DNA from: an uncultured Pirellulales bacterium
GTDB lineage: Bacteria; Planctomycetota; Phycisphaerae; Sedimentisphaerales; Anaerobacaceae
Length of the DNA stretch: 64,000 nt
NCBI GenBank assembly: GCA_964354535.1
Contig: CAYHAJ010000294.1
Location: forward strand, 5,067 to 69,066
Direction: 5' to 3'
Below are positions 1 to 64,000 of the stretch, in pieces; positions within the stretch are counted from its first letter, which is position 1, and every line of letters starts with the position of its first letter. The position numbers were made by a program, and so were the translations under genes. Under the pieces are notes generated by a model, which was not told the origin of the DNA, ran no database searches, and worked only from the letters and a program-made list of their open reading frames with translations.

Positions 1-1269
1 AACCCCCGGATCAAGACGCCCAACCTCGATCGGCTGGCGGCGCAGGGGGCCCGGCTCACGGACTTCTATGTGACTTGGCCGGCGTGCACGCCGTCACGCG
101 GCAGCCTGCTCACCGGCCGCTATCCCCAGCGCAACGGCACGTACGACATGTTCCGCAACGACCTGGTCGACAACGACTACCTGTACCCGCCCCAGGAGTA
201 CGCCGTGTCGTGGGAGATGGTTGGGGGGATGGACACCCGCGAGGTGCTGATCCCCAGGGTGCTCAAAACTGCGGGCTACACCAGCGGCATCTTCGGCAAG
301 TGGGACCTGGGGCAACTGCACCGTTTCCTGCCCCTGCAGCGCGGCTTCGACGAGTTCTACGGATTCACCAACACCGGGATCGACTACTGGACGCACGAGC
401 GTTACGGCGTCCCCTCGATGCGGCGGGGCAACGTGCCAACGGTCGAGGATAAAGGGACGTACGCCACGGACCTGTTCCGCCGGGAGGCTCTGCGCTTCAT
501 CCGGGATCACAAGGATCGTCCATTCTTCTGTTATGTCCCCTTCAACGCGCCGCACGGGGCGTCAAACCTGGAGCGGCCCCGCCCCGGCACGCAGGTGCCC
601 GTCGAGTACATCCGCAAGCACTATGGCGAGTACGACCCCGCCCAGTCCGACACCCGCGAAGCCCGACTCAAGCGTTACATGGCCGCCGTGACATACATGG
701 ACGAGGCCATTGGAGAGATGCTGGCACTTCTGGAGCAACTCGGTCTCGCCCAGAATACGCTCGTGATCTTCCTATCCGACAACGGCGGCGCGGGCGGCGC
801 CGACAACACGCCGTTGCGCGGGGGCAAGTCCCAGATGTTCGAAGGCGGGCTGCGCGTACCCTGTCTCGTGCGCTGGCCGGGCGTCGTGCCGGCCGGACGT
901 ACCTGCGAGGAATTCCTGACCACGCTGGAGATCTTCCCTACGCTCTGCCGGGCCGCCGGGATAACGCCGCCGGCAGATGTGGTCCTCGATGGCTTCGATA
1001 TGTCGGCGGTCCTGACGGGAGGACAGAAATCACTCCGCGCGGAGATGTTCTGGGAGCGTCGCGGCGACAAGGCGGCCCGGGTCGGTCGCTGGAAATGGGT
1101 CGAATCGGGTCGGGGCTCCGGCCTGTTCGACCTCGGGAACGACCTCGGGGAGAAACACGATCTGTCCCGAGAGAAGCCGGACGTACTCGCGCACGTGAAG
1201 TCACGCTTCGCGGCGTGGCAGAAGAGTATGGATGAGGCGGAGCCCCGAGGCCCCTTCCGCGACTTCTGA
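1..1269 (+). CDS. Type I formylglycine-dependent sulfatase (Cys-type), 5-prime partial
   Basis: The frame-1 ORF is open to position 1; [24 protein letters not shown] precedes the first listed Met. It carries the sulfatase C-x-P-x-R motif ([14 protein letters not shown]) plus GKWDLG, FNAPHGA and LSDNGG blocks. The stop is at 1267-1269. Confidence 0.9.
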
Positions 1270-1303
1270 ATCCAGCGCGTCAACTCTGAAAGGACACTCT
1301 CGC

Positions 1304-1618
1304 ATGTCAGAATTCAAGAACGTAACCGTAGTCAAGAAGGCCAATGTATACTTCGATGGCAAGGTCACCAGCCGCACGGTGCTTTTCCCGGATGGCTCCA
1401 AGAAGACGCTGGGCGTCATGCTTCCGGGCGAGTACTCCTTCAACACGGGCGATAAGGAGATCATGGAGATTTTCTCCGGCACGCTGGAGGTCCAGGTGCC
1501 CGGCTCCAAGGTCTGGAAGAAGGTCAAAGGCGGCGCGCAGTTCGAAGTCCCGCCCCAGTCCAAGTTCAGCCTGAAAGTCACCACCCTGACCGACTACTGT
1601 TGCTCGTTCGTCAAGTAG
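1304..1618 (+). CDS. ppnP: Pyrimidine/purine nucleoside phosphorylase PpnP (DUF1255/YaiE cupin)
   Basis: ATG 1304 lies inside ORF 1232..1618. The 104-aa product [26 protein letters not shown]...[16 protein letters not shown] is colinear with the YaiE/PpnP family as I recall it. Confidence 0.8.
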
Positions 1619-1649
1619 CATCGGTCCTCAGCAAGTCTCGCACACACCT

Positions 1650-2597
1650 GTGAAACAAAGTAGCGGCACGATCAACTGGTATACCGGCGGCGGCCTGATA
1701 GCCATCGTCCTGTGGAGCACGACGTTTGGCGTGGCGCGGCGTCTGTCGGAACAGGCCGGGCCCCTGACGGCCGGAGCCTGCGTCTACCTGCTCGGCGGCG
1801 TGCTCTACTGGCTCTGGCTCGCCCGGTCGGGAACACCGTTGCGTTGGCTCCGGACGCCTTCGCGGCGCTACGTGTTCGGCTGTGGGTTCCTGTTCGTCCT
1901 GTACACCATTCTCGCCTATTTGGCCATCGGGTTGGCCGCCGACCACCAGCAGTTGCTCGAAGTCGGCCTGATCAACTACCTGTGGCCGGTCGCGACGGTC
2001 CTGCTGTCGCTGGTGCTGCTGAACGAACGAGCTTCGGCGCTATTGGTGCCGGGCACGATCCTGGCCCTGACGGGTGAATTCCTGGTGCTCACGCACGGCG
2101 CTCCGGTGTCCTGGGACTCCTTTGCAGGCCGCCTGCAAGCGAATCCCGCTCCGTATGCGCTGGCGTTGGTGGCCGCGGTGTCGTGGGCGTTGTACTCGAC
2201 CCTGACACGCCGCTGGTCGCAGCCCGGGGCGGACGGGGCCGTGGCGCTGTTCATTCCGGCCACAGGCCTGGCGCTGCTGCTGCTGCGTTTCGCGGCGCGG
2301 GAGTCCTCAACGTGGACCCCGCGTGCCGCCGGCGAAGCCGTGGTGCTGGCCACCCTCACGGTGGTGGCCTATGCCTTCTGGGATGCCGCAATGCGCAAGG
2401 GCAACCTGCTGTTCGTGACGGCCTGCTCTTACTTCACCCCCCTGCTCTCGACGTTGGTGAGCTGTGCCTACCTAAGAGTGGTCCCGGGGTGGCGACTCTG
2501 GCTGGGATGCCTGGTCCTGGTGGCCGGCTCCTTCCTGACGTGGCTGTCCGTCTCAGGGCGAGCCTCACCTCGCACGAATCCTTCGGAACTCGTATAA
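1650..2597 (+). CDS. DMT/EamA-family membrane transporter (YddG-like)
   Basis: GTG-start ORF that is strongly hydrophobic with about 10 predicted helices in two EamA-like halves (LWSTTFGVARRL, VSWALYSTLTRRW). This is a family-level call only. Confidence 0.75.
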   Translation: MKQSSGTINWYTGGGLIAIVLWSTTFGVARRLSEQAGPLTAGACVYLLGGVLYWLWLARSGTPLRWLRTPSRRYVFGCGFLFVLYTILAYLAIGLAADHQQLLEVGLINYLWPVATVLLSLVLLNERASALLVPGTILALTGEFLVLTHGAPVSWDSFAGRLQANPAPYALALVAAVSWALYSTLTRRWSQPGADGAVALFIPATGLALLLLRFAARESSTWTPRAAGEAVVLATLTVVAYAFWDAAMRKGNLLFVTACSYFTPLLSTLVSCAYLRVVPGWRLWLGCLVLVAGSFLTWLSVSGRASPRTNPSELV

Positions 2598-2677
2598 TAG
2601 TGACGACCGGCGCCACGTGGCAAAGTGACGGCAGGAGCGTGCCGGCAGGAAGGGTCCTTGAGAATGTCGGAGTGGAT

Positions 2678-5110
2678 ATGAAAACCAGAAGTGTGGTCGT
2701 CGCGGCGTTGTTGGTTCTTGGCAGCGGGGTATCCGGGGCGAGTGAACAGGGGTGCGAGCCGAACAGCCGTGCGGAAAAGAAGTTCGTTCTGGACTGGCTC
2801 AGCCAACCGGCGGTGATCGAGAAATTCGGCCACATCTCGGAAGCCATCTGGCGCTTTGCCGAATTAGGGTTGCAGGAGTTCAAATCCTCGGCTCTGCTCG
2901 TCGAGACCCTGAAAAAGGAGGGATTTCACGTCGACAAGGGTCTGGCCGGAATGCCCACCTGCTTCGTGGCGTCCTACGGAACCGGAAAGCCCGTGATCGG
3001 CATTCTCGCGGAGTTCGATGCCTTGCCCATGCTCTCGCAGAAAGCTCGCGTCACCAGCAAGGAGCCGCTCGTCGAGGGCGCCCCGGGACATGGTTGCGGC
3101 CACAATCTGATGGGCAGCGCCGCCACCGCCGCTGCGATTGCCGTGAAGCGCTGCATGGAGAAGCACAACCTGCGCGGGACGATCAAGCTGTTCGGCTCGC
3201 CTGCGGAGGAGACACTCATCAGCCGGCCCTACATGGTCCGGGCGGGGCTGTTTCAGGACGTCGATGCGGTCATCAACAACCACGCCAGCAGCGAATTCTC
3301 GACGGATTACGGCGTCAAAGGCACGGCCGTGTATTCGGTCGTCTTCATGTTCACCGGCAAGACCGCACACAGCGGCTCCAGTCCCTGGTCCGGGCGCAGC
3401 GCCCTCGATGCGGTCGAGATCATGAACATCTCGACCAACTACCTGCGCGAGCACCTGCATTTCGCCAGTCGCATGCACTACGTCGTCCTGGACGGCGGCG
3501 AGGCCCCGAACGTCGTGCCCGACCGGGCCAGTGTCTGGTACTATCTTCGGAATTCGGACGACCGGCTGGAGGAAATGTACCAGCGGGTGGTCAACTGCGC
3601 CAAAGGCGCTGCCCTGGCCACGGGGACGGAGTTGGCACCGATCCGCTGCCTGTCTGCGATTCACCAGTCCCATCACAACCAGGCCCTGGCGGAGCTGTTC
3701 CAGGAGAACATCAAGCTGGTGGGCATGCCCCCGTGGACGGACGAGGAACAGGCTTTCGCCCGGGCCCTGCAGAAAAGTCTGGGCAAAGAAGAAAAGGGGA
3801 TGCCGGCGGATGTCAATAAGCTCAAAGGTCCGGATGCGGTGTTTACCGGGGGCGCTTCGTCGGACCACGGGGACGTGACCCTGATCGCCCCGACCGCGAC
3901 GATCCGCTTCCCCGGCGAGGTGCCGGGCGCGATCGGACATCATTGGTCCTGCGTCGCCTGCAATTCTGGGTCGGGGGCCTGGAAAGGCCTGAATGCGGGG
4001 GCCAAGGCAATGGCCGCCTCCGCCGTGGACTTGTTAACCAAGCCGGAGGTCCTGCGCAAAGCCCAGGAGGAATTCGCCGCCTACAGCAAGAAGCATCCCT
4101 ACAAATCCTTCCTGCCCCCCGACGTCCAGCCGCCCCTGGACATGAACAAGACCCTGATGGAGAAATACCGGCCGCTCCTGGAGAAGATGAACGTGGGAGC
4201 CAATATGGCGGGTGAAGATCAGAGGGACATCCGAAGACAAGTCAGCCGACGGAAGGTGCTGCGGGCCATGGCCGGTTCGGGGGCTGCGATGATAACCGGC
4301 ACGGCTGCAACTTCCGGCGGGGAACGAGTCGCCGGCGCGGGGCGGATCAAGCAGTCCATCGCCTACTGGTGTGTGCAGAAGTACTGGCGCATCGAGAAGA
4401 CCTGCCAGGTGGCGCGAGAGCTTGGGTGCAAAAGCGTCGAGCTTGTTGATCCGAAGGACTGGCCCACACTCAAGAAGTATGGACTGGTCTGTGCCATCGC
4501 GAACAGTCACTGGTTCGACAAGGGCATGAACAATCCCCAATACCACGCGATGTGTCTAAGCAAGCTGCGCGAGGCCATTGAGGCGTGCGGCGATGCTGGA
4601 TTTCCGAATGTGATCACGTTTACCGGGCTGGCCGAGGGGATCGGTCCCGAGGAGGGGATCAGGAACTGCGTCGCCGGGTATAAGAAGATCATGAGCTATG
4701 CGGAGAAGCAGAAAGTCAACCTCTGCTTAGAAGTGCTGAACAGCCGTGTGGCGGTCGATATGGTGGGCGTCCCGGGCTACCAGGGCGACCACACGGACTA
4801 CTGCATGCAGATCGTCCGGCAGGTCGGCTCGCCCCGGATGAGACTGCTGTTCGACATCTTCCATGTGCAGATCATGGACGGGGACATTATCGCCCGCATC
4901 CGGCAATACAAAGACTACATCGGGCACTATCACACCGCCGGCAATCCGGGCCGACGGGAACTGGACGATCAGCAGGAAATCAACTATCGCCCGATCATGG
5001 AAGAGATCGCCCGCACCGGCTACAGTGGCTACGTCGGTCACGAATTCATCCCAACGCGCGACCCGCGGGAGGGTCTCCGGCACGCGGTCACGCTGTGTGA
5101 TGTATGGTAA
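2678..5110 (+). CDS. Single uninterrupted ORF encoding an M20/AbgB-like amidohydrolase domain followed by a Tat-signal xylose-isomerase-like TIM-barrel (hydroxypyruvate-isomerase-like) domain
   Basis: ATG 2678 starts a Sec-type signal (MKTRSVVVAALLVLGSGVSGA). M20 blocks follow: GHGCGHNL, FGSPAEE, TGKTAHSG. With no stop in between comes MAGEDQRDIRRQVSRRKVLRAMAGSGAAMITG (a twin-arginine signal) and then a TIM-barrel domain (HYHTAGNPGRRE, GHEFIP). A possible internal start at ATG 4205 is preceded by GGGAG. The upstream part of the listed ORF (2183-2677) overlaps the transporter gene and was discarded. Confidence 0.7.
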   Translation: MKTRSVVVAALLVLGSGVSGASEQGCEPNSRAEKKFVLDWLSQPAVIEKFGHISEAIWRFAELGLQEFKSSALLVETLKKEGFHVDKGLAGMPTCFVASYGTGKPVIGILAEFDALPMLSQKARVTSKEPLVEGAPGHGCGHNLMGSAATAAAIAVKRCMEKHNLRGTIKLFGSPAEETLISRPYMVRAGLFQDVDAVINNHASSEFSTDYGVKGTAVYSVVFMFTGKTAHSGSSPWSGRSALDAVEIMNISTNYLREHLHFASRMHYVVLDGGEAPNVVPDRASVWYYLRNSDDRLEEMYQRVVNCAKGAALATGTELAPIRCLSAIHQSHHNQALAELFQENIKLVGMPPWTDEEQAFARALQKSLGKEEKGMPADVNKLKGPDAVFTGGASSDHGDVTLIAPTATIRFPGEVPGAIGHHWSCVACNSGSGAWKGLNAGAKAMAASAVDLLTKPEVLRKAQEEFAAYSKKHPYKSFLPPDVQPPLDMNKTLMEKYRPLLEKMNVGANMAGEDQRDIRRQVSRRKVLRAMAGSGAAMITGTAATSGGERVAGAGRIKQSIAYWCVQKYWRIEKTCQVARELGCKSVELVDPKDWPTLKKYGLVCAIANSHWFDKGMNNPQYHAMCLSKLREAIEACGDAGFPNVITFTGLAEGIGPEEGIRNCVAGYKKIMSYAEKQKVNLCLEVLNSRVAVDMVGVPGYQGDHTDYCMQIVRQVGSPRMRLLFDIFHVQIMDGDIIARIRQYKDYIGHYHTAGNPGRRELDDQQEINYRPIMEEIARTGYSGYVGHEFIPTRDPREGLRHAVTLCDVW

Positions 5111-5176
5111 AGGCACGCGGGCTATCTGCCGATAAACCTCCATCTTGTTTTGGATTCCCTTCGGGAGGATTATCGT

Positions 5177-6154
5177 ATGCACGGCGAGCAAAAGGTCGAA
5201 GCCATGCCAACCGATCGTCCGATATTCGGGCTGCCCGTAGACACCCGCATTCTCTTCTCCAACCATAAAGGCCTCTACAAGCGGCGCATTGAGAAGAACA
5301 AGACGAACCTGCTGCGGAAACTGGGTTTTCTCGCCCAATTCCTCGACGCCGATGAGAAGATCGTCTTCGTCACGACCGGCTGCTCCCCGTATACGACGCT
5401 CGAACAACTGACGGCCGGCGCCCTCTGGGTCATGCTGCTCAAACGGGCCTTGTTCGTGTTCACGAACAAGCGGCTGCTTCACATCCCCACGACCTGGAGA
5501 TTCGACTACCGGGGTTCCATTGCACAGATTCTGTACCAGGACTGCCGGCGGCTGCATGTCAAAGGGGGCCGGCTCGTCGCGGAGTATCACAACGGCAGGA
5601 AAGAGAAGTTCTTATACATTCCACGCTGCGATCGTGCGGTCATCAAGCACTTCCGATTCTCGACCAGTGAGTTCGACCGGCGCAGCGAGAATCCACAGCG
5701 GAATCACCTGTGCCCGAATTGCGCCCAGGTTCTGCCCGCCCGCACCGTCGTGTGCCCCGCCTGCGGGCTCGAATTCAAGAACCGGGCGACGGGCCTGACA
5801 CGCTCCGTGCTCGTACCGGGCGGCGGGTACTTCTACACCGGGCATCCTTTCCTCGGGGTCGGAGACGCCCTGGGGGAAGCCTATCTCCTGATTCTCGCCC
5901 TGGTGAGCCTCGGCCTGGCGCTGCTCGGCGACGGGGAGGCGATGTTCACCTTCCTGGTGTTTCTGGCGGCTCTGACCATCGAGAAGCTGGTCACCATCTA
6001 CCATTCGAACAGCTTCCTCGCCGAGTTCATTCCGAGGGACCGCAAGGCGCTCCTGAGCGGCCGACCGGTACAGAGGGTGCAAACGGAACAGCCGCCCATC
6101 CCGACGACACCCGAGCCCAAACGCCGGCCGGAAGAGATCCTGTCCGTCCGCTAA
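5177..6154 (+). CDS. Hypothetical membrane protein with PH-like N-terminal region and zinc-ribbon
   Basis: ATG 5177 is preceded by GGGAGG (5163-5168). The product has a CPNC...CPAC ribbon followed by two hydrophobic helices and a Pro/Glu-rich tail. No family name recognised. Confidence 0.65.
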   Translation: MHGEQKVEAMPTDRPIFGLPVDTRILFSNHKGLYKRRIEKNKTNLLRKLGFLAQFLDADEKIVFVTTGCSPYTTLEQLTAGALWVMLLKRALFVFTNKRLLHIPTTWRFDYRGSIAQILYQDCRRLHVKGGRLVAEYHNGRKEKFLYIPRCDRAVIKHFRFSTSEFDRRSENPQRNHLCPNCAQVLPARTVVCPACGLEFKNRATGLTRSVLVPGGGYFYTGHPFLGVGDALGEAYLLILALVSLGLALLGDGEAMFTFLVFLAALTIEKLVTIYHSNSFLAEFIPRDRKALLSGRPVQRVQTEQPPIPTTPEPKRRPEEILSVR

Positions 6155-6170
6155 ACGTGCGGACCAGGCG

Positions 6171-7613
6171 CTACCGCTTCACCGCCCGGTTGTAGATGCG
6201 GACGTCGTCGATCAGCCCGGAGAAGAAGGAGCCGGGTTCGAGGCCCGCGCCGCAGCCAATCTTCAGACCGCCGCTGGAAGCGGCAAGGCCCGACTGGGCG
6301 TCCTGGCCGGCGAGAACGTCATCCACGTACAAAGCCCGGGTCGCGCCGTCACAGACCACGCCGACCCGATGCCAGCCGCCATCGAGAATACTGGACTGGG
6401 ACACCAGAGGCGTTGGAGCTTGCCGGCCGCCGGCTGGTCGTGACAGGCTGGTCATGAGCCTCCCCCCGGCGTCCACCGCGAGCCAATTCGCGCCGCTCGC
6501 CTGAGAGAGGATCAACTGCCCCGGTGCTCCGCCTTTGACCCAGGCAAACGCACTGAATGGCCCTGCCGCCGGATCGAGAATAAAGCCGGTGCTGATGTAA
6601 TCGTCGAGCCCATCCAATTGAACCGCTCCCTGTATCTTGCCGCTCGGCTGCCAGAGCGGCCCCCCGTGCAGCAGACCGTCATTGCTCCCGGCGCTGTCCT
6701 TGGCAGTGCCACCCTCAGTCTCGTCCAGTTTGTAGTGGGCAACCAGGCTGGCATCCTTGAGCTTCACCTGGAAAAACGCCAGGGTCAGCCGCCAGGCCAA
6801 CTCGGCCGCGGCCTTGTTGTACGCCGTCTTGGTGTCGTTGAAGAAGGCATGGCCGGCCCCTTTGTGGACGTAGATTCCATAATCGATGCCCGCTGCCTTG
6901 AGTGCGGCCTCATAAGCGACCATGCCGGCATTGATGTTATTGTCGAGGGCGCCGTAGTGGCATAGCATGGCTGCCTTGATCTTCGGCACATCCGCCGCCG
7001 CCGGCGCTGCGCCATAGAACGGGACCGCCGCCGCCAAATCCGCCCCCAAATCCGGCGCGTTGACGGCGACCTGGTTCGTCATGGCCCCGCCCCAGCAGAA
7101 ACCCGTGCAGCCGACCTTGCCCGTCGTCTGGGGGTGCGTCTGGAGGTACTGCACCGCCGCCACGAAATTCTTGATCGTCGCCTGGTAGTTCAGTGAGTTG
7201 ATGCTGCTACCACTGGCAGTCCCTCCCAGCGGCGATAAGGCGTCCGGAGCAATCGCATGAAATCCCTCCAGCGCGAAGCGTCGCGCCACGTCCTCGAAAT
7301 GCGGCTGCAAGCCCGTATTCTCGTGAACAATGACGATGGCCGGATACTGCTCCGGGCCTTTGGGCCGAGCGGCGTAGGCCCGCATGTCGCCCGTCTCGCC
7401 ACGATAGGTAATGTATCCCGTCTCGAGCCGGGGGTCATCCTTCGGAACGAAGTCGCCCAAGGCGACGTGGTCCCCCCAGCGTGCGAGCAAGGCGGAGGCC
7501 GCCGCCGTACCGCCGGACAACAGCGCTACCTGTTTGAGGAATCCGCGCCGATCCAGATAGGTCTTGATATCTTCGCCGCCTCGGTCAACTCGGGATGTTC
7601 GCTCTGATATCAT
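6171..7613 (-). CDS. Tat-secreted dienelactone hydrolase fused to a C-terminal LamG/concanavalin-like domain
   Basis: ATG 7613 is preceded by AAGGAGG. The product has a Tat signal (DRRGFLKQVALLSGGTAAASA) and a DLH core with the GFCWGG nucleophile elbow and GAGHAF His. The C-terminal 190 aa or so match the Laminin_G_3 pattern (LVAHYKLDE...LDGLDDYI...WHRVGVV...LYVDD...IDDVRIYNRAV). Confidence 0.8.
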   Translation of the reverse strand: MISERTSRVDRGGEDIKTYLDRRGFLKQVALLSGGTAAASALLARWGDHVALGDFVPKDDPRLETGYITYRGETGDMRAYAARPKGPEQYPAIVIVHENTGLQPHFEDVARRFALEGFHAIAPDALSPLGGTASGSSINSLNYQATIKNFVAAVQYLQTHPQTTGKVGCTGFCWGGAMTNQVAVNAPDLGADLAAAVPFYGAAPAAADVPKIKAAMLCHYGALDNNINAGMVAYEAALKAAGIDYGIYVHKGAGHAFFNDTKTAYNKAAAELAWRLTLAFFQVKLKDASLVAHYKLDETEGGTAKDSAGSNDGLLHGGPLWQPSGKIQGAVQLDGLDDYISTGFILDPAAGPFSAFAWVKGGAPGQLILSQASGANWLAVDAGGRLMTSLSRPAGGRQAPTPLVSQSSILDGGWHRVGVVCDGATRALYVDDVLAGQDAQSGLAASSGGLKIGCGAGLEPGSFFSGLIDDVRIYNRAVKR

Positions 7614-7805
7614 AGCAGGTCCTCCTTCATGACACACGTTATGATACCCATGTCCCCCGTCCAATGTCAAGAACAGAGGTCATTGGGCGTCATGTCGTCC
7701 TTGGGAAAAAGTAGAATGTCCCCTCTTCTTCACCACCCATCCGGCTGACCGAATCGCTGATTTGACCCCTTCCCGCTGGGCACAGACATCCCCACACTTC
7801 TGAGA

Positions 7806-7835
7806 TTGACCTGACACCCACCCATCTGGTAGACT
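7806..7835 (+). promoter_or_regulatory. Possible sigma70-type promoter for the GLUG gene
   Basis: TTGACC (7806-7811), an 18-nt spacer, then TAGACT (7830-7835), about 95 nt upstream of ATG 7930. Pattern match only. Confidence 0.25.
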
Positions 7836-7929
7836 ATCTGTCAGCAATTCTCTGGTGCAGCATCGTCGTGTAGGCCGGTAGGCAGGCGGTTGTCTTTCTG
7901 CCGAGAGTTGGGGGGACGGAGGAACGGAT

Positions 7930-10900
7930 ATGTTGGAGGCAAGGACTTCCCAAATTGTGCGGTCTATCTCTGTTCTGATCGCAGCCTGCCTTTTTGCCTT
8001 GCCTGCTCACGCCAAATACAGCGGGGGGACGGGAGAGCCGAACGATCCATACCAGATCGCCACGGCCGCCGACCTGATCGCTTTGGGGAACGAACCCAAC
8101 GACTACGACAAGCACTTCATTCTGACCGCCGACATCGACCTCGACCCCAAGCTCCCCGGCCGCAAGGTGTTCGACAAGGCGGTCATCGCGCCGGATACCG
8201 ACCCCACGAAGGAGTATTTCCAGGGCACTCCGTTCACCGGCGTCTTTGACGGGGATGGTCACAGGGTCTCGCATCTGACTATTACGGGGAAGGACTATCT
8301 GGGCCTTTTTGGTTTTGGTCAATGGTATTCCGGGGCAGAGGTGAAGGATCTTGGAGTGGTGGATGTCAACATAAACGGTTCAGGTGGTTATGTCGGTGGG
8401 CTCGTCGGGTTGAACGGGGGCTCTGTGACCCAGTGCTACAGCACCGGCATGGTCACCGGCAAAGACTATGTCGGTGGGCTCGTCGGGGGCATCACCGGCC
8501 GCAGCGTGGTCGCCACTATCTCAAACTGCTACAGCACCGGTGTGGTCACTGGGAAGACCCGCGTTGGCGGACTGGTGGGCACGAGCTTGAATGCCGCCGT
8601 GACCCACTGCTATAGCACCGGTGCAGTCAGTGGCAGTTCACAGGTCGGCGGGTTGGTCGGGTACGTGGAGTCTAACTGGGATACTATGGTGGCCGGCTGT
8701 TTCTGGAATGCCGAGACCTCAGGCCGAGGTACGAGTGCTGGCGGCACAGGACTGACCACCGACAAGATGCAGGACATTCAGACTTATCAGAGTGCACGGT
8801 GGGATTTTGTTGGCCAGATCGAGGATGGGACCTCCGAGATATGGCAAATGCCTGAAGGAGGCGGCTACCCCGTCCTGGCCATATTCAGCGGATATCTCCC
8901 GCCCCAACTGCGAGGCTTGGGCACACTTGAGGATCCCTACCTGATATCCAACGCCCTGGAGCTTGGGGCGATAGTCCACTACCGTTCCCGTGCCTGCTAT
9001 CGGTTGGCTGCTTCAATTGACCTCTCTGGTGTCCGGTGGGGTACGGCGGTGATCCCCTCGTTTGCAGGGACATTCGATGGGAATGGCCTGACGATCTCAC
9101 ATCTGACGATCACGGGTGAGAGCTATCTGGGACTGTTTGGCCGGTTGGAGTGGGGGGCCGAGGTCAGGAACCTTGGAGTAGTGGATGTCAACATAAACGG
9201 TTCAGGTGGCGATGTCGGTGGGCTCGTGGGGTGGAACGAGGGTGCTGTGACCCGCTGCTACAGCACGGGCAAGGTCAGTGGCACTTCGACCGTTGGTGGG
9301 CTGATCGCGATGAATCTGGGACGTGGTGCGACCCAGTGCTACAGCATGGTTGCGGTCAGCGGCAACGGTTACGTCGGTGGGCTGGTGGGATTAAGTGGCC
9401 GCACCGGTGGCGGGGGGAGAATAGCCGACAGCTATAGCACCGGCGCGGTCAGCGGCGCCAAATATGTCGGTGGCCTGGTGGGGTCCACCCACGGCGAGGA
9501 GGTAACGCGTTGCTACAGTACCGGTGCGGTCATGGGCACCGGTTTGTACGTCGGTGGGCTGGTGGGCGACAACGATTCTCCGACCCAGTGTTTCTGGGAC
9601 ACTCAGACCTCAGGTCAGGCCAGCAGTGCCGGCGGCACAGGCAAGACCACGGCCGAGATGCACGACCCGAACACGTTCAGGGCCGCGGGGTGGGATTTTG
9701 TTGGTCAAGCAGATGGGCCGAGCGACATCTGGGCCATGCCGGAGGGCGGCGGATATCCGATTCTATGGTGGCAACTATCACCTTGGCCAAACCTGCCAAC
9801 GTTCTCCGGCGGCATGGGCGAACCGAATGACCCCTATGTGATCTCGACGGCCATGGACCTGAGCAGTATTGGCTGCAATCCAAGACTCATGAGATGCCAC
9901 TTCAAGCTCGTTGCTGATCTCGACTTGACCGGTCTTCGCTTCTATCCCATGGGTGATGTGGACTGCCCCTATGGCGGTGTCTTTGACGGCAACGGTCACA
10001 CGATCTCGCATCTGACGATCAAGGGTGAGAGCTATCTGGGACTGTTTGGCATGCTGGGTTCCGGGGCCGAGGTCAAGAACCTGGGCGTAGTGGATGCCAA
10101 CCTGAGCGGTTCAGATGGCTATGTCGGCGGGCTGGTGGGGCACAACTATAGCGGTTCTGTGACCAATTGCTACAGCACTGGTGTGATTAGCGGCACCTAC
10201 AGGGTCGGCGGGCTGGTGGGCTCCAACGAGTCTGGCACTGTGACCCAGTGCTACAGCACCGGTACGGTCAGCGGCAACGACAATGTCGGCGGGCTCGTGG
10301 GGTGGAACTACGAAGCTACTGTGACCGACTGCCACAGCACCGGTACGGTTAGCAGCAAAGACTCTGTCGGCGGATTGGTGGGCTGGGTCTACAGTGGCGA
10401 TGTGACCCAGAGCTACAGCACGGGTGCGGTCATTGGCACTGGAGGGGCTGTGGGCGGACTGGTGGGGTCCAACTCGGGCACTCTGACCGACTGCTATAGC
10501 ACCGGTGCAGTCAGTGGGGGTTCGTCCGTCGGCGGACTGGTGGGGTCCAACTCAGGCACTCTGACCGATTGCGATAGCACCGGTGCGGTCGGTGGCGATT
10601 CGCAGGTCGGCGGACTGGTGGGGTCCAACTCGGGCACTCTGACCGACTGCTACAGCACCGGTACGGTCACCGGCACTGGCTGGTCTGTCGGCGGGCTGGT
10701 GGGGAAGAACAACCGAGGGACGCTGACCGAGTGCTACAGCACCGCTGCGGTCAGGGGCTACGCGTCTGTCGGTGGTCTGGTGGGGCGGAACGATGGAGGT
10801 ACTGTGACCCAGTGCTACAGCACCAGTGCGGTCAATGGCGTTGGGGGTGTCGGCGGGCTGGTGGGGGAAAACTACCGGGGTACTGTGTCCCAGTGCTACA

Positions 10901-11181
10901 GCACCGGGGCGGTCAAGGGCAATTGGGCTGTCGGCGGGCTGGTGGGGGAGAATGACCGAGGGACGGTGACCCAGTCTTTCTGGGACATCCAGACCTCAGG
11001 CCAGGCGAAGAGTGCCGCCGGCACCGGCAAGACCACGGCCCAGATGCAGACGGCCAAGACCTTCCTGGATGCCGGCTGGGACTTTGTGGGCGAGACGAAA
11101 AACGGCACGGAAGACCTCTGGTGGATTCGCGAAGGGAAGGACTATCCGAGGCTGTGGTGGGAGCTGATTCCCGGGAACTGA
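7930..11181 (+). CDS. Secreted GLUG-motif repeat protein, three-module architecture
   Basis: The product has a signal peptide (ACLFALPAHA). Three colinear modules each begin GG[TM]GEPNDPY, followed by FDGNGH.ISHLTI.G.SYLGLFG..GAEV.NLGVVD. Runs of VGGLVG...CYSTG repeats follow; the third module has about 13. Confidence 0.85.
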   Translation: MLEARTSQIVRSISVLIAACLFALPAHAKYSGGTGEPNDPYQIATAADLIALGNEPNDYDKHFILTADIDLDPKLPGRKVFDKAVIAPDTDPTKEYFQGTPFTGVFDGDGHRVSHLTITGKDYLGLFGFGQWYSGAEVKDLGVVDVNINGSGGYVGGLVGLNGGSVTQCYSTGMVTGKDYVGGLVGGITGRSVVATISNCYSTGVVTGKTRVGGLVGTSLNAAVTHCYSTGAVSGSSQVGGLVGYVESNWDTMVAGCFWNAETSGRGTSAGGTGLTTDKMQDIQTYQSARWDFVGQIEDGTSEIWQMPEGGGYPVLAIFSGYLPPQLRGLGTLEDPYLISNALELGAIVHYRSRACYRLAASIDLSGVRWGTAVIPSFAGTFDGNGLTISHLTITGESYLGLFGRLEWGAEVRNLGVVDVNINGSGGDVGGLVGWNEGAVTRCYSTGKVSGTSTVGGLIAMNLGRGATQCYSMVAVSGNGYVGGLVGLSGRTGGGGRIADSYSTGAVSGAKYVGGLVGSTHGEEVTRCYSTGAVMGTGLYVGGLVGDNDSPTQCFWDTQTSGQASSAGGTGKTTAEMHDPNTFRAAGWDFVGQADGPSDIWAMPEGGGYPILWWQLSPWPNLPTFSGGMGEPNDPYVISTAMDLSSIGCNPRLMRCHFKLVADLDLTGLRFYPMGDVDCPYGGVFDGNGHTISHLTIKGESYLGLFGMLGSGAEVKNLGVVDANLSGSDGYVGGLVGHNYSGSVTNCYSTGVISGTYRVGGLVGSNESGTVTQCYSTGTVSGNDNVGGLVGWNYEATVTDCHSTGTVSSKDSVGGLVGWVYSGDVTQSYSTGAVIGTGGAVGGLVGSNSGTLTDCYSTGAVSGGSSVGGLVGSNSGTLTDCDSTGAVGGDSQVGGLVGSNSGTLTDCYSTGTVTGTGWSVGGLVGKNNRGTLTECYSTAAVRGYASVGGLVGRNDGGTVTQCYSTSAVNGVGGVGGLVGENYRGTVSQCYSTGAVKGNWAVGGLVGENDRGTVTQSFWDIQTSGQAKSAAGTGKTTAQMQTAKTFLDAGWDFVGETKNGTEDLWWIREGKDYPRLWWELIPGN
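10450..10683 (+). repeat. Three near-identical in-frame 78-bp tandem repeats inside the GLUG gene
   Basis: The units are 10450-10527, 10528-10605 and 10606-10683. Each begins gt[gc]ggcggactggtggggtccaactc[ag]ggcactctgaccga[ct]tgc and encodes VGGLVGSNSGTLTDC.STG. Only a few substitutions separate the units. Confidence 0.9.
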
Positions 11182-11429
11182 CCCTGTAGCCTTCTCATAG
11201 TATCGCAGGTGTACTCCGCCGGACGGTTACGTTGCTCTCTGTGCGTCTGCGCGAGGTGGTCCTTTGCCTACAACTGGGAGCGGCGCGGAGGATTCTCTCG
11301 CGGTGTTTCCTTGTTCAATCCGAAATCCGCAATTGAGCCGGCCCGCTTGACACGAGACCCCGGATTCATTCAAATCGTAGCCGAGGATGTTCTGAAATAG
11401 ATCGGCATTTGGAGAAAGGAGCGTAGATC

Positions 11430-12281
11430 ATGAACACGCAACGGACTGACCCATGGAGCGCAGGCCCAAGCGGTTTGATGGGGCGTCGGAAATTCGTCAC
11501 GGGAGCGGTCGATCTCATAGGCGGTGCGGCGGTCGCCTGGGCCCTGCTGCCCACGCTCAACGCCCAGGCCGAGATCGTCCCCAAGGACGACCCGCGTCTT
11601 CACACGGAGTGGATTCGATATCCCGCCCCGACGGGTGAGATGCGCGCCTATCTGGCCCGGCGTAAGGAAGAAGAGAAGCGGCCCGCCGTGATCGTGATCC
11701 ACGAGAATCGCGGTCTCACGCCGCACATCCAGGATGTGGCCCGGCGCATGGCGTTGGAGGGGTTTCTGACCCTGGCCCCCGATGCCCTCTCGCCGCAGGG
11801 AGGGACTCCGGAAGATCCCGACCAGGTCCGGTCCCTCTTTGGGAAGCTGGACAGTGAAGCGACGGCCCGGAACTTCGTGGCGGCGGTCCAGTACCTCAAG
11901 ACCCATCCTCTCTCCACAGGGAAAGTCGGGTGCACCGGCTTCTGCTGGGGCGGGGGAATGACCAACCAGGTGGCCGTGCGCTCCCCGGACTTGAGAGCGG
12001 CCGTCCCCTACTATGGCAGTCAGCCTGCTTCGCAGGACGTGCCGAAGATCAAGGCCGCCCTGCTCCTCCAATACGCAGGCAACGATGAGCGCATCAATCG
12101 CGGCATTCCGGCGTTCGAAGAGGCCCTCAAGAAGGCGAAAGTCGAGTACAAGATCCATATCTATGAGGGCGCGGGGCACGCGTTCAACAACGACACCAGC
12201 CCGGACCGCTATCACAAAGAGTCCGCCGAGCTGGCCTGGAAACGCACCATCGCGTTCTTCAAAGAGAAGTTGCAGACATAG
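11430..12281 (+). CDS. Tat-secreted dienelactone hydrolase (paralog of 6171..7613, without the LamG domain)
   Basis: Tat signal GRRKFVTGAVDLIGGAAVAWA. The same blocks appear as in the paralog: PKDDPRL, IVIHEN.GL.PH..DVARR.ALEGF, KVGCTGFCWGG, GAGHAF. Confidence 0.85.
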   Translation: MNTQRTDPWSAGPSGLMGRRKFVTGAVDLIGGAAVAWALLPTLNAQAEIVPKDDPRLHTEWIRYPAPTGEMRAYLARRKEEEKRPAVIVIHENRGLTPHIQDVARRMALEGFLTLAPDALSPQGGTPEDPDQVRSLFGKLDSEATARNFVAAVQYLKTHPLSTGKVGCTGFCWGGGMTNQVAVRSPDLRAAVPYYGSQPASQDVPKIKAALLLQYAGNDERINRGIPAFEEALKKAKVEYKIHIYEGAGHAFNNDTSPDRYHKESAELAWKRTIAFFKEKLQT

Positions 12282-12338
12282 ATGACCGCAGCGGCAAGAA
12301 ACATGTAGCTCAGCCACCCTCGGCTGACGACTTGAAGA

Positions 12339-12358
12339 GACAGCCGGGGGCGGCTGTC
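12339..12358. terminator. GC hairpin between convergent genes (possible bidirectional terminator)
   Basis: gacagccg-gggg-cggctgtc lies between the stops of the DLH gene (12281) and the maturase gene (12372). There is no clear U-tract. Confidence 0.3.
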
Positions 12359-12371
12359 CTGCAAGGCTCGG

Positions 12372-13616
12372 TCACTTCCTCATACAACAGTTCTTGTACT
12401 TCCGGCCGCTGCCACAGGGGCAAGGGTCGTTCCGGCTGACGCGCCGTGCGACCTCAGGCGCCACGGCGGGCGGCGACGGTTCTGTCCGGCGCCACAAGGC
12501 CGCGACCTGCGCCACGAACGGTTGGCAGTGGCTGAAGAACCGTTGGTAGCCGGCGCACAGGTAGTTCAATCCCGGCTCGCCCTCCGGGGTTTGGAGAAAG
12601 CGATTCTTGGGACACTCGCCATTGCACAGGGCCCGGACTCCGCAGACCTGACAATAACGCGGCAGTGTGTCCCGCTTGGCTCGCCCGAAGGCCTGCTGCG
12701 CGGGATTGTCCAGCAAGTCGGCCAGCGGTGTCTGGCGCAGGTTCCCCAGGCGGTGCTCGGCATCGGCGAAATGGTCACAGCAGTAGAAGTCGCCATTGTG
12801 CTCGACCACAGGAACGCCGCCACAGACCTCCTTGAAAATGCACAACGTGTGCTCCTGCCCAAAGGCCGGCCGGACCGCTTCCTCGAAGATCTGCACTTTG
12901 ACCTGCCCGATGTCCCGCGCCACCCACTCGTCGAAGACGGCACAGAGAAATTCGCCCCAACCCTCCGCGGGCACCGTGCGTTCGCTCACACCGCCTTCAG
13001 TCTCCGGCTGCCGTTCGACGAGAGGAAGGAAACTCAGATAGGGCGCTCCCAACTGCCGGAAGAACTGGTAAACGTCGGACGGGAATTCCACGTTGTGCGC
13101 GCCGACCACGCACAGAATCTCACAGGGTATTTGGTGCTGCTGTAGAAGCTGGTAGCCCCGCATCGTTTGCGCATGGACCGGCTGGCCGTCTTTCGTCCTG
13201 CGGTATCGGTCGTGCATTTCCTGCGGACCGTCCACACTGATCCCGACCGCGAAGCCCTCCGCCGCCAGGAAACGACACCAGTCTTCATCCAGAAGGGTTC
13301 CATTGGTTTGGATCCCGTTGACGATGCGGCGGTCGGCGGGCTCATGCTTCCGCTGAAGTGCCACGATCCTGCGGAAATAGTCCAGCCCCAGCAGAGTCGG
13401 CTCTCCCCCATGCCAGGAGAAGCGAATCTCCGGCTCACCGCAGGCGCTGATGTGCTGGACGATGTACTTCTCCAGCAGATCCGCCGGCATACGGAAGGAT
13501 TCCCCCTTGGGATACAGCCCCTGCTTGCCGAGGTAGTAACAGTATTGGCAGTCCAGGTTGCAGACGGCACCGGCCGGCTTCACGAAAACCTGGAACTCAC
13601 GAGACACTCTGGTCAT
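12372..13616 (-). CDS. Anaerobic sulfatase-maturating enzyme (radical SAM/SPASM) with C-terminal SEC-C motif
   Basis: The radical-SAM motif is CNLDCQYCYY. C-terminal Cys clusters include CQVCGVRALCNGECPKN. The product is colinear with AslB/ChuR-type maturases. The last 20 aa are NDPCPCGSGRKYKNCCMRK, a SEC-C metal-binding motif. Confidence 0.9.
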   Translation of the reverse strand: MTRVSREFQVFVKPAGAVCNLDCQYCYYLGKQGLYPKGESFRMPADLLEKYIVQHISACGEPEIRFSWHGGEPTLLGLDYFRRIVALQRKHEPADRRIVNGIQTNGTLLDEDWCRFLAAEGFAVGISVDGPQEMHDRYRRTKDGQPVHAQTMRGYQLLQQHQIPCEILCVVGAHNVEFPSDVYQFFRQLGAPYLSFLPLVERQPETEGGVSERTVPAEGWGEFLCAVFDEWVARDIGQVKVQIFEEAVRPAFGQEHTLCIFKEVCGGVPVVEHNGDFYCCDHFADAEHRLGNLRQTPLADLLDNPAQQAFGRAKRDTLPRYCQVCGVRALCNGECPKNRFLQTPEGEPGLNYLCAGYQRFFSHCQPFVAQVAALWRRTEPSPPAVAPEVARRVSRNDPCPCGSGRKYKNCCMRK

Positions 13617-13931
13617 GTACTTACCTTCCCATCAGGCGGCCACCCTTGGCCGAGAAATCCTCTGGAGCGTAACACATTCCGCCGCCGGCGTCGAAGAAAA
13701 CCTGCGCCTCCCCCCTTCTGGTGTGCCACAAGCAGCACCGGTCGGGAATTCTCCTGAAACCAACCGGTGTTTTCCGAGTCACCATCTCCGGCACTCGAAA
13801 AGGCAAAAAATCGTGCGGCGTGAACCGCGACGATTTCTCGAAGTAACAGTTATCAGTCGTATGTAGGAGCATTTTTCCACCGGCTCTTTGACACGTCGAT
13901 CTCAAGCACACCCTTTTTGGGGAGAATTGCC

Positions 13932-16109
13932 ATGAAGGCAACAACAATCACGCACTCGGTGTCTCTTCTCCTGGGATTATTGGCGTTCGTCCCAACGGTG
14001 GCCCCCGCGCAACCGCACGACGTCGCCTGGACTTTCGGAAATGAGGATTTCACTTCCTATCGGCTGGACGCCTTTGCACCCGCGGGCATCCCCTTCGCGC
14101 CGCTCGGCAGCGAGAATCCCACCCTGCCCCTGGAGCTGGGCAAACGCTATCAAATCACGGTCACCAACTCTTCGGTTCACCCCCTCGAAGTCATCGGCAA
14201 GGCCTCGTCTGCGTCAGAGGATACGGTGCTCTTGTCCATGGCCGTGGCGGGTCCGCTGGAATCCGATCCCGGCGTCGCCTGGGAGGACAACGGGACGGGC
14301 ACCGTTCGCTTCACCCTCACGATCGAGCTCTATCAGGCCATGGTCGAAGGAGGCCGCAAGCCGGGCTATCGGTGCCGCCCGCACGCGAGTCTCATGCGCG
14401 GCGAGCTTACCGTAGCGGGTCTGCCCATCGCGGGACACATCCTGCCGGCGCCCCTGCGCGTCGGCCTGCAAACCGTAGCGTCCGGGCTGGCGGCACCACT
14501 CCTGCTCGTGCCCGACCCAACGCAGGCAGAACGACTTCATGTCGTGGACCAGGCAGGCCTGTTGCGCGTGATCGATCACGGCCAACTCCTGGAAAAGCCG
14601 TTCCTGGACGTCACGAAACTGCTGGTGCCTCTGCGGGCCAACTACGACGAGCGCGGCCTGCTCGGCCTGGCGTTCCATCCGGGTTATGCCCAGTCGAACC
14701 ATGTCGGATACAGGCACTTCTACACCTACACAAGTGAGCCGCTCCAGGGACCGGCCGACTTTACGGTCGTGCTGCCGGCCGGCACCACCATGAACCACCA
14801 AAGCGTGGTTCGGGAATGGCGCTGGGATGGGATCAGCGAGACAGTCGATCCGACATCCTCCCGCGTGGTCCTGCGGATTGACCAGCCGCAGTCCAACCAC
14901 AACGCGGGACATATCGAGTTCGGTCCGGATGGCTATCTGTACATCGCCCTCGGGGACGGCGGCGGCGCCAACGACAACGGCGCCGGCCACGGCACGCAGG
15001 GCAACGGCCAGAACCTCAACACCATCCTCGGCAAGATCATCCGCATCGACCCTCTGCACCCGACTCTGACACCGGGCAGTCTTAACCCCGTCAGCGTCAA
15101 TGGCGTCTACCGAGTGCCTTTGGATAATCCTTTCGTCGGCGCCGACGGTCTCGATGAGATCTTCGCTCACGGGCTACGCAATCCGTATCGCTTCAGCTTC
15201 GATGCCCGCAGCGGTGCGTTGATCGTCCCCGACGTGGGTCAGAACCGCGTCGAAGAGATCAACTTCCTGCACAAAGGCCGCAACTACGGCTGGCGTCTCA
15301 AGGAAGGGACGTTCCTGTTCGATCCGGCGGGAGCCCTCATCGGACTGCCGCTGGACGATCCGCGTTTGACCGATCCGGTCGTGCAGTACGATCATGACGA
15401 GGGTCTGGCCGTAGTCGCTGGCTACACCTACTATGGCAAGGAAGTGCCGGAACTCTGGGGTCAGTATGTCTGCGGCGATTGGTCCCGCCAGTTCTCCGCG
15501 CCCCAGGGACGGCTGTTCGTGGCCGACCTGTTCGCGGGCCGGATTCAGGAGCTATTGATCGGTCCCAAGGGCGACCCGCTGGGTCTGTTCATCAAGGGAT
15601 TCGGGCAGGACCACGACGGCGAGGTCTACCTCCTGGCCAGTACGGCGGCCGGTCCGGCGGGCACTACCGGCGTCGTCAAGAAGATCGTGGGGGCACGAGC
15701 CGAACCGCCGATCGGCGCCGTGCTCACCGGAGCCGAGGCAGGCACGAATTCCACCGCCACCGGCTTAGCCGTCCTGAAGCCGGGTCCTGAGGGAACAACG
15801 ATCTCGTACCAACTCAAAGTCCAGGGTCTGGCGAACGTGACGATGGCACACATCCACATCGCGAGCACGCCGGGCGGGAATGGCTCACCGGCGGTTTGGC
15901 TGTATCCAGCGGTGCCGCCGGCCGTGACCATCCCCGGCGAATTCACGGGTCTGCTGCGCGAGGGCACCTTCACGGCGGCTCAGTTCGTCGGCCCGCTGGC
16001 CGGCAAGACGCTCGCCGATCTGATGACCGCGATCCGCGAGAACCGGGCCTACGTGAACGTGCACACGCTGCAATTCCCCGGCGGCGAAATCCGCGGCGGA
16101 CTGCAGTAG
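13932..16109 (+). CDS. Secreted three-domain protein: cupredoxin-like domain + PQQ-dependent sugar (sorbosone/glucose) dehydrogenase beta-propeller + CHRD domain
   Basis: ATG 13932 starts a signal peptide (LLLGLLAFVPTVAPA). The N-terminal domain has ITVTNSSVHPLEV...YRCRPHASLMRGELTV, a His/Cys/His/Met type-1 copper ligand pattern. The GSDH family blocks are GLLGLAFHP, SNHNAGHIEFGPDGYLYIALGDGGG and HGLRNPYRFSFD. The C-terminal CHRD pattern is MAHIHIASTPGGNGSP...AYVNVHTLQFPGGEIRGGL. Confidence 0.85.
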   Translation: MKATTITHSVSLLLGLLAFVPTVAPAQPHDVAWTFGNEDFTSYRLDAFAPAGIPFAPLGSENPTLPLELGKRYQITVTNSSVHPLEVIGKASSASEDTVLLSMAVAGPLESDPGVAWEDNGTGTVRFTLTIELYQAMVEGGRKPGYRCRPHASLMRGELTVAGLPIAGHILPAPLRVGLQTVASGLAAPLLLVPDPTQAERLHVVDQAGLLRVIDHGQLLEKPFLDVTKLLVPLRANYDERGLLGLAFHPGYAQSNHVGYRHFYTYTSEPLQGPADFTVVLPAGTTMNHQSVVREWRWDGISETVDPTSSRVVLRIDQPQSNHNAGHIEFGPDGYLYIALGDGGGANDNGAGHGTQGNGQNLNTILGKIIRIDPLHPTLTPGSLNPVSVNGVYRVPLDNPFVGADGLDEIFAHGLRNPYRFSFDARSGALIVPDVGQNRVEEINFLHKGRNYGWRLKEGTFLFDPAGALIGLPLDDPRLTDPVVQYDHDEGLAVVAGYTYYGKEVPELWGQYVCGDWSRQFSAPQGRLFVADLFAGRIQELLIGPKGDPLGLFIKGFGQDHDGEVYLLASTAAGPAGTTGVVKKIVGARAEPPIGAVLTGAEAGTNSTATGLAVLKPGPEGTTISYQLKVQGLANVTMAHIHIASTPGGNGSPAVWLYPAVPPAVTIPGEFTGLLREGTFTAAQFVGPLAGKTLADLMTAIRENRAYVNVHTLQFPGGEIRGGLQ

Positions 16110-16164
16110 GTCGGAGCCTCGTCCTGGGTCCATCTGGCACAACATCGTCAACGTTCTCACCACA

Positions 16165-16198
16165 GGGGCTGCGGACAGAACCCGCAGCCCCTTCTTTA
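16165..16198 (+). terminator. Rho-independent terminator downstream of the PQQ dehydrogenase gene
   Basis: ggggctgcgg-acagaac-ccgcagcccc forms a 10-bp perfect stem followed by ttcttta. Confidence 0.6.
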
Positions 16199-16523
16199 CC
16201 ACGGCCTGCCCCGGTCGCAGGCATATTCCCGTTCCCAGCGCGGACCATCGCGAGCGTTCTGGCCCCCGCTCTCCGCTGCTACCCAAATGCGATACACGCC
16301 TCTCAGCGGGTGTAAGTGCCCGCAGCAAATCGCCTGTGCAACGACCACGGAAGGACCCCCTGCCTACCCATTGGGGATTCCGCCCCCAAACCCCCCGGCC
16401 TTTGGCGCTGTGGACCAATAGCATGATCGCCGGAAGGCGCGGCATTTCTCTTGTCTGAACACCAACGGACTACTATGATGGGCGGGAGTCCCTAACCTGC
16501 AGACCAGCCAAGGAGGTGCAGTA

Positions 16524-17681
16524 ATGCGATTTGGTCCACTCGAGCTTCAGGCGTGTGGCGAGAACAACTTCACCATGAAGGCACTGGGCATCCTGGCCTT
16601 TCGTCCAGACCTTCGTGCGCGCTTTGTCCAGAAGCTCGCTGGACCTGGTGCGCTCGCCCCCAGGGATGGAGAGGTGAGCATATTGTTCTTCAGCCGCATC
16701 GGCGAGGGCTTCTTTCGCGAAGTCAAAGAGCGAGAACGAGATGAGAAGCCTGGCGCCCTCGAAGCACGCCTGAATGCCGCCCTTGACCTTCCGCGCGGAT
16801 TTCGCTGGCCTCGCAGGAAAGATGGCCGTCTTGTGCAGCCTAATATGTGGCGCGCCTCACACATCAGAGAGATGCTCCGCGTGAACGGAAAAGCGGAGGA
16901 TCAGGAGCTTCACGAACGGCTGAAAGACCTGCAGGACTGCCTGAATACCGAACCCGATGTCGTGCTTCAGTGGGGCAGAAAGCTCGCCTTGATCGAAATC
17001 AAGGTGCTTTCCCCCGAAGGGGATAGACAAATCGACCGCCAGATCCGCCTTGGACAAATGCTCAGTCGCCTTCTCGGCTGGGAAGTCCCACTGTTCTTCC
17101 TGATCGGCCCAGAACATGGAGGACGGCCACCGTGCGCGGATTGCAGGTTTGTTTCGTGGGCCGCTGTAGCCGACTGGTTCTCCGACGTGCCTGAGATCGT
17201 CAACTACATTCGGTCGTTCACTTTCTTCTATGATGGCCACTGGCAGTCGATGGTATCCGCCCACGCAACAGCCTCAGGAGAGACGGCCTATGATCTTCTG
17301 CGGTTCAACCCCAGACAGGAATCGCCATCCGCTGGGCCGGCCCAGCCGAAGATTGTCTCACAACCGAGACAGACTCTTCACGGCCCCCCATCCGACCCTT
17401 GGCACTTTTCCCACCTGGGTCGCCAGTACTTCCTCGCGATGTTTCGGGGCTGCCGAGAGAATGGCGTATGGCCCCTGCGGTGGATCTGGATCGGAACCAC
17501 GGGTGTTCCATTTGCCGAGAAGTTGAAGGGACGCCAGATTCATCCGAATTGGATGGTCGAGGATACCCAGGGGCAACGTCGCACTCGCTCAGGTGGTTTC
17601 AAAGAGGAAGGGCGGTATAACGAGGGCCGCATGCGGCGGTTCTCGTATAATGATGTCGCGCAGTATTTCAATCTGCGCTAG
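16524..17681 (+). CDS. Hypothetical protein with PD-(D/E)xK nuclease-like motif
   Basis: AAGGAGG (16511-16517) lies 6 nt before ATG 16524. The product contains EPDVVLQWGRKLALIEIKVL, a PD...E.K arrangement typical of the restriction-endonuclease fold. The C-terminal half was not recognised. Confidence 0.7.
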   Translation: MRFGPLELQACGENNFTMKALGILAFRPDLRARFVQKLAGPGALAPRDGEVSILFFSRIGEGFFREVKERERDEKPGALEARLNAALDLPRGFRWPRRKDGRLVQPNMWRASHIREMLRVNGKAEDQELHERLKDLQDCLNTEPDVVLQWGRKLALIEIKVLSPEGDRQIDRQIRLGQMLSRLLGWEVPLFFLIGPEHGGRPPCADCRFVSWAAVADWFSDVPEIVNYIRSFTFFYDGHWQSMVSAHATASGETAYDLLRFNPRQESPSAGPAQPKIVSQPRQTLHGPPSDPWHFSHLGRQYFLAMFRGCRENGVWPLRWIWIGTTGVPFAEKLKGRQIHPNWMVEDTQGQRRTRSGGFKEEGRYNEGRMRRFSYNDVAQYFNLR

Positions 17682-17743
17682 CAGCGGCGCGAGGATTCGG
17701 AGCGTCCACGCATAGCGGTCACATTCTGTCTTATGTAAGGTGC

Positions 17744-18163
17744 CTACGGTGGTCTTGTGACGAATTCGCCGGGGACTTCCTCGGCGCCAACCCTTGCCGG
17801 GCGATTGCGATAGTAGAAGGTCCGCAGGGCCAGGTAGACGATGGGGAGGATACCCAGCACGATGAAGATCACGTCGCCGGGTAGGCGGGCCCATTCCAGG
17901 GCGCGGACCAGCGGCTGCGCGAAGAATTCCGGGCTGCGGGCGTGCCAGTAGCCGTTTTGCAGGCTGTTCTGGAACTGGAGAAAGCCGACCGGGACGAGAT
18001 TGGCGAAGATCATATAGGCCAAGCCGAGATTGAGACCCCAGAAGGAAAGCCCCATCGCCCAATTGCTCGCCCGGTCCGCCGGGAGGAAGTAGCGGGCGAC
18101 AAAAACCAGAAGACCCATCGCCAGCATGCCGTAGACGCCCATCAGAGCCCCGTGACAATACCA
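17744..18163 (-). pseudogene. norB: C-terminal remnant of a nitric-oxide reductase large subunit (qNOR/NorB, heme-copper oxidase family)
   Basis: The translation HGALMGVYGMLAMGLLVFVARYF...FWGLNLGLAYMIF..LVPVGFLQF..SLQNGYWHARSPEF...LPGDVIFIVLGILP matches only the last 135 aa or so of NorB proteins, which are about 750 aa. An in-frame stop lies immediately upstream (about 18164-18166), and the preceding 600 codons or so are absent. Confidence 0.65.
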
Positions 18164-18233
18164 TCAAACGCATGGAAAGTGGGTTTCCAGTGGGCCTGGA
18201 AGGGCAGAGTAGGGAGTCTCCAGTGTGAAGTAT

Positions 18234-18262
18234 GTCATTGCGAGCAAAGCGAAGCCATCTCC
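18234..18262 (+). repeat. REP-like element, family 1 (GTCATTGCGAGC.AAGCG..GC.ATCT.CC)
   Basis: gtcattgcgagcaaagcgaagccatctcc. Related copies occur at 56296-56325 (+), 36435-36464 (+) and 36477-36510 (-). Confidence 0.7.
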
Positions 18263-18302
18263 CACCCCCAGGCCGCCGCGGGACAAGAAGACCCATCCTT
18301 CG

Positions 18303-18575
18303 TCATACGCCACGATGGCGCATCAGGTATTCGGCAAAGATCTGGGCCGGTGGGCAAGACACGCAACCCAGAGAGGCGCGGATCTTCTTCGGCGATACTT
18401 TGCGCTTCGCCGCCAGGTGCCTGGCCTCCTCCGGCGCATCCCGCTCCAACTGCGAGAGGAATCCCTGGAGACACTCGGACGACCGGCATTCCCGCCGGGG
18501 CGTTTCTTTCCTGAGCCGATTGAGCAAGGCTTCGACGTCCCCGGCCGTCAACGGTTTTCGCTTTCCCCCAGACAT
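18303..18575 (-). CDS. Hypothetical small protein (weak call)
   Basis: ATG 18575 gives MSGGKRKPLTAGDVEALLNRLRKE...CVSCPPAQIFAEYL. No family was recognised, and several overlapping shadow ORFs exist here. Confidence 0.3.
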   Translation of the reverse strand: MSGGKRKPLTAGDVEALLNRLRKETPRRECRSSECLQGFLSQLERDAPEEARHLAAKRKVSPKKIRASLGCVSCPPAQIFAEYLMRHRGV

Positions 18576-18650
18576 AGAGCCCCCAATGACAGCCGCTCCG
18601 CCGCAACGGCTGTTCCCCATGAGCCTGGTTGCCCCCCGGACCCGTGAGAC

Positions 18651-18857
18651 CTACTGTCCGCCCGCGACGTCCCGAACTGCGTCCGAGCCGGGCGCGAACA
18701 CCGGCGTACCGACCGCGAGATTCTGACGGATCACATACTCCTCGGACCGGATCGTCGCGGGTGCGCGCGACTCTGTCCGGCCCGCATCGACCACAATGCA
18801 CCCGGTGGCCCACACCGTTGTGAGAACCAGGGTGGCAAGCAACAGGCACCTTCGCAT
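18651..18857 (-). CDS. Small putative lipoprotein
   Basis: ATG 18857 gives MRRCLLLATLVLTTVWATGC, a lipobox followed by Cys. The product is 68 aa. Confidence 0.45.
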   Translation of the reverse strand: MRRCLLLATLVLTTVWATGCIVVDAGRTESRAPATIRSEEYVIRQNLAVGTPVFAPGSDAVRDVAGGQ

Positions 18858-18941
18858 GATCTTCCCTTCGCACAGAAGCATCTGAGCTACCAACGCTGCA
18901 AGATAAGATAGCAGATCGCTTCGGCCCTGTCAAATGTCACG

Positions 18942-20390
18942 TCACAGGCACGCAATGTTGAGATTCTTGGCGGCGGCCACCTCATCGGGCCTGGAGACCG
19001 GTGTGGTCGCAGGGGCGGCCTTGAGCTTCTCCGGATCGTTTTGGGCCAGGGTCGCGATCTCGATCATCGCGTCGATGAACGCATCGAGCGTCTCTTTGCT
19101 CTCCGTTTCCGTCGGCTCGATCATGATCGCCTCGTGCACCGTGGTCGGGAAGTAGACCGTCGGCGGGTGGAAGCCATGATCGATCAGGGCCTTGGCGATA
19201 TCCAGGGCGTGGACGCCGTTTTCGGCCATCTTGTCCGTCGTCGTGAAGACACATTCGTGCTTGCAGATGCGATCGACCGCCGGCTGGTAGTATTCGCGCA
19301 GGCGGGCCCGAACGTAGTTCGCGTTGAGGACCGCCGATTCCGCGACGTGCCGCAGACCTTCTTTGCCCAGCATGAGAATGTAAACGTACGCCCGCACGAG
19401 GATACCGAAGTTGCCGTAGAACGGCGCGATGTACCCGATGGACTTCGGGCGGTCGTATTCCAGGGCGAAGGTGCCATCGTTGCGCTTGACCACGATGGAG
19501 ATCGGCAAGTACGGCAGGAGCTTTTCCTTCACGCCGACCGGGCCGGCCCCGGGACCGCCGCCACCGTGGGGCGTGGAGAAGGTCTTGTGCAGGTTCAGGT
19601 GCACCATATCGAAGCCGAAGTCACCCGGCCGGGCCTTGCCCACGATGGCGTTGAGATTCGCGCCGTCGTAGTAGGCGAGGCCGTCCACCGTATGGATCAG
19701 GTCACAGATTTCCTGGATGTGCGGATCGAACAGGCCGAACGTGCTGGGACAGGTGAGCATGATGCCCGCCACCTCGTCGTTCAAGGCGCGTTTGAGGGCG
19801 TCGAGATCCATGTCGCCGGAATCCGTGCTCGGAATCGACACCACGCGGTAGCCCGCAATCGCGGCACTGGCGGGATTCGTCCCGTGGGCGCTGTCCGGGG
19901 CGAGGACGATCCTCTTCTTGTTGCCCTTGTCGCGATGATAGGCAGCCATGATCATCATGCCGGTCAATTCGCCGTGCGCGCCGGCCAGCGGCTGCATCGT
20001 GAAGCCCGCCATGCCGGTGATTTCCCGCAGCAACAGGTCCATGTCGTACAGGATTGCCAGAGCCCCCTGTGTCAGCATGCCGCCCCGGCGCAGTTGCGGC
20101 AGCAGCGGGTGCACGTGTGCAAAGCCCGGATAGTTCGCCACCCGCTCGTTCACCTTTGGGTTGTACTTCATCGTACACGAGCCCAACGGGTAGAAATTCG
20201 TATCGACGCCGAAATTGCGGCGGGACAATTCCGTGAAGTGCCGGATCACGTCCAGCTCGCTCAACTCCGGCAGTTCGGCACTCGTCGGTCGCAGTCGGTC
20301 CTCGCGGATATGAATGCCCGTTGGCACATCGCTCGGCCCGGGCAGCACACCCGTCCGGCCGGGAACACTCTTTTCGAAAATCAGCTTCAT
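18942..20390 (-). CDS. gcvPB: Glycine dehydrogenase (decarboxylating) subunit 2
   Basis: The 482-aa product is colinear with GcvPB (NFYPLGSCTMKYNP, LNLHKTFSTPHGGGGPG). It is the last gene of the gcv operon. Confidence 0.95.
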   Translation of the reverse strand: MKLIFEKSVPGRTGVLPGPSDVPTGIHIREDRLRPTSAELPELSELDVIRHFTELSRRNFGVDTNFYPLGSCTMKYNPKVNERVANYPGFAHVHPLLPQLRRGGMLTQGALAILYDMDLLLREITGMAGFTMQPLAGAHGELTGMMIMAAYHRDKGNKKRIVLAPDSAHGTNPASAAIAGYRVVSIPSTDSGDMDLDALKRALNDEVAGIMLTCPSTFGLFDPHIQEICDLIHTVDGLAYYDGANLNAIVGKARPGDFGFDMVHLNLHKTFSTPHGGGGPGAGPVGVKEKLLPYLPISIVVKRNDGTFALEYDRPKSIGYIAPFYGNFGILVRAYVYILMLGKEGLRHVAESAVLNANYVRARLREYYQPAVDRICKHECVFTTTDKMAENGVHALDIAKALIDHGFHPPTVYFPTTVHEAIMIEPTETESKETLDAFIDAMIEIATLAQNDPEKLKAAPATTPVSRPDEVAAAKNLNIACL

Positions 20391-20474
20391 ACCATTCTCT
20401 CTATCGTGGGGTCGTGTCGCTCTTCGCAGGTCGTCGTCCTCGCACGACGTCTTGAGGCGAGCGGGACGCTCGCC

Positions 20475-21815
20475 CTACGAAGACTTGAGCACGCTCTCCA
20501 GCGCCTCGGCCAACATGCCGATTTGCTGCCTCGTTCGTTTCTCCGTGACACAGATCAGAATCGAGTTTTCCATGCCCTTGTAGTAGCGGCTCAGCGGGAA
20601 GCCGGCCGCGAAACCTCTCTCGATCAGTCGCGCGATCACATCGGCCGCCTCGCAGGGCAGGTCCAGCACAAACTCGTTGAAGAACCACTTCGCGCGGAAG
20701 TGCGGCTGCACGCCGGGGATCGCGGTTAGCCGCTGGTAAGCATAACTCGCCTTGTCCGCACAATGCTGAGCTGTCTGCTTGAGGCCTTCCTTGCCCACGA
20801 GGGACAGATAGGCCAACGCGGTCAGGGCACACAGGGCTTCATTGGAGCAGATATTCGACGTCGCCTTTTCCCGCCGGATGTGCTGCTCGCGAGCCTGAAG
20901 CGTCAGGACAAAGGCCCGCCGGCCTTCTCGGTCCTTCGTCTCGCCCACGATCCGACCCGGCATCTTGCGAACGTACTGCTTGCGGGAGGCCATCATCCCG
21001 AGGTACGGCCCGCCGAATGACATGGGCAACCCCAGGCTCTGGCCCTCGGCCGTGACAATGTCCGCTCCCATCGCGCCGGGCGTTTTCAAGATGCCCAACG
21101 AGATCGGATAGCACGAGACCAGCAGCAGCGCCCCTTTGTCATGGGCGGCCTGGGCGAGGTCCGTGAAATCGTCGATGCAGCCGAAGAAGTTGGGATTCTG
21201 CACGATGATGGCCGCGGTCTTATCGTCCAACCGGTCAAGAATCTCGGCGCGATTCGCCAAACCGTCGACGGAGCGCGTTTCTTCGAGATCGATCTGCAGA
21301 TTCCGCGTGTAGGAGTGCAGCATCACGCGATAGATGGGATTGACGCTGTCATCCACAATGACCTTGTTGCGGTCGGTGATCCGCAGGGCCATCATCATGG
21401 CTTCGTAGAGGGCCGTCCCGCCGTCGTAGAGCGAGGCGTTCGACACCTCCATGGCCGTGAGCCGGCAGACCGCCGACTGAAATTCATAGATCGCCTGGAG
21501 CGTCCCCTGGGAAACCTCCGGCTGGTACGGCGTGTAGGACGTGTAGAACTCGCTGCGGGAGATGATCGCGTAGATCGCCGAGGGGATGAAATGGTCGTAG
21601 AACCCGCCGCCCAGAAAGAGCGTCAGATCGATCGAGTTTTTGTCCGCCAAGTCGGCCAATCGCTCGCGGACCTCCTGCTCACTGAGCCCGTGCGGCAGGT
21701 TGAACGACCGGGCCATCAGCTCCGGCGGCACGTCACGGAACAAATCCTCCATCGTCAGGCCAATGGCAGCCAGCATCTCTTTCTGCTGCTCGGCTGTGTT
21801 CGGTATGAATTCCAT
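20475..21815 (-). CDS. gcvPA: Glycine dehydrogenase (decarboxylating) subunit 1
   Basis: ATG 21815 (MEFIPNTAEQQKEML) is preceded by GAGGA; the ORF-track start at 21824 is a TTG. The product is colinear with GcvPA (FLGGGFYDHFIP, TPYQPEVSQG). Confidence 0.95.
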   Translation of the reverse strand: MEFIPNTAEQQKEMLAAIGLTMEDLFRDVPPELMARSFNLPHGLSEQEVRERLADLADKNSIDLTLFLGGGFYDHFIPSAIYAIISRSEFYTSYTPYQPEVSQGTLQAIYEFQSAVCRLTAMEVSNASLYDGGTALYEAMMMALRITDRNKVIVDDSVNPIYRVMLHSYTRNLQIDLEETRSVDGLANRAEILDRLDDKTAAIIVQNPNFFGCIDDFTDLAQAAHDKGALLLVSCYPISLGILKTPGAMGADIVTAEGQSLGLPMSFGGPYLGMMASRKQYVRKMPGRIVGETKDREGRRAFVLTLQAREQHIRREKATSNICSNEALCALTALAYLSLVGKEGLKQTAQHCADKASYAYQRLTAIPGVQPHFRAKWFFNEFVLDLPCEAADVIARLIERGFAAGFPLSRYYKGMENSILICVTEKRTRQQIGMLAEALESVLKSS

Positions 21816-21905
21816 GTCTGTCAATTCCTCAAGTCGAACCGGAGACTCCCCCGCGTGTTGGCATTCCCGCGCAGGTGGGAAGCCAGAGGGCTACCGCACG
21901 GTCAT

Positions 21906-21930
21906 GGGCCCCCGCCTGCGCGGGGGTGAC
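21906..21930 (+). repeat. REP-like hairpin, family 2 (GGGCCCCCGCCTGCGCGGGGGTGAC)
   Basis: The stem is cccccgc/gcggggg with a 4-nt loop, in the gcvPA-gcvH spacer. Related copies occur at 22456-22480 (-), 54696-54720 (-), 51963-51984 (+), 53218-53239 (+) and 54744-54765 (+). Confidence 0.7.
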
Positions 21931-21971
21931 ATGTGGAGAGTAGCGCTGGTATCGTGTTCGTGTAAGCCTGC

Positions 21972-22355
21972 TCACAGTGTCTTCAGATATTCCTCGTATT
22001 TCTTCGCGTCCATCAGGCCCTGGAGGGACATCTTGTCGGTAATCTTCAGCTTGCAGATCCACCCGCCACCGTAGCAGTCTTCGTTGAGCAATTCTGGCTT
22101 CGACGCCAGCTCGGCATTAACCTCGGTGACCTTGCCGGCGACTGGACAATACACGTCCGCGGCCGCCTTCGAGCTTTCGACCACGGCCAATTCCTTGTGC
22201 ACACCGAACTCTTTGCCCACCTTGGGCGGCTCCACGAACACGATCTCGCCCAACTGCTCTTGGGCATAGTCCGTGATCCCGATGGTCGCCGTGTCGCCCT
22301 CGACCTTCGCCCACTCGTGATCTTTCGTATAAAGTAATCCCTGCTGCACTGCCAT
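21972..22355 (-). CDS. gcvH: Glycine cleavage system H protein
   Basis: ATG 22355 is preceded by AAGGAG. The product has the lipoyl-Lys motif (VVESSKAAADVYCPVAGKV) and is 127 aa. Confidence 0.95.
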   Translation of the reverse strand: MAVQQGLLYTKDHEWAKVEGDTATIGITDYAQEQLGEIVFVEPPKVGKEFGVHKELAVVESSKAAADVYCPVAGKVTEVNAELASKPELLNEDCYGGGWICKLKITDKMSLQGLMDAKKYEEYLKTL

Positions 22356-22488
22356 ACTCGTCGTCTCCTTCGTGGCACGGGCTTGGGTTCCCCAACGCTT
22401 CTTCCCGCGTTTGGCGTCCCCTTCCAGCCCGTGATCCTTCTCCATGGGCAGAGCTTGCCCCCGCGCAGGCGGGGGATGCCCATGCCAC

Positions 22489-23796
22489 TCAAAACTTCGC
22501 GAACCTGCTCACCACCGTTCCCGCGAGATCCGCCGGCATTTTCCGCCCTTTCTCTGCGGACTCGGCCCTGCCCTGCTCAACTTGGCTCGGACTGCGGGCC
22601 AGGTAGTACACGCCCACGTTTGTTCCCTCCCGCGTGACCTCCCGGTCCACATAGGCGAGGGCATACTGCTTCTCCTCGGCTTTCGCGGCACTGAGCACCC
22701 AGCCGACACAGATTCCCTGCTGGTTCAGGATCGGATCATCCTGCCGGATCGGGCGAACGCCGCGCGTCGCCGGCAGCTCGATCCGCGCGACCTCCATGTC
22801 ATAGGTCTCGGCCACCTGTTGCATCGCCGCTTTGCCGATGAAGAACTCCTTGTCGAGCTTGACCGCCCAGCCGTAACCCGCCTCGAAGGGCGAGAGGTCG
22901 AATTTGCCGTCGAGCTCGTGCCCATAGAGCGGCAGGCCCGCTTCGATTCGCAGACTGTCGCGGGCCCCCAAGCCACAGGGGAGAACTCCCAGAGGCTGCC
23001 CTGCTTCGAGGATCAGATTCCACAGGCGCGGCGTCTGCTTCGGATCGGCAAAGAGCTCGACACCCACGGTCGAGCCCGTGTAGCCCGTTCGGCAGATCAG
23101 GCAGTCGATGCCCGCGAGTCGCTCTTCGACGAACGCAAAACCCTTCAGGGCGGAGATCCGCGCCACGACCGCGGCATCGTCCGTCAATTTCGCGAGCGTA
23201 TCGATCGACGCCGGACCTTGCAGGGCGATGTCCACCCGCCGGTCCTTGGTCCGAGGGGGGTCGCGCATGTCCCAGATGTCCACCCGCAAGGCGGAAAGCC
23301 TCGCGCCCCACGCGGACTCCTCGCTATCTGCTGTCGCCCGACCTTCCCTCAACTCGTGCAGGTAGGACTTGATCTTCGGCTCGTTCGCCGCGTTGACCAC
23401 GACCATGAAGTTGGTCTCGCCCCGGCGGTAGATGATGATGTCGTCGAGGACGTAGCCCGCCGCATCGAGGATATAGCCGTACCGCGCTCGGCCGACTTTC
23501 AGGCCGGGGACCTCGTTCGTCGTGACGAGATTGAGAAACTCCGCCGCATCCGGCCCCAAGACCTCCAACACGCCCATGTGCGTGCAGTCAAACAGCCCCG
23601 CCCGTTCACGGACCGCCCGATGTTCCTCGGCAATCGACGAATACCACAGCGGCATCAGATAGCCGGCAAAAGCCGCGATATGAGACTTGCCCGTCCGCTT
23701 CAGATGTTCCTGATAGAGCACGCTCGGTCCCGGCTCGATCGCACGTTCGTCGAATACGAACCGGCCGCTCGACACACGTCCCTGCACGATGCACAC
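22489..23796 (-). CDS. gcvT: Glycine cleavage system aminomethyltransferase (long form)
   Basis: GTG 23796 is preceded by AAGGAG (8-nt spacer). The product has GcvT blocks: YLMPLWYSSIAEEHRAVRERAGLFD, CRTGYTG, GLGARDSLRIEAG. Confidence 0.9.
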   Translation of the reverse strand: MCIVQGRVSSGRFVFDERAIEPGPSVLYQEHLKRTGKSHIAAFAGYLMPLWYSSIAEEHRAVRERAGLFDCTHMGVLEVLGPDAAEFLNLVTTNEVPGLKVGRARYGYILDAAGYVLDDIIIYRRGETNFMVVVNAANEPKIKSYLHELREGRATADSEESAWGARLSALRVDIWDMRDPPRTKDRRVDIALQGPASIDTLAKLTDDAAVVARISALKGFAFVEERLAGIDCLICRTGYTGSTVGVELFADPKQTPRLWNLILEAGQPLGVLPCGLGARDSLRIEAGLPLYGHELDGKFDLSPFEAGYGWAVKLDKEFFIGKAAMQQVAETYDMEVARIELPATRGVRPIRQDDPILNQQGICVGWVLSAAKAEEKQYALAYVDREVTREGTNVGVYYLARSPSQVEQGRAESAEKGRKMPADLAGTVVSRFAKF

Positions 23797-23825
23797 TCCT
23801 TTCCGACCCCGGCATCGAAATCTTC

Positions 23826-23853
23826 AGCATAAGCGAAATCCCCCCGCCGTCAA
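23826..23853 (-). promoter_or_regulatory. Possible sigma70-type promoter of the gcv operon
   Basis: The minus strand reads TTGACG, a 16-nt spacer, then TATGCT, about 30 nt upstream of the gcvT start. Pattern match only. Confidence 0.35.
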
Positions 23854-23971
23854 GGGATTTCGTGCGATTTGCTTTTTCCGCCCAGCCGGTAGCGTGGAGA
23901 CTCGCGTCTGTGTAGAATGGCAAACGTCCAAACGGTGCAATGATCTGGGGATTGACAGGAACGCAGAAGAC

Positions 23972-24964
23972 ATGGACCGCCGCAATTTCCTCAAGACATG
24001 TGCCTTTACCACCGGTGTCGTTGGCTTGAGCCTGGAAGAGAAAGCCCTTCTCGCCCAAGAGGCGAAAGCCAGGGAATCCAAGTCGCCTGCCGCCTCGATC
24101 GCCCTGCCGATGGGCCGGATCGGCAAGCTCAAGATCAGCCGGCTCATCTGTGGCGGCAATCTCATCAATGGGTACGCCCATGCCCGCGACATGATCTACA
24201 TCTCCGAGTTGCTCAAGCACTATTTCACCGACGAGAAGATCATCCAGACCTGGGAGCTGTGCGAGCAGTGCGGCATCAACACGATGATCTCCACCATTGA
24301 CGATCCGTATGCCAACGGCGCCGACCCCACCGGCCGGACCATCAAGAAATACTGGGACGAGCGCGGCGGCCAGATCCAGTGGCTGGCCCAGTTCTTCCCC
24401 CGGCCCAATGACCCGCTCACCAAGCTCCAGATGGCCATCGACGCCGGCGCCCAGGGGGCTTTCATCCAGGGCGAGATGGGCGACCGCCTGACCCAGCAAG
24501 GCCGCCTGGACCTGGTCGCCAAGGTCATCGAGCACGCGCAGAAGAACGGCCTGATCGCCGGCGTCGCGTGCCACTCTATCGAGGTTCCCATCGCCTGCGA
24601 AAAGGCGGGCATACCGGTCGATTTCTACATGAAGACCTTGCACAGCCCCAATTACTGGTCCGCCACGCCCGAGGAAAGGCAAGGCCCCTTCGATCTGCCC
24701 CGGCACGACAACATGTGGTGCATGGAGCCGGAGAAAACGATCGAGTTCATGAAGACCTGCGCGAAGCCCTGGATCGCCTACAAGGTCCTGGCAGCCGGCG
24801 CCATCCAGCCTCTCAACGGCTTCAGATACGCCTTCGAGAACGGCGCCGATTTTGCCTGCGTCGGCAGGTGTGACTTCCAGGTCCGCGAAGACGCGATCAT
24901 CGCGAACAAGGTCCTGACCAACCTGACCCGCCCGCGTCCTTGGAGAGGGGAAGAACAAGGATGA
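23972..24964 (+). CDS. Tat-signal hypothetical protein
   Basis: ATG 23972 gives MDRRNFLKTCAFTTGVVGLS, a twin-arginine motif. The product is 330 aa and no family was recognised. The upstream part of the listed ORF overlaps gcvT and was discarded. Confidence 0.7.
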   Translation: MDRRNFLKTCAFTTGVVGLSLEEKALLAQEAKARESKSPAASIALPMGRIGKLKISRLICGGNLINGYAHARDMIYISELLKHYFTDEKIIQTWELCEQCGINTMISTIDDPYANGADPTGRTIKKYWDERGGQIQWLAQFFPRPNDPLTKLQMAIDAGAQGAFIQGEMGDRLTQQGRLDLVAKVIEHAQKNGLIAGVACHSIEVPIACEKAGIPVDFYMKTLHSPNYWSATPEERQGPFDLPRHDNMWCMEPEKTIEFMKTCAKPWIAYKVLAAGAIQPLNGFRYAFENGADFACVGRCDFQVREDAIIANKVLTNLTRPRPWRGEEQG

Positions 24965-24989
24965 CGACTGATTCGTTTGCCGATGTGCT

Positions 24990-25757
24990 CTACTTCTTCG
25001 GGTAGAATACCCCGAGGACCATGAATTGGTTTCGAAAACGCGCCATGTTGCCCACATAGAAGTGGACATCGTTGGTTTCGGCGCACATGAGCGTTAACCA
25101 CCGTTCACGTATCTTCTCGAGCAGAATGTCCTCCTGCTCATACCTGCGTCTCCAATCCCTGTATGCCTGCCCAATTTCCCAGTCAATGATCGACAACTTG
25201 TGCCCGGGGCAGTCTTCGACGCCGGTGCATCGGAAGTGAAAATAAAAATCGAAGGGGATATCTTCAATCGTATGCTTCTGCTTGTCAAAGAATGAGAGTT
25301 GCGCGTAGCATGCTTCCCGTTCGGCTTGGCTTTGCCGTTTGGACCTATTCCAAGAGAAATCGATTTGGCTGGGCTTGAACGTGCCCAGAGACCTCCCCTT
25401 CGCAGCCTCCGTAAGAATCTGGCAGAACGAAGGGGATGACGTCGGGAGAACGATCTCTTTGCGCTGACGCCAGTCGTTTTGGGTGTCGAGCCATCTCACG
25501 ACCCGTATGCTATCACGATCGATTTTGTAGCTTTCCAGTCGTGTGTCATCACTAGCTTTTCTGCACCGAACCTCGATAATCGTGTACTTTTTGAACTTCT
25601 GAGAAGAATCCAAGTCCCTGTAGGGAACCGGATACAGCCTGATCCAAGAATGGGCCTCCAGATCGATCCCCGCACAGCAGACTGTCTCGCCGTATTTCTT
25701 GCTCGGATTCGGATATGCTTTGACAGTGATTAGAACTTGCTTTGTCTCAAGCGACAT
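24990..25757 (-). CDS. Hypothetical Cys-rich protein, second gene of a DUF488 cassette
   Basis: ATG 25757 is preceded by GAGGGAG, 12 nt after the DUF488 stop. The product starts MSLETKQVLITVKAYPNPSKKYGETVCCAGID and contains HFRCTGVEDCPGHKLSIIDWEIG. The DNA is visibly AT-richer than the flanks. No family name recognised. Confidence 0.75.
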   Translation of the reverse strand: MSLETKQVLITVKAYPNPSKKYGETVCCAGIDLEAHSWIRLYPVPYRDLDSSQKFKKYTIIEVRCRKASDDTRLESYKIDRDSIRVVRWLDTQNDWRQRKEIVLPTSSPSFCQILTEAAKGRSLGTFKPSQIDFSWNRSKRQSQAEREACYAQLSFFDKQKHTIEDIPFDFYFHFRCTGVEDCPGHKLSIIDWEIGQAYRDWRRRYEQEDILLEKIRERWLTLMCAETNDVHFYVGNMARFRNQFMVLGVFYPKK

Positions 25758-25769
25758 TCTCTCCCTCTT

Positions 25770-26219
25770 TCAATCGACTTTCAGGTGTCTCACCTCCAAC
25801 CCATTCCCGTCCCGCTCCTTGATCTTGCTGGCGACGATCTTCCTATGGCACATGGCAGCCAGTTTCTCGTAGCACATCAGACAGCATGTCATGCTGCCAA
25901 TGTAGGCGTATGCTCGTTCGATTCCCTCGGTTTGGGTCGCGAGATACTCCTCTATTTCGCGGAAGAATTTGCCATAGTCGTGACCCAATTTGAGTTCTTC
26001 TCTTACCGCACCCGGACTCCCAAGCTCCTTGAAGTGAACGTAGCGAATACCCCTGTCTTCGAGCGCTCGCGAGAGCGGGGTCTTCGAGAATCCCCTCTTT
26101 CGAGAAAACGGGATCTCTCTGATGTCGAGAAGGCACTCAACTGCATTCCTCTCAAGACAATCGAGAAATCCTTGAAGGTCTGCACCTTCATAGCCAATTG
26201 TGAAGAGCTGTGTACTCAT
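25770..26219 (-). CDS. DUF488 domain protein
   Basis: MSTQLFTIGYEGADLQGFLDCL..NAVECLLDIREIPFSRKRGFSK..L...L...GI.YVH...LG...CCLMCYEKLAAMCHRKIVA matches the DUF488 (YeaO-like) pattern. Confidence 0.85.
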   Translation of the reverse strand: MSTQLFTIGYEGADLQGFLDCLERNAVECLLDIREIPFSRKRGFSKTPLSRALEDRGIRYVHFKELGSPGAVREELKLGHDYGKFFREIEEYLATQTEGIERAYAYIGSMTCCLMCYEKLAAMCHRKIVASKIKERDGNGLEVRHLKVD

Positions 26220-26495
26220 GAACAGATCAATCGGATAATCGTCGAACGGGCCTCATCCGATTCTTCGACAAATCCGTTCCAGAACTCCAGTCTTTCTGCT
26301 ACCACCGCATTCGTGCTTGCGGACTCTATCATACGCAAGCTCATCCCGTCCAGTTCTCTCGGGGTCACTCGGCACTATCGTCAACAAAGATTGTATCGGA
26401 CCCGCGACAGAATCGTCCAGCATGTTGTCGGCTTGGGAGCCGGATTTCTGGCGGCTAGATGGACTGACAGAAGCCGTTCCCCATGCGTGGCGACT

Positions 26496-27374
26496 TCATT
26501 CGGCCGTGTAAGTCTTTCGGGCGAGCGGCTCGGTGACGATTCCCTCGCGGGTAACGAACGTCAGGCGGTGGGACTGCCGGTGGGAGCCGTCGACGGCGGA
26601 ATAGACGCCGAAGTGCAGGTGCGGGAGGGTCGAGTAGCCGGTGTTGCCGGAGATGGCGATGGCTTGGCCGGCGGTGACCCGAGCGTCGATCTCGACGAGC
26701 ACGCCGTCATATTTGAGATGCTGATACTCTGCGATGGTGCCATCGACGTGTGCGATCGATACGTAGTTGCATTCGTCCTGGTATTTCTTGTCCGGCCCGC
26801 CGGTCTTCGAGGACTCCTTGAGGTCCACCACGACGCCGTCCCGAGCGGCACAGACGGTCGTTCCCTCCGGCATGGCAAAATCCACGGCGTACTGATCCTG
26901 GCCCCGGTGGCTCCATCGGCCATTGTACCCCTGGCTCACCCGATAGGTCGCACTCTTCTGGAGAGGAAGCCGATAGCGGGTTTCGTCATTGTGACGGGCA
27001 GACATACTGCCCTTCGCCCAGCGGAGGTTACATCGCCACCGCCACGGCTTGGTCGGGTCGATAGCGGAGATTCGGGCGGCCTCGGTCTGCGCATGGCCCA
27101 GGCACGTAGTGGTCTCAGGAGTGATTCGCGTGACCTGGGCATTCTCCGTATGAATCGTCAGAGTCACGGTCACGTCATAGGCCTGGCGGTTCTCAATGCT
27201 GAGGCTGACACCGCTCGGCGTCGCGACCCGCCTGATGCGCACGGCGTTCCGAGCACCGGAGGTTTCGCCGGCGGACAGAATCGAAAACGGGACCATCACC
27301 GCGAAGACAACGGCCCCACCCATCGATGGGATCCATGGGAAGGAGGCGTCCGTTCTCACTCGCCGATTCGCCAT
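26496..27374 (-). CDS. M23 family metallopeptidase
   Basis: ATG 27374 (MANRRVR) is followed by a TM/signal segment. The M23 motifs are SHRGQDQYAVDF, VSIAHVDG and NTGYSTLPHLHFGV. Confidence 0.85.
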   Translation of the reverse strand: MANRRVRTDASFPWIPSMGGAVVFAVMVPFSILSAGETSGARNAVRIRRVATPSGVSLSIENRQAYDVTVTLTIHTENAQVTRITPETTTCLGHAQTEAARISAIDPTKPWRWRCNLRWAKGSMSARHNDETRYRLPLQKSATYRVSQGYNGRWSHRGQDQYAVDFAMPEGTTVCAARDGVVVDLKESSKTGGPDKKYQDECNYVSIAHVDGTIAEYQHLKYDGVLVEIDARVTAGQAIAISGNTGYSTLPHLHFGVYSAVDGSHRQSHRLTFVTREGIVTEPLARKTYTAE

Positions 27375-27582
27375 TTGCCTGTACACTCCCCGGAGCACCC
27401 TGTACACCTGTGCACGACAGTTGCTCCATACTCTCGTATCATACTACGCCCGGGATAGTAAGACGTTGTCGGGTGCTGAGAGAGTCATTATAGTTGGCGG
27501 CACAGGTTGGCTGCCCCGACGCCTGACCAGAGGCCGGCAGGTTCGGAAATGAAGATGCGTGGAACGAGTGAAAGGAACCGTC

Positions 27583-28383
27583 ATGCGCCGTTGTCGTTTC
27601 GTTGCCCTCATCGTTGTCGCAATCGGTGCCGCTATATTGCTGATCTGTTCGGCCACGGCGGTTGCGGTGGAGTTGGTCAAGGCCAAGGATGGGTCGGGGA
27701 TCGTGGGGTATAAGGATACGCCAATCCTGCCATGGTGTGGGTACCACGTCCATGACCCGGATCGCCCGGCCCCGCGAAAGATCCAGCCGGGACTGCCCGG
27801 TGGTGCCCCTTCGGATGCGGTCGTCCTGTTCGATGGCACGAACCTGTCGAAGTGGCAAGACTCCAAATGGACGATCGAGAATCGCGAGATCGTCGCCGGG
27901 CCGGGCAGCCTGACGACGAAGGACTCCTTCGGCGATTGCCAACTGCACCTGGAATGGCAGGCTCCGAACCCGCCGGTGGGCGACGACTGGGACCACGGCA
28001 ATAACGGTGTCATGCTGATGGGCCTGTTCGAGATTCAGATCTTCGATACATACACGACGCCCCTCTATCCGGACGGCCAGGCGGCTTCCGTCTACGGCCA
28101 AACGCCGCCGCTGGTCAACGCCTGCCGCTCGCCGGGCCAGTGGCAGACCTACGACATCATCTTCTACACCCCGGTCTTCCAGGACAGCAAGCTCATCAGC
28201 TCCGCCCGCGTCACGATGTTGCACAACGGCGTCCTCGTCCACCACAACCAGGAGGTCTGCGGTCCGACCGGCCACCGCATCCTGGCCAAATACGATAAGC
28301 CCATCGAGCCGAAGCAGCCCCTGGTCCTCTCCGGCCACAATAACCCGGTCCGCTTCCGCAACATCTGGATCCGGCCGCTGTAA
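27583..28383 (+). CDS. DUF1080 (3-keto-disaccharide hydrolase-like) domain protein, secreted
   Basis: ATG 27583 (MRRCRFVALIVVAIGAAILL). The DUF1080 pattern is VLFDGTNLSKWQ...FGDCQLHLEW...NNGVML...EIQIFD...PGQWQTYDIIF...LHNGVLV...IRFRNIWIRPL. Confidence 0.85.
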   Translation: MRRCRFVALIVVAIGAAILLICSATAVAVELVKAKDGSGIVGYKDTPILPWCGYHVHDPDRPAPRKIQPGLPGGAPSDAVVLFDGTNLSKWQDSKWTIENREIVAGPGSLTTKDSFGDCQLHLEWQAPNPPVGDDWDHGNNGVMLMGLFEIQIFDTYTTPLYPDGQAASVYGQTPPLVNACRSPGQWQTYDIIFYTPVFQDSKLISSARVTMLHNGVLVHHNQEVCGPTGHRILAKYDKPIEPKQPLVLSGHNNPVRFRNIWIRPL

Positions 28384-28599
28384 CAGAACTCGTGGCGAGG
28401 GCGTCTTGCCTTTGCGCGTTCCCTTTGAAGCACGACGACTGCAAGGGCGGGACGCCCTCGCCACACCGGCCGTAGCGTGCGCCGGGTGTCACCGCCAGAC
28501 TCGTTGGATGGTGCGCTCTCAATTGAGCCTCCGCGCCCGGAGGCCACGGGCAAACGAGTCTGCCCGTGCCACCCATCACAGCCCCCCGTCGATGTGCAC

Positions 28600-28628
28600 T
28601 TGACGTTTAACGTTAAATGTGCTAATCT
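28600..28628 (+). promoter_or_regulatory. higBA promoter with a perfect 12-bp palindromic operator
   Basis: TTGACG (28600-28605), a 17-nt spacer, then TAATCT (28623-28628). The spacer starts with the perfect palindrome TTTAACGTTAAA (28606-28617). It lies 12 nt upstream of ATG 28640. Confidence 0.5.
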
Positions 28629-28639
28629 AATCTCATCTC

Positions 28640-28936
28640 ATGATTCGAGCTTTCAGAGACAAAGAGGCAGAGCGGATCTTCCGGAGAGAGCGGTCTCGCA
28701 AGCTGCCGGCGGATCTTCTGCGACCGGCGCTGCGCAAGCTGCGCATGCTGAACCGCGCCGTCAGCCTCAATGATTTGCGTGTACCGTCCGCGAACCGTCT
28801 GGAACGACTCAAAGGAGATCGAACCGGCCACTACTCGATTCGTATCAACGATCGATGGCGGGTCTGCTTTCGGCGGCAGGGAACGGCTGCTTACGATATG
28901 TTGAGATTGTGGATTACCGCAGGGAATAGAACATGA
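28640..28936 (+). CDS. higB: HigB-type (RelE/ParE superfamily) toxin, C-terminus apparently frameshifted
   Basis: MIRAFRDKEAERIFRRERSRKLP...LNRAVSLNDLRVPSANRLERLKGDRTGHYSIRINDRWRVCF is the plasmid-maintenance-killer HigB pattern. The stop overlaps the higA ATG (ATGA). The family-typical end VEIVDY is encoded in another frame from 28900. Confidence 0.8.
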   Translation: MIRAFRDKEAERIFRRERSRKLPADLLRPALRKLRMLNRAVSLNDLRVPSANRLERLKGDRTGHYSIRINDRWRVCFRRQGTAAYDMLRLWITAGNRT

Positions 28937-29238
28937 AGAAGAAAGAATTGGCCCCCGTTCATCCCGGCGAAATCCTGCAGAAGGAATTCCTGGAGCCGAT
29001 GGGCCTCAGCCAGAACAAGCTGGCCATCGCGCTACACGTTCCGACGCGGCGGATCAATGAAATCGTCCTGGCCAAACGAAGCATCACAGCGGACACGGCG
29101 TTGCGCCTTGCCCGCTATTTTCGCACGTCGCCGCAGTTCTGGCTGGGCCTGCAGATGGATTATGAACTCGACCTGGCGGAAGACGCCTTGGACGAGCAGA
29201 TCAAGGAAGAAATCAAACCGATGGCGGCAACCGGATAG
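28933..29238 (+). CDS. higA: HigA-type antitoxin (XRE HTH)
   Basis: VHPGEILQKEFLEPMGLSQNKLAIALHVPTRRINEIVLAKRSITADTALRLARYF..SPQFWLGLQ is the canonical HigA pattern. Confidence 0.9.
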   Translation: MKKKELAPVHPGEILQKEFLEPMGLSQNKLAIALHVPTRRINEIVLAKRSITADTALRLARYFRTSPQFWLGLQMDYELDLAEDALDEQIKEEIKPMAATG

Positions 29239-29247
29239 AGCGCCCCT

Positions 29248-30867
29248 CTACTCGTAGAGAACCGGATTGGTGCGCCAGTCTTTGCCTTGGTCGTGGTGGT
29301 AATCCGTCACGCGGGGGCGACGCTCCCGCAGACGAACGGACTCGAGGCCGAGATAGTAGCCGGTCGAGGCGGCGTTCTTGCCGACGCATTCCAGGCGCAA
29401 GGTGTACTTGCCGGGGTCGGGCCAGAAGTCAAGCAGGTGGTGCTCGCGGGTCGAGACTTCCTTGCTGTAAAGGTCCATCGGGCGACCCAGTTTCACGCCG
29501 TTGAGGGACGCCTGGTACCGGCCGTAGTCGTTGGCGTGAGTCAGGGCGAGCAACAGGCGCAGCGGTTCCTTCTTCTGGACTTCGAACGGAATCTCCAGCC
29601 AGGCGTTCTCCTGCTGCTGGGGCTTGTAGAGCAGGTGGCCGTTAGGATAGAGGTCCAGGTTCTGGGCGGTCGCTTCGCCTGGGCCGTGATACTTCTCGGC
29701 GGTGAAGTCGCGGGCCGCAATGGTGAGACGTTCCAGGCTCGGCAGCGTCCGCTCGCGGGCGTGCGGGGCGCGGGCCGTGAAGGTCGGCTCGCCCGTCTGG
29801 TACCAGAATGCCACGCTGGAGTAGTCGTCTTCGCGCTCGTTCCAACTGTGGGATCGGTACTGCGGGTTCTCATCGGGCGACATCCAGCCCCAGTGCTCGA
29901 AGGTCACTTTGATGCCCTTATTGAAGACGAGTGGGTCGTTAATGTGCCAGCGGTAGGCGGAGGTGTGGCCGCCCACGATGCCCCACTGGTCGAAGTACGG
30001 CACGCCGAAATACGGGGTGCTGGTCGTCTTGAGACCCCAGGCAGAGAGGAAGTAGTCCTCTGTGCCCGTGCCCCAGATGGAGGCCTTGTCTTCCCCATCG
30101 ATGTAGATTTTCTCATCGCCTTCGCCAAACCACGAGGGGCTGCGCGTCCGCACACTCAGGACCGTGCCCACGTAGTGACCCTTGCCCTGGGTATCGAGAA
30201 TGACGTAGTCCTTGCCTTTCTCGACCGGGTACTCCTGGCGGTACTGGGCATAGAAGTACGGCGTGTCCGCGCTGAGGGAGTCTTTCTTGATCCAGTCGAT
30301 GTTATAGTAGAGCAGGCTGATCGGCTTTTCGCTCTGGTTGACGATCTCGATCCGGGCGGACTTGCGGAACGGCATGTGCCAGAAGCAGTTGTAGGAGTCG
30401 GCGTCCTCAACGATCACCGGCAGACTGACAACCTCGCTGCGCTTGCCGAAACTGTTGGCGAAGAAATCGCCGATCGGGGCTTCGACGGCGGGCTTCTTCC
30501 GGCCGTCCCAGTACATCCGCAGCAGCATCTCCTGGTGATTGGCCGAGCCGTTCTTGGCCCAGGGGTGCGGCTCGGGACCGAGGAACGTCAGCCAGATGTG
30601 CGTGATGACACCCGGCCCTTGGGCGTCCAGCAAGATCTTCCGCTGGCCCGGGGCGACGTTGCTGTTGTCGCGATTGCTGTTCGGGTCCGGCTGGCCGTTG
30701 GGATCGGGCTTGCCATTGGGCCCGATCTTGGCCGTCGAGGTCGCCCGCATGCTGCGGCCGTCGTGCGGCTTGGCCAGATCCGCCAGAAAGTCCGCGGAGC
30801 AGATCACGCTGGACAGAAGACAAATGATCGAACCGACCAGAAGTTCCGAACCGTTCCCACGACTCAT
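29248..30867 (-). CDS. Glycoside hydrolase family 172 / DUF2961 protein, secreted
   Basis: After a signal peptide, the DUF2961 blocks are GPGVITHIWLTF, LRMYWDG, PIGDFF, YNCFWHMPF, YYNIDW, GEGDEKIYIDGE, GTGTEDYF and AYRWHI.DP..F. Confidence 0.85.
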   Translation of the reverse strand: MSRGNGSELLVGSIICLLSSVICSADFLADLAKPHDGRSMRATSTAKIGPNGKPDPNGQPDPNSNRDNSNVAPGQRKILLDAQGPGVITHIWLTFLGPEPHPWAKNGSANHQEMLLRMYWDGRKKPAVEAPIGDFFANSFGKRSEVVSLPVIVEDADSYNCFWHMPFRKSARIEIVNQSEKPISLLYYNIDWIKKDSLSADTPYFYAQYRQEYPVEKGKDYVILDTQGKGHYVGTVLSVRTRSPSWFGEGDEKIYIDGEDKASIWGTGTEDYFLSAWGLKTTSTPYFGVPYFDQWGIVGGHTSAYRWHINDPLVFNKGIKVTFEHWGWMSPDENPQYRSHSWNEREDDYSSVAFWYQTGEPTFTARAPHARERTLPSLERLTIAARDFTAEKYHGPGEATAQNLDLYPNGHLLYKPQQQENAWLEIPFEVQKKEPLRLLLALTHANDYGRYQASLNGVKLGRPMDLYSKEVSTREHHLLDFWPDPGKYTLRLECVGKNAASTGYYLGLESVRLRERRPRVTDYHHDQGKDWRTNPVLYE

Positions 30868-30953
30868 GACTCACCTCCAAAGACTTGTCCCATCCGTTAG
30901 AACATGCCTACGCAAGCATGGGCAGGGCACCCTACTCTTAAGGGGTAAGCCTA

Positions 30954-33239
30954 TCACCTTTGGGGCGACTTGAACAGCGTGTACAGCTCCATCTCCTTCT
31001 TCGCCTCCTCTTTCCGGGCGGCTCGATCATGGAGCCCGGCCAGAAGCAGGTGCGCCTCCAGGAAATCGGGTTGGAGCACCATCGCTTGCGTCCCATGCTC
31101 CAGGGCCTTGTCCATCTGGCCCAGCCGGACCGACTGGAGCGCCAGCCCGATGTGGGCGAAGGGGCTCTGCGGATCGAGTTGGACCGCCTTGGCAAACCAT
31201 GCCTGTGCTTCGCGCGGCTGGTTCTGTTTGGCGAAGTAGTTGCCCATATTCACCGTGGCCTGCATGGAATTGGGCTTGAGCACCAGGGCTCGGTCCAAGC
31301 AACGTTTCATCGTGACCAGATCACCTCCATGCAAGGCAGCGGCCGCCTGGTTGACCAGGACATCCACGTTCCTGGGATCGATCCGACCGAGTTCCTCATA
31401 GATCGTGGCTGCCTCCGGAATGTTGCCGGTCTGGGCGCAGTGAGCCCCTAACAGCAGCAAGGCCTCTTTGCGACTGTACCGACCCGGCGCGTCCTTCGAG
31501 GTGAGAATCTTGATCGCCTCATCCTTCATCGTGCTTTGGGCCAGCAGTTGCGCCAGGGCCACGCGAATCCGCAGGTCGAACGGCCGCGTGTCGAGCGCCC
31601 GGCGATAGGTCTCGATGGCCTCCCGGGGCCGGCCCGCGTCCGCGAGGGACTGGCCCTGGCGAAGGACCAGGTACGTGTCGCGCGACCGTCGTTGGATCGC
31701 CTCCTGCCAAGCCGCGAGATCCGGGGCTTGCACGGCCCGGCGCAACCGGATCAACTCCTCCCGCAGATTCGCCAACTCCGTGTCATGATCGATCTGCCCG
31801 GCGAACGGAGCGAGCGTCTTGCGGCGATACATCACCATCGCCAACCGGTACTGTTCCTGGTCATCGTACAGTAGTTGCCGACGGCTCAGGTCGAGGAGTT
31901 CCTCCTCGGACCCTTTCGGTTCCGCCAAGCCCGCTTGGGGTAGCATCTGTCGGATCATTCCGAAAGCCGCATAGGCCGCCAGAAAGTTGCCGCGAAAATC
32001 CAGATGGACATGATCGACAAAGAGGTCCGGGGAATCCAGAGACACCTCCAGATCGAGCAGTCGGACGCCCTGCGCGGCGTGCGCTTGCGCCGCGTCCCGT
32101 ACGGCACGCTGGATCGAGCTGTCGGCCCGGAACCGCAGAGCATCCTGATCTCTGGCCTCGATGAACCTGCGCTGAGCCTCATCAGTTCTTCCCAGGGCAT
32201 GCAGGCATCGGCCCAGGCAGAACGCCAAATCGGCATAGGAATCGTCGATCTGCCGGGCCTTTTCATACGCTGCCAAGGCACCGGCGAAATCCTTCGCTCG
32301 CTCCAGGTCCCTCCCCTGCTGAAATGCTTGATCCCACTGTACCCTCTGTTCAGCAGTCAAAGCCGGCTTGTGTTCGGAGCCGAAGGGAGCACAGGATCGG
32401 AGGTTGGTCGGGACCGTGCAAAGGATCACGCCCGCACCACTCCGGCGGGCCGTTTGGAGAATGTCATCGAGGTTCGCGCCGAAGTGACGATAACAGTCTT
32501 GCAGCTTCGGATCATCGGCCGTGATGCGGCTCGCCAGGAAGCTCTCCATGCCCTGCCACTTCTTTTCGGGCTCGCCTCCGGCCCGCAGGCTCGCGCTGAG
32601 ATTCTTGAGGAGTTGGCCCGTGCGGGTTTCCTTCTTGGCCGTAATGCAGGCGTTGATGAAGCGGCGGCTGGAGTAGAGCGTGCCGGGCAGCGTGGGCGGC
32701 CCATAGGGTCCCACCACCTCGTTGTTGCCCATCCACACGAGGAACAGGTCGGGCTGGTGCCTGGCACAATCCTGGGCGATCCGCCGGACCACGTGGGAGT
32801 TCATGGCGGTGACCGCCGCATTGATGACCTCGAAGGACTTGCCGCCGGCATGCTCGTTGAGCAGCAACTCCAACTGCCGGCAGAATCCGTAGGCCGGCTC
32901 CGGATCGCCATAGGCGGCGGAACTACCCAGAACAAAGATGCGGATAGTCGAATCGCCTTTGGGACCCAGCACGCACGGCTCCGGCGTTCGCGAAAGCTCC
33001 TGGGGAACGAAGTGCTCGCCGTAATGCGAGTTCGCCAGATAGAACGTCTGACCGGATGCCTTCCAGCGGATGAAGAAGCTCTTGGGATACCCATAGCCGA
33101 CCAGCGACAGGACAAGCTCTGCGAGCCCCAGGAATAAGACGGGGCTGAGAATCGCGGCCAGCAGACGCAGCCACCATACGTACTTGGCCGGTGGCTTTCG
33201 CCGCCCCCTGGCACCCTGTGACTTCGATTCTGTCCTCAT
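30954..33239 (-). CDS. Membrane-anchored SGNH/GDSL-like domain + TPR-repeat protein
   Basis: ATG 33239 (MRTESKS) is followed by a basic stretch and one TM helix. An IRIFVLGSSAAYG...LVWMGNNEV SGNH-like region comes next. At least 8 TPR-like repeats fill the C-terminal half. Confidence 0.8.
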   Translation of the reverse strand: MRTESKSQGARGRRKPPAKYVWWLRLLAAILSPVLFLGLAELVLSLVGYGYPKSFFIRWKASGQTFYLANSHYGEHFVPQELSRTPEPCVLGPKGDSTIRIFVLGSSAAYGDPEPAYGFCRQLELLLNEHAGGKSFEVINAAVTAMNSHVVRRIAQDCARHQPDLFLVWMGNNEVVGPYGPPTLPGTLYSSRRFINACITAKKETRTGQLLKNLSASLRAGGEPEKKWQGMESFLASRITADDPKLQDCYRHFGANLDDILQTARRSGAGVILCTVPTNLRSCAPFGSEHKPALTAEQRVQWDQAFQQGRDLERAKDFAGALAAYEKARQIDDSYADLAFCLGRCLHALGRTDEAQRRFIEARDQDALRFRADSSIQRAVRDAAQAHAAQGVRLLDLEVSLDSPDLFVDHVHLDFRGNFLAAYAAFGMIRQMLPQAGLAEPKGSEEELLDLSRRQLLYDDQEQYRLAMVMYRRKTLAPFAGQIDHDTELANLREELIRLRRAVQAPDLAAWQEAIQRRSRDTYLVLRQGQSLADAGRPREAIETYRRALDTRPFDLRIRVALAQLLAQSTMKDEAIKILTSKDAPGRYSRKEALLLLGAHCAQTGNIPEAATIYEELGRIDPRNVDVLVNQAAAALHGGDLVTMKRCLDRALVLKPNSMQATVNMGNYFAKQNQPREAQAWFAKAVQLDPQSPFAHIGLALQSVRLGQMDKALEHGTQAMVLQPDFLEAHLLLAGLHDRAARKEEAKKEMELYTLFKSPQR

Positions 33240-33377
33240 AGTGCAGGCCACAGGCTTTGGGTGCCACGCCCAAACTTGTTTGAGGGTGTCTTCAACAGGG
33301 GCACGTCCAGGCAAACACGCTCAAGCTGCGCCTGGGCGTGGCACCCATCCCATACACCTGGCGGCACAAGACGCGCG

Positions 33378-34877
33378 TTAGGCATCCATCCCCTCGCCGT
33401 CGGGCAGGGCCTGGCCGTCAAGCGAGTCACCGGCCCCGAGGGCGTCGAGGCTCATGCCCTTGATCTCGGGCAGCGTGCTGCCGATGATCCCCTGGAGGTC
33501 GCCATAGAGGCCCGAGGTGTTGACGACCACGCGTTCCAGTTGCTTTTCGCGCTTGGCCCAGCAGCGCTGGTACGCGCGCTTCTCGGCTTCGAGATCCTGT
33601 CGCATCATCATGAAGGCCTCGGCAATCCCGGAGACGCGGTTGCAGAACTCCTGGCCGATCAGGTAGTTGTAGACCAGCTCCATTTTGCTGTGCTGGCCCT
33701 CCATGGCCCGCCGGCCCCGGGCGACAGCGATCATGCCCTCGCGCAAAGCCATAGCCACCGGATGTACGCAGCCCCAGTTCACGACCCAGACGCCATCGAC
33801 CTGGCCGAAGTGCCGGATGTGCTCGGGCAACTGCTCGCTGACGAGGACCGACCGCGAAGCCTTGACCCCCCGCAGGTCGTCCCGCAGCTTGGGCAGCCAC
33901 TCCTTGCTCCAATGTCGCGTTCGCTTCGACTCCCACAGGATCAGGCCGCAATCCATCCCGCCTTCGTCATAGACCCGCTGGACCACGTCCCCACCCCGAA
34001 CCCCCTTGGCCACCGGCTCGATCGCATCCGTGGGGAACAGGTTCTTCAGCAATTCCTCCAGGGCGATCTCCAAAACCTCGCCCTGCATCTGCTGGGAGCC
34101 CTGCTCGGCACTGCGTTTCAGGTCCTCGATCTGCCGGCGGAGAGCCTCCACCTGCTGCTCTTTTTCCAGGAGCTTGAGCCGGTGCTGCTCGTCAATCTCC
34201 TTGAGGGTCTGCTCGCGCACCTTCTTCAATTCTTCCTGGGTTCGGCGGGTGACCTCCAGCTCGACGCTCTGAATCTTCTCCTGGAGTTCACGTTTCTCCT
34301 TGAGAAAGGCCAACTCTTTCTGATTCGCTTGCTGAACCTTCACCTGCAACTCGGCCAAGGCGGCCTCACGGTCTTTCAATTCGAGACCCAGCTCTTCCTT
34401 GGCCTTTTCGCGGGCCTGCCGGACCAGTCCCGCGCGTTCCTCCTCCAGCTTCTGGCGCAGATTCTGCTCCAGCTCCAACTTCTCCTGATCGAGTTGCGAT
34501 TTGAGCTGCTCGATCTCGCGCTCCCGCTTGCGGGCCGCCAATTCCTTCTCCTGGGCCGTCTGGAGCTGCTGGCGGAGCTCACCAAGCTGGTCGTCCCGGT
34601 CTTTGATCTCGACGTGCATCTGCTCACGAATCCGGCGTTCCAGGGCCTGCCGCTCCTGGTCCAACTTGGCGCGGACTTGCTCCTCGACGGCCTCCGTCTT
34701 CTTCTGCAACTCCCCCTGCTGACGGACTACGTCGTCCTGCTGCTGCTTGAGGCGCTGTCGGATCGCGTTGAGCTCGGTCTCCAGCTCGCTGCGAATCGTC
34801 GCTCTCAGTTGGCTGGAGATGACCTCGGTGATCTCAATTTGCGCCTGGCAGTTCGGGCAAGTGATGGAGCTGTTCAC
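33378..34877 (-). CDS. DUF2130 protein (zinc-ribbon + long coiled coil + nuclease-fold-like C-terminal domain)
   Basis: GTG 34877 is preceded by GGGAGGG. The product starts with the ITCPNCQAQIE ribbon and continues with about 250 aa of E/K/Q/L-rich coiled coil. The C-terminal domain contains GGDVVQRV...CGLILWESKRT. Confidence 0.85.
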   Translation of the reverse strand: MNSSITCPNCQAQIEITEVISSQLRATIRSELETELNAIRQRLKQQQDDVVRQQGELQKKTEAVEEQVRAKLDQERQALERRIREQMHVEIKDRDDQLGELRQQLQTAQEKELAARKREREIEQLKSQLDQEKLELEQNLRQKLEEERAGLVRQAREKAKEELGLELKDREAALAELQVKVQQANQKELAFLKEKRELQEKIQSVELEVTRRTQEELKKVREQTLKEIDEQHRLKLLEKEQQVEALRRQIEDLKRSAEQGSQQMQGEVLEIALEELLKNLFPTDAIEPVAKGVRGGDVVQRVYDEGGMDCGLILWESKRTRHWSKEWLPKLRDDLRGVKASRSVLVSEQLPEHIRHFGQVDGVWVVNWGCVHPVAMALREGMIAVARGRRAMEGQHSKMELVYNYLIGQEFCNRVSGIAEAFMMMRQDLEAEKRAYQRCWAKREKQLERVVVNTSGLYGDLQGIIGSTLPEIKGMSLDALGAGDSLDGQALPDGEGMDA

Positions 34878-35098
34878 AGGGCCCTCCCGTAAGTCCTCAT
34901 ATTCACGGCCTCGTCGATGGTCACCATGAGGACCTCAAGGTATGGACGCGGACTTTCACTGTCAAGGAAAACCGTGATGGATCATAAAGCGTCCATCCGT
35001 AGCGCGGCTCGTTTCGTCGAACGGCGGCGTCGGTCGGTGCCGTTCCACGCCCAACGCAACCGATACGAGCTTCGCCACCGCAACCGCGGGCCGATCCT

Positions 35099-35746
35099 TC
35101 ATTTCTTCGGCTGAACGACGTACTGATCGATAAAGACCTGGCCTGTGAGAGCATCCGTGAAGGTGGCTTTGACCGTGAGCGGCTGGGCGAGGATCTCGGG
35201 GGTCAGCGGGGGATCGAACGTCAGACGGTAGGCGGTCGAGGCGAGCGTGTTGAACCAGAGCTTGAGAAGCTCTTCCGCCTGGACCTGCCATTGCCCCAGC
35301 AGGACCTGGCCCTCGGCATTGTTGAGGTTCCAAAGCTGGACACTCACGGTGCCGGCCGCCTTGATCGCGTCGCCGACCCGATCGACCGGCTGGACGTAAA
35401 CGACCAGCTTCTCCCGTTTGCCGTCTTCGTTCTTATCGTAGAAACCGGTGAACCGGCCGATCGTCACGGCGCTGAGACGGTAGAACTCCTGCGGCCGACC
35501 CGGCGGCAAAGCGGCAACGGCCCCGGTCTGGTTCTTCCTCTGTTCCAACTCGATTTGGGCCTGTTCGAGCTGTCCGGCCAAGCGTGCCTTTTCCCGCTCG
35601 AGGTCGCGGACTCTCATTTCCAGCGGGCTCATCCGCGCGCTGCCGACGTCGCATCCCGCGAGAAAGACGGCGGCCAGCGCCGCCAGCACGTAGAGCCCGC
35701 CGGACGCACGGGACTCACTCCCTTGATTCCACATCGGCCTCACCAT
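35099..35746 (-). CDS. Putative lipoprotein, last gene of the tig-clpP-clpP cluster
   Basis: ATG 35746 or 35734 lies 8-20 nt after the clpP stop. The product has a lipobox (LAAVFLAGC), a short coiled coil, then a beta-rich domain. No family recognised. Confidence 0.65.
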   Translation of the reverse strand: MVRPMWNQGSESRASGGLYVLAALAAVFLAGCDVGSARMSPLEMRVRDLEREKARLAGQLEQAQIELEQRKNQTGAVAALPPGRPQEFYRLSAVTIGRFTGFYDKNEDGKREKLVVYVQPVDRVGDAIKAAGTVSVQLWNLNNAEGQVLLGQWQVQAEELLKLWFNTLASTAYRLTFDPPLTPEILAQPLTVKATFTDALTGQVFIDQYVVQPKK

Positions 35747-35753
35747 CCACTTG

Positions 35754-36395
35754 TTATTGTCGCGACGGCTCCGGCTCGGCTCGGACGATCTCCGGCGCCT
35801 TCTGCAAAATCTGGTCGGCCAAGCCGTAGGTAACCGCCTCCTCGGCACTGAGCCAGAGATTGCGGTCCGTGTCTTTTTCGATCTTGGCGACGTCCTGGCC
35901 GGTGTGGTGCGCCAGGATGTGGCCGATCCGCTCGCGCAGTCGCAGAATCTCGCGTGCCTCGATGTCCAAGTCGGTGGCCTGGCCTTCGAGGATGCCCATG
36001 ACATGCGGCTGATGGAGCAGGACGCGACCGTTGGTCAAGACGAACCGTTTGTTGGCCGCCCCGCCGGCCAGCAGGACCGCGCCCATGCTGGCCGCTTGGC
36101 CGATGCAATAGGTGGCGACATCACACCGCAGAAACCGCATCGTATCGTAGACCGCCAGGCCGGCCGTGATGACGCCGCCGGGCGAGTTGATGTAAAAGTG
36201 AATGTCGCTCTTGCTGTCCTCGTTGCTCAGAAACAGCATCTGCGCGATGATCAGGTTCGCGACGGAGTCGTTGACCTGACCGCCGAGAAAGATGATCCGG
36301 TCTTTCAGCAGCCGCGAATAAATATCATAGGAACGCTCCCCCCGGCCGGTCTTCTCAATGACGATAGGTACGAGAATCTCTTCCATGCGTGTCAT
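35754..36395 (-). CDS. clpP: ATP-dependent Clp protease proteolytic subunit
   Basis: ATG 36395. The product has [20 protein letters not shown], and the Ser-His-Asp context is intact (GQAASMG, LLHQP, DTDRN). Confidence 0.95.
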
Positions 36396-36434
36396 TACGA
36401 TGTCCCAATCAAGAGAGTTTCGAGTTGGAGGCAC

Positions 36435-36510
36435 GTCACCGCGAGCAGAACGAAGCCATCCCCCATGCGCAGGGTTGAGATTGCCTCGTCGCTGCGCTCC
36501 TCGCCATGAC
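36435..36510. repeat. Two diverged family-1 REP-like copies in inverted orientation between the two clpP genes
   Basis: gtcaccgcgagcagaacgaagccatccccc (+) is followed after 12 nt by gagattgcctcgtcgctgcgctcctcgccatgac, which is the reverse complement of a GTCATGGCGAGG... copy. Confidence 0.6.
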
Positions 36511-36542
36511 ATTCGCTCCACGTCAAACGTCAGACTCCTTAT

Positions 36543-37229
36543 TTATTTCCCCGCTTCCGGGGGCTTCGGCTCGGGCTGGGCCGCGCCTTTCTTGGCTTCG
36601 CCGGGCTTCTGGGCTTCCTCGTGGAGGACTTCGTCGATCAAGCCGTAGGCCTTGGCCTCTTCGGCGGTCATGTACCGATCCCGCTCAGTCTCCGCCATGA
36701 TTCTCTCCAGCGGCTGCCCCGTGTGCTCGGCCAGAATCCGGTTGATCGTCTGCTTGGCCTTGAGGATCTCTTCGGCCTGAATCTTGATGTCGGAGGCCTG
36801 CCCGGTGACACCGCCCCACGGCTGATGCAGCATGATCTTGGCGTGTGGCAGAGCGAAGCGGCTGCCCTTAGCGCCCGCCGCCAAGACGACGGCCCCGCCG
36901 GACTGCGCCCGGCCGATGCAGTACGTGGCCACAGGCGAGCCGACGAAGCGCATCGTATCGTAGATCGCCAGTGTGTCGTCCACCGCCCCGCCCGGCGAGT
37001 TCACGTACAGGCTGATCTCCCGGCCCTTCTTCAAGTTGTCGAGATACAGCATCTTCATGATGACTTCGGTGGCCCGGGCGTAGTTGATCTCGCCGATGAG
37101 GAAGATGATACGGTTTTCGAGAAGCATATCATCCAGACTCATCTGACGATAGCGCTGGTACTGGCCGTACTGGTCATACACGCCGGTGCCCCGGTCGATA
37201 TGTCGTAAGAGCTCGTCTTTCGCAGACAT
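36543..37229 (-). CDS. clpP: ATP-dependent Clp protease proteolytic subunit, second paralog with Lys/Pro-rich tail
   Basis: ATG 37229. The product has LLENRIIFLIGEIN and catalytic contexts GRAQSGG, MLHQP and ETERDR, followed by a C-terminal EAQKPGEAKKGAAQPEPKPPEAGK tail. Confidence 0.9.
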   Translation of the reverse strand: MSAKDELLRHIDRGTGVYDQYGQYQRYRQMSLDDMLLENRIIFLIGEINYARATEVIMKMLYLDNLKKGREISLYVNSPGGAVDDTLAIYDTMRFVGSPVATYCIGRAQSGGAVVLAAGAKGSRFALPHAKIMLHQPWGGVTGQASDIKIQAEEILKAKQTINRILAEHTGQPLERIMAETERDRYMTAEEAKAYGLIDEVLHEEAQKPGEAKKGAAQPEPKPPEAGK

Positions 37230-37248
37230 CAAACGATCCTTATCACTT

Positions 37249-37274
37249 GTAGGGTGGGGCAAGCCCCACCCTAC
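37249..37274. repeat. Perfect 12-bp palindromic hairpin between tig and clpP
   Basis: gtagggtggggc-aa-gccccaccctac lies between the tig stop (37296) and the clpP start (37229). Confidence 0.8.
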
Positions 37275-37295
37275 CACTTCAAACTTCACACTTTC

Positions 37296-38828
37296 TTACT
37301 CGGCCTTGCCTTCCTCGGGCTTGGCCGCAGACTTCTTCTTCGCTTTCTTGCCCTTCTCTGGTTTCTCTTCGGGCGCCGGCTCGGTAATGTTCGCGGACTC
37401 GAGGAGCTTGCTGATACACTTGTTCTGGCGCACTTCCAGCCGGAACTGGGAGAGCGAGCCGTCGCGCTCCATCTGCTCCTTGAGCTTCTCCGGCCGCTGG
37501 CCCCGTTGGAGCGCGACCTGGGCGATATGGCCGTTGATCTCCTCATCGCTGACGTCGATCTCCAGCTTCTCGGCGACCTTGTCCGTAATGAAGAAGGTCT
37601 TGAGTTGCTGTTTGGCCTGCTCCTCGCTGCCGGCCCGGAGCTGCTCCATCTGCTCCTCAACCTGCTGGCGGCTCAGCCCCCGCGACAGCAGATTGATGTA
37701 CTGCCGCTGCAGCACGTTGCCGGCCTGCCGGGCCACGATATCCAGCGGTAGATCGAACTTGGCCTTGTCGAGCAGGTATTGATAAATCTGCTCGCTCATG
37801 TCGCTGCGCGCCTGAGATTCGAGGCGGGCCTGCAGGTTGTCGCGGATCTTTTCCCGCAACTCTTCTACCGTCGGAGCCCCGTATCGCTGCAGGAATTGCT
37901 CGTTTATTTCGGCAGGCTTGAGGCATTTGATCTCCTTGACTTCGATCTCGACATTGACCTTGCGGCCCTGGAGCTCCGCGCGGAAGTAGGTCTTGGGGAT
38001 CTCGACAATCGTCGTCTTCTTGTCGCCCACGGCCGCGCCGACGAGCAACTCGTCCAGCTTCTCGACCGGCACCGATCCGACGAAGCCGTTCGGCCGGACG
38101 TAGATTTCCGCGTTGTCCAGCTTGGTTTCGGCTTCCGGAATATAAGTCGGCTGGCCCTCTTTATCCTCGGTCTTGCCCTCAACCTGGGCCACTTGCCGGG
38201 CCTTTTCCTCGTCCGTCAGCTCGAGGTTCTGCCGGACACCCGCGATCACCTGGTCGTCCCGCTCGACCGTGCCGCCTTCGCGCGGCGTCCAGACGCCCGA
38301 CCACCGTTGGAGCTGCTCGATCTCCCGGTCGATCTGGGCCTCGGTCACTTCGAGCTTGGGCCGGGTCACAGGGATGCCCTCCAGTGCGGGCAGCTCGAAT
38401 TCCGGCCGGACTTCCACCTGGAAGTCGAACTTCAGCGGCCCGGTCTGGGGCAACTCGACATGTTCGTAATCGACATCCGGATCGGTCAGCACGTCCAGTT
38501 TCTGGTCGCGGATGGCCGCCCCGCTGGCCTCCGCCAGCAGCTTGAGCTTGACCTGCTCGCCGGTCTCCTTGCCGAACCGCTTCTCCAGGAGCCGGCGCGG
38601 CGCCCGCCCCTTGCGAAAGCCCGGCAGCACGGCATCCCGCCGCAGCTCCCGATACTGCTCATCGACCACTTCTTTGATCGTCTCTTCCGGAATCTCGACC
38701 GTTACCTTCTTCTTGCAGGGTCCGACCTCCTCGACCGCCACGGTGTTCTTCGCAGTCCTGGGCTGTTCCCCTTCCGGCGCGCCTTCCTCCGGCCCGGAGG
38801 CCGTTGTTTCTTCGTTTTCATCCGCCAT
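37296..38828 (-). CDS. tig: Trigger factor
   Basis: ATG 38828 (MADENEE...). The Tig blocks include VLPGFRKGRAPRRLLEKRFG. The product shows the N-terminal ribosome-binding, PPIase-like and C-terminal arm layout, ending in a Lys-rich tail. Confidence 0.95.
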   Translation of the reverse strand: MADENEETTASGPEEGAPEGEQPRTAKNTVAVEEVGPCKKKVTVEIPEETIKEVVDEQYRELRRDAVLPGFRKGRAPRRLLEKRFGKETGEQVKLKLLAEASGAAIRDQKLDVLTDPDVDYEHVELPQTGPLKFDFQVEVRPEFELPALEGIPVTRPKLEVTEAQIDREIEQLQRWSGVWTPREGGTVERDDQVIAGVRQNLELTDEEKARQVAQVEGKTEDKEGQPTYIPEAETKLDNAEIYVRPNGFVGSVPVEKLDELLVGAAVGDKKTTIVEIPKTYFRAELQGRKVNVEIEVKEIKCLKPAEINEQFLQRYGAPTVEELREKIRDNLQARLESQARSDMSEQIYQYLLDKAKFDLPLDIVARQAGNVLQRQYINLLSRGLSRQQVEEQMEQLRAGSEEQAKQQLKTFFITDKVAEKLEIDVSDEEINGHIAQVALQRGQRPEKLKEQMERDGSLSQFRLEVRQNKCISKLLESANITEPAPEEKPEKGKKAKKKSAAKPEEGKAE

Positions 38829-38876
38829 CGCGGCACTCCCAAAAAACCTAATCCAACTCCTGCCCGAACTTCTGCT

Positions 38877-38918
38877 CAAAACAAAAAAGGCTACCGGAGC
38901 ACACTCTGCCCCTTAGCC
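38877..38918 (-). terminator. Terminator-like hairpin plus U-tract between tRNA-Gly and tig
   Basis: The minus strand reads GGCTAaGGGGCAgagtgTGCTCCggTAGCC followed by TTTTTTGTTTTG. It ends 49 nt upstream of the tig ATG. Confidence 0.4.
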
Positions 38919-39072
38919 AGGTGAACGTTTCCGGCCCCGCCGCGCGTGCCGCGGGGCTTGAACGTATCGACGACCAATGCCAAACTACACCTAGCCGGTA
39001 CCTCGCCGATACTATACGGTTCTCCGACGCTCCAGTGCGTCGGAGGCTCCCGTCCTTAGGAGAAACTCCTAC

Positions 39073-39144
39073 AGCGGGCGATGAGACTTGAACTCACGAC
39101 ACCCACGTTGGCAACGTGATGCTCTACCACTGAGCTACGCCCGC
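39073..39144 (-). tRNA. tRNA-Gly (anticodon GCC)
   Basis: The minus strand reads GCGGGCG TA GCTC AGTGGTA GAGC A TCACG TTGCCAA CGTGG GTGTC GTGAG TTCAAGT CTCAT CGCCCGC T. This is a full 72-nt cloverleaf with no encoded CCA. Confidence 0.95.
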
Positions 39145-39214
39145 CTAAACCAACACGTAGAATATAAACGCCCTCCTATTCACCTGCAACCCCTTTTTCC
39201 CAAAAATTTCGCGG

Positions 39215-40255
39215 CTACCGCACGCTGATGGAGCCGCTGCCGGTGTGGGCGGTGAGGCTGCCGGTGCCCTCGCCGATGGTGCCGGTGATGTGGCGCTTGC
39301 CGATCTCGCCCCGGACCGTCAGGGGCCGGTCGATATGGACGGAGCCGCTGCCGACCGACAGGTCCACCCGGCCCGCAAAGCCCGGCGGCAGGGTCACGTT
39401 GATGCCGCCGGAACCCGTGCCGAGGTCCGCCACGACGGTGTTCGGCGCGGAGGGCGAGAAAGCCACGGAGACGTGGCCGCTGCCCGAGCCGGCCTTCACG
39501 CGTGCGCAGTTGACATCCTCGCCCGTCACGCCGCCACTGCCGGAATCCATGCGGATCGACTCGGCTTGGACGTGCTGGAGGTGCACCGGCCCCGACGACG
39601 AATGGGCCCGGCAGTCCCCTATTTGTGAGGCGTTGGACAGCCGGACACCGCCGCTGGCAGTATCGAGATCGACATCGCCGCCACTGACATCGTCACAATG
39701 GACCGATCCGCTGGCGGAGCGCAGACGCGCGGCCCCCTTGATCTGGGCGGCCTCGACCGACCCGCTGGCCGTCCGCGCGTTGACGTTGCCAGTCAGGTCC
39801 CGGACTTTGAGCGAGCCGGAGGCGCTTTCGCAGTCGAGGCTCATCTGCCGGGGCGCAGTGATGTTGTAGCTGATGCTGATCCGGTTCCGGCGCAGCGTAG
39901 GCAGATCCGCCTTGATTTCGAGCTTGTTGCCGGACTCCTGGAAGCCGATCTCTACCTCTTCGGCCAGTTTCTGCGCTTCTTCCTCGGTAGCTGCCTGCGC
40001 TGTGATCTTGGCAACGACCTGCACCTGATCGGTCTCCTGGCCCGTGGTCTCGATCGAGCCGCTGGCCGTCGAGACGACCAGTGTGCCCCCCGCCGCCATG
40101 GCGTGCTGGAGCTCAACCGTCCGTTCGAACTTGGCCCGGTGGCTCCAGAAGCCCCCTTCCCACTCGCCGTCATGGATGACAATGCAGCCCCCAACGGACA
40201 GCAACAGAGCGACCCCAACCGCTACCAGCCCGATCATTCCCTTTACCCGCGTCAT
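39215..40255 (-). CDS. DUF4097-family (putative adhesin) beta-repeat lipoprotein
   Basis: ATG 40255 is preceded by AAGGAG. The product has a lipobox (LLLSVGGC) and repeated ASGS[VI]...(D/S)(V/L)...TASG strands typical of DUF4097. Confidence 0.8.
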   Translation of the reverse strand: MTRVKGMIGLVAVGVALLLSVGGCIVIHDGEWEGGFWSHRAKFERTVELQHAMAAGGTLVVSTASGSIETTGQETDQVQVVAKITAQAATEEEAQKLAEEVEIGFQESGNKLEIKADLPTLRRNRISISYNITAPRQMSLDCESASGSLKVRDLTGNVNARTASGSVEAAQIKGAARLRSASGSVHCDDVSGGDVDLDTASGGVRLSNASQIGDCRAHSSSGPVHLQHVQAESIRMDSGSGGVTGEDVNCARVKAGSGSGHVSVAFSPSAPNTVVADLGTGSGGINVTLPPGFAGRVDLSVGSGSVHIDRPLTVRGEIGKRHITGTIGEGTGSLTAHTGSGSISVR

Positions 40256-40523
40256 TCTCCATCTCCTTAAGCTTTTCCGTGTGTGTTCTTGCTCATACCG
40301 CCTGTTTGCCGCCACATTCTACTCCCGGCCCGCCGCGTGTCAAAGCCGGCGGGACGAAAAATCACGAGGCCCGATGCGGCCGGCCACCACGCCGCGCGCA
40401 GTACCATTCAGCCTATTCGTCGCAGTCGGAGGCAATCTATTTCAGGAATAACGTTGCCACTCGACGATTCCCCTGGAACCGGATTGAGCGTTTTAGGAGA
40501 GGTGGTTATGATACGAATCGACC

Positions 40524-42044
40524 ATGCGACGAAGAACGTTTCTATTGTTAGCGTGCGTCTTACTGTCGTGGGCGTGGGCTCCGTCCCTCGCCTGGGCACG
40601 GGACTACTACGTCAGCCCCACGGGCGAGGATTCGAATCCCGGGACTCTCACCGAGCCTTGGAGGAGCATCGCCAAGGTAAATGACACGCGCCTCCAGCCG
40701 GGCGGCTGTGTGCACTTCCAGGGCGGCCGGACCTTCACCGGCACGGTGGAACTCGGTCCGGACGACAGCGGCGCCGCCGACCGCGAGGTCATCGTGACTT
40801 CATATGGAGAGGGACGGGCGGTCATCAACGGCGGCCACGGGAGCGGTCTGCGGGCCCGTGAGTGCGAGCGCCTGATCGTGCGGGACCTCGACTTCATCGG
40901 CTCCGGGCGCAAGAGCGGCAATACCCAGGATGGCGTCTGTATTCTTGATGTTCGCGGGGTTCAGATCGACCGGATCAAAGTCAGCGGTTTCCGGGGCAGC
41001 GGATTGCGGCTGGATGGCGTCACTGGAGCGCGAATCACGAACGTCTACACCCGCGAGAATGGCGCCGCCGGACTGACGGTGGGCTACGACAAGCGCTCGA
41101 AGGGCGTGTACATCGGCCGTTGCGTGGCCAGGAACAATCCGGGTGATCCGTGCAACCTGACCAATCACAGCGGCAACGGCATCGTCGTGGGCAACGCCCA
41201 GAACGTGACTATCGAATACTGCGAGGCGGCGAACAACGGCTGGGATATGCCCCGCAAAGGCAACGGCCCGGTCGGCATCTGGGCCTGGAACAGCGACCGC
41301 GTCGTTATCCAGTTCTGCATCAGCCACGACAACAAGAGTCCGGGCGACGACGGCGGCGGGTTCGACCTGGACGGCGGCGTGACGAACTCGATTCTCCAGT
41401 ATAACCTCTCGTACCATAACGACGGGCCCGGATACTTTCTCTGCCAGTATCCCGGCGCCCCGGACTTCAAGGACAACGTCATCCGCTACAACATCAGCCA
41501 AGACGACGGCGTCAAGAACAACCGCCGCAGCGGCATCGACATCTATTCGTCCAGTCCCAACACCTCCGACTGCCAGGTCTACAACAACACCATATACAAC
41601 CGGCACGGAACGGCGGTCGGCTTCGGCGGCCTGCCCATGCCCAACGTCGTCTTTCGCAACAATATCTTCATCTGCACAGGCAACGTCATCTCCGGCGACG
41701 CCCCACGGGGACGGTTCGAGGGCAACCTCTACTGGTCCGCCGATGGACGGGACTTGTCGTTCGACGGTCATCGTTCGCTCCGAGAGTGGGCCCAGGCGAC
41801 GGGCCAGGAGAAGATCGGCGACGAGATTGTTGGCAAGCTTCTCGATCCGATGCTGACAAATCCCGGCACAGCAGCCATTACCGATCCGGCCGCCCTCGCC
41901 GGCTTGGCTGCGTACAAACTGAGGCCGGACTCGCCCTGCTTGGGCGCCGGCATCGTGATCCAGGATAACGGCGACCGGGACTTCTGGGGCAACCGCGTGC
42001 CCAAGTCCGAGTGCCCCGCGCTCGGTGCGTGCGAAAAGCCGTAG
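40524..42044 (+). CDS. Secreted right-handed parallel beta-helix (pectate-lyase-fold) protein
   Basis: After the signal peptide (WAPSLAWA) comes YYVSPTGEDSNPGT...PW.SI. Repeated hydrophobic-N/D-G turns follow (NNGWD, HDN, YHNDGPGY, YNN). Confidence 0.8.
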   Translation: MRRRTFLLLACVLLSWAWAPSLAWARDYYVSPTGEDSNPGTLTEPWRSIAKVNDTRLQPGGCVHFQGGRTFTGTVELGPDDSGAADREVIVTSYGEGRAVINGGHGSGLRARECERLIVRDLDFIGSGRKSGNTQDGVCILDVRGVQIDRIKVSGFRGSGLRLDGVTGARITNVYTRENGAAGLTVGYDKRSKGVYIGRCVARNNPGDPCNLTNHSGNGIVVGNAQNVTIEYCEAANNGWDMPRKGNGPVGIWAWNSDRVVIQFCISHDNKSPGDDGGGFDLDGGVTNSILQYNLSYHNDGPGYFLCQYPGAPDFKDNVIRYNISQDDGVKNNRRSGIDIYSSSPNTSDCQVYNNTIYNRHGTAVGFGGLPMPNVVFRNNIFICTGNVISGDAPRGRFEGNLYWSADGRDLSFDGHRSLREWAQATGQEKIGDEIVGKLLDPMLTNPGTAAITDPAALAGLAAYKLRPDSPCLGAGIVIQDNGDRDFWGNRVPKSECPALGACEKP

Positions 42045-42161
42045 GGGCAGGCCCCCGTGCCTGCCCTATTTCAGGGCAACCACAGGGTCGGGTTCCCAAA
42101 CGCAAAAAGACCGCGTTTGGGGTCCCGGTTGCCCCTACAAACGCGTAAGAAAGGGGACAAG

Positions 42162-44276
42162 ATGAAACAATATGCAAGTCTGACGATTACGGTGTGCTTT
42201 GCAGCGCTGACGCTCTTCGGTTGCGTGACGCAGGCACAAAGCCGCCCTGCCGAGAGCCAATCCGTGCTCCCGCCGGGGCGGGCGATGTACATCGGCGTGG
42301 ACTACTACCCCGAGCACTGGCCTCATGAGCGATGGGAAACCGACGCCAGGCTCATGAAGGAGGCCGGCTTCAACGTCGTACGTCTCGCCGAGTTCGCCTG
42401 GATCGATATGGAGCCGCGCGAGGGCCAGTTCGACTTCGCCTGGCTGGACGAGGCGATCAAGCTGCTGGGCCGCCACGACATTGACGTGATCCTCGGCACC
42501 CCCACCGCCGTTATGCCCGCCTGGGTCGCCCAGAAATACCCCGCGGCCCTGCGGACCCAGGCCGACGGCAGCCAGATCGTCTGGGGCGGCCGCAAGCACA
42601 ACTGCTTCTCGAACGAGGATTATCGCCGGCTCTCCCGGCGGATCACGCGGGCCATGGCCGAGCACTTCGCCAAGACGCCCAACGTCATCGGCTGGCAGAT
42701 CGACAACGAGTTCGGCGGGGAGGAATGTCACTGCCGCTCGTGCGTCGCCGATTTCCAGACCTGGCTTCGCGACAAATACGGCACGCTCGACGCGCTCAAC
42801 CAGGCCTGGGGCAATCGCTTCTGGGGCCTGAAGTTCACCGACTGGTCCCAGATCACGATCCCCGACGGGGCCACGGACCGGCCCTGGGTCATGGGCAATC
42901 CCAGCGCGGTCCTCGACTGGAAACGGTTCATCACGTTCCAGCAGGCCCGCTTCCAGGCCGAGCAGGTCCAGATCCTCCGCGCCGCCTGCCCCGACGATTT
43001 CATCACGCACAACTTCATGGGCCTGTTCCAGGGCCTGGACTACTACGTCATGGCGGAGACCATCGATTTCGTCGCCTGGGACAATTACCCGATCTGGTCC
43101 GACAAGCCGGACATCCCGTACAGCGCGTCGCTGGCCGCCGACCTCATGCGGGGCCTCAAGGGCAAGAATTTCATGATCATGGAACAGACGGCGGGCCCCT
43201 GCGGCTGGGAGGCGTTCGGCCGCAATCCCTGGCCCGGCGAGATCCGCAAAATCGCCTACCAGCAACTGGCCCACGGCTCGGACGGCCAGATCTGGTTCCG
43301 CTGGCGGACCTGCACCGTCGGCCGGGAGCAATACTGGCACGGCCTGCTCGGCCACGACGGCAAGCCCCTCCGCCGCTACCAGGAGGCCGCCCAAACCGCC
43401 AAAGAATTCCGCCAACTCGAACCCTACCTCCGCGGCACGACGCCCATCTGCGACGTCGCGATCCTCTACGATTACGACAACCTCTGGTCCCTCAATTTCC
43501 AGCCGGGCTTCGCAGGCAACAGCCTGCAAGCCGCGATCCGCCGCTACTACGACGCCCTCTTTCGCGCCGGGGTCAACGCGGACATAATCAACCGCAGCGC
43601 CGACCTGTCGAAATACAAGCTGGTCCTCGCCCCCGACCTGTCGATCCTGCCCGACGCGACCGCCGCGAAACTGGACGCCTACGTGAAAACCGGCGGCACC
43701 CTGCTCGCCGACTGCCGCACGGGTGTCAAGGACGAGCGCAACCTCTGCCACGACCGGACCCTGCCCGGCCTGCTGGCCCCCGCCCTCGGCATCCGCATCG
43801 AGGAGTACAGCCCCCTGCCTGCGGACTCCCCCTACCAGGTCACCACCACCGACCGCCTCACCGGCACGTACACCGCGATCCAATACACCGACTGGCTGAC
43901 TCCGGAAACCGCCGCGCCGCAGGCGACCTACACCGGCCAATGGCACCTGAAACCCTTCGCCGCCGTCACGCGCAACCCCTACGGCCAAGGCCAAGCCTGG
44001 TACGTCGGCACCGTGGTCAAAGAGCCCGCCTTCTACGACACCCTGATCGCCCAACTCCTGAAGGACGCCGAAATCCGTCCAATTGTCACGCCCCCTCCCG
44101 GCGTGGAAGCCGCCCTCCGCCAAAGCCCGACCAAGAAACTCCTCTTCCTCATCAATCACACGGAGGAATCCAAGACTGTTAAGATCCCCAAGGGCAAAAC
44201 CGAGTTGTTGACCGGCCAGAAGACCGGAGACTCCCTTAATCTTGACCGCTTCGGAGTAGCCGTCCTCCAACTGTGA
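42162..44276 (+). CDS. GH42 beta-galactosidase with lipoprotein-type signal
   Basis: ATG 42162 (MKQYASLTITVCFAALTLFGC). The GH42 blocks are GVDYYPEHWP, GFNVVRLAEFAW...EP.EG.FDF.WLD, IGWQIDNEFG and the CHCRSC zinc site. Confidence 0.9.
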   Translation: MKQYASLTITVCFAALTLFGCVTQAQSRPAESQSVLPPGRAMYIGVDYYPEHWPHERWETDARLMKEAGFNVVRLAEFAWIDMEPREGQFDFAWLDEAIKLLGRHDIDVILGTPTAVMPAWVAQKYPAALRTQADGSQIVWGGRKHNCFSNEDYRRLSRRITRAMAEHFAKTPNVIGWQIDNEFGGEECHCRSCVADFQTWLRDKYGTLDALNQAWGNRFWGLKFTDWSQITIPDGATDRPWVMGNPSAVLDWKRFITFQQARFQAEQVQILRAACPDDFITHNFMGLFQGLDYYVMAETIDFVAWDNYPIWSDKPDIPYSASLAADLMRGLKGKNFMIMEQTAGPCGWEAFGRNPWPGEIRKIAYQQLAHGSDGQIWFRWRTCTVGREQYWHGLLGHDGKPLRRYQEAAQTAKEFRQLEPYLRGTTPICDVAILYDYDNLWSLNFQPGFAGNSLQAAIRRYYDALFRAGVNADIINRSADLSKYKLVLAPDLSILPDATAAKLDAYVKTGGTLLADCRTGVKDERNLCHDRTLPGLLAPALGIRIEEYSPLPADSPYQVTTTDRLTGTYTAIQYTDWLTPETAAPQATYTGQWHLKPFAAVTRNPYGQGQAWYVGTVVKEPAFYDTLIAQLLKDAEIRPIVTPPPGVEAALRQSPTKKLLFLINHTEESKTVKIPKGKTELLTGQKTGDSLNLDRFGVAVLQL

Positions 44277-44682
44277 TTCGCAACCAGAGATTTCCTCACC
44301 ACAGAGTCACAGAGGCCACGGAGATCAGACGACGGAAGGCTGGAGACGCCAGGCCATAGGCCGTAGCCGTGCCCTTCTCACCCTTCACACCCTGCGACTC
44401 TTCCCACCTGCGGCGGAGCCGCTGCCCTGCCCTGCGAGTTCTGCCGGAATGTCGTACCCTGCCGACATGCGAATCCTCCCGAATCACAAGTAACCACCTG
44501 CACTTACACCGGCGCCAGCCCGGCGTTCACCTCCCCGCACCATCATCCCCGACCGTCTCCTCTCTGTTCTCTGGAGAAAGTACCTGCCACCGTCCGATTC
44601 CCTAAGTGCAGCAATCTTCTGAGTCTACCGGCAGATCCAAGAAGACGACGCCGACAGAATCTCGATTCGCCGCCGAAAACAC

Positions 44683-44713
44683 TTGACATGCCTCCGCGAT
44701 AGGCAAATATAAT
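44683..44713 (+). promoter_or_regulatory. Possible promoter at the left edge of the AT-rich island
   Basis: TTGACA (44683-44688) is followed by AATATAAT. This reads as a -10 AATATA at 17 nt or TATAAT at 19 nt. It lies about 115 nt upstream of ATG 44827. Confidence 0.3.
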
Positions 44714-44826
44714 GCGGCGGTGGACCAGCATTGGCAGGCCCCAAGAAGAACGGGGGATATGAGACCACTACATAACAGTATCTCCCAGTCGCATTTTGGC
44801 AAACAGGCTGTGGGACATGGCTTGCG

Positions 44827-46341
44827 ATGAACGGAGGCGAGATGAACATATTCGACATTACGCAATACAGCGAAGGAATACCACCAGAAGACGTGCGCGC
44901 CGAAATCGCGAAGAACTCAGGGCGGATTGTCATTGAATATCCGATGACTTTCATCCATTCGTCCAACTCGCACCTTGACATCATCCACAACTATCTTGAA
45001 GCTTCGTATGTTGCCGAATCACTTGGGAGGTATGCGGCAAGTATTACCACAGAGGAGATTTCGCGGTTTCCGGCCTGTCCCATCTGCCGCTACAACATTG
45101 TGGTCGCAGCGCCTGAGCCTTTCATCGAGAAGCTGACGCAGCTATCGCTTGCCCTCTACGAAGACCAGGAAGACGATGGCGTCGTTCTGGATTACGCAAC
45201 GGAGTTGGATGACTATGCTGATTCTCTGGACGAAAGGCAGTTCCTTTGCCCTGACCTGGTGGATGGGTATTATGCGAATCTTGTTGGCGCGGCTGACTGC
45301 GAACTGGACTCGGAATGTGAAGGGTACTTGGCCACTGAGTACAAGAAGCATCCGGAGAGAGAATACGGCTTCTGGAAAAGCGCATATTCGAATACGATTG
45401 GGGCGTGCTTCTACGTGTCGCGTGAGTGTTGGGTGGTCCCTGTCGGGATAGATATCTGCAAACTACTATCCGTGTACTCCGGACTCTCCTCAGCAGAGAC
45501 ATACGAGGAGGCAACTCTGTTCAGCGTTGACCACATAAGCTATCTAGTCCACAAACACGCGGTGGTCTATTTCCCTTTCGGTCCGCTCCTGCACGCAAAG
45601 AATTTCGTGGGTGAGGTCCTAAGCTCCGATACAGATGAGGGGGTGAGTGCGAGCTTGCTCACATATTCTCCAACGGTAGATGAGGTTGAAGAACTGCGTG
45701 GCATCAACCTGCGTGCGACAACTACGCCGCCGAAGTATCTGCTGTCGCGATCCGGTTTTTCGATAATAGTTGAAGATGGACAGTACCGATATATCTTCTT
45801 TCCCGAACAGATAGAAGGCAATAGGAAGACTGCTCTCTACGAGGCAGTCTCGGCGATCTTTACCTGCGTTGCAGAGTGTGCCGGTGTTACGAGGAGCGTG
45901 GACTTGTCTTGGGATGGTTTTGACGATGAGAAATTCGAGAGTCTGTGCTATGACATAATCTACCATGATCCACGATTTGATAATCAGACTATCCGCAAAA
46001 TGGGCAAGTCGCGAAGCAGAGATGGAGGACGCGACATCGTGGTCTACACAAGAGGGCGACTGGGTTCTCCCAAGAAGATGTATATCTTTCAATGCAAGTT
46101 CACTCAAGTCAACTCATCTCTAACCGCGCACAAGGTTCAGAACATATCCGATACCATAGTCCAATATAACGCCCACGGGTATGGCGTAATGACACCCGTA
46201 GTAATTGATTCCGGTTTGTACGATAGAATCGACGATATATGCGATAGATACAAAGTCGAGAATACCAACTGGTCTGTTCTGGAGATCGAAAGGTTCATTG
46301 CACGACATCCGAATCTGAAGGAGAGGTACTTCACGCAGTGA
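44827..46341 (+). CDS. Hypothetical protein with C-terminal Mrr-like (PD-(D/E)xK) restriction-endonuclease domain
   Basis: The C-terminal 160 aa or so read FESLCYDIIYHDPRF..IRKMGKSRSRDGGRDIVVYT...YIFQCKF...V..ISD.I..YNAHGYGVMTP. This fits the Mrr_cat pattern (FE..., DGG.D, QCK). The N-terminal 340 aa or so were not recognised. The DNA is AT-richer. An alternative start is ATG 44842, after GGAGG. Confidence 0.75.
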   Translation: MNGGEMNIFDITQYSEGIPPEDVRAEIAKNSGRIVIEYPMTFIHSSNSHLDIIHNYLEASYVAESLGRYAASITTEEISRFPACPICRYNIVVAAPEPFIEKLTQLSLALYEDQEDDGVVLDYATELDDYADSLDERQFLCPDLVDGYYANLVGAADCELDSECEGYLATEYKKHPEREYGFWKSAYSNTIGACFYVSRECWVVPVGIDICKLLSVYSGLSSAETYEEATLFSVDHISYLVHKHAVVYFPFGPLLHAKNFVGEVLSSDTDEGVSASLLTYSPTVDEVEELRGINLRATTTPPKYLLSRSGFSIIVEDGQYRYIFFPEQIEGNRKTALYEAVSAIFTCVAECAGVTRSVDLSWDGFDDEKFESLCYDIIYHDPRFDNQTIRKMGKSRSRDGGRDIVVYTRGRLGSPKKMYIFQCKFTQVNSSLTAHKVQNISDTIVQYNAHGYGVMTPVVIDSGLYDRIDDICDRYKVENTNWSVLEIERFIARHPNLKERYFTQ

Positions 46342-46604
46342 GACTGGTCAGAGGAGCGAAAGGTGAGCCGAGATGCCTTCAAATCGAAATACGAATCATG
46401 AAGAGACAGAAACGAATCAGGCGACGGATGTCTTCCGGGCGCTCGGAACAGCCATATCCAAGGCCTGCTCCCTTTGCCGTCCTGATGTATTCCAGGCAAC
46501 GTAGGGAAAGAAAAAGCCTACAATTTCTTGCTTGTCCACCAATGATGGGCGCGTTATCCTGTGGTCTGTCGTTTGATCTTTCTTGAGTTTCTGGGAGCGC
46601 GCCA

Positions 46605-47312
46605 ATGAACATATCGGGCTTGACCGACCGTCAACTAGCCGCAATGATAGACCACACAGCATTGAAGCCGCAGGCACAGGAGTCACACATCATAAAACTA
46701 TGTGAGGAAGCGCGCACTCACGGATTTGGGGCGGTCTGTCTCGCGCCCACGTGGGTAGAGGTCGCAAAGAGAGAGCTCATGGGAACGGACGTCAAGATCG
46801 CGTCGGTGGTTGGTTTCCCGCACGGCAATACGCTTTCTCAAGTGAAAGCCTTTGAAGTCGAGCGTGCAATGCAGCTTGGGGCCACTGAATTCGACATGGT
46901 TATCAACATCGGTGCCCTGAAGGACCGAAATGAGAGAATTGTCGCCGCAGACATAGAGGCAGTTGTGAAGGTGGCCCACACAGACTCGGGTCTTGTCAAA
47001 GTGATCATTGAAGCTGCACTTCTGTCAGAGGTGGAGAAGCAACTTGCTTGTCGGCTGGCGAAGAAGGCCGGGGCCGATTTTGTAAAGACATCGACCGGCT
47101 TTGCAGGAGAAGGAAAGGGAGCTACCGTGGAAGATGTGCGACTTATGCGTGCCTCCGTTGGCGGAATGGTCGGAGTGAAAGCTGCAGGGGGCATCAAGGA
47201 TTGCGCGACGGCCCTGAGGATGATAGAGGCGGGAGCGACTCGCTTGGGTTGTTCGAGTTCAATACAGATACTTGAGCAATTCAGGTCTGGTCATTGTCCT
47301 GAGTCGGATTGA
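46605..47312 (+). CDS. deoC: Deoxyribose-phosphate aldolase
   Basis: IDHTALKP, GFGAVCL.P.WV, VVGFPHG and EFDMVINIG are present, along with the Lys-bearing strands LVKVIIEAALL and ADFVKTSTGF, then VKAAGGI. This is the short class-I DERA layout. Confidence 0.9.
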   Translation: MNISGLTDRQLAAMIDHTALKPQAQESHIIKLCEEARTHGFGAVCLAPTWVEVAKRELMGTDVKIASVVGFPHGNTLSQVKAFEVERAMQLGATEFDMVINIGALKDRNERIVAADIEAVVKVAHTDSGLVKVIIEAALLSEVEKQLACRLAKKAGADFVKTSTGFAGEGKGATVEDVRLMRASVGGMVGVKAAGGIKDCATALRMIEAGATRLGCSSSIQILEQFRSGHCPESD

Positions 47313-47342
47313 CGTTGTGCGAGTGGTTAAGGAGAGAGACGA

Positions 47343-47864
47343 ATGTCATCGGAGAATCAACGCGAAACTGCCTCAGAAGATTTGCGCCCCAAGATGTTGC
47401 ATGAGCGGCTTGATTACGCCTGGAAGTGGTTCGACTACCATGCCAAGCAGAGGGTGTCGATGTTCAACTTCTTCTTGATTGCGAGCGGCTTGTTCGCCAC
47501 CGCTTACGTGAACGCACTGAAGGAAGGCGAGAATGTCTTGGGCGCGGTCCTTTCGTTTCTTGGGGCCATTATCGCGGCTGCGTTTGTGGTCTTGGATTTG
47601 CGCAACGCGACGCTTGTATATCTAGGGGAAGATGTTTTGAGGAGGCTAGAGAGAGAAGATCTCTTCGCCGGTTTCAGTGGTTTGACAGAGGAACTCAAAG
47701 AAGCACCCTACGAGGGGATTATATACAGAGACGCCATTGAGGGTCGAACATGCTGTAAGTGTTGGACGAGGCACAAGTACTGGTTGCGCTTGGTCGAGGC
47801 CCTTGTGGCTATAGGTTTTGCGCTGGGCGGGGTCTACGCGCTCGTCAAGCACTTCGACCCTTGA
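47343..47864 (+). CDS. Hypothetical three-helix membrane protein, translationally close-coupled to deoC
   Basis: AAGGAG lies 7 nt before ATG 47343, which is 30 nt after the deoC stop. The product contains LDYAWKWFDYHAKQRVSMFNFFLIASGLFATAYV, a second TM helix and a C-terminal TM helix (LVEALVAIGFALGGVYALV). Confidence 0.7.
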   Translation: MSSENQRETASEDLRPKMLHERLDYAWKWFDYHAKQRVSMFNFFLIASGLFATAYVNALKEGENVLGAVLSFLGAIIAAAFVVLDLRNATLVYLGEDVLRRLEREDLFAGFSGLTEELKEAPYEGIIYRDAIEGRTCCKCWTRHKYWLRLVEALVAIGFALGGVYALVKHFDP

Positions 47865-47934
47865 GCGGAGTGCCGGGAATCCGACGGTGTCAGGTAGTTC
47901 AGCGAACTGTGCGGCCGGTGGTGATTGTATCGCC

Positions 47935-48052
47935 GCCGGTAGTCAGTAGTTTGCAGAAACTACGACTCCCCCGTCTCCCCCGAATCCGAGAAGCCTTCCG
48001 GCGGGCGAAAGACGGCAGCGGCGAAGCCGCAGAGTGGCGGCTGGGCCGGCAG
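47935..48052 (+). repeat. About 120-nt repeat, family 5, copy 1
   Basis: gccggtagtcagtagtt..gaaac.acga.tc.c...tctccc.cgaatccg.gaagccttccggcgg...gcggcg.agccgcag.gtggc.ggctg aligns along its whole length with 50736-50862 in the same orientation. Confidence 0.75.
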
Positions 48053-48175
48053 TGACAAGCGATAGGTGACAAGTGACAAATCAGAGCGACTGCGCCACAG
48101 GTGTGAAGGGATGCTGGCCGGGCCGGCAGTGACAAGCGAGAAGTGACAGGTGACAAGCAAGCAAGGTGACAATTG

Positions 48176-48227
48176 GCAGTCCTCGCCCCGGATTGGAGTC
48201 CGGGGCGACAAGGTTGCCAGTTCTCAG
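48176..48227 (+). repeat. Hairpin repeat, family 4 (CTCGCCCCGGAT..G..TCCGGGG.GACA.GGTTGCCAGTT)
   Basis: ggcagtcctcgccccggattggagtccggggcgacaaggttgccagttctcag. A second copy lies at 63211-63263 (gacagttctcgccccggatcgccgtccggggtgacatggttgccagttgaaaac). Confidence 0.75.
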
Positions 48228-48265
48228 CCCCCAATGGAGGAATCCGGGGCTTTCCGGCACAGGAT

Positions 48266-49435
48266 CTATCGACCTATCACATTGACCACGCCGGTGGCGG
48301 GTAGTTCCGTGCTCGACTTCTGCTGGCCAATGAGCTGTGACACCAGCGACAGGACGTGCATTGATTGGTCGTGGCAGTTGGCGTCCGTGGAGTCAGGTTG
48401 TCGGGGGATGACATACCGGGTTCCCTCATACTCCACCGACACTGCAGGGGCGACGCCCTTACCGTCGATCTCCACGTGAAACAACGAAGCAAGAGACCCG
48501 GGTAGTCTATCGGCGCTATAGACCTCAGGCACTTTTGGGCACCTCCCTTCGGCGGCCGCCAGCATTTCAACTCGGACTATCTCACCCAGGTAATAGAGGA
48601 TGGCCTCAGGAGAACGGATGTAGACCCTCATTTTCGGCGACTTGGAGTCGCTCGGATATGTCTCTCTTCTGCCGTCTTTGGTTCGCTGAAAGATATACGT
48701 CGGCTGCGTGGAGCATACGTCCCATTTGTCTCCATCCTTCTCACTTTTCTTGAGTGCAAGCCCGGCCTTCTGGACTTCGATCAGGTCTTTCAGTCGCGCT
48801 GCCTGCTTCGCGTCCACGGTTCCGACCCTTCTGGACTCGCGATTGGGGTCTGGTACTATGTCCCACTTGGCCGTGCGTATCTCATCCTGAAACCGACGGA
48901 ATTCTCCCCAATCTTCGGGGTAGTTCTCGTACGGCTTCTCCCCTGGGGAGTTGATGTCGATCCGGCGGATAAACAGGTGCAGTAGCAGGTCCTTCGACCA
49001 CCCCTGGCTCCAATAGTACTCAATTGTGGCCATGGACACCGGCTTCATCACCCCGCACATGAACTCCTTGGTGTCCAGAACCGCCATATCGAATAGGGGA
49101 CTGCTCGTGTAGGTGGCGCTGGGAGTAACGGAATAGGAGCCATTCGCACCAGATCCAATCGCGCCGAAGGGAACGCTCAGACCCCCTGTCCCGAATGCAT
49201 AGGTGATGTTTCCGGTCAGCTTGCCGAACGTAGTGAAATACATGGGGCGACGCTGGCTGGCCCGGATGATGTTGAGAAGCAGCATTCGATTGCCCGTTGC
49301 TTCCGCCACCATGTTATACTCCGTCGTCCTCTGGATCATATTCTCTTTGGGGACCAGGGGATAGCATCCGGCCAGTAGGCCGACGAGACTGGCCCCGGAC
49401 AAGACTGTCAGTGCAATCGATCGATTCAGTTTCAT
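48266..49435 (-). CDS. Hypothetical lipoprotein (389 aa)
   Basis: ATG 49435 gives MKLNRSIALTVLSGASLVGLLAGC (lipobox). The DNA is AT-richer. No family recognised. Confidence 0.75.
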   Translation of the reverse strand: MKLNRSIALTVLSGASLVGLLAGCYPLVPKENMIQRTTEYNMVAEATGNRMLLLNIIRASQRRPMYFTTFGKLTGNITYAFGTGGLSVPFGAIGSGANGSYSVTPSATYTSSPLFDMAVLDTKEFMCGVMKPVSMATIEYYWSQGWSKDLLLHLFIRRIDINSPGEKPYENYPEDWGEFRRFQDEIRTAKWDIVPDPNRESRRVGTVDAKQAARLKDLIEVQKAGLALKKSEKDGDKWDVCSTQPTYIFQRTKDGRRETYPSDSKSPKMRVYIRSPEAILYYLGEIVRVEMLAAAEGRCPKVPEVYSADRLPGSLASLFHVEIDGKGVAPAVSVEYEGTRYVIPRQPDSTDANCHDQSMHVLSLVSQLIGQQKSSTELPATGVVNVIGR

Positions 49436-49513
49436 GGCTTGGTCTCCTGAAGTTGTGGGGCAGACCCGGCGGCACGCCCGCCCTGCCCCGTATGGTTTCC
49501 GCACAGAGTTTGC

Positions 49514-49888
49514 TTAAGCATGCGCCTTATTCCACAAGAGAATCACGCCAAATACTACGGTCAGTGCCATCCCCGACGCGAAGAAGAGAACCTGGCCCAG
49601 GGCAGGCACACGTATGTTCGACGCATAGATCGACGACGGCGAAAGCTCCGATTCTCTGCCCAGGGAGCCTGTAAGCGCCAACAGTCCGGCGACACCGGAC
49701 AGTAGTGCGAGCAGAAACAGTACCCAAGAGGTACCAAGGGCAATGTAGGCAACGATGGGAAGGTCTTTGATGATGTCTTTGAGAAAAGTGACTTCGAGCG
49801 TCAAAACGCCGGTGCTCAGAGTCATCATTTGCTTGAGAGCGTCCGTCGTGGCTTGAAACGCCTGCTTTGTTTGATCGTCCATACGCAC
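49514..49888 (-). CDS. Hypothetical small membrane protein (3-4 TM)
   Basis: GTG 49888 or ATG 49882 follows directly after the upstream gene's stop (49890). Hydrophobic helices include IVAYIALGTSWVLFLLALLSGVAGLLAL and LGQVLFFASGMALTVVFGVILLW. Confidence 0.6.
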   Translation of the reverse strand: MRMDDQTKQAFQATTDALKQMMTLSTGVLTLEVTFLKDIIKDLPIVAYIALGTSWVLFLLALLSGVAGLLALTGSLGRESELSPSSIYASNIRVPALGQVLFFASGMALTVVFGVILLWNKAHA

Positions 49889-49889
49889 C

Positions 49890-50192
49890 TCAACAGAACG
49901 GGAATATTGGGCAGAGTCTTGATAAGGCGTTGCTCACACTCAGTCCCATAATTCCATGTATTTTTGCCTGTTCCTCGAACTCGCTGAGCAAGTAATCAAG
50001 ATTGCGCTGAACTTCGCCAAGGCAGTCCGGATCAGAGGCGACCTTCCCTGCCGCCATCCAGATTAGAGGATCCAGTTCTTTCAACCAGTCTGCAACTGGG
50101 GAGGAGATTCCCTGAGATGCAAGGGGCAGACGAATTGCGGTAGCATGGACTTTGGCGTCGAGCATCCGGTATATGTCTTCCTTGTCTGGCAC
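49890..50192 (-). CDS. Hypothetical small soluble protein (100 aa), first gene of a three-gene operon
   Basis: ATG 50192. The helical, acidic sequence starts MPDKEDIYRMLDAKVH. No family recognised. Confidence 0.5.
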   Translation of the reverse strand: MPDKEDIYRMLDAKVHATAIRLPLASQGISSPVADWLKELDPLIWMAAGKVASDPDCLGEVQRNLDYLLSEFEEQAKIHGIMGLSVSNALSRLCPIFPFC

Positions 50193-50735
50193 AAATCACC
50201 TCCGAGGAACTCGTGAGAAATCGGTCCTTTCCAACAGGCTCATTCTGACTCGCCTTCTCAGGAGTCGTCGAGGGGCGACCGGATCGCCTGCGAAGGACGT
50301 TGTTCGTCCCGTGACGATACATGCCGGAGCCGGTCCCCGGGATCGACCGGGCAAGTCGAAGGCGTCCCAAGGCTGACGCCGGCATAGATGATGGGCGCTT
50401 CGGCTGGGCATCCTCATGGTGCCAAGTATGCCGCCGACCAACGCTGGGTCTTAGCTTCTCAGAGGTGCAGTTTCTCGAAAGTCAATTGCTAAGAGACAAG
50501 TACAATTCTACACGTTCGTAGACACCTGTCAACGGGAAAAGGAGATAGATCGATGACGAATCTCGCGAGGGCTCGTGGGGGGGACTAACCACCGAGTCAG
50601 CGAATAGGAAGTGCCCGGTGCCGTTTGCAGAGGAGGCTCTCGCCTGTCAGGCAGCGGTGCCAGCCGGCACTTCTTTCTGGATGTCCTCGAACTAGTTCAC
50701 GACGAGATCGCCTTTGGCGAAGTGGAAGGACGGTT

Positions 50736-50862
50736 GCCGGTAGTCAGTAGTTCACCGAAACAACGAATCGCACTTCTCCCACGAATCCGGGAAGCCTTCC
50801 GGCGGCAATTCGTGTCCTTCGTGGCCGCGGCGGAGCCGCAGGGTGGCCGGCTGCGCGGCGAG
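50736..50862 (+). repeat. About 120-nt repeat, family 5, copy 2
   Basis: See 47935-48052. It has the same orientation and the same block order. Confidence 0.75.
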
Positions 50863-50881
50863 GTTTGAAGGGTGGCAGATT

Positions 50882-50966
50882 GTGAAGAGTGTGAAGGGGT
50901 CAGCTCCGGCCTGCGGCCTACCGCCTTCGGCCTGCGCCCCGCTTTCCTCCGTTCTCCGTGGCCGCG
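50882..50966 (+). repeat. Repeat family 3 (GTGAAGAGTGTGA.GG..CAGCT.CGGCCTGCGGCCTACCGCCT...), copy A
   Basis: It aligns with 51757-51869 and partly with 53116-53197, all on the same strand. Confidence 0.75.
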
Positions 50967-50989
50967 GTGTATGGTGGTGGGGCGGTTGC

Positions 50990-51391
50990 CTACAGGAATT
51001 CATCGACGAAGGTTTTGGGCCGGAGCACCCGAATGCCCGCCCAGCCGGACACCGCCAGCAGATGCCTATCACCGCTGACAATGAGTCGCGTTCCTCCGGC
51101 CAAGGCACAGGCCAGGAAGATATCGTCCTTGGGGTCGTCGCAGATGGGTTTGGGAAGGGGCGTAGTCTGCACAATCTGGGAGTGGACCGCCACCAAATCG
51201 AGGAGCGACGAAATGTCGATTCCCCTGTATCTTTGGCTCAGTCGCACGGCAACCTGCCGGTACTCCGCCAAAATCTCCAGGCATACAGCCAATTGGACCC
51301 TCTCATCGCGCCAGGCTTGCAGAATCCGATAAGGCGGTCCGCTGAAGAAGATCCCGGACATGAGGACGTTCGTGTCAAGGACGATTCTCAT
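50990..51391 (-). CDS. PIN-domain toxin (VapC-like, PIN_3 type)
   Basis: MRIVLDTNVLMSGIFF.G.P..IL.AW...V.L......L.EY......PKDD.FLACALAG....IVSGD.HLL has the acidic PIN residues in place. It overlaps the antitoxin stop by 4 nt. Confidence 0.9.
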   Translation of the reverse strand: MRIVLDTNVLMSGIFFSGPPYRILQAWRDERVQLAVCLEILAEYRQVAVRLSQRYRGIDISSLLDLVAVHSQIVQTTPLPKPICDDPKDDIFLACALAGGTRLIVSGDRHLLAVSGWAGIRVLRPKTFVDEFL

Positions 51392-51651
51392 CGCTGTTTC
51401 CGCACGCGGGAGATGGTCGCCGAGACATCCGAACGTGTCAAGCCGGCGGCCCGGGCCTGCTTTTTCGCTTTCTTGACGAGGCGGTCAAAATCGTCCATGG
51501 AGGGCGGTCGGACCATCTTCAAGATGACGACGTCATCCTCACCCAGGACGATGAACTGGGTGCCCGAATCGAGTTGGAGCCGGCGGCGGATATCCTCCGG
51601 AATCACAACCTGGCCCTTCGACGACATTTTCGTGGTCGATACCGCTCTCAT
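51388..51651 (-). CDS. AbrB/MazE/SpoVT-family antitoxin
   Basis: ATG 51651 is preceded by AAGGAG. The product has TKMSSKGQVVIPEDIRRRLQLDSGTQF, the swapped-hairpin SpoVT/AbrB motif. Confidence 0.85.
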   Translation of the reverse strand: MRAVSTTKMSSKGQVVIPEDIRRRLQLDSGTQFIVLGEDDVVILKMVRPPSMDDFDRLVKKAKKQARAAGLTRSDVSATISRVRKQR

Positions 51652-51684
51652 GCGATTCTCCTTCTTGCCTGTCTTACCAGTAAG

Positions 51685-51713
51685 ATCGTACCTCAAAGCG
51701 TACCGGCTGTCAA
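51685..51713 (-). promoter_or_regulatory. Promoter of the AbrB-PIN cassette with direct GGTACG repeats in the spacer
   Basis: The minus strand reads TTGACA, a 17-nt spacer (gccGGTACGctttgaG), then GTACGAT with -10 TACGAT. It lies 34 nt upstream of ATG 51651. Confidence 0.45.
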
Positions 51714-51756
51714 GCCGGCAAGCGGATACGCCACAGCGTGGAAAGGGTCCCAGGAC

Positions 51757-51869
51757 GTGAAGAGTGTGAGGGTGCAGCTACGGCCTGCGGCCTACCGCCT
51801 CCAGCCCGCGATCCTCTGTCCTCCGTCCACCCCTCCTTCCTCCGTGGCCTCCGTGTGCTCCGTGGTGAG
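51757..51869 (+). repeat. Repeat family 3, copy B
   Basis: gtgaagagtgtgagggtgcagctacggcctgcggcctaccgcctcc...tcctccgt... It is colinear with copy A. Confidence 0.75.
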
Positions 51870-52091
51870 AAATCAGTTCTCAGTTGTCAGTTCCTGGTTC
51901 TCAGTCAGATTGCCGCGCCGGGCTCGCAATGACATGATCTGCGGAAATCGGGAGACTGCGGCTTCCCGCCTTCGCGGGAATGACAATGCTGCGCTCCTCG
52001 CACCTGTCTGATCCACGATGATCTCCCCTGCGGGCGAAAGATTTTTCGCCCCTACAGCCTGCCACCCGTCCCCGGATCTCCGGGATTTCCC

Positions 52092-52120
52092 TTGAAAAAT
52101 AGCTCATGATGTTGTATAAT
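52092..52120 (+). promoter_or_regulatory. Near-consensus sigma70-type promoter pointing into the repeat array
   Basis: TTGAAA (52092-52097), an exact 17-nt spacer, then TATAAT (52115-52120). It sits in a local AT-rich patch of otherwise GC-rich DNA. Confidence 0.5.
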
Positions 52121-52197
52121 ATATGACAAACAGAATAGCGGTCTATCGAAAGAAAGGAGGACAAAAGACGAATGGCAGAGGACAGAGGACGGCGGAT

Positions 52198-53010
52198 CGT
52201 GCAAAACAAAGCCAATCTCCCGCCGCGCCGGGGGGGCCGGGGGCTTGTACAAACAAACCCAATTGGCGAGGGGATCGGGGGTCAGGGTCCAGAGGTAAGC
52301 GACCTGACACCCAGTACCCGACCCCTGACACCAGGACTTTCGTGCAAAACAAACCCAATTCGGCCCGGCCGGGACAGGTGCCGACGAGCGAAAGATGCGA
52401 AACGAACCCAATTCCCGGCGGCGCCGGCTGGGCCAGGGCCGCGGGAGGCGTGCGACGCGGGGCAAATGTGCAAAACGAACCCAATTTCCGCCAGTCGAGA
52501 TACCCCACCATTCCAGTATTCCAGGCCCGAGCCAATCGTGCCAAACAAAGCCAATTGTCCCCAGATGTCCGGAAATGGGCGCGCACCGGCCGGGCCGAAA
52601 GGAGGCCCCCGCTGAGGATCTGTTGTGCGAAACAAAGCCAAAAGGCAGTAGCCGGTAGTCGGTAGTCAGTAGTCGGTCGGAAGACCGCCGTACAAACAAA
52701 GCCAATTCGCGCGAAGCGCCAGGAGGGACAAGCGCTTTATGGAAAAGGAGTTATGGTGAACCGGACCTCTGAACGGCTGCGGCAAAACAAAGCCAATTCC
52801 CGGCGGTGCCGGGTGGGCGGGGGACGTGGAAGACGAGAACCGTCGGGCGTTGTACAAACAAAGCCAAATTCCGGTGGTCGATATACCCCACTGTTCCACT
52901 ATTCCATCATTCCAGCATTCCAGTCCCGTCCCCGTTGTACAAACAAAGCCAATTCCCCCGTGGGCAGGCGGGGCCACCGCGGGAGCCAAGCGTGCGAAAC
53001 AAAGCCAATT
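52198..53010 (+). repeat. Array of 12 same-strand degenerate 19-20 nt core repeats (YGTRCAAAACAAAGCCAATT-like), irregular spacing, not CRISPR
   Basis: The cores start at 52198, 52246, 52341, 52395, 52467, 52537, 52624, 52689, 52779, 52851, 52936 and 52991. Each is followed by a short GC-rich potential hairpin. Confidence 0.85.
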
Positions 53011-53284
53011 CGGCCCGGACGGGTATCCGAACGCCGGCGTCCATCAGCGTTTATCGGCGGTTGACCATCAGGCTTCAGGCATTGGGCGGGAGGTGGGGAG
53101 GCAGGGATCGGGGGCCAGCTACAGCCTGCGGCCTATCGCCTCCGGTCTGCGGTCCTCTGCCTTCTGTCCTCCGTCCTCCCCCGGTGTCCTCCGTGACCCC
53201 GCGGTGAAGAGCCTGGATTCGCGCCTTCGCGGGAAGGACAGAGAAAGAGTTGGCGGGTTCGGCGGTGGGAGGATTCTCCCGTGG

Positions 53285-53767
53285 TCACTGGTTGGGATCG
53301 GCGGGGGCGGCCTCGAGCGGGGTGTGGGCCCACTGCTGCCAGAGAAGGGCCTCCTGGGCGGCCCTCCGGTTGGCACAGTAGGCGGTGACCTCGGTGCGGG
53401 CGGGGTCGAGGGCGCGGAGGTCGGCGGTCAGGAGGTATTCCAGGCCGAAGCTGCCGGCGTTGAAAAACGTTACCGTGGCGGATTGGCCGTCCGGGGCGAG
53501 TCGGGTGGTTACGCCGGGTTGGTACGTCACGAGGTTCGTGTGCCGGTACCGCTCCTGGGCCCGGCGGGCGACCCGCAGGTAGATCGTTGGGCAGTCGGCC
53601 GGGACCTCGAACGAATAGACGCGCTGCGGGTGCTGACGCAGGCTTGTGACACTCGTCGGGCCGCCGCAACCGCTGAGCCATAGCAGCACCGATAGGAGCA
53701 CTCTGGTCCAAGCGCGAGACAAGCGAGTGGATATCGTGCCCGTCTTTTGCAGAAGTTCAACATCCAT
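53285..53767 (-). CDS. Hypothetical lipoprotein
   Basis: ATG 53767. The product has a lipobox (LLWLSGC). No family recognised. Confidence 0.55.
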   Translation of the reverse strand: MDVELLQKTGTISTRLSRAWTRVLLSVLLWLSGCGGPTSVTSLRQHPQRVYSFEVPADCPTIYLRVARRAQERYRHTNLVTYQPGVTTRLAPDGQSATVTFFNAGSFGLEYLLTADLRALDPARTEVTAYCANRRAAQEALLWQQWAHTPLEAAPADPNQ

Positions 53768-53935
53768 GTCGGTCCTTTCTGTCGGCAGTATTATGGATGC
53801 AATCCGCGCCGGAGCAAGGGAAAAAGGGATAAGAAGAGTTGGAAGTGGGAAGTGGGAAGTGTCAAGTTGTCAGTTCACAGCTCTTAACAAGATACTGCCA
53901 ACTGACAACTGCCCACTGGGAACTCCGCAAAGCGG

Positions 53936-54427
53936 TTACACCTGTAACGTCGGCTTCTGATCGCCTGGATAGGCGTCCAGCAAGAGGCTGATCGCCTCGT
54001 CCTCGGGGGCCCGCCATACGGCGATGAGATAGAAGAACAGGCCCGCCAGCAGGACGCCGGGCACGCAGAACGCCGCGACCGTCCCAGCGAAGGGATAGTC
54101 GTGCTGCAGAGAGGTGTAGACGACCACGGAGTAGATCCACGACAGCATCAGGGTGGGCAGCATGAGGGTCCGGAAGCCCAGCCGGCCCGACCGCCGCAGC
54201 AGAACGACGTAGGGCATGCCAAAGCACAGCGCGCACAGGTACGCAGGCCCCACACCGATCGCCAGGACGAAAAGATGCAGGCCAGCCGCCGTGAAGTAGG
54301 CTTGGTCGGGGCCGAGCCGCGCGAGGGCGAGTCTCAGAGAGATGTACAAAACCAGCGGCACCACCGCCGGCGCCAGGACCAATCCCAGAAACAGGCGGAA
54401 ACCCCGGGACCACTTTTCCGTACTCAT
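53936..54427 (-). CDS. Hypothetical membrane protein (about 5 TM)
   Basis: ATG 54427 (MSTEKWSRGFRLFLGLVLAP). The product is hydrophobic throughout. No family recognised. Confidence 0.5.
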   Translation of the reverse strand: MSTEKWSRGFRLFLGLVLAPAVVPLVLYISLRLALARLGPDQAYFTAAGLHLFVLAIGVGPAYLCALCFGMPYVVLLRRSGRLGFRTLMLPTLMLSWIYSVVVYTSLQHDYPFAGTVAAFCVPGVLLAGLFFYLIAVWRAPEDEAISLLLDAYPGDQKPTLQV

Positions 54428-54695
54428 TTTCGTTCCCACCTCCGCATTCGCATCATCAACCACGAATCATCGGCTCTGGTCGGGCCTTTCGGCCGCCCGT
54501 CCCAGCCGCAACCACGGCCCATCGGCGCGGACTCTCCATCCGCACGAAACCTGCCACCACCGGTAATCCATCCTTTGATTGGCCGCACCATCGCTGAATC
54601 GAGGCGATCCAGCCGCATTCCCTTGGCAAACCATTATCGTCGAAACGACCGAGAAAAGCAAGGAAAACACGCAAGAATAACACCCCCGCCCCTTT

Positions 54696-54765
54696 GTCAC
54701 CCCCGCGAAGGCGGGGGCCCAGGGTGGTCGAAATACTGATGGATTCCCACCTGCGCGGGAATGAC
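54696..54765. repeat. Inverted pair of family-2 REP-like hairpins next to tRNA-Gly(UCC)
   Basis: gtcacccccgcgaaggcgggggccc (- orientation copy) is followed after 23 nt by ttcccacctgcgcgggaatgac (+ orientation copy). Confidence 0.7.
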
Positions 54766-54805
54766 AAGAAACCGCCCCCTGAAAACCACGATTCTCGCTG
54801 GAAGA

Positions 54806-54876
54806 AGCGGGTGGCGGGGATCGAACCCGCGTAGCCAGCTTGGAAGGCTGGTGCTTTACCACTAAGCAACACCCGC
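54806..54876 (-). tRNA. tRNA-Gly (anticodon UCC)
   Basis: The minus strand reads GCGGGTG TT GCTT AGTGGTA AAGC A CCAGC CTTCCAA GCTGG CTAC GCGGG TTCGATC CCCGC CACCCGC T. It is 71 nt with no encoded CCA. Confidence 0.95.
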
Positions 54877-54886
54877 GTGGCGTTGG

Positions 54887-54915
54887 TTGATTATTCCGCA
54901 GTAACGGCGTATAAT
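54887..54915 (+). promoter_or_regulatory. proA promoter
   Basis: TTGATT (54887-54892), a 17-nt spacer, then TATAAT (54910-54915). It lies 44 nt upstream of ATG 54959. Confidence 0.5.
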
Positions 54916-54958
54916 AATCCGTTTCCGTGCGGGCTGAAGTTAAAGGACATAGATAAAA

Positions 54959-56254
54959 ATGTCAAGGAAAATGAAAATCGCGGAGCGGGCGGCGGCGGCG
55001 AAGGCGGCCTCGATTCGGCTGGGGGCCGTCAAGACCGAGGCGAAGAACGACGCTCTGACCGAGATCGCGAAGGCGTTGCAGGAGCATGCGGCCCAGATCT
55101 TTGAGGCGAATGAGCGGGACGTGGAAGCGGCCCAGACGAGCGGTCTGGCCGCCCCGCTGCTCAAGCGGCTGAGGTTCGGCGAAGGCAAGCTCGCCGACGT
55201 CTGTGCCGGCATCCACAGCCTGATCAAGCTGCCCGACCCGGTGGGTAAGACGCTCTCCGCCATCGAAATGGATGAGGGCCTGGAGCTTTACCGCGTCAGT
55301 TGCCCAATCGGCGTGATCGGCGTGGTCTTCGAATCCCGCCCGGACGCCCTGGTGCAGATCTCGACCCTGTGCCTCAAGAGCGGCAACGCCGTCCTGCTCA
55401 AAGGCGGCAGCGAAGCGGCCCACACGAACCAGATCCTCGCCGAGATCATCGCCCAGGCCAGCGAGGCGGCCGGCACGCCCGCCGGCTGGATTCACCTGCT
55501 CGAAACCCGCCAGGATGTCGCCGAGATGCTCGCCCTCGACGAGCAGATCAACCTCGTCATCCCGCGCGGCTCGAACGAGTTCGTCCGCTACATCATGAAC
55601 CACACGAACATCCCGGTCCTCGGCCACGCCGATGGCATCTGCCACGTCTACGTGGACGCCGACGCCGACCTCGACATGGCGGTGCGGGTCACCGTCGATT
55701 CCAAGTGCCAGTACGTCGCCGTCTGCAACGCCGCCGAGACGCTGCTGGTGGATGAAAAGATCGCCCCCGCCTTCCTGCCCCAGGTCCAGCCAGCCCTGGA
55801 GGCCTGCCACTGCCGGCTCAAGGGCTGCGAGCGGACGCGGGCGATCATCCCCATCGAGCCCACCACCGAGGAGGACTGGGCCACCGAGTACCTCGACTAC
55901 ATCCTCTCGATCCGGGTCGTGGACGGCCTGGACGCCGCGATCGACCACATCAACCGCTACGGCTCCGGCCACACCGACACCATCGTCACCGCCGACCGCG
56001 AGAAGGCCGAGCGCTTCATGAACCTCGTCGATTCCGCCGACGTCTTCTGGAATGCCAGCACCCGTTTCAGCGACGGCTACCGCTACGGCTTAGGCGCCGA
56101 AGTCGGCATCAGCACCAACAAAATCCACACCAGAGGCCCCGTCGGCTTGGACGGCTTAGTCATCTATAAGTGGAAGCTCCTCGGCAAAGGCCAGATCGTC
56201 GCCGATTACACCGGTCCCAACGCCAGGAAATTTACCCATAAGAAACTGCGCTAA
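54959..56254 (+). CDS. proA: Gamma-glutamyl phosphate reductase
   Basis: The 431-aa product is colinear with ProA (ANERDV, PIGVIGVVFESRPDA, LKGGSEA, VIPRGSNEFV, GHADGICHVYVD, CNAAETLLV, GSGHTD.IVT, FWNASTRFSDG..YG.GAEVGIST.K.H.RGP). Confidence 0.95.
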   Translation: MSRKMKIAERAAAAKAASIRLGAVKTEAKNDALTEIAKALQEHAAQIFEANERDVEAAQTSGLAAPLLKRLRFGEGKLADVCAGIHSLIKLPDPVGKTLSAIEMDEGLELYRVSCPIGVIGVVFESRPDALVQISTLCLKSGNAVLLKGGSEAAHTNQILAEIIAQASEAAGTPAGWIHLLETRQDVAEMLALDEQINLVIPRGSNEFVRYIMNHTNIPVLGHADGICHVYVDADADLDMAVRVTVDSKCQYVAVCNAAETLLVDEKIAPAFLPQVQPALEACHCRLKGCERTRAIIPIEPTTEEDWATEYLDYILSIRVVDGLDAAIDHINRYGSGHTDTIVTADREKAERFMNLVDSADVFWNASTRFSDGYRYGLGAEVGISTNKIHTRGPVGLDGLVIYKWKLLGKGQIVADYTGPNARKFTHKKLR

Positions 56255-56456
56255 CGGAACCGCAGATGAACGCAGATTCACGCAGATACTGGTATGTCAT
56301 TGCGAGCGAAGCGCGGCAATCTGCCGCTTTCTTCAACCACGGGGGGCACGGAGGTTCTGTAACCGCGAAATACGCCAAAGACGCGAACAAGGACATGGCG
56401 AGGTGTAAGGCGAGGTTTACCGTACCGATTCTCTTGTGCAATCGAGGTTAGTATCG

Positions 56457-56747
56457 ATGGGCATATCGGAAATCATCGGCGATAAGCGCGACGCGATCCT
56501 GGCCCTGGCGGCCAAGTACGGGGCGTCGAACGTAAGGGTCTTTGGATCAGTCGCGGAAGGCGAGGCGACGGAGGCCAGCGACGTGGATTTCCTCGTGGAT
56601 CTGGAGCCGGACCGCAGCCTGTTCGATCTCGGCGGCCTGCTCATGGACCTGCAGGAACTGCTCAGCCGCAGAGTGGATGTGGTCACCGAACCAGCATTGC
56701 ACTGGTATATCCGCGAACGGGTGTTGCACCAAGCGAGAGCGTTATGA
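56457..56747 (+). CDS. mntA: MntA-type nucleotidyltransferase antitoxin
   Basis: ATG 56457. The product has [36 protein letters not shown], the minimal NTase GS...D.D motif. It overlaps the next gene by 4 nt. Confidence 0.85.
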
Positions 56748-57085
56748 AGGACGACAAGCTATATCTGATCCATATCGGCGAATGCATCGATCGCGTCGAG
56801 TCCTACACACAGGGACTGACGAAGGAAGCCTTCCTGGCTTCCTCGCTCGTGCAGGACGCCGTGATCCGGAATCTGCAGGTCTTGGCCGAGTCCACGCAGC
56901 GTCTGTCCGCCCGTGCCAAGGAGAGCCAGCCCCGAATCGACTGGCACAGGATTGCCGGCTTTCGCAATATCCTCGTCCACGACTACCTCGGAGTCGATCT
57001 CGCGAAGGTCTGGAATATCGTGCAAAACGACCTACCGTTTCTGAAGGAAGTCGTAGGCGAGATGTTGGGAGGGAACGTTTCATGA
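56744..57085 (+). CDS. hepT: HepT-type HEPN (DUF86) toxin
   Basis: The product has [12 protein letters not shown] and the R-x4-H motif ([10 protein letters not shown]). Confidence 0.85.
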
Positions 57086-57150
57086 ACCTCGTCGATTCCG
57101 CCGACGTCTTCTGGAACGCCAGGGAGTTTACCCACAAGAAGCTGCGATGA
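57079..57150 (+). pseudogene. proA: Internally deleted duplicate of the proA 3-prime end
   Basis: 57079-57122 equals proA 56015-56058 (ttcatgaacctcgtcgattccgccgacgtcttctggaa[tc]gccag) with 1 mismatch. 57121-57150 (agggagtttacccacaagaagctgcgatga) matches the proA tail 56224-56254. The translation is [22 protein letters not shown]. Confidence 0.7.
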
Positions 57151-57554
57151 TGGTAGTATCCATGAGCAGGTGCAAGATAACAGACAAGGAGAGACGGCCA
57201 TTGACTTCAAGTCGGACCCGTCCGAAGAAGCGAGCCGCGCCGAAGGATGAGCCGATCCGCAAGATGGTGCGGCGGATCGTCAGGCGGTTTGCCCCGGACA
57301 AGATCATCCTGTTCGGCTCCTACGCGCGCGGAGAGGCGGGCCCTGACAGCGATGTGGACCTGCTCATCGTCATGCCCGTCTCCGGCTCGATCCGTCAGAT
57401 GGCGGTGGAAATCGGGGTCGCTCTGCACGACATCCGCGTGCCCAAGGACGTGATCGTCACCACGCCGGAGGAATTTGAATGGCGAAAGGACACGATCGGG
57501 ACCATCGAATGGCCGGCCTGGCGGGAAGGAACGGTCTTGTATGCCAAATCCTGA
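57147..57554 (+). CDS. Nucleotidyltransferase-domain (MNT-type) protein; start uncertain
   Basis: IILFGSYARGEAGPDSDVDLLIVMP is the NTP_transf_2 motif. There is a basic N-terminal extension. The stop overlaps the remnant HEPN start region. Confidence 0.75.
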   Translation: MMVVSMSRCKITDKERRPLTSSRTRPKKRAAPKDEPIRKMVRRIVRRFAPDKIILFGSYARGEAGPDSDVDLLIVMPVSGSIRQMAVEIGVALHDIRVPKDVIVTTPEEFEWRKDTIGTIEWPAWREGTVLYAKS

Positions 57555-57672
57555 CCACGCCGCCGTCGTCGCGCGCGAATGGATCGCCAAGGCCGACAAC
57601 GACCTGAAGAACGCGACCCCCTCTCCATCCGTGCGTTGGTCTTCCATTTCATCTTGGTTCGGGTATAATTGA
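57541..57672 (+). pseudogene. Truncated HEPN-domain partner of the second MNT
   Basis: MPNPDHAAVVAREWIAKADNDLKNA resembles the first helix of HEPN (PF05168-type) proteins. It then runs into unrelated sequence and stops after 43 codons; full-length partners are about 120-130 aa. Confidence 0.5.
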
Positions 57673-57738
57673 CTTCGTGCTCACAGGAAAGCCGCTTTGG
57701 GCTTATCGAAGGCGGCAACGACGCATGCGAGGTAAACG

Positions 57739-57957
57739 GTGAGACAGAACGAATACCATCCCGGCTGGGATGAAGACCGGGTCCAACGGGTGATGGCTCA
57801 CTACGAGCAGCAAAGCGAAGAAGAGGCCGTGGCCGAGGACGAGGCCGCCTTTGAGGGGGAAGATACCACCCTCATGGAAATCCCCAAGGACCTGGTCCCC
57901 ACCGTCCGCGAGATGATCGCGGATTACGAGAAGACCAAGAAAGCAAAGAGCGCGTAG
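57739..57957 (+). CDS. Small acidic hypothetical protein (72 aa)
   Basis: GTG start. The acidic, helical product reads GWDEDRVQRVMAHYEQQSEEEAVAEDEAAFE...MEIPKDLVPTVREMIA. It looks like a small antitoxin-like orphan. This is a weak call. Confidence 0.4.
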   Translation: MRQNEYHPGWDEDRVQRVMAHYEQQSEEEAVAEDEAAFEGEDTTLMEIPKDLVPTVREMIADYEKTKKAKSA

Positions 57958-58245
57958 TCAATTTCGGCGCTCCCCCTGCCAGAACCGTTCCCGAATTCGC
58001 TCAACACGCTGCCAAGGCCGGACGGGCAAGCCGTGAAATGCAGATAAGGCGTCAAGCGATATCTCTAATCCATAAATGTACCTGACACCTTTAATTCACC
58101 CTTTAATTCACCTCCTTTAATTCGCCCAACTTATCACTTCTCACCTGTCACGTATCACTCCTATCCCTTCGACAGGCTCAGGACAGGCTTGACAACGACT
58201 TGCTCATAGATGTCCCCGGAAGCTTAAGCCCAGGAACGCCCTCCC

Positions 58246-58908
58246 TCACACATGGCACACACTCCAAATATTGTGCGCGTGTGCCAACACACATAACAGG
58301 TTGTTTGCAGCCTTAACTGGCTCCCTTTTCAGACGCTGAAACACAAACGTTGCGAGTGATCGCCCCGCGTGGCGGCGGGCCTTTTTGCGGAAATTCCGTA
58401 CCCCAGACCTGGCGTCTCGCCCCGCAACCATTACATCAAGAGCTATGGAGCAGGATTCCTCAAATCCACAATAAGCTGTGCCTGACTTCCTATTGATGAC
58501 CATGTCAAAGGTTGTTCTGAAACCGAAAAAAGAAGACGCTGGCGGCCGTCCAGACGCACAGACGACGTGGTGGAAAAGCTTCTGTGAATGACAGCATATT
58601 GTGTAGACCCGTCGAGAGGCCAGTAGGGAGCAATTTGTCCGATCAACCATTGGGCGGCGCTTAGATCGTAACAGGGCACCGTCCTTGCGGCGGCCATGGC
58701 ACCAGAACGCAACCAACCATATGTCGCGATCTCCGGCCAAGACTGTTCGAATTGTGGCCTTATCGGCATCTGAACACAACGCGACATCAAAAACACCGGA
58801 CGATTTTCCGCATTTTTCGGCTGCCACGGTTGCCCATCTCGACAATTCTCTCTCGACTAGATCCCCTGTGTCACCTGCGCAGATAAAGACTACCAGTCTT
58901 CTCCCCAT
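58246..58908 (-). CDS. Hypothetical 220-aa protein with caspase/CHAT-like His...Cys arrangement
   Basis: ATG 58908 is preceded by GGAGG. A hydrophobic strand plus HG (IWLVAFWCHG, His71) comes first. About 30 aa later a second strand ends in Cys (RVYTICCHS, Cys105/106). An N-terminal strand reads RLVVFICAGD. The DNA is AT-richer. This is a fold-level guess only. Confidence 0.65.
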   Translation of the reverse strand: MGRRLVVFICAGDTGDLVERELSRWATVAAEKCGKSSGVFDVALCSDADKATIRTVLAGDRDIWLVAFWCHGRRKDGALLRSKRRPMVDRTNCSLLASRRVYTICCHSQKLFHHVVCASGRPPASSFFGFRTTFDMVINRKSGTAYCGFEESCSIALDVMVAGRDARSGVRNFRKKARRHAGRSLATFVFQRLKREPVKAANNLLCVLAHAHNIWSVCHV

Positions 58909-58970
58909 CTCGACGAACCTCCATCATGCACAATTCATAGTCAAAGAGGACCTTCGGCCCAACCATCGAC

Positions 58971-59663
58971 CTACTTCCTCTTGGGCTTTCGCTCTTTCCC
59001 TTTGGCTCTTTGCCCCATCCGGTTCTTTCTGACACGCTCTATTTCATGGAGGAAATCCTCTGGATCTAGAAAAAAACTGTACAGAAGCTTAGTGAACTGC
59101 TTCATGTATCTGCGGCCACGGCTCGTTTGTTGTGCTATGTCTCGGAGAAGTGCACCGCTGCGGATTTGCTTGGGACCGGCCATAAGAATCGCAGCTTCTT
59201 CATCCTCCTGTGGCTCCGCCTCTCGCAGAACCTCCACAACAGCATCATAAAGCAAACCTTCACCCTCCGAAAGAGCATTCCTGATGGCATCAAACAACAA
59301 ATTATGGTCTTTTCTGAAATCGGCTTTGTGGATGTACTTATCTAGTTTACCTTTGTTCACAGCTCTTGATATATCCTCCGTGTGAGCTTCGGACTCAAGC
59401 ATGATCTTGCGGACGCCTGGGTAGTACCTCTCCAAGTACTGCAACAGTTGCGAACCACGTTCTCCGGCGCCAAGGTTTTCATCAACAATAACAACTCGCG
59501 TGAGTAAATCTCGCGCACGACACTTGCGAAGGGTCTCCTTTGCTTGTTCGGCAGATTCAACCGCCTCAACTTTGTAGTCTGGGAACTCGTCTTCCAGCAG
59601 GGCCAATACGCCTGTGCGCACGCCAGGGTCGTCCTCCACAAACAATATGTGGTCCTGAATCAT
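58971..59663 (-). CDS. Response-regulator receiver (REC) protein with unrecognised C-terminal domain and basic tail
   Basis: ILFVEDD, VVIVDENL (phospho-acceptor Asp context), IMLES and DKYIHK are present. The C-terminal 110 aa or so have no evident HTH and end in KGKERKPKRK. The start overlaps the kinase stop (ATGA). Confidence 0.85.
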   Translation of the reverse strand: MIQDHILFVEDDPGVRTGVLALLEDEFPDYKVEAVESAEQAKETLRKCRARDLLTRVVIVDENLGAGERGSQLLQYLERYYPGVRKIMLESEAHTEDISRAVNKGKLDKYIHKADFRKDHNLLFDAIRNALSEGEGLLYDAVVEVLREAEPQEDEEAAILMAGPKQIRSGALLRDIAQQTSRGRRYMKQFTKLLYSFFLDPEDFLHEIERVRKNRMGQRAKGKERKPKRK

Positions 59664-62632
59664 GTCTCCACCCCCCTAGTTGGAATACTCACTTCCACAA
59701 TGGTTCCTTTCGTGCTCGACGAGACTATGCGAAGAGTTCCACGATGTGCCTCTACTATCGCTTCTACAATCTCCAGACCCCTGGAAGGATGAGGTGATCC
59801 CGAGCCTTGCGGCATCCCACGCAAGATTGACGACCGAATCCGGGCAGGAAGCCCTCCGCCCTCGTCTGCAATTCGTACAGCGACACGATTGGCTTTCTGC
59901 GTTACATCGACTGTGACGGTTCCTCGGCCAGCCATTGCCTCAACCGCATTCCTTATGAGGTTTATCCAAACAAGCCTAAGCGATTCAGCATACGAAGGTA
60001 TCTTCGGCAAATGCGGTATGGGTTTCTCTAGGCGAATGTTCGTACTCGACGGCACGCAACTGGCCACAATGCGAATACTAGCAGCGATACTCTCTCCCAA
60101 GTCCACAGGTGTCCTCATTGTCTGGTCTAGCACGGAGTTCAATAGCAGACCGGTCTCGATCCCGCTCAAGGTCTTTTCCGTCTCCGCTAGCTTCTGGAGT
60201 TTGGAGAGCAAGTTCGCAAGGTTCGTGAGGCGTTGCAGCACCATGGCATCCTCAGTCGTCTGTGCTGAGTCGATCAACCGCAAGAACTTTTTGTCAAGAC
60301 CGGATACAACGAAGAGCATGGCATCGTCCCAACTACACTTTAGTCTGTGTTTCTGGCCGATGGCTACAATCTTGTCGGCTAAGTCCCGCTCATCAGTAGA
60401 AGGTGCCACCGAGGGCAGTAGCACCGCATCAAACAGATGATCATGTATTTCCTGGGACAGCCGCCCAAAACCAGGGCCACCAGAAGATCCCAACTCAGAC
60501 TCACTGACCTTCAAGTACAATGGTAACCTGCTCTTCAGATACTCGATGGTCACATGCAGGGCAAGTTTGCAATTATTGAATTCGTGCGCTATGTGGCCCG
60601 CAAATTCAAGCGCGGCCTTCTTTCTCTGTGCTGCCACCAGAGACACGTACTCTTCGGCCGCATACATGCTCAACGAAGCATATCGTCCAAATGAGGCCAG
60701 GAGAGACATCTCATAAGCTGTTTCCGGCTGTGTGCTCCCAGAACCAATAGGGACTCCTTTGTCCACGGAGACCTTGCCGTAGACCTTACAACCCGTGCCG
60801 ATAGGAATGTCCACCCAGCTCCGTATCTTGTCCTTCCCAAGGTATTTTGCACATGCTGGTGGTACCTCATTGAGACAACAGGTTTGGTAGTTCCATTCAA
60901 CCTCCTCGGGAGGTATGTAGAATGTCTCGCGCTGAGAAGTGTCCACCACGAATCGGACTGGCCGCAACTTTCCGTCTTGTAGCGTAACGCGCGACGGGAC
61001 ATCCTCCGCAGGATCCAAGTGAAACCGTCTGAAGTCCTCGCCTTTGAAAGAATCGGCGGGGAAGCAGAACTTACCAACAAAACACGGGGAGTTGTAGCCA
61101 TATACTCGGTATCTCGAAAAACCCATTGCCTTGAGTCCAAGCCCAACATGTTCCCAAAGATGATCGGCTATTTCCTGAGGCGATCGGACATGTTTGCTCA
61201 ATCTCTCTTGATACACTTGAGACAGTATGTTCAGGGTATCAGCCATCCATCGCAGCATGCTTTCACGCTGCGTAACGTATCGAACGATCTCCACGCCTTG
61301 GGGTTCTTCCTCATCAATGTCGATACGTCCGGCGGATATCTCAACGTAAGAAGGCCCCTCAGTGCCAGGGGCCCCGTACTTCCACAGAGCCTGTTGGACA
61401 GATTCTCCGGTGTCAATAGAACGAAGCGTGTAACATGCGGTACACGGAGAACTCTTACCACGCTCAAACTGCTCATAACAGAACTGCCCCTCACGGGCAT
61501 CGGGAAACCTCTGCCTCTTCGCGCTATTCATCTTCAGGATACGACCTTCTTTGTCTACAATAAGGAGTTCGTCCGGTATGGCATCTATGACTTTCTCCAA
61601 GTAGGTTCGCTCCTTAACTAGTGTTGATCTCGCCTGGGCATTCGCAAATATGGGGGCCATCTGTGCTCCGAGGACGCAAAGCGCCCGAACCGCCAGTGTG
61701 TCGAAAGCCTCAGACATTCGCGAATCTACGCTCAGAACTCCATAAAGATCCTCGCCATACAGACAAGGTACTGCAACATGCGAACGAGTCCCTCGAATAA
61801 GATCGCGATACTCGGCATCGACATCCGGCGGAGCTTTGCCTTCAGACTCCGCCCATGAGTGCAGCCATGCGTTCTTGTCAGCCTTGCTCAGAGTCAATCT
61901 GTGCTCTCTCGCTCGCCTTTTGGAGGCGTCACTGACGTCTCCGACAAAATCAGAGAACCTTAACGTGAGAGCGCTGCCATCTGTGCCTCCATGATGTGCA
62001 GTCCTGAAGTTTGCTGAGACGTTTGTGTCTTTTGAAAAAAGGGTATATCGGTCATCTCCGACGACATTCTCAAGGTATGCTCGCACGCCCTCTGAGAGGA
62101 CGACCTTCTCAAGGTATGCTCGCACGACCTCTGAGAGCGTGGGTGTCGCAGTCAGAAAATGGCGACGATGGAGAACCATGAATTGCAGAGGAATCAGCGC
62201 ATTGCGACCGTCACCAGGCCGGAAGCCTGTCGCTGCCACTTTTGCAATGCAACCTGCAAGATAAGCATCATATTCCCCCAAATGCTTCCCCTCTGGCGGC
62301 CACAAGGTCAACAGGCCGACAGGACGGTCATGAAGATAAAGGGGAACCATCACGGACCCAGGATCTAAAGATGCTGGCTCCTCCACCGCCGACCGAAGAC
62401 CACCGCACACAGGCTGCCCGTTGAATAAGACTCCGCGTAGGAATGCCTGGCGCTGCTTCGATTCGTCATCAACTCGCTCGCATTTGTATCCTCTCAAGAA
62501 ATGCCACTGAGTCCCAAACACCTCTAGTTTGCGGTCAAAGAGGTGCACGCAGTGCCTCTCAAAATCGCTGACTTCATTTGCGAGCAGAACAACCGCCTGA
62601 AGGTAGTCGGTGAGTACTCCGAATCTCTTCAT
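59660..62632 (-). CDS. Large cytoplasmic multi-sensor histidine kinase (GAF-like/PAS-like sensor regions + HisKA + HATPase_c)
   Basis: The H-box is FAGHIAHEFNN, the N-box LIRNAVEAM, G1 RIADEGGGL and G2 SRGLEIV. About 650 aa of N-terminal sensor region carry PAS-like (IDAIPDELLIVDKEGRILKMN) and GAF-like segments. No TM helices are evident. Confidence 0.9.
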   Translation of the reverse strand: MKRFGVLTDYLQAVVLLANEVSDFERHCVHLFDRKLEVFGTQWHFLRGYKCERVDDESKQRQAFLRGVLFNGQPVCGGLRSAVEEPASLDPGSVMVPLYLHDRPVGLLTLWPPEGKHLGEYDAYLAGCIAKVAATGFRPGDGRNALIPLQFMVLHRRHFLTATPTLSEVVRAYLEKVVLSEGVRAYLENVVGDDRYTLFSKDTNVSANFRTAHHGGTDGSALTLRFSDFVGDVSDASKRRAREHRLTLSKADKNAWLHSWAESEGKAPPDVDAEYRDLIRGTRSHVAVPCLYGEDLYGVLSVDSRMSEAFDTLAVRALCVLGAQMAPIFANAQARSTLVKERTYLEKVIDAIPDELLIVDKEGRILKMNSAKRQRFPDAREGQFCYEQFERGKSSPCTACYTLRSIDTGESVQQALWKYGAPGTEGPSYVEISAGRIDIDEEEPQGVEIVRYVTQRESMLRWMADTLNILSQVYQERLSKHVRSPQEIADHLWEHVGLGLKAMGFSRYRVYGYNSPCFVGKFCFPADSFKGEDFRRFHLDPAEDVPSRVTLQDGKLRPVRFVVDTSQRETFYIPPEEVEWNYQTCCLNEVPPACAKYLGKDKIRSWVDIPIGTGCKVYGKVSVDKGVPIGSGSTQPETAYEMSLLASFGRYASLSMYAAEEYVSLVAAQRKKAALEFAGHIAHEFNNCKLALHVTIEYLKSRLPLYLKVSESELGSSGGPGFGRLSQEIHDHLFDAVLLPSVAPSTDERDLADKIVAIGQKHRLKCSWDDAMLFVVSGLDKKFLRLIDSAQTTEDAMVLQRLTNLANLLSKLQKLAETEKTLSGIETGLLLNSVLDQTMRTPVDLGESIAASIRIVASCVPSSTNIRLEKPIPHLPKIPSYAESLRLVWINLIRNAVEAMAGRGTVTVDVTQKANRVAVRIADEGGGLPARIRSSILRGMPQGSGSPHPSRGLEIVEAIVEAHRGTLRIVSSSTKGTIVEVSIPTRGVET

Positions 62633-63210
62633 GATGACCGGTCCCCAGTTCGCACAGTCGTCAGCCTATACGAGCCCGTCAGCCGGCGGCAATTGCGCAA
62701 AATACACATTTTGGGATAGGCAAGACACGAAAGAGAACAAGACGCCTCACTGCATAGCACCCTCGCTGGACAACTCCTGTGCCCTCGGGACAAGCGAAAA
62801 TGCCCGCCAGTTCTTCCCTCAGGATGACTAATGCGTTGTCGCCATCGTAGGCTTTGTTCCGTGTAGCGAATTCTGCGAACACCACATTGCCAAGCTTCCC
62901 AGGCCACCATGCTCATCCGGCTCTCTCAGGCCTCAACCACTTTGTCACAGCTTCGTCCAAGATGCTCATCCACAGATAGTAGAGGTATTATGGCGGAAGT
63001 TGGCGGCAAGGGCAAGAAAAAAAGTGGGTTCGTGACTACTTTTTAGTGGACAGATGACGGTTGTCAATTCTCGGCCAGACCTTGCAGGCGCAGACCCCCC
63101 TTATATCCCCGTGTTCATACGTATGGCGATTCTCTCCGAGAGAATGTTGATGGAAAAAACGGTAGGCGGTAGGCTCTAGACGGTAGTCGGTTGACGAGCA
63201 GATCACAGTT

Positions 63211-63263
63211 GACAGTTCTCGCCCCGGATCGCCGTCCGGGGTGACATGGTTGCCAGTTGAAAA
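63211..63263 (+). repeat. Hairpin repeat family 4, second copy
   Basis: See 48176-48227. Confidence 0.75.
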
Positions 63264-63424
63264 CGCGTGTAAATCCCTGTCCAATAAGGCTTTATCTGCG
63301 GATGATAGGCGGTAGCCGGTAGCCTGTAGTCGGTGGTCGGTGGAAGACAGGGGTCGGGGATCAGGGGCCAGTTGCCGGCTCCCAATTCGCCTCGGCTCGG
63401 AGGCTCCGCGCGAGTTGGTTGTGG

Positions 63425-63676
63425 TCACGCGGGGACTTTGACCTTTTCGTAGAGGAACTCCGGAGCGAAATCGGCACCGTTCGGCCAAGTGATCGTATGC
63501 AGGTCAGGATGAACCTGGAAACTCCGGAAATAGGCTTCGTCTTTGAGAGGCTCGAAGACTTCGCCTTCCAGTTCGTTTTGCAGGTCGATATCCCCCTCGG
63601 CGCCATCCGCGAACTCGACGTGGATCGTGTAGTCCCTGACGTATTCAGCTTCGATCACTCGCGGCAGCATTTTCAT
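63425..63676 (-). CDS. DUF2442 domain protein
   Basis: ATG 63676 overlaps the upstream stop (TAATG). The product has PRVIEAEYVRDYTIHVEFADGAEGDIDL...L.DEAYF..F.V......I.WPNGADFAPEFLY. Confidence 0.8.
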   Translation of the reverse strand: MKMLPRVIEAEYVRDYTIHVEFADGAEGDIDLQNELEGEVFEPLKDEAYFRSFQVHPDLHTITWPNGADFAPEFLYEKVKVPA

Positions 63677-63933
63677 TACTCCAGCGGGTCGATGCTTTCC
63701 AGCGGACGCCTCGTTCTCGCCCGTTCCCAATCCTGCATCAACTCGTCTTTGTGAAGGTCCAGCCATTCCAGCACCAAACGAACAGCCCGTTTCGGAAACC
63801 GGCCGTGGATCACACCGGTTTCGATGTCCACCGTAACGTCATAGTCGCCGTACGTCGCATGGAAATGCGCCGGCGTGTGATCCCGGTAGAACATACCGAT
63901 TACTATCCCAAGGAATCGCGATATTTCCGGCAT
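63676..63933 (-). CDS. DUF4160 domain protein
   Basis: MPEISRFLGIVIGMFYRDHTPAHFHATYGDYDVTVDIETG is the canonical DUF4160 N-terminus. Confidence 0.85.
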   Translation of the reverse strand: MPEISRFLGIVIGMFYRDHTPAHFHATYGDYDVTVDIETGVIHGRFPKRAVRLVLEWLDLHKDELMQDWERARTRRPLESIDPLE

Positions 63934-64000
63934 GAGACTATTCTACCGGACGACTCGGGTTAAGGCAAGCCCTCATGCCGGCAGGTCGAGGGTTCGCTTG

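Follow-up and report, generated by a model that had tools for sequence, protein, structure and literature searches.

A promoter-headed, one-strand array of A-rich repeats that may encode a modular non-coding RNA

Behind a strong promoter of its own, the window (the whole 64-kb stretch of DNA analysed here) carries a twelve-copy, one-strand, non-coding, A-rich array built on a motif of about 23 nt, which is a real feature and apparently belongs to an undescribed family of promoter-plus-array units. Comparison with related loci makes it probable that the array is a transcribed polar non-coding unit. The best reading of its role, a modular non-coding or regulatory RNA, is given a probability of roughly 0.4. 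Of the four options listed in an earlier note on this DNA, a multi-unit ncRNA fits best, with promoter coupling and polarity in its favour, and the functional part of that option stays conjectural.

The array, its promoter and its modules

The core can be written as ATTKGRCN-AAACRAASCCAA-TTY (consensus ATTKGRCNAAACRAASCCAATTY); it is A/C-rich, U-poor and non-palindromic, and combines variant positions with an invariant 12-mer, AAACRAASCCAA. All twelve cores listed in the earlier note were recovered on the plus strand, with the 12-mer starting 5–6 nt inside each start given there and with spacings that measure 47–96 nt rather than 48–95 nt (Table 1). A position matrix (PWM) trained only on independent metagenome arrays, with the window excluded from training, scored all 12 cores at 23–37 bits; on both strands of the 64 kb it returned no other site of at least 11 bits, and in shuffled sequence it returned none. 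A scatter of cores in both orientations, which the earlier note had considered, was thus not seen in the window. Likewise, a degenerate 17-mer matched 10 times in the array, against 0.29 matches expected over the whole window, and once, weakly, elsewhere in the window. Two other identities for the core were considered and rejected. Read as minus-strand sigma-54 promoters, the cores have the spacing GG-N9-GC, not N10, and the GTAC variant lacks the GC; inspection as sigma-70, ECF, LexA, DnaA, parS, dif or attC sites gave no convincing match.

Table 1. Features of the array and its flanks, in window coordinates
Feature	Position	Strand	Remarks
Sigma-70-type promoter, TTGAAA-17-TATAAT	52092–52120	+	11/12 consensus positions; consensus match only
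Purine-rich leader	52121–52195	+	AAGGAGG 52154–52160 (SD-like), ATG 52172, heptamer CAGAGGA twice
147-codon ORF	52172–52615	+	judged not a gene: no Pfam family, three core frames, ORF unconserved in related arrays
Core 1	52196–52218	+	12-mer 52204–52215; PWM 34.7 bits
Core 2, GTAC variant	52243–52265	+	12-mer 52251–52262; PWM 26.6 bits
Core 3	52339–52361	+	12-mer 52347–52358; PWM 34.8 bits
Core 4	52392–52414	+	12-mer 52400–52411; PWM 29.3 bits
Core 5	52465–52487	+	12-mer 52473–52484; PWM 36.8 bits
Core 6	52535–52557	+	12-mer 52543–52554; PWM 35.2 bits
Core 7	52622–52644	+	12-mer 52630–52641; PWM 23.0 bits
Core 8, GTAC variant	52686–52708	+	12-mer 52694–52705; PWM 24.9 bits
Core 9, CGGC variant	52777–52799	+	12-mer 52785–52796; PWM 27.8 bits
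Core 10	52848–52870	+	12-mer 52856–52867; PWM 24.7 bits
Core 11	52933–52955	+	12-mer 52941–52952; PWM 27.5 bits
Core 12	52989–53011	+	12-mer 52997–53008; PWM 34.2 bits
Module, CCCGGCGGYGCCGG hairpin with G-rich tail (unit 4)	52412–52464	+	family with unit 9, 52797–52847; 75% identity
Module CCCCAC..(CATTCCA)n (unit 5)	52485–52534	+	family with unit 10, 52868–52932
Heptamer module (GTAGTCG)n	52642–52685	+	TRF period 7; other loci: 21 same-strand, 1 opposite
~90-nt core-to-core module (..RYAAGY..ACAARGRnTTATG..)	52706–52776	+	same-strand in each of 32 other loci
Long hairpin element, upstream copy	51750–51870	+	direct repeat with 53111–53172, 81% identity
Long hairpin element, downstream copy	53081–53200	+	weak microRNA-precursor-like matches, reflecting a long imperfect hairpin

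The promoter hexamers, the AAGGAGG and the ATG described in the earlier note are all present where it had placed them, and we infer a transcription start near 52127. Promoter-like sites number 6 in the 3.5-kb region, compared with 0.6 expected. Related arrays are preceded by comparable purine-rich leaders, GGAAGGAAGAGAC[ATG], in many of which the equivalent ATG is lacking or runs into a stop within 1–10 codons.

The units of the array are not tandem copies of one another. A GC-rich hairpin had been proposed to follow every core; by inspection about 8 of the 12 units have one, including the CCCGGC-ggt-GCCGGG hairpin at 52799–52813, which was confirmed, whereas units 5, 7 and 10 are short tandem-repeat modules. 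A further motif, ccccac..ttcca, is indeed shared by two spacers, those of units 5 and 10, and units 4 and 9 proved to be related as well. Six of the 12 window spacers recur, each in 19–32 other loci, with 138 same-strand and 6 opposite-strand occurrences; the modules of units 4 and 9 are found on the same strand in 19 and 21 other loci, respectively, and those of units 5 and 10 in 21 and 24. The heptamer module has further window copies at 47937, 50738 and 63307, and this same-strand recurrence was the only one encountered when the window was searched for antisense targets of the spacers, of which there were none. Period-7 repeats are plentiful in the intergenic regions of the window and act as modules inside the array, and the region around the array is a nest of other repeats. 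The ~90-nt module, which the CGGC core variant seen in core 9 always follows, is 89–92 nt long and contains conserved sequence islands; RNAalifold on 31 aligned copies from AT-rich to GC-rich genomes yielded no consensus RNA structure, a pattern that is compatible as well with action as DNA or in protein binding.

Beyond the array, the downstream long hairpin element may mark its 3' limit, or may stop transcription from both sides, opposite the next gene, which is convergent (53285–53767, minus strand). A similar long hairpin lies upstream of the promoter block in one related locus, L087. In the main ORFs of the 40.5–62.6 kb interval, Pfam scans identified PIN, MazE, aldolase, GH42, response regulator and histidine kinase families, left several ORFs unmatched, and detected no Cas family or integrase. 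The PIN/MazE pair near the array, encoded on the opposite strand, makes up a type II module of its own. ORF 54959–56254 is named ProA solely from Aldedh matches on syntenic counterparts in related loci; an exact look-up of ProA returned no record.

Polar promoter-plus-array units in several phyla

In a cross-genome census, a two-core pattern matched over 117 genome loci, which belong to Planctomycetota, Acidobacteriota, Verrucomicrobiota and other phyla; one of them, the Gimesia maris MAG locus L042, has short arrays. The cores are confined to one strand within each locus (117 of 117), and core-to-core spacing outside the window ranges from 31 to 211 nt (469 intervals). The family is multi-copy in Planctomycetota and occurs in a shorter form in several other phyla, with a core that is nearly identical across them, so that the earlier suggestion of a lineage-specific element is not supported; nor is this a simple MITE nest, given the strict polarity shared by cores and modules. 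Between related copies, identity is 88.9% in the cores versus 73.8% in the modules, an excess that is partly an ascertainment effect. In two Verrucomicrobiia genomes, the core block is kept upstream of ppdK, where the remaining intergenic sequence is unalignable.

Strong promoters lie sense-upstream at 11 of 74 arrays, as opposed to antisense-downstream at 1 of 74. Among them, L076 has a perfect TTGACA-17-TATAAT, and L010, L080 and L051 have promoters matching the consensus at 11 of 12 positions. TATAAT followed by aTATrAC..A(A/C)AGAA, as in the window, is likewise sense-upstream of three further arrays (L024, L060 and L104). Five related arrays are preceded by a conserved upstream block containing CGGCACGATTCGTGCAAC (GG-N10-GC; 10 of 12 positions of the sigma-54 consensus). 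When metagenome loci were selected by this sigma-54-type block alone (n = 113), 559 sense cores were found downstream, with no antisense core and none upstream, and the median distance from promoter to first core was 193 nt. These comparisons lend strong support to the proposal that the array is driven by its promoter; by them, promoter and array are one polar unit, physically coupled across many genomes. More generally, lineage-specific promoters, of sigma-54 or sigma-70 type as judged from consensus matches, may head the arrays. However, the sigma-54-type promoter and its leader also stand before HNH, portal-like and HTH genes, and the promoter may therefore be simply a portable module.

The array at the window site is, by comparison with relatives, accessory: at their equivalent locus, where the flanking protein is 70–86% identical, it is absent. 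Across the 117 loci, no conserved neighbouring gene emerged beyond chance paralogues, and in co-directional contexts the orientation of arrays is not coupled to that of the flanking genes (16 versus 14). A plasmid database search gave no match. Matches to viral contigs were coding repeats in DNA of 28–31% GC with spacings in multiples of 9, and were set aside as unrelated.

A modular RNA and its alternatives

Strand composition and predicted folding are consistent with function at the level of a plus-strand transcript. The plus-strand modules are U-poor even when the cores are removed (T 12–13%, A 18%), and T runs of four or more occur 5 times on the minus strand and not at all on the plus strand. 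The predicted unpaired probability is 0.65 for the cores versus 0.36 for the rest on the plus strand, compared with 0.50 versus 0.35 on the minus strand. Against this reading, simple intrinsic terminators behind arrays are rare (3 of 50), and the enrichment of terminators there is weak.

Based on these data, a simple model would suggest that the near-consensus promoter directs synthesis of a plus-strand RNA of about 0.9–1.0 kb, a self-contained non-coding transcription unit in which the core motif is displayed 12 times as a single-stranded linker, each linker parting modules that come from a common stock and are either GC-rich and structured or built of short tandem repeats. The RNA itself would be the active product and the repeated core a recognition site for a conserved trans-acting factor; that the core acts as a factor-binding or processing site on RNA is a tentative assignment. 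One option is a multivalent binding platform, a sponge or scaffold comparable to CsrB, RsmZ or CrcZ. Alternatively, cleavage at the core would cut a precursor into module RNAs. RNase E prefers RN↓WUU, which CCAA↓UUY within the core would fit. As a side effect, the minus strand, on which each hairpin is followed by the U-rich complement of a core, would hinder antisense read-through from gene 53285–53767. A broader generalization, which we consider doubtful, is a cross-phylum class of regulated, multi-copy "beads-on-a-string" ncRNAs, in which one deeply conserved A-rich linker, repeated 6–14 times, would serve a conserved cellular factor as docking or cleavage site and structured modules would be swapped at the linkers.

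The main rival, in our estimate somewhat less likely, is that the arrays are selfish or neutral mosaic repeat clusters acting at the DNA level, in which small REP-like, heptamer and other modules recombine or insert preferentially at the core and the arrays spread as multi-copy elements carrying a portable promoter, with any RNA as a by-product. Many copies occur per genome, and short-read contigs end exactly at a core; the order of modules is scrambled between copies, which draw on dozens of module families, many of them singletons; and one module can stand behind different core variants. Such shuffling looks more like cassette exchange or mobile DNA than like an ordinary family of paralogous RNA genes. 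The empty locus in relatives, the other repeats around the window array and the reuse of promoter and leader before unrelated genes point the same way. Yet neither the 117 loci nor the 10 kb or so around the array in the window show an associated transposase, integrase or reverse transcriptase, and inverted termini are absent. Adjacent cores share a variant type only marginally more often than expected by chance (261 versus 245 ± 9), and there is thus little trace of target-site duplication. Mobile DNA, moreover, need not show absolute polarity of promoter, core and module or a U-poor strand bias, and a core that is near-identical across phyla would be unusual for REP or MITE families.

It is rather unlikely that the array offers a sequence-specific protein a series of binding sites on DNA, whether for titration, as a centromere-like or nucleoid-organising region, or as a polar barrier. 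An asymmetric, conserved 23-nt motif would suit such a protein, as would the sequence islands of the 90-nt module, which lack an RNA fold. AT-rich relatives carry tandem runs of an 11-mer from the 3' half of the core, about one helical turn in length, and in the GC-rich DNA around them the cores alone form A/T-rich islands. However, the 47–96-nt spacings show no helical phasing, the neighbouring genes of the 117 loci offer no candidate protein linked to the arrays, and DNA binding would explain neither the tight link with sense promoters upstream nor a strand composition like that of a transcript.

An improbable reading takes the array as a stack of minus-strand terminators or an insulator, with a hairpin followed by AATTGGCTTTGTTTTG in each unit, that halts read-through from gene 53285–53767. 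The array does lie downstream of this minus-strand gene, one unit (52813–52799) satisfies terminator criteria, and terminator-like matches inside arrays are exclusively antisense (8 versus 0). These 8 sites, which meet simple criteria, are nevertheless the only ones in 12 kb of arrays, so that the terminator-like character ascribed to the minus-strand units in the earlier note is weak. About one-third of the window units have no hairpin, the gene downstream of arrays is more often co-directional than convergent (60 versus 36 across loci), and the upstream sense promoters and the 6–14 repeats would go unexplained.

That the array encodes protein, either small basic repeat proteins or the 147-aa ORF, is very improbable. 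The ORF noted earlier exists, with its strong SD-like site and ATG 52172, but these signals are no evidence of a gene when the leader ATG of relatives is often missing or stopped at once. It was judged not to be a gene because it has no Pfam family, is unconserved in related arrays, and is crossed by cores in all three frames (2, 1, 1, 0, 1 and 2 relative to the ATG), as the earlier note had observed in arguing against a protein repeat. In AT-rich relatives of Phycisphaerae/Sedimentisphaerales type, a frame MQNKPNF..QMNVNKVLTKDYENK.. runs without a stop through the 90-nt module, over 500 database "proteins" have been called on it, and the codon-position entropy of the module (1.05, 1.07 and 1.28) shows a slight rise at the third position and weak three-base periodicity. 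This frame is, however, closed in Pirellulales-type and GC-rich copies, the module varies in length between 89 and 92 nt, and the called ORFs have inconsistent ends (54–116 aa). Translation from the leader ATG of related arrays likewise gives no conserved frame or length. By these comparisons the array is non-coding.

If the modular RNA reading is correct, many large-genome soil and sediment bacteria (Planctomycetota, Acidobacteriota, Verrucomicrobiota and others) would express dozens of copies of a modular RNA, and a factor of central importance would have to recognise its conserved motif; global regulation or RNA processing would gain a new layer in phyla whose riboregulation is almost unstudied. 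If instead the DNA reading is correct, the arrays would be mosaic repeats of a new kind, polar and carrying a promoter, that spread by some mechanism. The arrays also break short-read assemblies, give rise in public databases to spurious "hypothetical protein" families by the hundred, and mark a large set of sites under sigma-54-type promoters, as identified by consensus matches.

Comparison with known systems

The earlier conclusion that the array is neither CRISPR nor a member of a named class holds. Rfam identified two tRNAs as the only hits in the whole window, gave sub-threshold, chance-level matches for 51700–53300, and, at gathering and E-value thresholds, returned nothing for the arrays of eight related loci. 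Literature searches with the exact core and module sequences retrieved nothing relevant on these repeats. Two motifs of Weinberg 2010, Rhodopirellula-1 and Solibacter-1, are distinct from the array, and none of the 200 supplementary files searched contains the core. A type III toxin–antitoxin RNA (ToxI-like), with perfect tandem repeats just before a toxin gene, was also rejected: the array has no tandem unit copies and is followed by a convergent gene, and PIN/MazE is of type II and on the other strand.

CRISPR arrays set regularly sized, unique spacers of foreign origin between identical repeats of 23–47 nt. A degenerate or novel CRISPR-like array is scarcely credible: a leader and promoter, co-oriented direct repeats, variable spacers and content unique to each array are common to both, but here the ~23-nt repeat is A-rich, non-palindromic and variable in places, its spacing is irregular in the window and elsewhere alike, the spacers are families common to several genomes at 75–95% identity, no cas genes lie within about 10 kb, and many arrays occur per genome.

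BIME/REP clusters and REPINs are extragenic mosaics, present in many copies, of one constant motif and various other short ones (PMC3116915; PMC3733652). Several array spacers are REP-like hairpins, and GTAG-tagged hairpins occur in the Zixibacteria locus L115. In contrast to these elements, whose units are imperfect palindromes, usually in inverted pairs or alternating orientation, the array core is no palindrome and crosses phyla, and the units are co-oriented rather than alternating and have their own promoter. No RAYT transposase was found in the 64 kb of this genome, and no transposase family is recurrent among the 117 loci. Heptamer tandem repeats are known from cyanobacterial STRR, TAACTGA repeats (PMC4679880) and G-rich heptamers (PMC4692102). 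The window heptamers resemble the TAACTGA repeats in crossing phyla and in having no known function; they are parts of the array and do not make up the array itself, whose core is no heptamer repeat.

Integron cassette arrays resemble the present arrays in having promoter-proximal, co-oriented, exchangeable units bounded by a short conserved site. They differ in that the inverted pair RYYYAAC...GTTRRRY is absent here, the core has no reverse-complement partner on the same strand, the units are gene-free and 50–95 nt long, and no integrase was present among the scanned flanking ORFs. Cyanobacterial small dispersed repeats, reportedly described by Elhai et al. in 2008 (Genome Res), are very short elements that reportedly nest among heptamer and other repeats as dispersed single insertions. 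As so described, they differ from the window array in not being promoter-headed polar arrays.

In layout, though not in membership, the arrays recall the sponge RNAs CrcZ, CrcY, CsrB and RsmZ, in which many short single-stranded motifs lie between hairpins in one non-coding RNA. CrcZ of Pseudomonas has a sigma-54 promoter, and the cognate sponge motifs are GGA for CsrA and AAnAAnAA for Hfq/Crc. CrcZ also has A-rich motifs; here, 12 A-rich cores predicted to be single-stranded lie between GC hairpins, and relatives have sigma-54-type promoters. The ~23-nt core nonetheless corresponds to neither GGA nor AAnAAnAA, the arrays are many per genome with modules shuffled between copies, and there is no sequence or Rfam match to link them to sponge RNAs. 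If the beads-on-a-string class is real, it would constitute a third kind of repeat–spacer RNA array beside CRISPR and the sponge sRNAs.

The core array in the window

An invariant 12-mer, AAACRAASCCAA, occurs at 12 sites and confirms the twelve A-rich, plus-strand cores described in the earlier note, with a spacing of 47–96 nt. The reported near-consensus promoter, AAGGAGG, and ATG are likewise present (see the table), and the 3.5-kb region holds 6 promoter-like sites against 0.6 expected. A degenerate 17-mer matched 10 times in the array, compared to 0.29 matches expected across the whole window. Using a core matrix trained exclusively on arrays from other samples, the 12 sites scored 23–37 bits in a scan of both strands of the 64 kb, and no further core site was found on either strand. 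Since the matrix finds only these sites, the scatter of cores in both orientations that the earlier note had set against an organized array does not occur in the window. The GC-rich hairpin it placed after every core is seen, by inspection, in about two-thirds of the units and is missing from the rest; its shared spacer is common to units 5 and 10, and units 4 and 9 also share one.

The array is surrounded by other repeats. The promoter and array are flanked on each side by a copy of a long hairpin, in which the loop CTACGGCCTGCGGCCTACCGCC joins a purine-rich arm to a pyrimidine-rich arm. In three loci from other genomes or metagenomes (L057, L082, and L087), this hairpin immediately precedes the sigma-54 block described below; it may delimit units or serve as a terminator. 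A heptamer module, (G)CCGGTAGTCGGTAGTC, and the site GGCGGTAGCC may resemble the RfaH ops element, GGCGGTAGCGTG. More generally, intergenic regions of the window are rich in period-7 tandem repeats of differing heptamers, similar to the STRR repeats of cyanobacteria and to TAACTGA repeats, to which no function is assigned (PMC4679880).

Features of the array, its surroundings, and selected other loci (window positions unless a locus is named)
Feature	Position	Strand	Remark
Promoter, TTGAAA-17-TATAAT	52092-52120		11/12 consensus positions
AAGGAGG	52154-52160
ATG	52172
12-mer AAACRAASCCAA, starts	52204, 52251, 52347, 52400, 52473, 52543, 52630, 52694, 52785, 52856, 52941, 52997	+
~90-nt module	52694-52785	+	core to core
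Heptamer module (G)CCGGTAGTCGGTAGTC	52642-52685, 63300-63343, 47930-47950, 50736-50751
GGCGGTAGCC	~63309
Long hairpin, ~100 nt	50860-50960, 51750-51870, 53081-53200		three copies, same strand
Period-7 repeats	48051, 50907, 51778, 51812, 51873, 52176, 52648, 53837, 53894, 58129, 63160, 63306
PIN/MazE pair	50990-51696	-
160-aa gene	53285-53767	-	function unassigned; homologues labelled Planctomycetes
proA	54959-56254		Aldedh (aldehyde-dehydrogenase) Pfam hits on counterparts in related loci
tRNA			among array neighbours
Core blocks upstream of ppdK	L103 2198-2265; L116 1353-1420
Group II intron	L067 5231-5427		Rfam RF02005, 124 bits

Coupling of promoters and arrays

Strong sigma-70-like promoters lie upstream in the sense direction at 11 of 74 arrays and downstream in antisense at 1 of 74; the array at L076 carries a perfect-consensus example upstream. 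Five GC-rich arrays from two MAGs have in common an upstream block of ~230 nt, in which CGGCACGATTCGTGCAAC (GG-N10-GC, 10/12 to consensus) is a putative sigma-54-type promoter by consensus match alone. Metagenomes were scanned with this block as the only query, the core being excluded, which yielded 113 loci oriented by the promoter. Of the 82 loci whose sequence extends 600 nt or more downstream, 67 carry sense cores and 61 carry three or more of them. Across the 113 loci, 559 sense cores and no antisense core lie downstream of the block, and the 97 kb upstream contain no core in either orientation. From the promoter to the first core the median distance is 193 nt, and complete arrays contain 3–13 cores (median 8). 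Most importantly, promoter and array are, as judged from sequence, one polar unit.

About 15 block loci lack an array, and the same promoter and heptamer/SD leader there head protein genes, encoding an HNH_3 (AP2-like) endonuclease, an SPP1-portal-like protein, a sigma-70 region-4 HTH protein, or a 'ANRANAQKSTGPRTPEGKA' protein of unknown family (among loci L156–L251, e.g., L175, L217, L231, L242, L244; L159, L161, L174; L157, L171, L172, L237; L219). This sharing suggests a large sigma-54 regulon that in part resembles a mobile element.

The plus strand is U-poor even within modules (T 12–13%, A 18%, G 38–40%); runs of four or more T number zero on the plus strand and five on the minus strand. 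In the putative plus-strand RNA, the predicted unpaired probability is 0.65 for cores compared to 0.36 for the remainder. The locus is best explained as a stand-alone non-coding transcription unit on the plus strand with a predicted promoter, at a probability of roughly three in four. The conserved, single-stranded A-rich linker formed by the core is a tentative candidate for a functional element on the RNA. It could serve as a multivalent docking site, in a layout like that of the CsrB/RsmZ/CrcZ sponges. Alternatively, it may be an endonuclease site, because CCAA|UUY fits the cleavage preference of RNase E, RN|WUU.

Modules, distribution, and locus history

Window spacers 4, 5, 7, 8, 9, and 10 each recur in 19–32 other loci by BLAST and by eye, in total 138 times co-oriented with the cores versus 6 times in the opposite orientation, and spacers are, on this comparison, modules from a shared library. 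Module order differs from array to array, with no positional preference found within arrays. When the 90-nt module was aligned from 31 places in AT-rich to GC-rich genomes, the islands RYAAGY ... ACAARGRnTTATG were kept, and the 31 copies gave no consensus RNA fold. In AT-rich relatives, the promoter is followed by a heptamer-rich leader, a core, the 90-nt module, and tandem 11-mers of the 3' half of the core.

A two-core pattern scan, a few matches of which were set aside as chance coding repeats, found more than 117 loci across several phyla, including Planctomycetota (Pirellulales, Phycisphaerae, Sedimentisphaerales, a Gimesia maris MAG, and Tundrisphaera), Acidobacteriota, Verrucomicrobiota, Zixibacteria, Sumerlaeota, and some Proteobacteria and Chloroflexota MAGs. 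Among these matches, cores are confined to one strand in every locus. L118–L141 (IMG/VR UViG_2757320477; 28–31% GC) were rejected as arrays, their dense pattern matches at multiples of 9 resembling an unrelated coding repeat. Plain tandem core repeats of 23, 62, or 68 nt without mixed modules occur at L031 (Thermomicrobiales), L030 (Sumerlaeota), and L081 (Alphaproteobacteria).

From 386 cores, the motif is ~23 nt long, A-T-T-K-G-R-C-N-AAACRAASCCAA-T-T-Y. Related copies are 88.9% identical in cores versus 73.8% in modules, a difference due in part to ascertainment. Adjacent cores share a variant type marginally more often than by chance (261 versus 245 ± 9). Upstream of ppdK in two Verrucomicrobiia genomes, the core block GAAAATTnCnAAACGAACCCAAkTTT..CAAGCCGGC.. 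is kept amid unalignable intergenic DNA.

No protein family is consistently adjacent across array loci, and where the flanking genes are co-directional, array orientation is independent of theirs (16 versus 14, from crude gene calls). An uncharacterised protein family marked by the N-terminal motif ..ANR(A/L)NA(Q/K)KSTGPRTPEGKA..NA.KHGL, without a Pfam match above the curated cut-off, adjoins arrays in different phyla (L001, L037, L044, L052, and L063) and stands behind the sigma-54 block in L219. At L067, the group II intron precedes a 12-core array by 1.1 kb, probably by coincidence. Homologues of the flanking 160-aa protein carry Planctomycetes labels, and the window is thus probably Planctomycetota DNA. 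Relatives whose flanking protein is 70–86% identical have no cores at the equivalent locus; the array is accessory at this particular locus. In relatives L144, L145, and L147, a convergent PD40/Tricorn-like gene directly follows the 160-aa gene, whereas the window differs at ~46.3–53.3 kb, where the array is accompanied by the PIN/MazE pair and by several ORFs of unassigned function, so that the array occupies a variable region. Two short-read contigs (L142 and L143) identical to window 52980–53770, and encoding an identical flanking protein, stop ~27 nt past the start of the last core: arrays break assemblies.

The scrambled module order, multicopy state, and non-syntenic position fit the main rival, a selfish mosaic repeat cluster with cores as recombination or insertion sites. 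Against it stand the failure to find an associated enzyme, the invariable co-orientation with promoters, the compositional difference between strands, and core identity across phyla, which leave this explanation possible but doubtful. It and the regulatory-RNA reading are not mutually exclusive. A DNA binding-site array is improbable, and minus-strand terminators or an insulator, perhaps as a side effect, would be a distinctly remote explanation.

Coding potential and known systems

The earlier note was right that the array is no protein repeat, its cores falling into all three frames. Neither the 147-codon ORF nor other array ORFs belong to a Pfam family. Public databases hold more than 500 clusters of 54–116-aa 'hypothetical proteins' (MQNKPNF..QMNVNKVLTKDYENK..KNKPNTNPIQTQ; database proteins P0064–P0183 and others) that are gene calls over arrays and probably spurious annotations. 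The 90-nt module varies from 89 to 92 nt, its ORF frame is closed in other lineages, and its codon periodicity is weak (1.05, 1.07, and 1.28). In related arrays, the SD-like leader ATG is often absent or followed by a stop within 1–10 codons, and the first core keeps no consistent frame. Two tRNAs are the sole Rfam matches in the window; relaxing the thresholds still yielded none on the array, and scanned ORFs around the array matched no cas, integrase, transposase, or reverse transcriptase, in agreement with the note's exclusion of CRISPR. Pfam, the three frames, Rfam, and the lack of cas in scanned flanking ORFs argue against coding, CRISPR, and known-RNA assignments; a protein-coding array is very unlikely and a CRISPR-like one has next to no chance.

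No description of the element was found in Rfam 15 or the searchable literature, and the array departs in defining features from CRISPR, REP/BIME, integron cassettes, and known sponge RNAs. Its make-up is similar to that of mosaic extragenic repeat clusters and its layout to that of sponge RNAs or CRISPR RNAs; tentatively, it could be a modular regulatory RNA of a class of its own.

Follow-up and report, generated by a model that had tools for sequence, protein, structure and literature searches.

Can a bacterial phosphorelay be wired to a protease of the caspase type? The question is raised by three adjacent genes in the 64,000-nucleotide stretch of DNA analyzed here (the window), which encode a soluble multi-sensor histidine kinase (HK) of 990 aa (59660..62632, minus strand), a response regulator of 230 aa with an atypical output region (58971..59663, minus strand), and a 220-aa putative cysteine protease with a predicted minimal clan CD (caspase/CHAT-like) fold (58246..58908, minus strand). 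A preliminary description of the locus had read these genes as a phosphorelay-controlled protease module, serving either regulated proteolysis or a suicide or defense function.

The three genes are conserved as a unit

The gene layout is as first described. The three ORFs are co-directional, the kinase stop and receiver start codons share an ATGA indicative of translational coupling (59660..59663, minus strand), and a 62-nt gap separates the receiver gene from the 220-aa gene, which has a GGAGG ribosome-binding site 9 nt before its ATG (58918..58922, minus strand). The 4-nt kinase/receiver overlap is conserved in L001, L002, L003, and L009, and the gap between the receiver and protease genes ranges from 2 to 204 nt across loci.

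In 11 of the 12 informative lineages, the protease gene is immediately preceded by the receiver gene or, at a minimum, by the end of it that encodes the basic tail, and the kinase lies upstream of the receiver wherever the sequence allows. The complete kinase-receiver-protease order is kept in the window, L001, L002, L003–L008, L009, L019, and L020. In L010, L011, L018, and L022 the upstream sequence shows the end of the receiver, and in L013 it shows a basic tail. Co-occurrence of the three genes, which the preliminary description had put forward as a check, is found at every locus with enough sequence save for one solo homologue (P0014, L012) that has no upstream receiver gene. The genes on either side of the cassette are different in each lineage, and no fourth gene is conserved with it. 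Two candidate fourth components were rejected as unrelated: ORFs of 281 aa on the upstream side in L001 and L002, and ORFs of 38 aa on the downstream side in L005 and L010.

Scans of GTDB genomes returned no relative, the single match being a receiver fragment of 29 residues from a Taylorbacteria MAG, and scans of plasmids, phages, and viral contigs returned no cassette members. A metagenome scan with the receiver alignment gave two real loci only, one already known and the other a short duplicate. Of the sequencing runs listed, only two, both of sediment DNA, held 6–7% of the words of the cassette, and none was an RNA run. Because metagenomic loci independent of one another preserve all three proteins together, their association goes beyond chance: the trio is a real, self-contained signaling cassette, rare but conserved.

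The 220-aa protein has a predicted caspase-type fold

Searches of Pfam, NCBIfam, PADLOC, and PDB sequences returned no match for the 220-aa protein. At E≤1 the window protein had no Pfam match, with CHAT (PF12770), Peptidase_C14 (PF00656), and Peptidase_C25 not reached, and a single weak Peptidase_C25 match (E = 0.11) across 17 members at E≤10; a PDB profile search with the family returned nothing at E≤10, and neither Pfam nor PHROGs gave a consistent match when all members were scanned. A word-indexed homology search recovered too little (the query alone with the protein itself, three proteins with the family profile), so an exhaustive HMMER search of 1.84 billion representatives was needed, which identified 15 credible relatives, all of 213–237 aa. 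P0017 (861 aa, seven stretches) was excluded as an unrelated repeat protein.

In the resulting 17-sequence alignment (mean column identity 36%), the only invariant columns besides Met1 are His71, Gly72, and Cys106. The preliminary description had singled out His71 and Cys105/106 for a conservation check; His71 and Cys106 stood, whereas Cys105 is Tyr, Phe, Ser, or Ala in relatives. The candidate catalytic residues are encoded at 58693..58698 (His71-Gly72) and 58591..58593 (Cys106), both on the minus strand, and in the AlphaFold2 topology they directly follow strands 3 and 4, respectively.

The AlphaFold2 model built on the family alignment has a pLDDT of 94.1 and a pTM of 0.90; a single-sequence model (pLDDT 38.9) was uninformative and was set aside. 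The modeled order of elements, β1-α1-β2-α2-β3-[HG]-hairpin-short helix-β4-[C]-helix-β5, matches that of caspases, and the succession read earlier from the translation appears in the model as strand 63–69, His71-Gly72, the DGALL turn, strand 100–104, and Cys106. The suggestion of a caspase-type fold was borne out when Foldseek was run against the PDB: all of the top 50 matches belong to clan CD (SAVED-CHAT, caspases, gingipain, and MALT1), with modest values throughout (E 1.9e-4 to 1.2e-2, TMq 0.40–0.56), the top match being the SAVED-CHAT structure 8tl0 (E 1.9e-4, TMq 0.55). With a caspase-3 sequence verified against PDB 2j30_A, the only local alignment from hhalign set GHG..DGALL onto SHG..EGIIF, and thus His71-Gly72 on His121-Gly122, at a Prob of 0.8% that is not significant alone; the greedy and global modes gave Cys106 no credible placement on caspase-3. 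The C-terminal three-helix part departs from canonical caspases. A near-invariant Asp16 lies just before helix 1, roughly at the position of the P1-binding Arg of caspases, and is recorded here as a lead only.

The 220-aa protein is thus predicted to form the α/β/α sandwich of the caspase-hemoglobinase fold (clan CD), with His71-Gly72 modeled at the C-terminal end of strand 3, as is the clan CD catalytic His. His71/Cys106 is a putative catalytic dyad, and on this model the protein is presumably an active protease. It founds a new clan CD family, outside all described families. The three checks that the preliminary description had named as able to refute it, on the fold, on the conservation of His71 and Cys105, and on the co-occurrence of the three genes, were all run and none of them did so, the invariant cysteine being Cys106.

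Genomic context and a possible defense role

The trio is AT-richer than its surroundings, as had been noted (52.2% GC, versus 60.9% in the remainder of the window), and the GC content of the cassette is also below that of its flanks in L002, L003, L004, and L020. Two toxin-antitoxin (TA)-like pairs, MNT/HepT (56436–57085) and DUF4160/DUF2442 (63425–63933), neighbor it in the window, and a weak transposase-like ORF lies near the cassette in L001. Rfam identified two tRNAs only, both outside the cassette.

The TA-like pairs and the transposase-like ORF are consistent with horizontal mobility. With the low GC, and with a defense protease, SAVED-CHAT, as the nearest structural match, they speak for a reading in which the kinase would sense infection and the activated protease would degrade cell proteins, in the manner of type IV Thoeris or SAVED-CHAT/PCaspase. 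However, none of the three proteins has a match in PADLOC-DB 2.0 at E≤1, genes for housekeeping or sugar metabolism, and not a defense island, surround it at other loci, the TA adjacency reported earlier is confined to the window, and the cassette was absent from the plasmids, phages, and viral contigs scanned. We regard an anti-phage or suicide role as very improbable, and this part of the preliminary description was not upheld.

A soluble histidine kinase with several sensor domains

Kinases from six related loci share 37–41% identity with the window kinase across ∼980 aa; all domains of the latter are given here on the minus strand. An N-terminal GAF-like domain (residues 9–126, 62255..62608) matches Pfam GAF_2 at E = 6.5e-5, under the gathering score, and a second GAF domain (residues ∼255–326, 61655..61870) matches Pfam GAF at E = 4.8e-6 (27.6 bits versus a 22.4-bit cutoff). 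They are followed by a PAS-like domain (residues ∼345–460, 61253..61600; weak Pfam PAS_4 match at 350–456), which is better conserved than any other part of the protein: 19 of the 50 residues in 351–400 are invariant, and Cys385, Cys397, and Cys400 are invariant in the six kinases.

The phospho-acceptor His683 (codon 60584..60586) lies in an H-box of motif IAHEFNN whose His-Glu is invariant in six kinases, and the Pfam HisKA model has no match to the protein. The ATP-binding domain (residues 883–985, 59678..59986; Pfam HATPase_c, E = 1.5e-14) contains the N-box (WINLIRNAVEA), G1 (DEGGGL), and G2. The hallmarks of a two-component HK, namely His683-Glu, WINLxxNA, DxGxGL, and G2, are conserved in all six family members, while the linker between residues 700 and 850 (∼150 aa) is unconserved. 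The top 19-residue Kyte-Doolittle mean, 1.57, falls within a GAF helix, and no transmembrane segment was found, in agreement with the earlier reading of a cytoplasmic kinase with complete H, N, and G boxes.

The receiver carries an unfamiliar output domain and a basic tail

Receiver homologues of 40–56% identity directly follow the kinase in related loci. The receiver domain (residues 6–114, 59322..59648, minus strand; Pfam Response_reg, E = 7.2e-9) has the residues expected of its class, with Glu10-Asp11, Asp61 (codon 59481–59483, minus strand), and Lys113 (codon 59325–59327, minus strand) invariant among homologues; conservation does not extend to the Thr/Ser customary after strand 4. In the PDB it best matches the receiver domains of VraR and of RpfG-type regulators. 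The C-terminal domain (residues ∼137–210, 59034..59255, minus strand) is conserved in seven homologues, and the C-terminal ∼90 aa have no Pfam or PDB profile match at E≤0.05. The protein ends in a Lys/Arg-rich tail (residues 211–230, 58974..59033, minus strand), basic in all homologues, with 10–15 Lys and Arg among the last 25 residues in 7/7. The Asp pocket, unfamiliar C-terminal region, and poly-basic tail of the preliminary description are all confirmed. Three short contigs, L010, L011, and L013, likewise carry the tail ahead of the protease-like gene, and it persists even upstream of the most divergent family member.

A strongly basic tail throughout the family would also suit a pathway that acts on transcription only, in which the helical domain and a histone-H1-like tail bind DNA and the protease is merely co-expressed, its own operon being among the targets. 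The short receiver-protease gaps and the lack of an above-chance terminator suggest co-transcription (promoter and terminator scans both gave signals at chance level). One homologue is labeled a NarL/FixJ-family regulator by JGI, and the receiver's NCBIfam matches include the NarL/NarP type over receiver plus linker, although these end at residue ∼157–161 and fall far under cutoffs. The C-terminal domain itself argues against this reading: searched in isolation it gave no HTH or other DNA-binding family even at E≤10, and the VraR HTH region aligned to it with a negative score (−1.0). Nor was a credible shared operator found upstream of the kinase in five loci; the best 9-mer, CAGATTTTG, was present in 5/5 upstream regions but at inconsistent positions, was equalled in 12 of 150 shuffles, and was rejected. 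Judged by its sequence, the receiver appears to lack the GerE/LuxR-type HTH of NarL/FixJ regulators, and we consider control of transcription alone rather unlikely.

A proposed model for phosphorelay control of the putative protease

We propose that the cytoplasmic kinase senses an intracellular cue through its two GAF domains, the PAS-like domain that bears the three invariant cysteines, and one more conserved module, and that it would autophosphorylate at His683 and then phosphorylate the receiver, whose translation is coupled to its own, on Asp61. The receiver carries a family-specific helical domain and a Lys/Arg-rich tail, with no output of a recognizable DNA-binding or enzymatic kind. 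The third gene would supply a pared-down cysteine protease of the caspase/CHAT fold, with His71 and Cys106 as its dyad. This protein is most likely the cassette's enzymatic component, whose activity or targets the phosphorylated receiver would set by protein-protein contact through its novel C-terminal domain, the basic tail being a candidate tether or substrate. Taken as a whole, this model of a kinase, a receiver, and a contact-controlled putative protease in a single cassette is one toward which we lean slightly. The fold, dyad, and co-occurrence behind the original proposal of a phosphorelay-controlled protease module are upheld, whereas proteolysis, and control of protease activity (not merely of transcription) by receiver phosphorylation, are steps that we infer. 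It is possible, though we advance it tentatively and would not call it probable, that the phosphorelay gates the minimal caspase-fold protease directly via a previously unseen receiver output domain, with the tail as tether, pseudo-substrate, or first substrate.

No fusion of the protease domain to a receiver or kinase occurs among the family matches, so physical contact lacks Rosetta-stone support. Since the receiver tail and most family proteases (pI 9–10) are both basic, simple electrostatic attraction between them is not favored; their shared basicity would also fit a common association with nucleic acid.

Many bacterial clan CD enzymes cleave after Arg/Lys, including orthocaspases (PMC6426788) and the type IV Thoeris caspase (doi 10.1101/2024.10.24.620036), and by analogy the 220-aa protein may share this preference. 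A conserved, disordered basic tail encoded beside such an enzyme, persisting upstream of even the most divergent member, together with an unconserved segment in the kinase, could then point to feedback, with the protease trimming the receiver tail or cutting the kinase 700–850 linker so that the pathway is reset or locked, and with no external targets. However, the P1 preference is a candidate one, the protease is a basic protein too, and one family member has no adjacent receiver gene; we find feedback of this kind improbable.

Comparison with known signaling and protease systems

RssB of E. coli, which acts with ClpXP, and CpdR of Caulobacter are receiver proteins that govern a protease through protein-protein contact. 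The receiver described here resembles them in having no recognizable DNA-binding output, but its output domain is unrelated to either, and whereas RssB and CpdR steer a housekeeping AAA+ protease encoded elsewhere, the proposed partner here is an ATP-independent putative cysteine protease of the same operon. A kinase/receiver pair hard-wired to the 220-aa enzyme would unite the two most studied logics of prokaryotic signaling, phosphorelay and regulated proteolysis, in a small, tractable cassette. Two families new to Pfam and NCBIfam emerge from it, a minimal clan CD protease and a receiver output domain with a basic tail; if the predicted structure is right, the former is among the smallest caspase-fold proteins and a model for the minimal requirements of the fold.

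Bacterial caspase-like proteases, among them Craspase, SAVED-CHAT/PCaspase, and type IV Thoeris, have recently been recognized as signal-activated effectors. To our knowledge, the trigger of those described is always a nucleotide second messenger or RNA, and our literature search found no description of a kinase-receiver-caspase cassette. The present cassette suggests that a phosphorelay, too, can be coupled to bacterial enzymes of the caspase type.

SAVED-CHAT is a type III-B CRISPR-associated protease (PDB 8tl0) with an H375/C422 dyad (doi 10.1101/2023.06.23.546230). Its clan CD fold and His/Cys dyad have counterparts in the predicted fold and candidate dyad of the 220-aa protein, and it is activated by an upstream signaling step; the 220-aa protein differs in standing alone, without a SAVED sensor, CRISPR context, or Pfam CHAT match, in its His-Cys spacing (35 residues versus 47), and in its proposed upstream signal, a phosphorelay rather than cA3-driven filament formation. 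With caspases, metacaspases, and orthocaspases (Peptidase_C14) it shares the predicted order of elements through strand 4, a GHG..DG motif that resembles the caspase SHG..EG, and, as modeled, the placement of His after strand 3 and of the candidate Cys after strand 4. Unlike them, it has no Peptidase_C14 HMM match and no p10-like region, carries three long helices after strand 5, and has a helix directly after Cys106 in place of an intersubunit linker. The type IV Thoeris TIR-caspase and Craspase (gRAMP/TPR-CHAT) follow the general plan proposed here, a caspase-like protease being turned on by a dedicated sensor whose gene shares its operon. The former responds to N7-cADPR and the latter to target RNA, whereas here the operon partner is an HK/receiver pair; if our reading is correct, the phosphorelay would be a further class of input to such enzymes, after cyclic oligoadenylate, N7-cADPR, and target RNA.

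Organization and composition of the cassette

The cassette consists of three co-directional genes on the minus strand (window 58246–62632), encoding a 990-residue kinase (59660–62632), a 230-residue receiver protein (58971–59663), and a 220-residue third protein (58246–58908), exactly as placed in the preliminary description. Both junctions reported there are found in the sequence: the kinase gene ends and the receiver gene begins within a shared ATGA, and the third gene is preceded by a 62-nt spacer with a GGAGG 9 nt before its ATG. The operon, described as AT-richer and adjacent to toxin-antitoxin (TA) modules, has a GC content of 52.2% compared to 60.9% elsewhere in the window. Its flanks hold an MNT/HepT pair, a second nucleotidyltransferase gene, and a DUF4160/DUF2442 pair. 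The window is chromosomal, and holds trigger factor, proA, and GH42.

Part of the 3′ end of proA (54959–56254) recurs ∼0.9–1.06 kb downstream, with 57073–57122 94% identical to 56009–56058 and 57115–57153 82% identical to 56219–56257, such that copies flank the MNT/HepT toxin-antitoxin pair on both sides; this duplication has the look of a cassette having inserted at the 3′ end of proA and left behind a target copy that has since decayed. A tRNA gene (54806–54876, minus strand) lies directly upstream of proA, near where the TA-rich, lower-GC end of the window begins. The second nucleotidyltransferase (NTP_transf_2) gene (57147–57554) is without a recognizable HEPN partner and overlaps a 65-residue ORF with no Pfam match (57475–57672); together they may be the degraded remains of another MNT/HEPN module. 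Upstream of the kinase gene, a gene-poor stretch of ∼800 nt contains an imperfect 34-nt direct repeat (63163–63196 and 63306–63339, 79% identical, 143 nt apart), which may be a chance occurrence. Elsewhere, a second lower-GC patch (∼44500–50000, 49–55% GC), which includes long ORFs without a Pfam match (44827–46341 and 48266–49504), may be another acquired segment, and a 1083-residue ORF (7930–11181) is rich in repeats of the GLUG motif (Pfam Glug, E 5e-71).

The third protein has a predicted clan CD fold

The third protein has no sequence match in Pfam, NCBIfam, PADLOC, or the PDB, and a word-indexed homology search returned only the protein itself. An exhaustive phmmer search of 1.84 billion representatives matched 16 other proteins; after one unrelated repeat protein was discarded, 15 relatives of 213–237 residues were left. 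Met1 aside, a 17-sequence alignment is invariant only at His71, Gly72, and Cys106, with Asp16, Gly70, Gly77, Ser108, Leu111, and Phe149 near-invariant. Thus, of the residues singled out earlier from the single sequence, His71 and Cys106 are retained throughout the family, while Cys105 varies.

AlphaFold2 gave a pLDDT of 38.9 on the single sequence and, with the family alignment, a pLDDT of 94.1 and a pTM of 0.90 (all five models ≥92.8). The predicted elements are β1 (4–10), α1 (17–36), β2 (40–46), α2 (50–58), β3 (63–69), His71-Gly72, a small hairpin, a short helix (93–96), β4 (100–104), Cys106, a helix (108–118), β5 (126–130), and three long helices. In this model the order up to strand 4 is that of caspases, in agreement with the caspase-hemoglobinase order (strand, His-Gly, DGALL turn, strand, Cys) first read from the sequence. 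Likewise, when the model was searched against the PDB with Foldseek, all of the top 50 matches belonged to clan CD, the best being the type III-B CRISPR-associated SAVED-CHAT protease (8tl0, E 1.9e-4, TMq 0.55); next came caspases 3, 7, 9, and 11, CED-3, gingipain RgpB, and MALT1. In BFVD, the best match was an uncharacterized myovirus protein, with a pithovirus caspase at E 0.059. Aligning the family to caspase-3 (a sequence 100% identical to PDB 2j30_A) with hhalign produced a single local alignment, not significant alone (Prob 0.8%), that places GHG..DGALL of the third protein on SHG..EGIIF, the catalytic His motif of caspase-3; the Cys could not be aligned to caspase-3 by sequence. The structural and evolutionary evidence supports assigning the third protein to a new, very small putative family of clan CD, in which the candidate His/Cys dyad is intact.

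The putative protease is linked to a two-component pair

A receiver search returned two homologues, both inside kinase-receiver-third-gene trios, and tblastn confirmed homology for all three components, with kinases 37–41% identical over ∼980 residues. Among members of the third-protein family, P0006 occurs in complete trios at six places among the matches listed, and P0008 and P0013 also lie in complete trios. The contig of P0009 begins inside the kinase 3′ end, upstream of receiver and third gene; partial receiver genes precede P0007 and P0015, and receiver C-terminal ends precede P0010. Upstream of P0020, the most divergent member, only a Lys/Arg tail of the receiver is visible, which is weaker evidence. 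Counting P0020 by its tail alone, at least the receiver-protease adjacency is kept in 11 of 12 informative lineages. The exception is P0014 (362–1039 of metagenomic locus L012), which has an unrelated ORF upstream in place of the receiver and a convergent DprA/SLOG gene downstream; it is the sole solo copy seen in the family.

The kinase and receiver genes also overlap by 4 nt in four further lineages, and the receiver-protease gap ranges from 2 to 204 nt. No conserved fourth gene was found, the flanking genes being different in every lineage. Cassette GC is lower than that of the flanks in the window and in related loci L002, L003, L004, and L020; in L001 it is not lower than the left flank. 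These observations support a putative clan CD protease that is tied genetically to a two-component pair of its own.

Relatives of the cassette are absent from GTDB, searched at one genome per species, and from plasmids, phages, and IMG/VR contigs; just two metagenome runs, both from sediment, share 6–7% of the words. Some related loci neighbor N_methyl/SBP_bac_10, ThuA, and 3-keto-disaccharide hydrolase genes, which are typical of Planctomycetota.

Kinase and receiver features

The kinase contains GAF_2 (residues 9–126), GAF (up to residue 326), weak PAS_4 (350–456), and HATPase_c (883–985) Pfam matches. As first described, it has H, N, and G boxes and no transmembrane segment: across six family kinases, the H-box His683-Glu is invariant and the N, G1, and G2 boxes are conserved, and the kinase is predicted to be soluble, its Kyte-Doolittle mean over 19 residues peaking at 1.57. 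Conservation is highest in the PAS-like region, where a C-x11-C-x2-C motif (Cys385, Cys397, and Cys400; window 61433–61483, residues 384–400) is invariant in all six kinases, which suggests a site for metal binding or redox sensing. The ∼150 residues that separate the H-box helix from the ATPase domain (∼700–850, window ∼60080–60530) show almost no conservation, being invariant at only 3 of 150 positions, and nevertheless the segment keeps its length, which is unusual for a DHp-CA connection.

In the receiver protein, the Asp pocket recognized earlier corresponds to a Pfam Response_reg match (residues 6–114), with Glu10-Asp11, Asp61, and Lys113 invariant among seven homologues. A PDB profile search gave matches confined to this part, the best being RpfG-type and VraR receivers. 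Since the isolated C-terminal domains have no Pfam or PDB match at E≤0.05, the earlier statement that no output domain is recognizable stands. The poly-basic tail is likewise general, Lys and Arg making up 10–15 of the last 25 residues in every homologue, in contrast to the mostly acidic receiver body. This tail could be a DNA-binding element in a purely transcriptional receiver, the main rival to a role in protease control, although the C-terminal domains carry no HTH signature and a credible shared operator was not found, both weak negatives. Less likely, the tail would be trimmed by the putative protease as feedback.

A model for the cassette and comparison with known systems

The preliminary description proposed a phosphorelay-controlled protease module; the predicted clan CD fold, the candidate dyad, and the linkage to a two-component pair support it in part, control by phosphorylation being the inferred step. 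Because the receiver is without a recognizable output domain and the putative protease is the only enzyme of the cassette apart from its kinase, we infer as the most economical model that the phosphorylated receiver would control the putative protease post-translationally, or present substrates to it; a defence role for the cassette is less likely. The logic of the post-translational model is analogous to that of RssB/CpdR, here with a private cysteine protease. Within the literature collection that we searched, no kinase-receiver-caspase cassette is described. Signal-activated bacterial caspase-like proteases are known, namely SAVED-CHAT (doi 10.1101/2023.06.23.546230), type IV Thoeris (doi 10.1101/2024.10.24.620036), and Craspase (PMC10028731), all of which resemble the third protein in its predicted fold and candidate dyad but differ from it in sensor logic, size, and sequence family.
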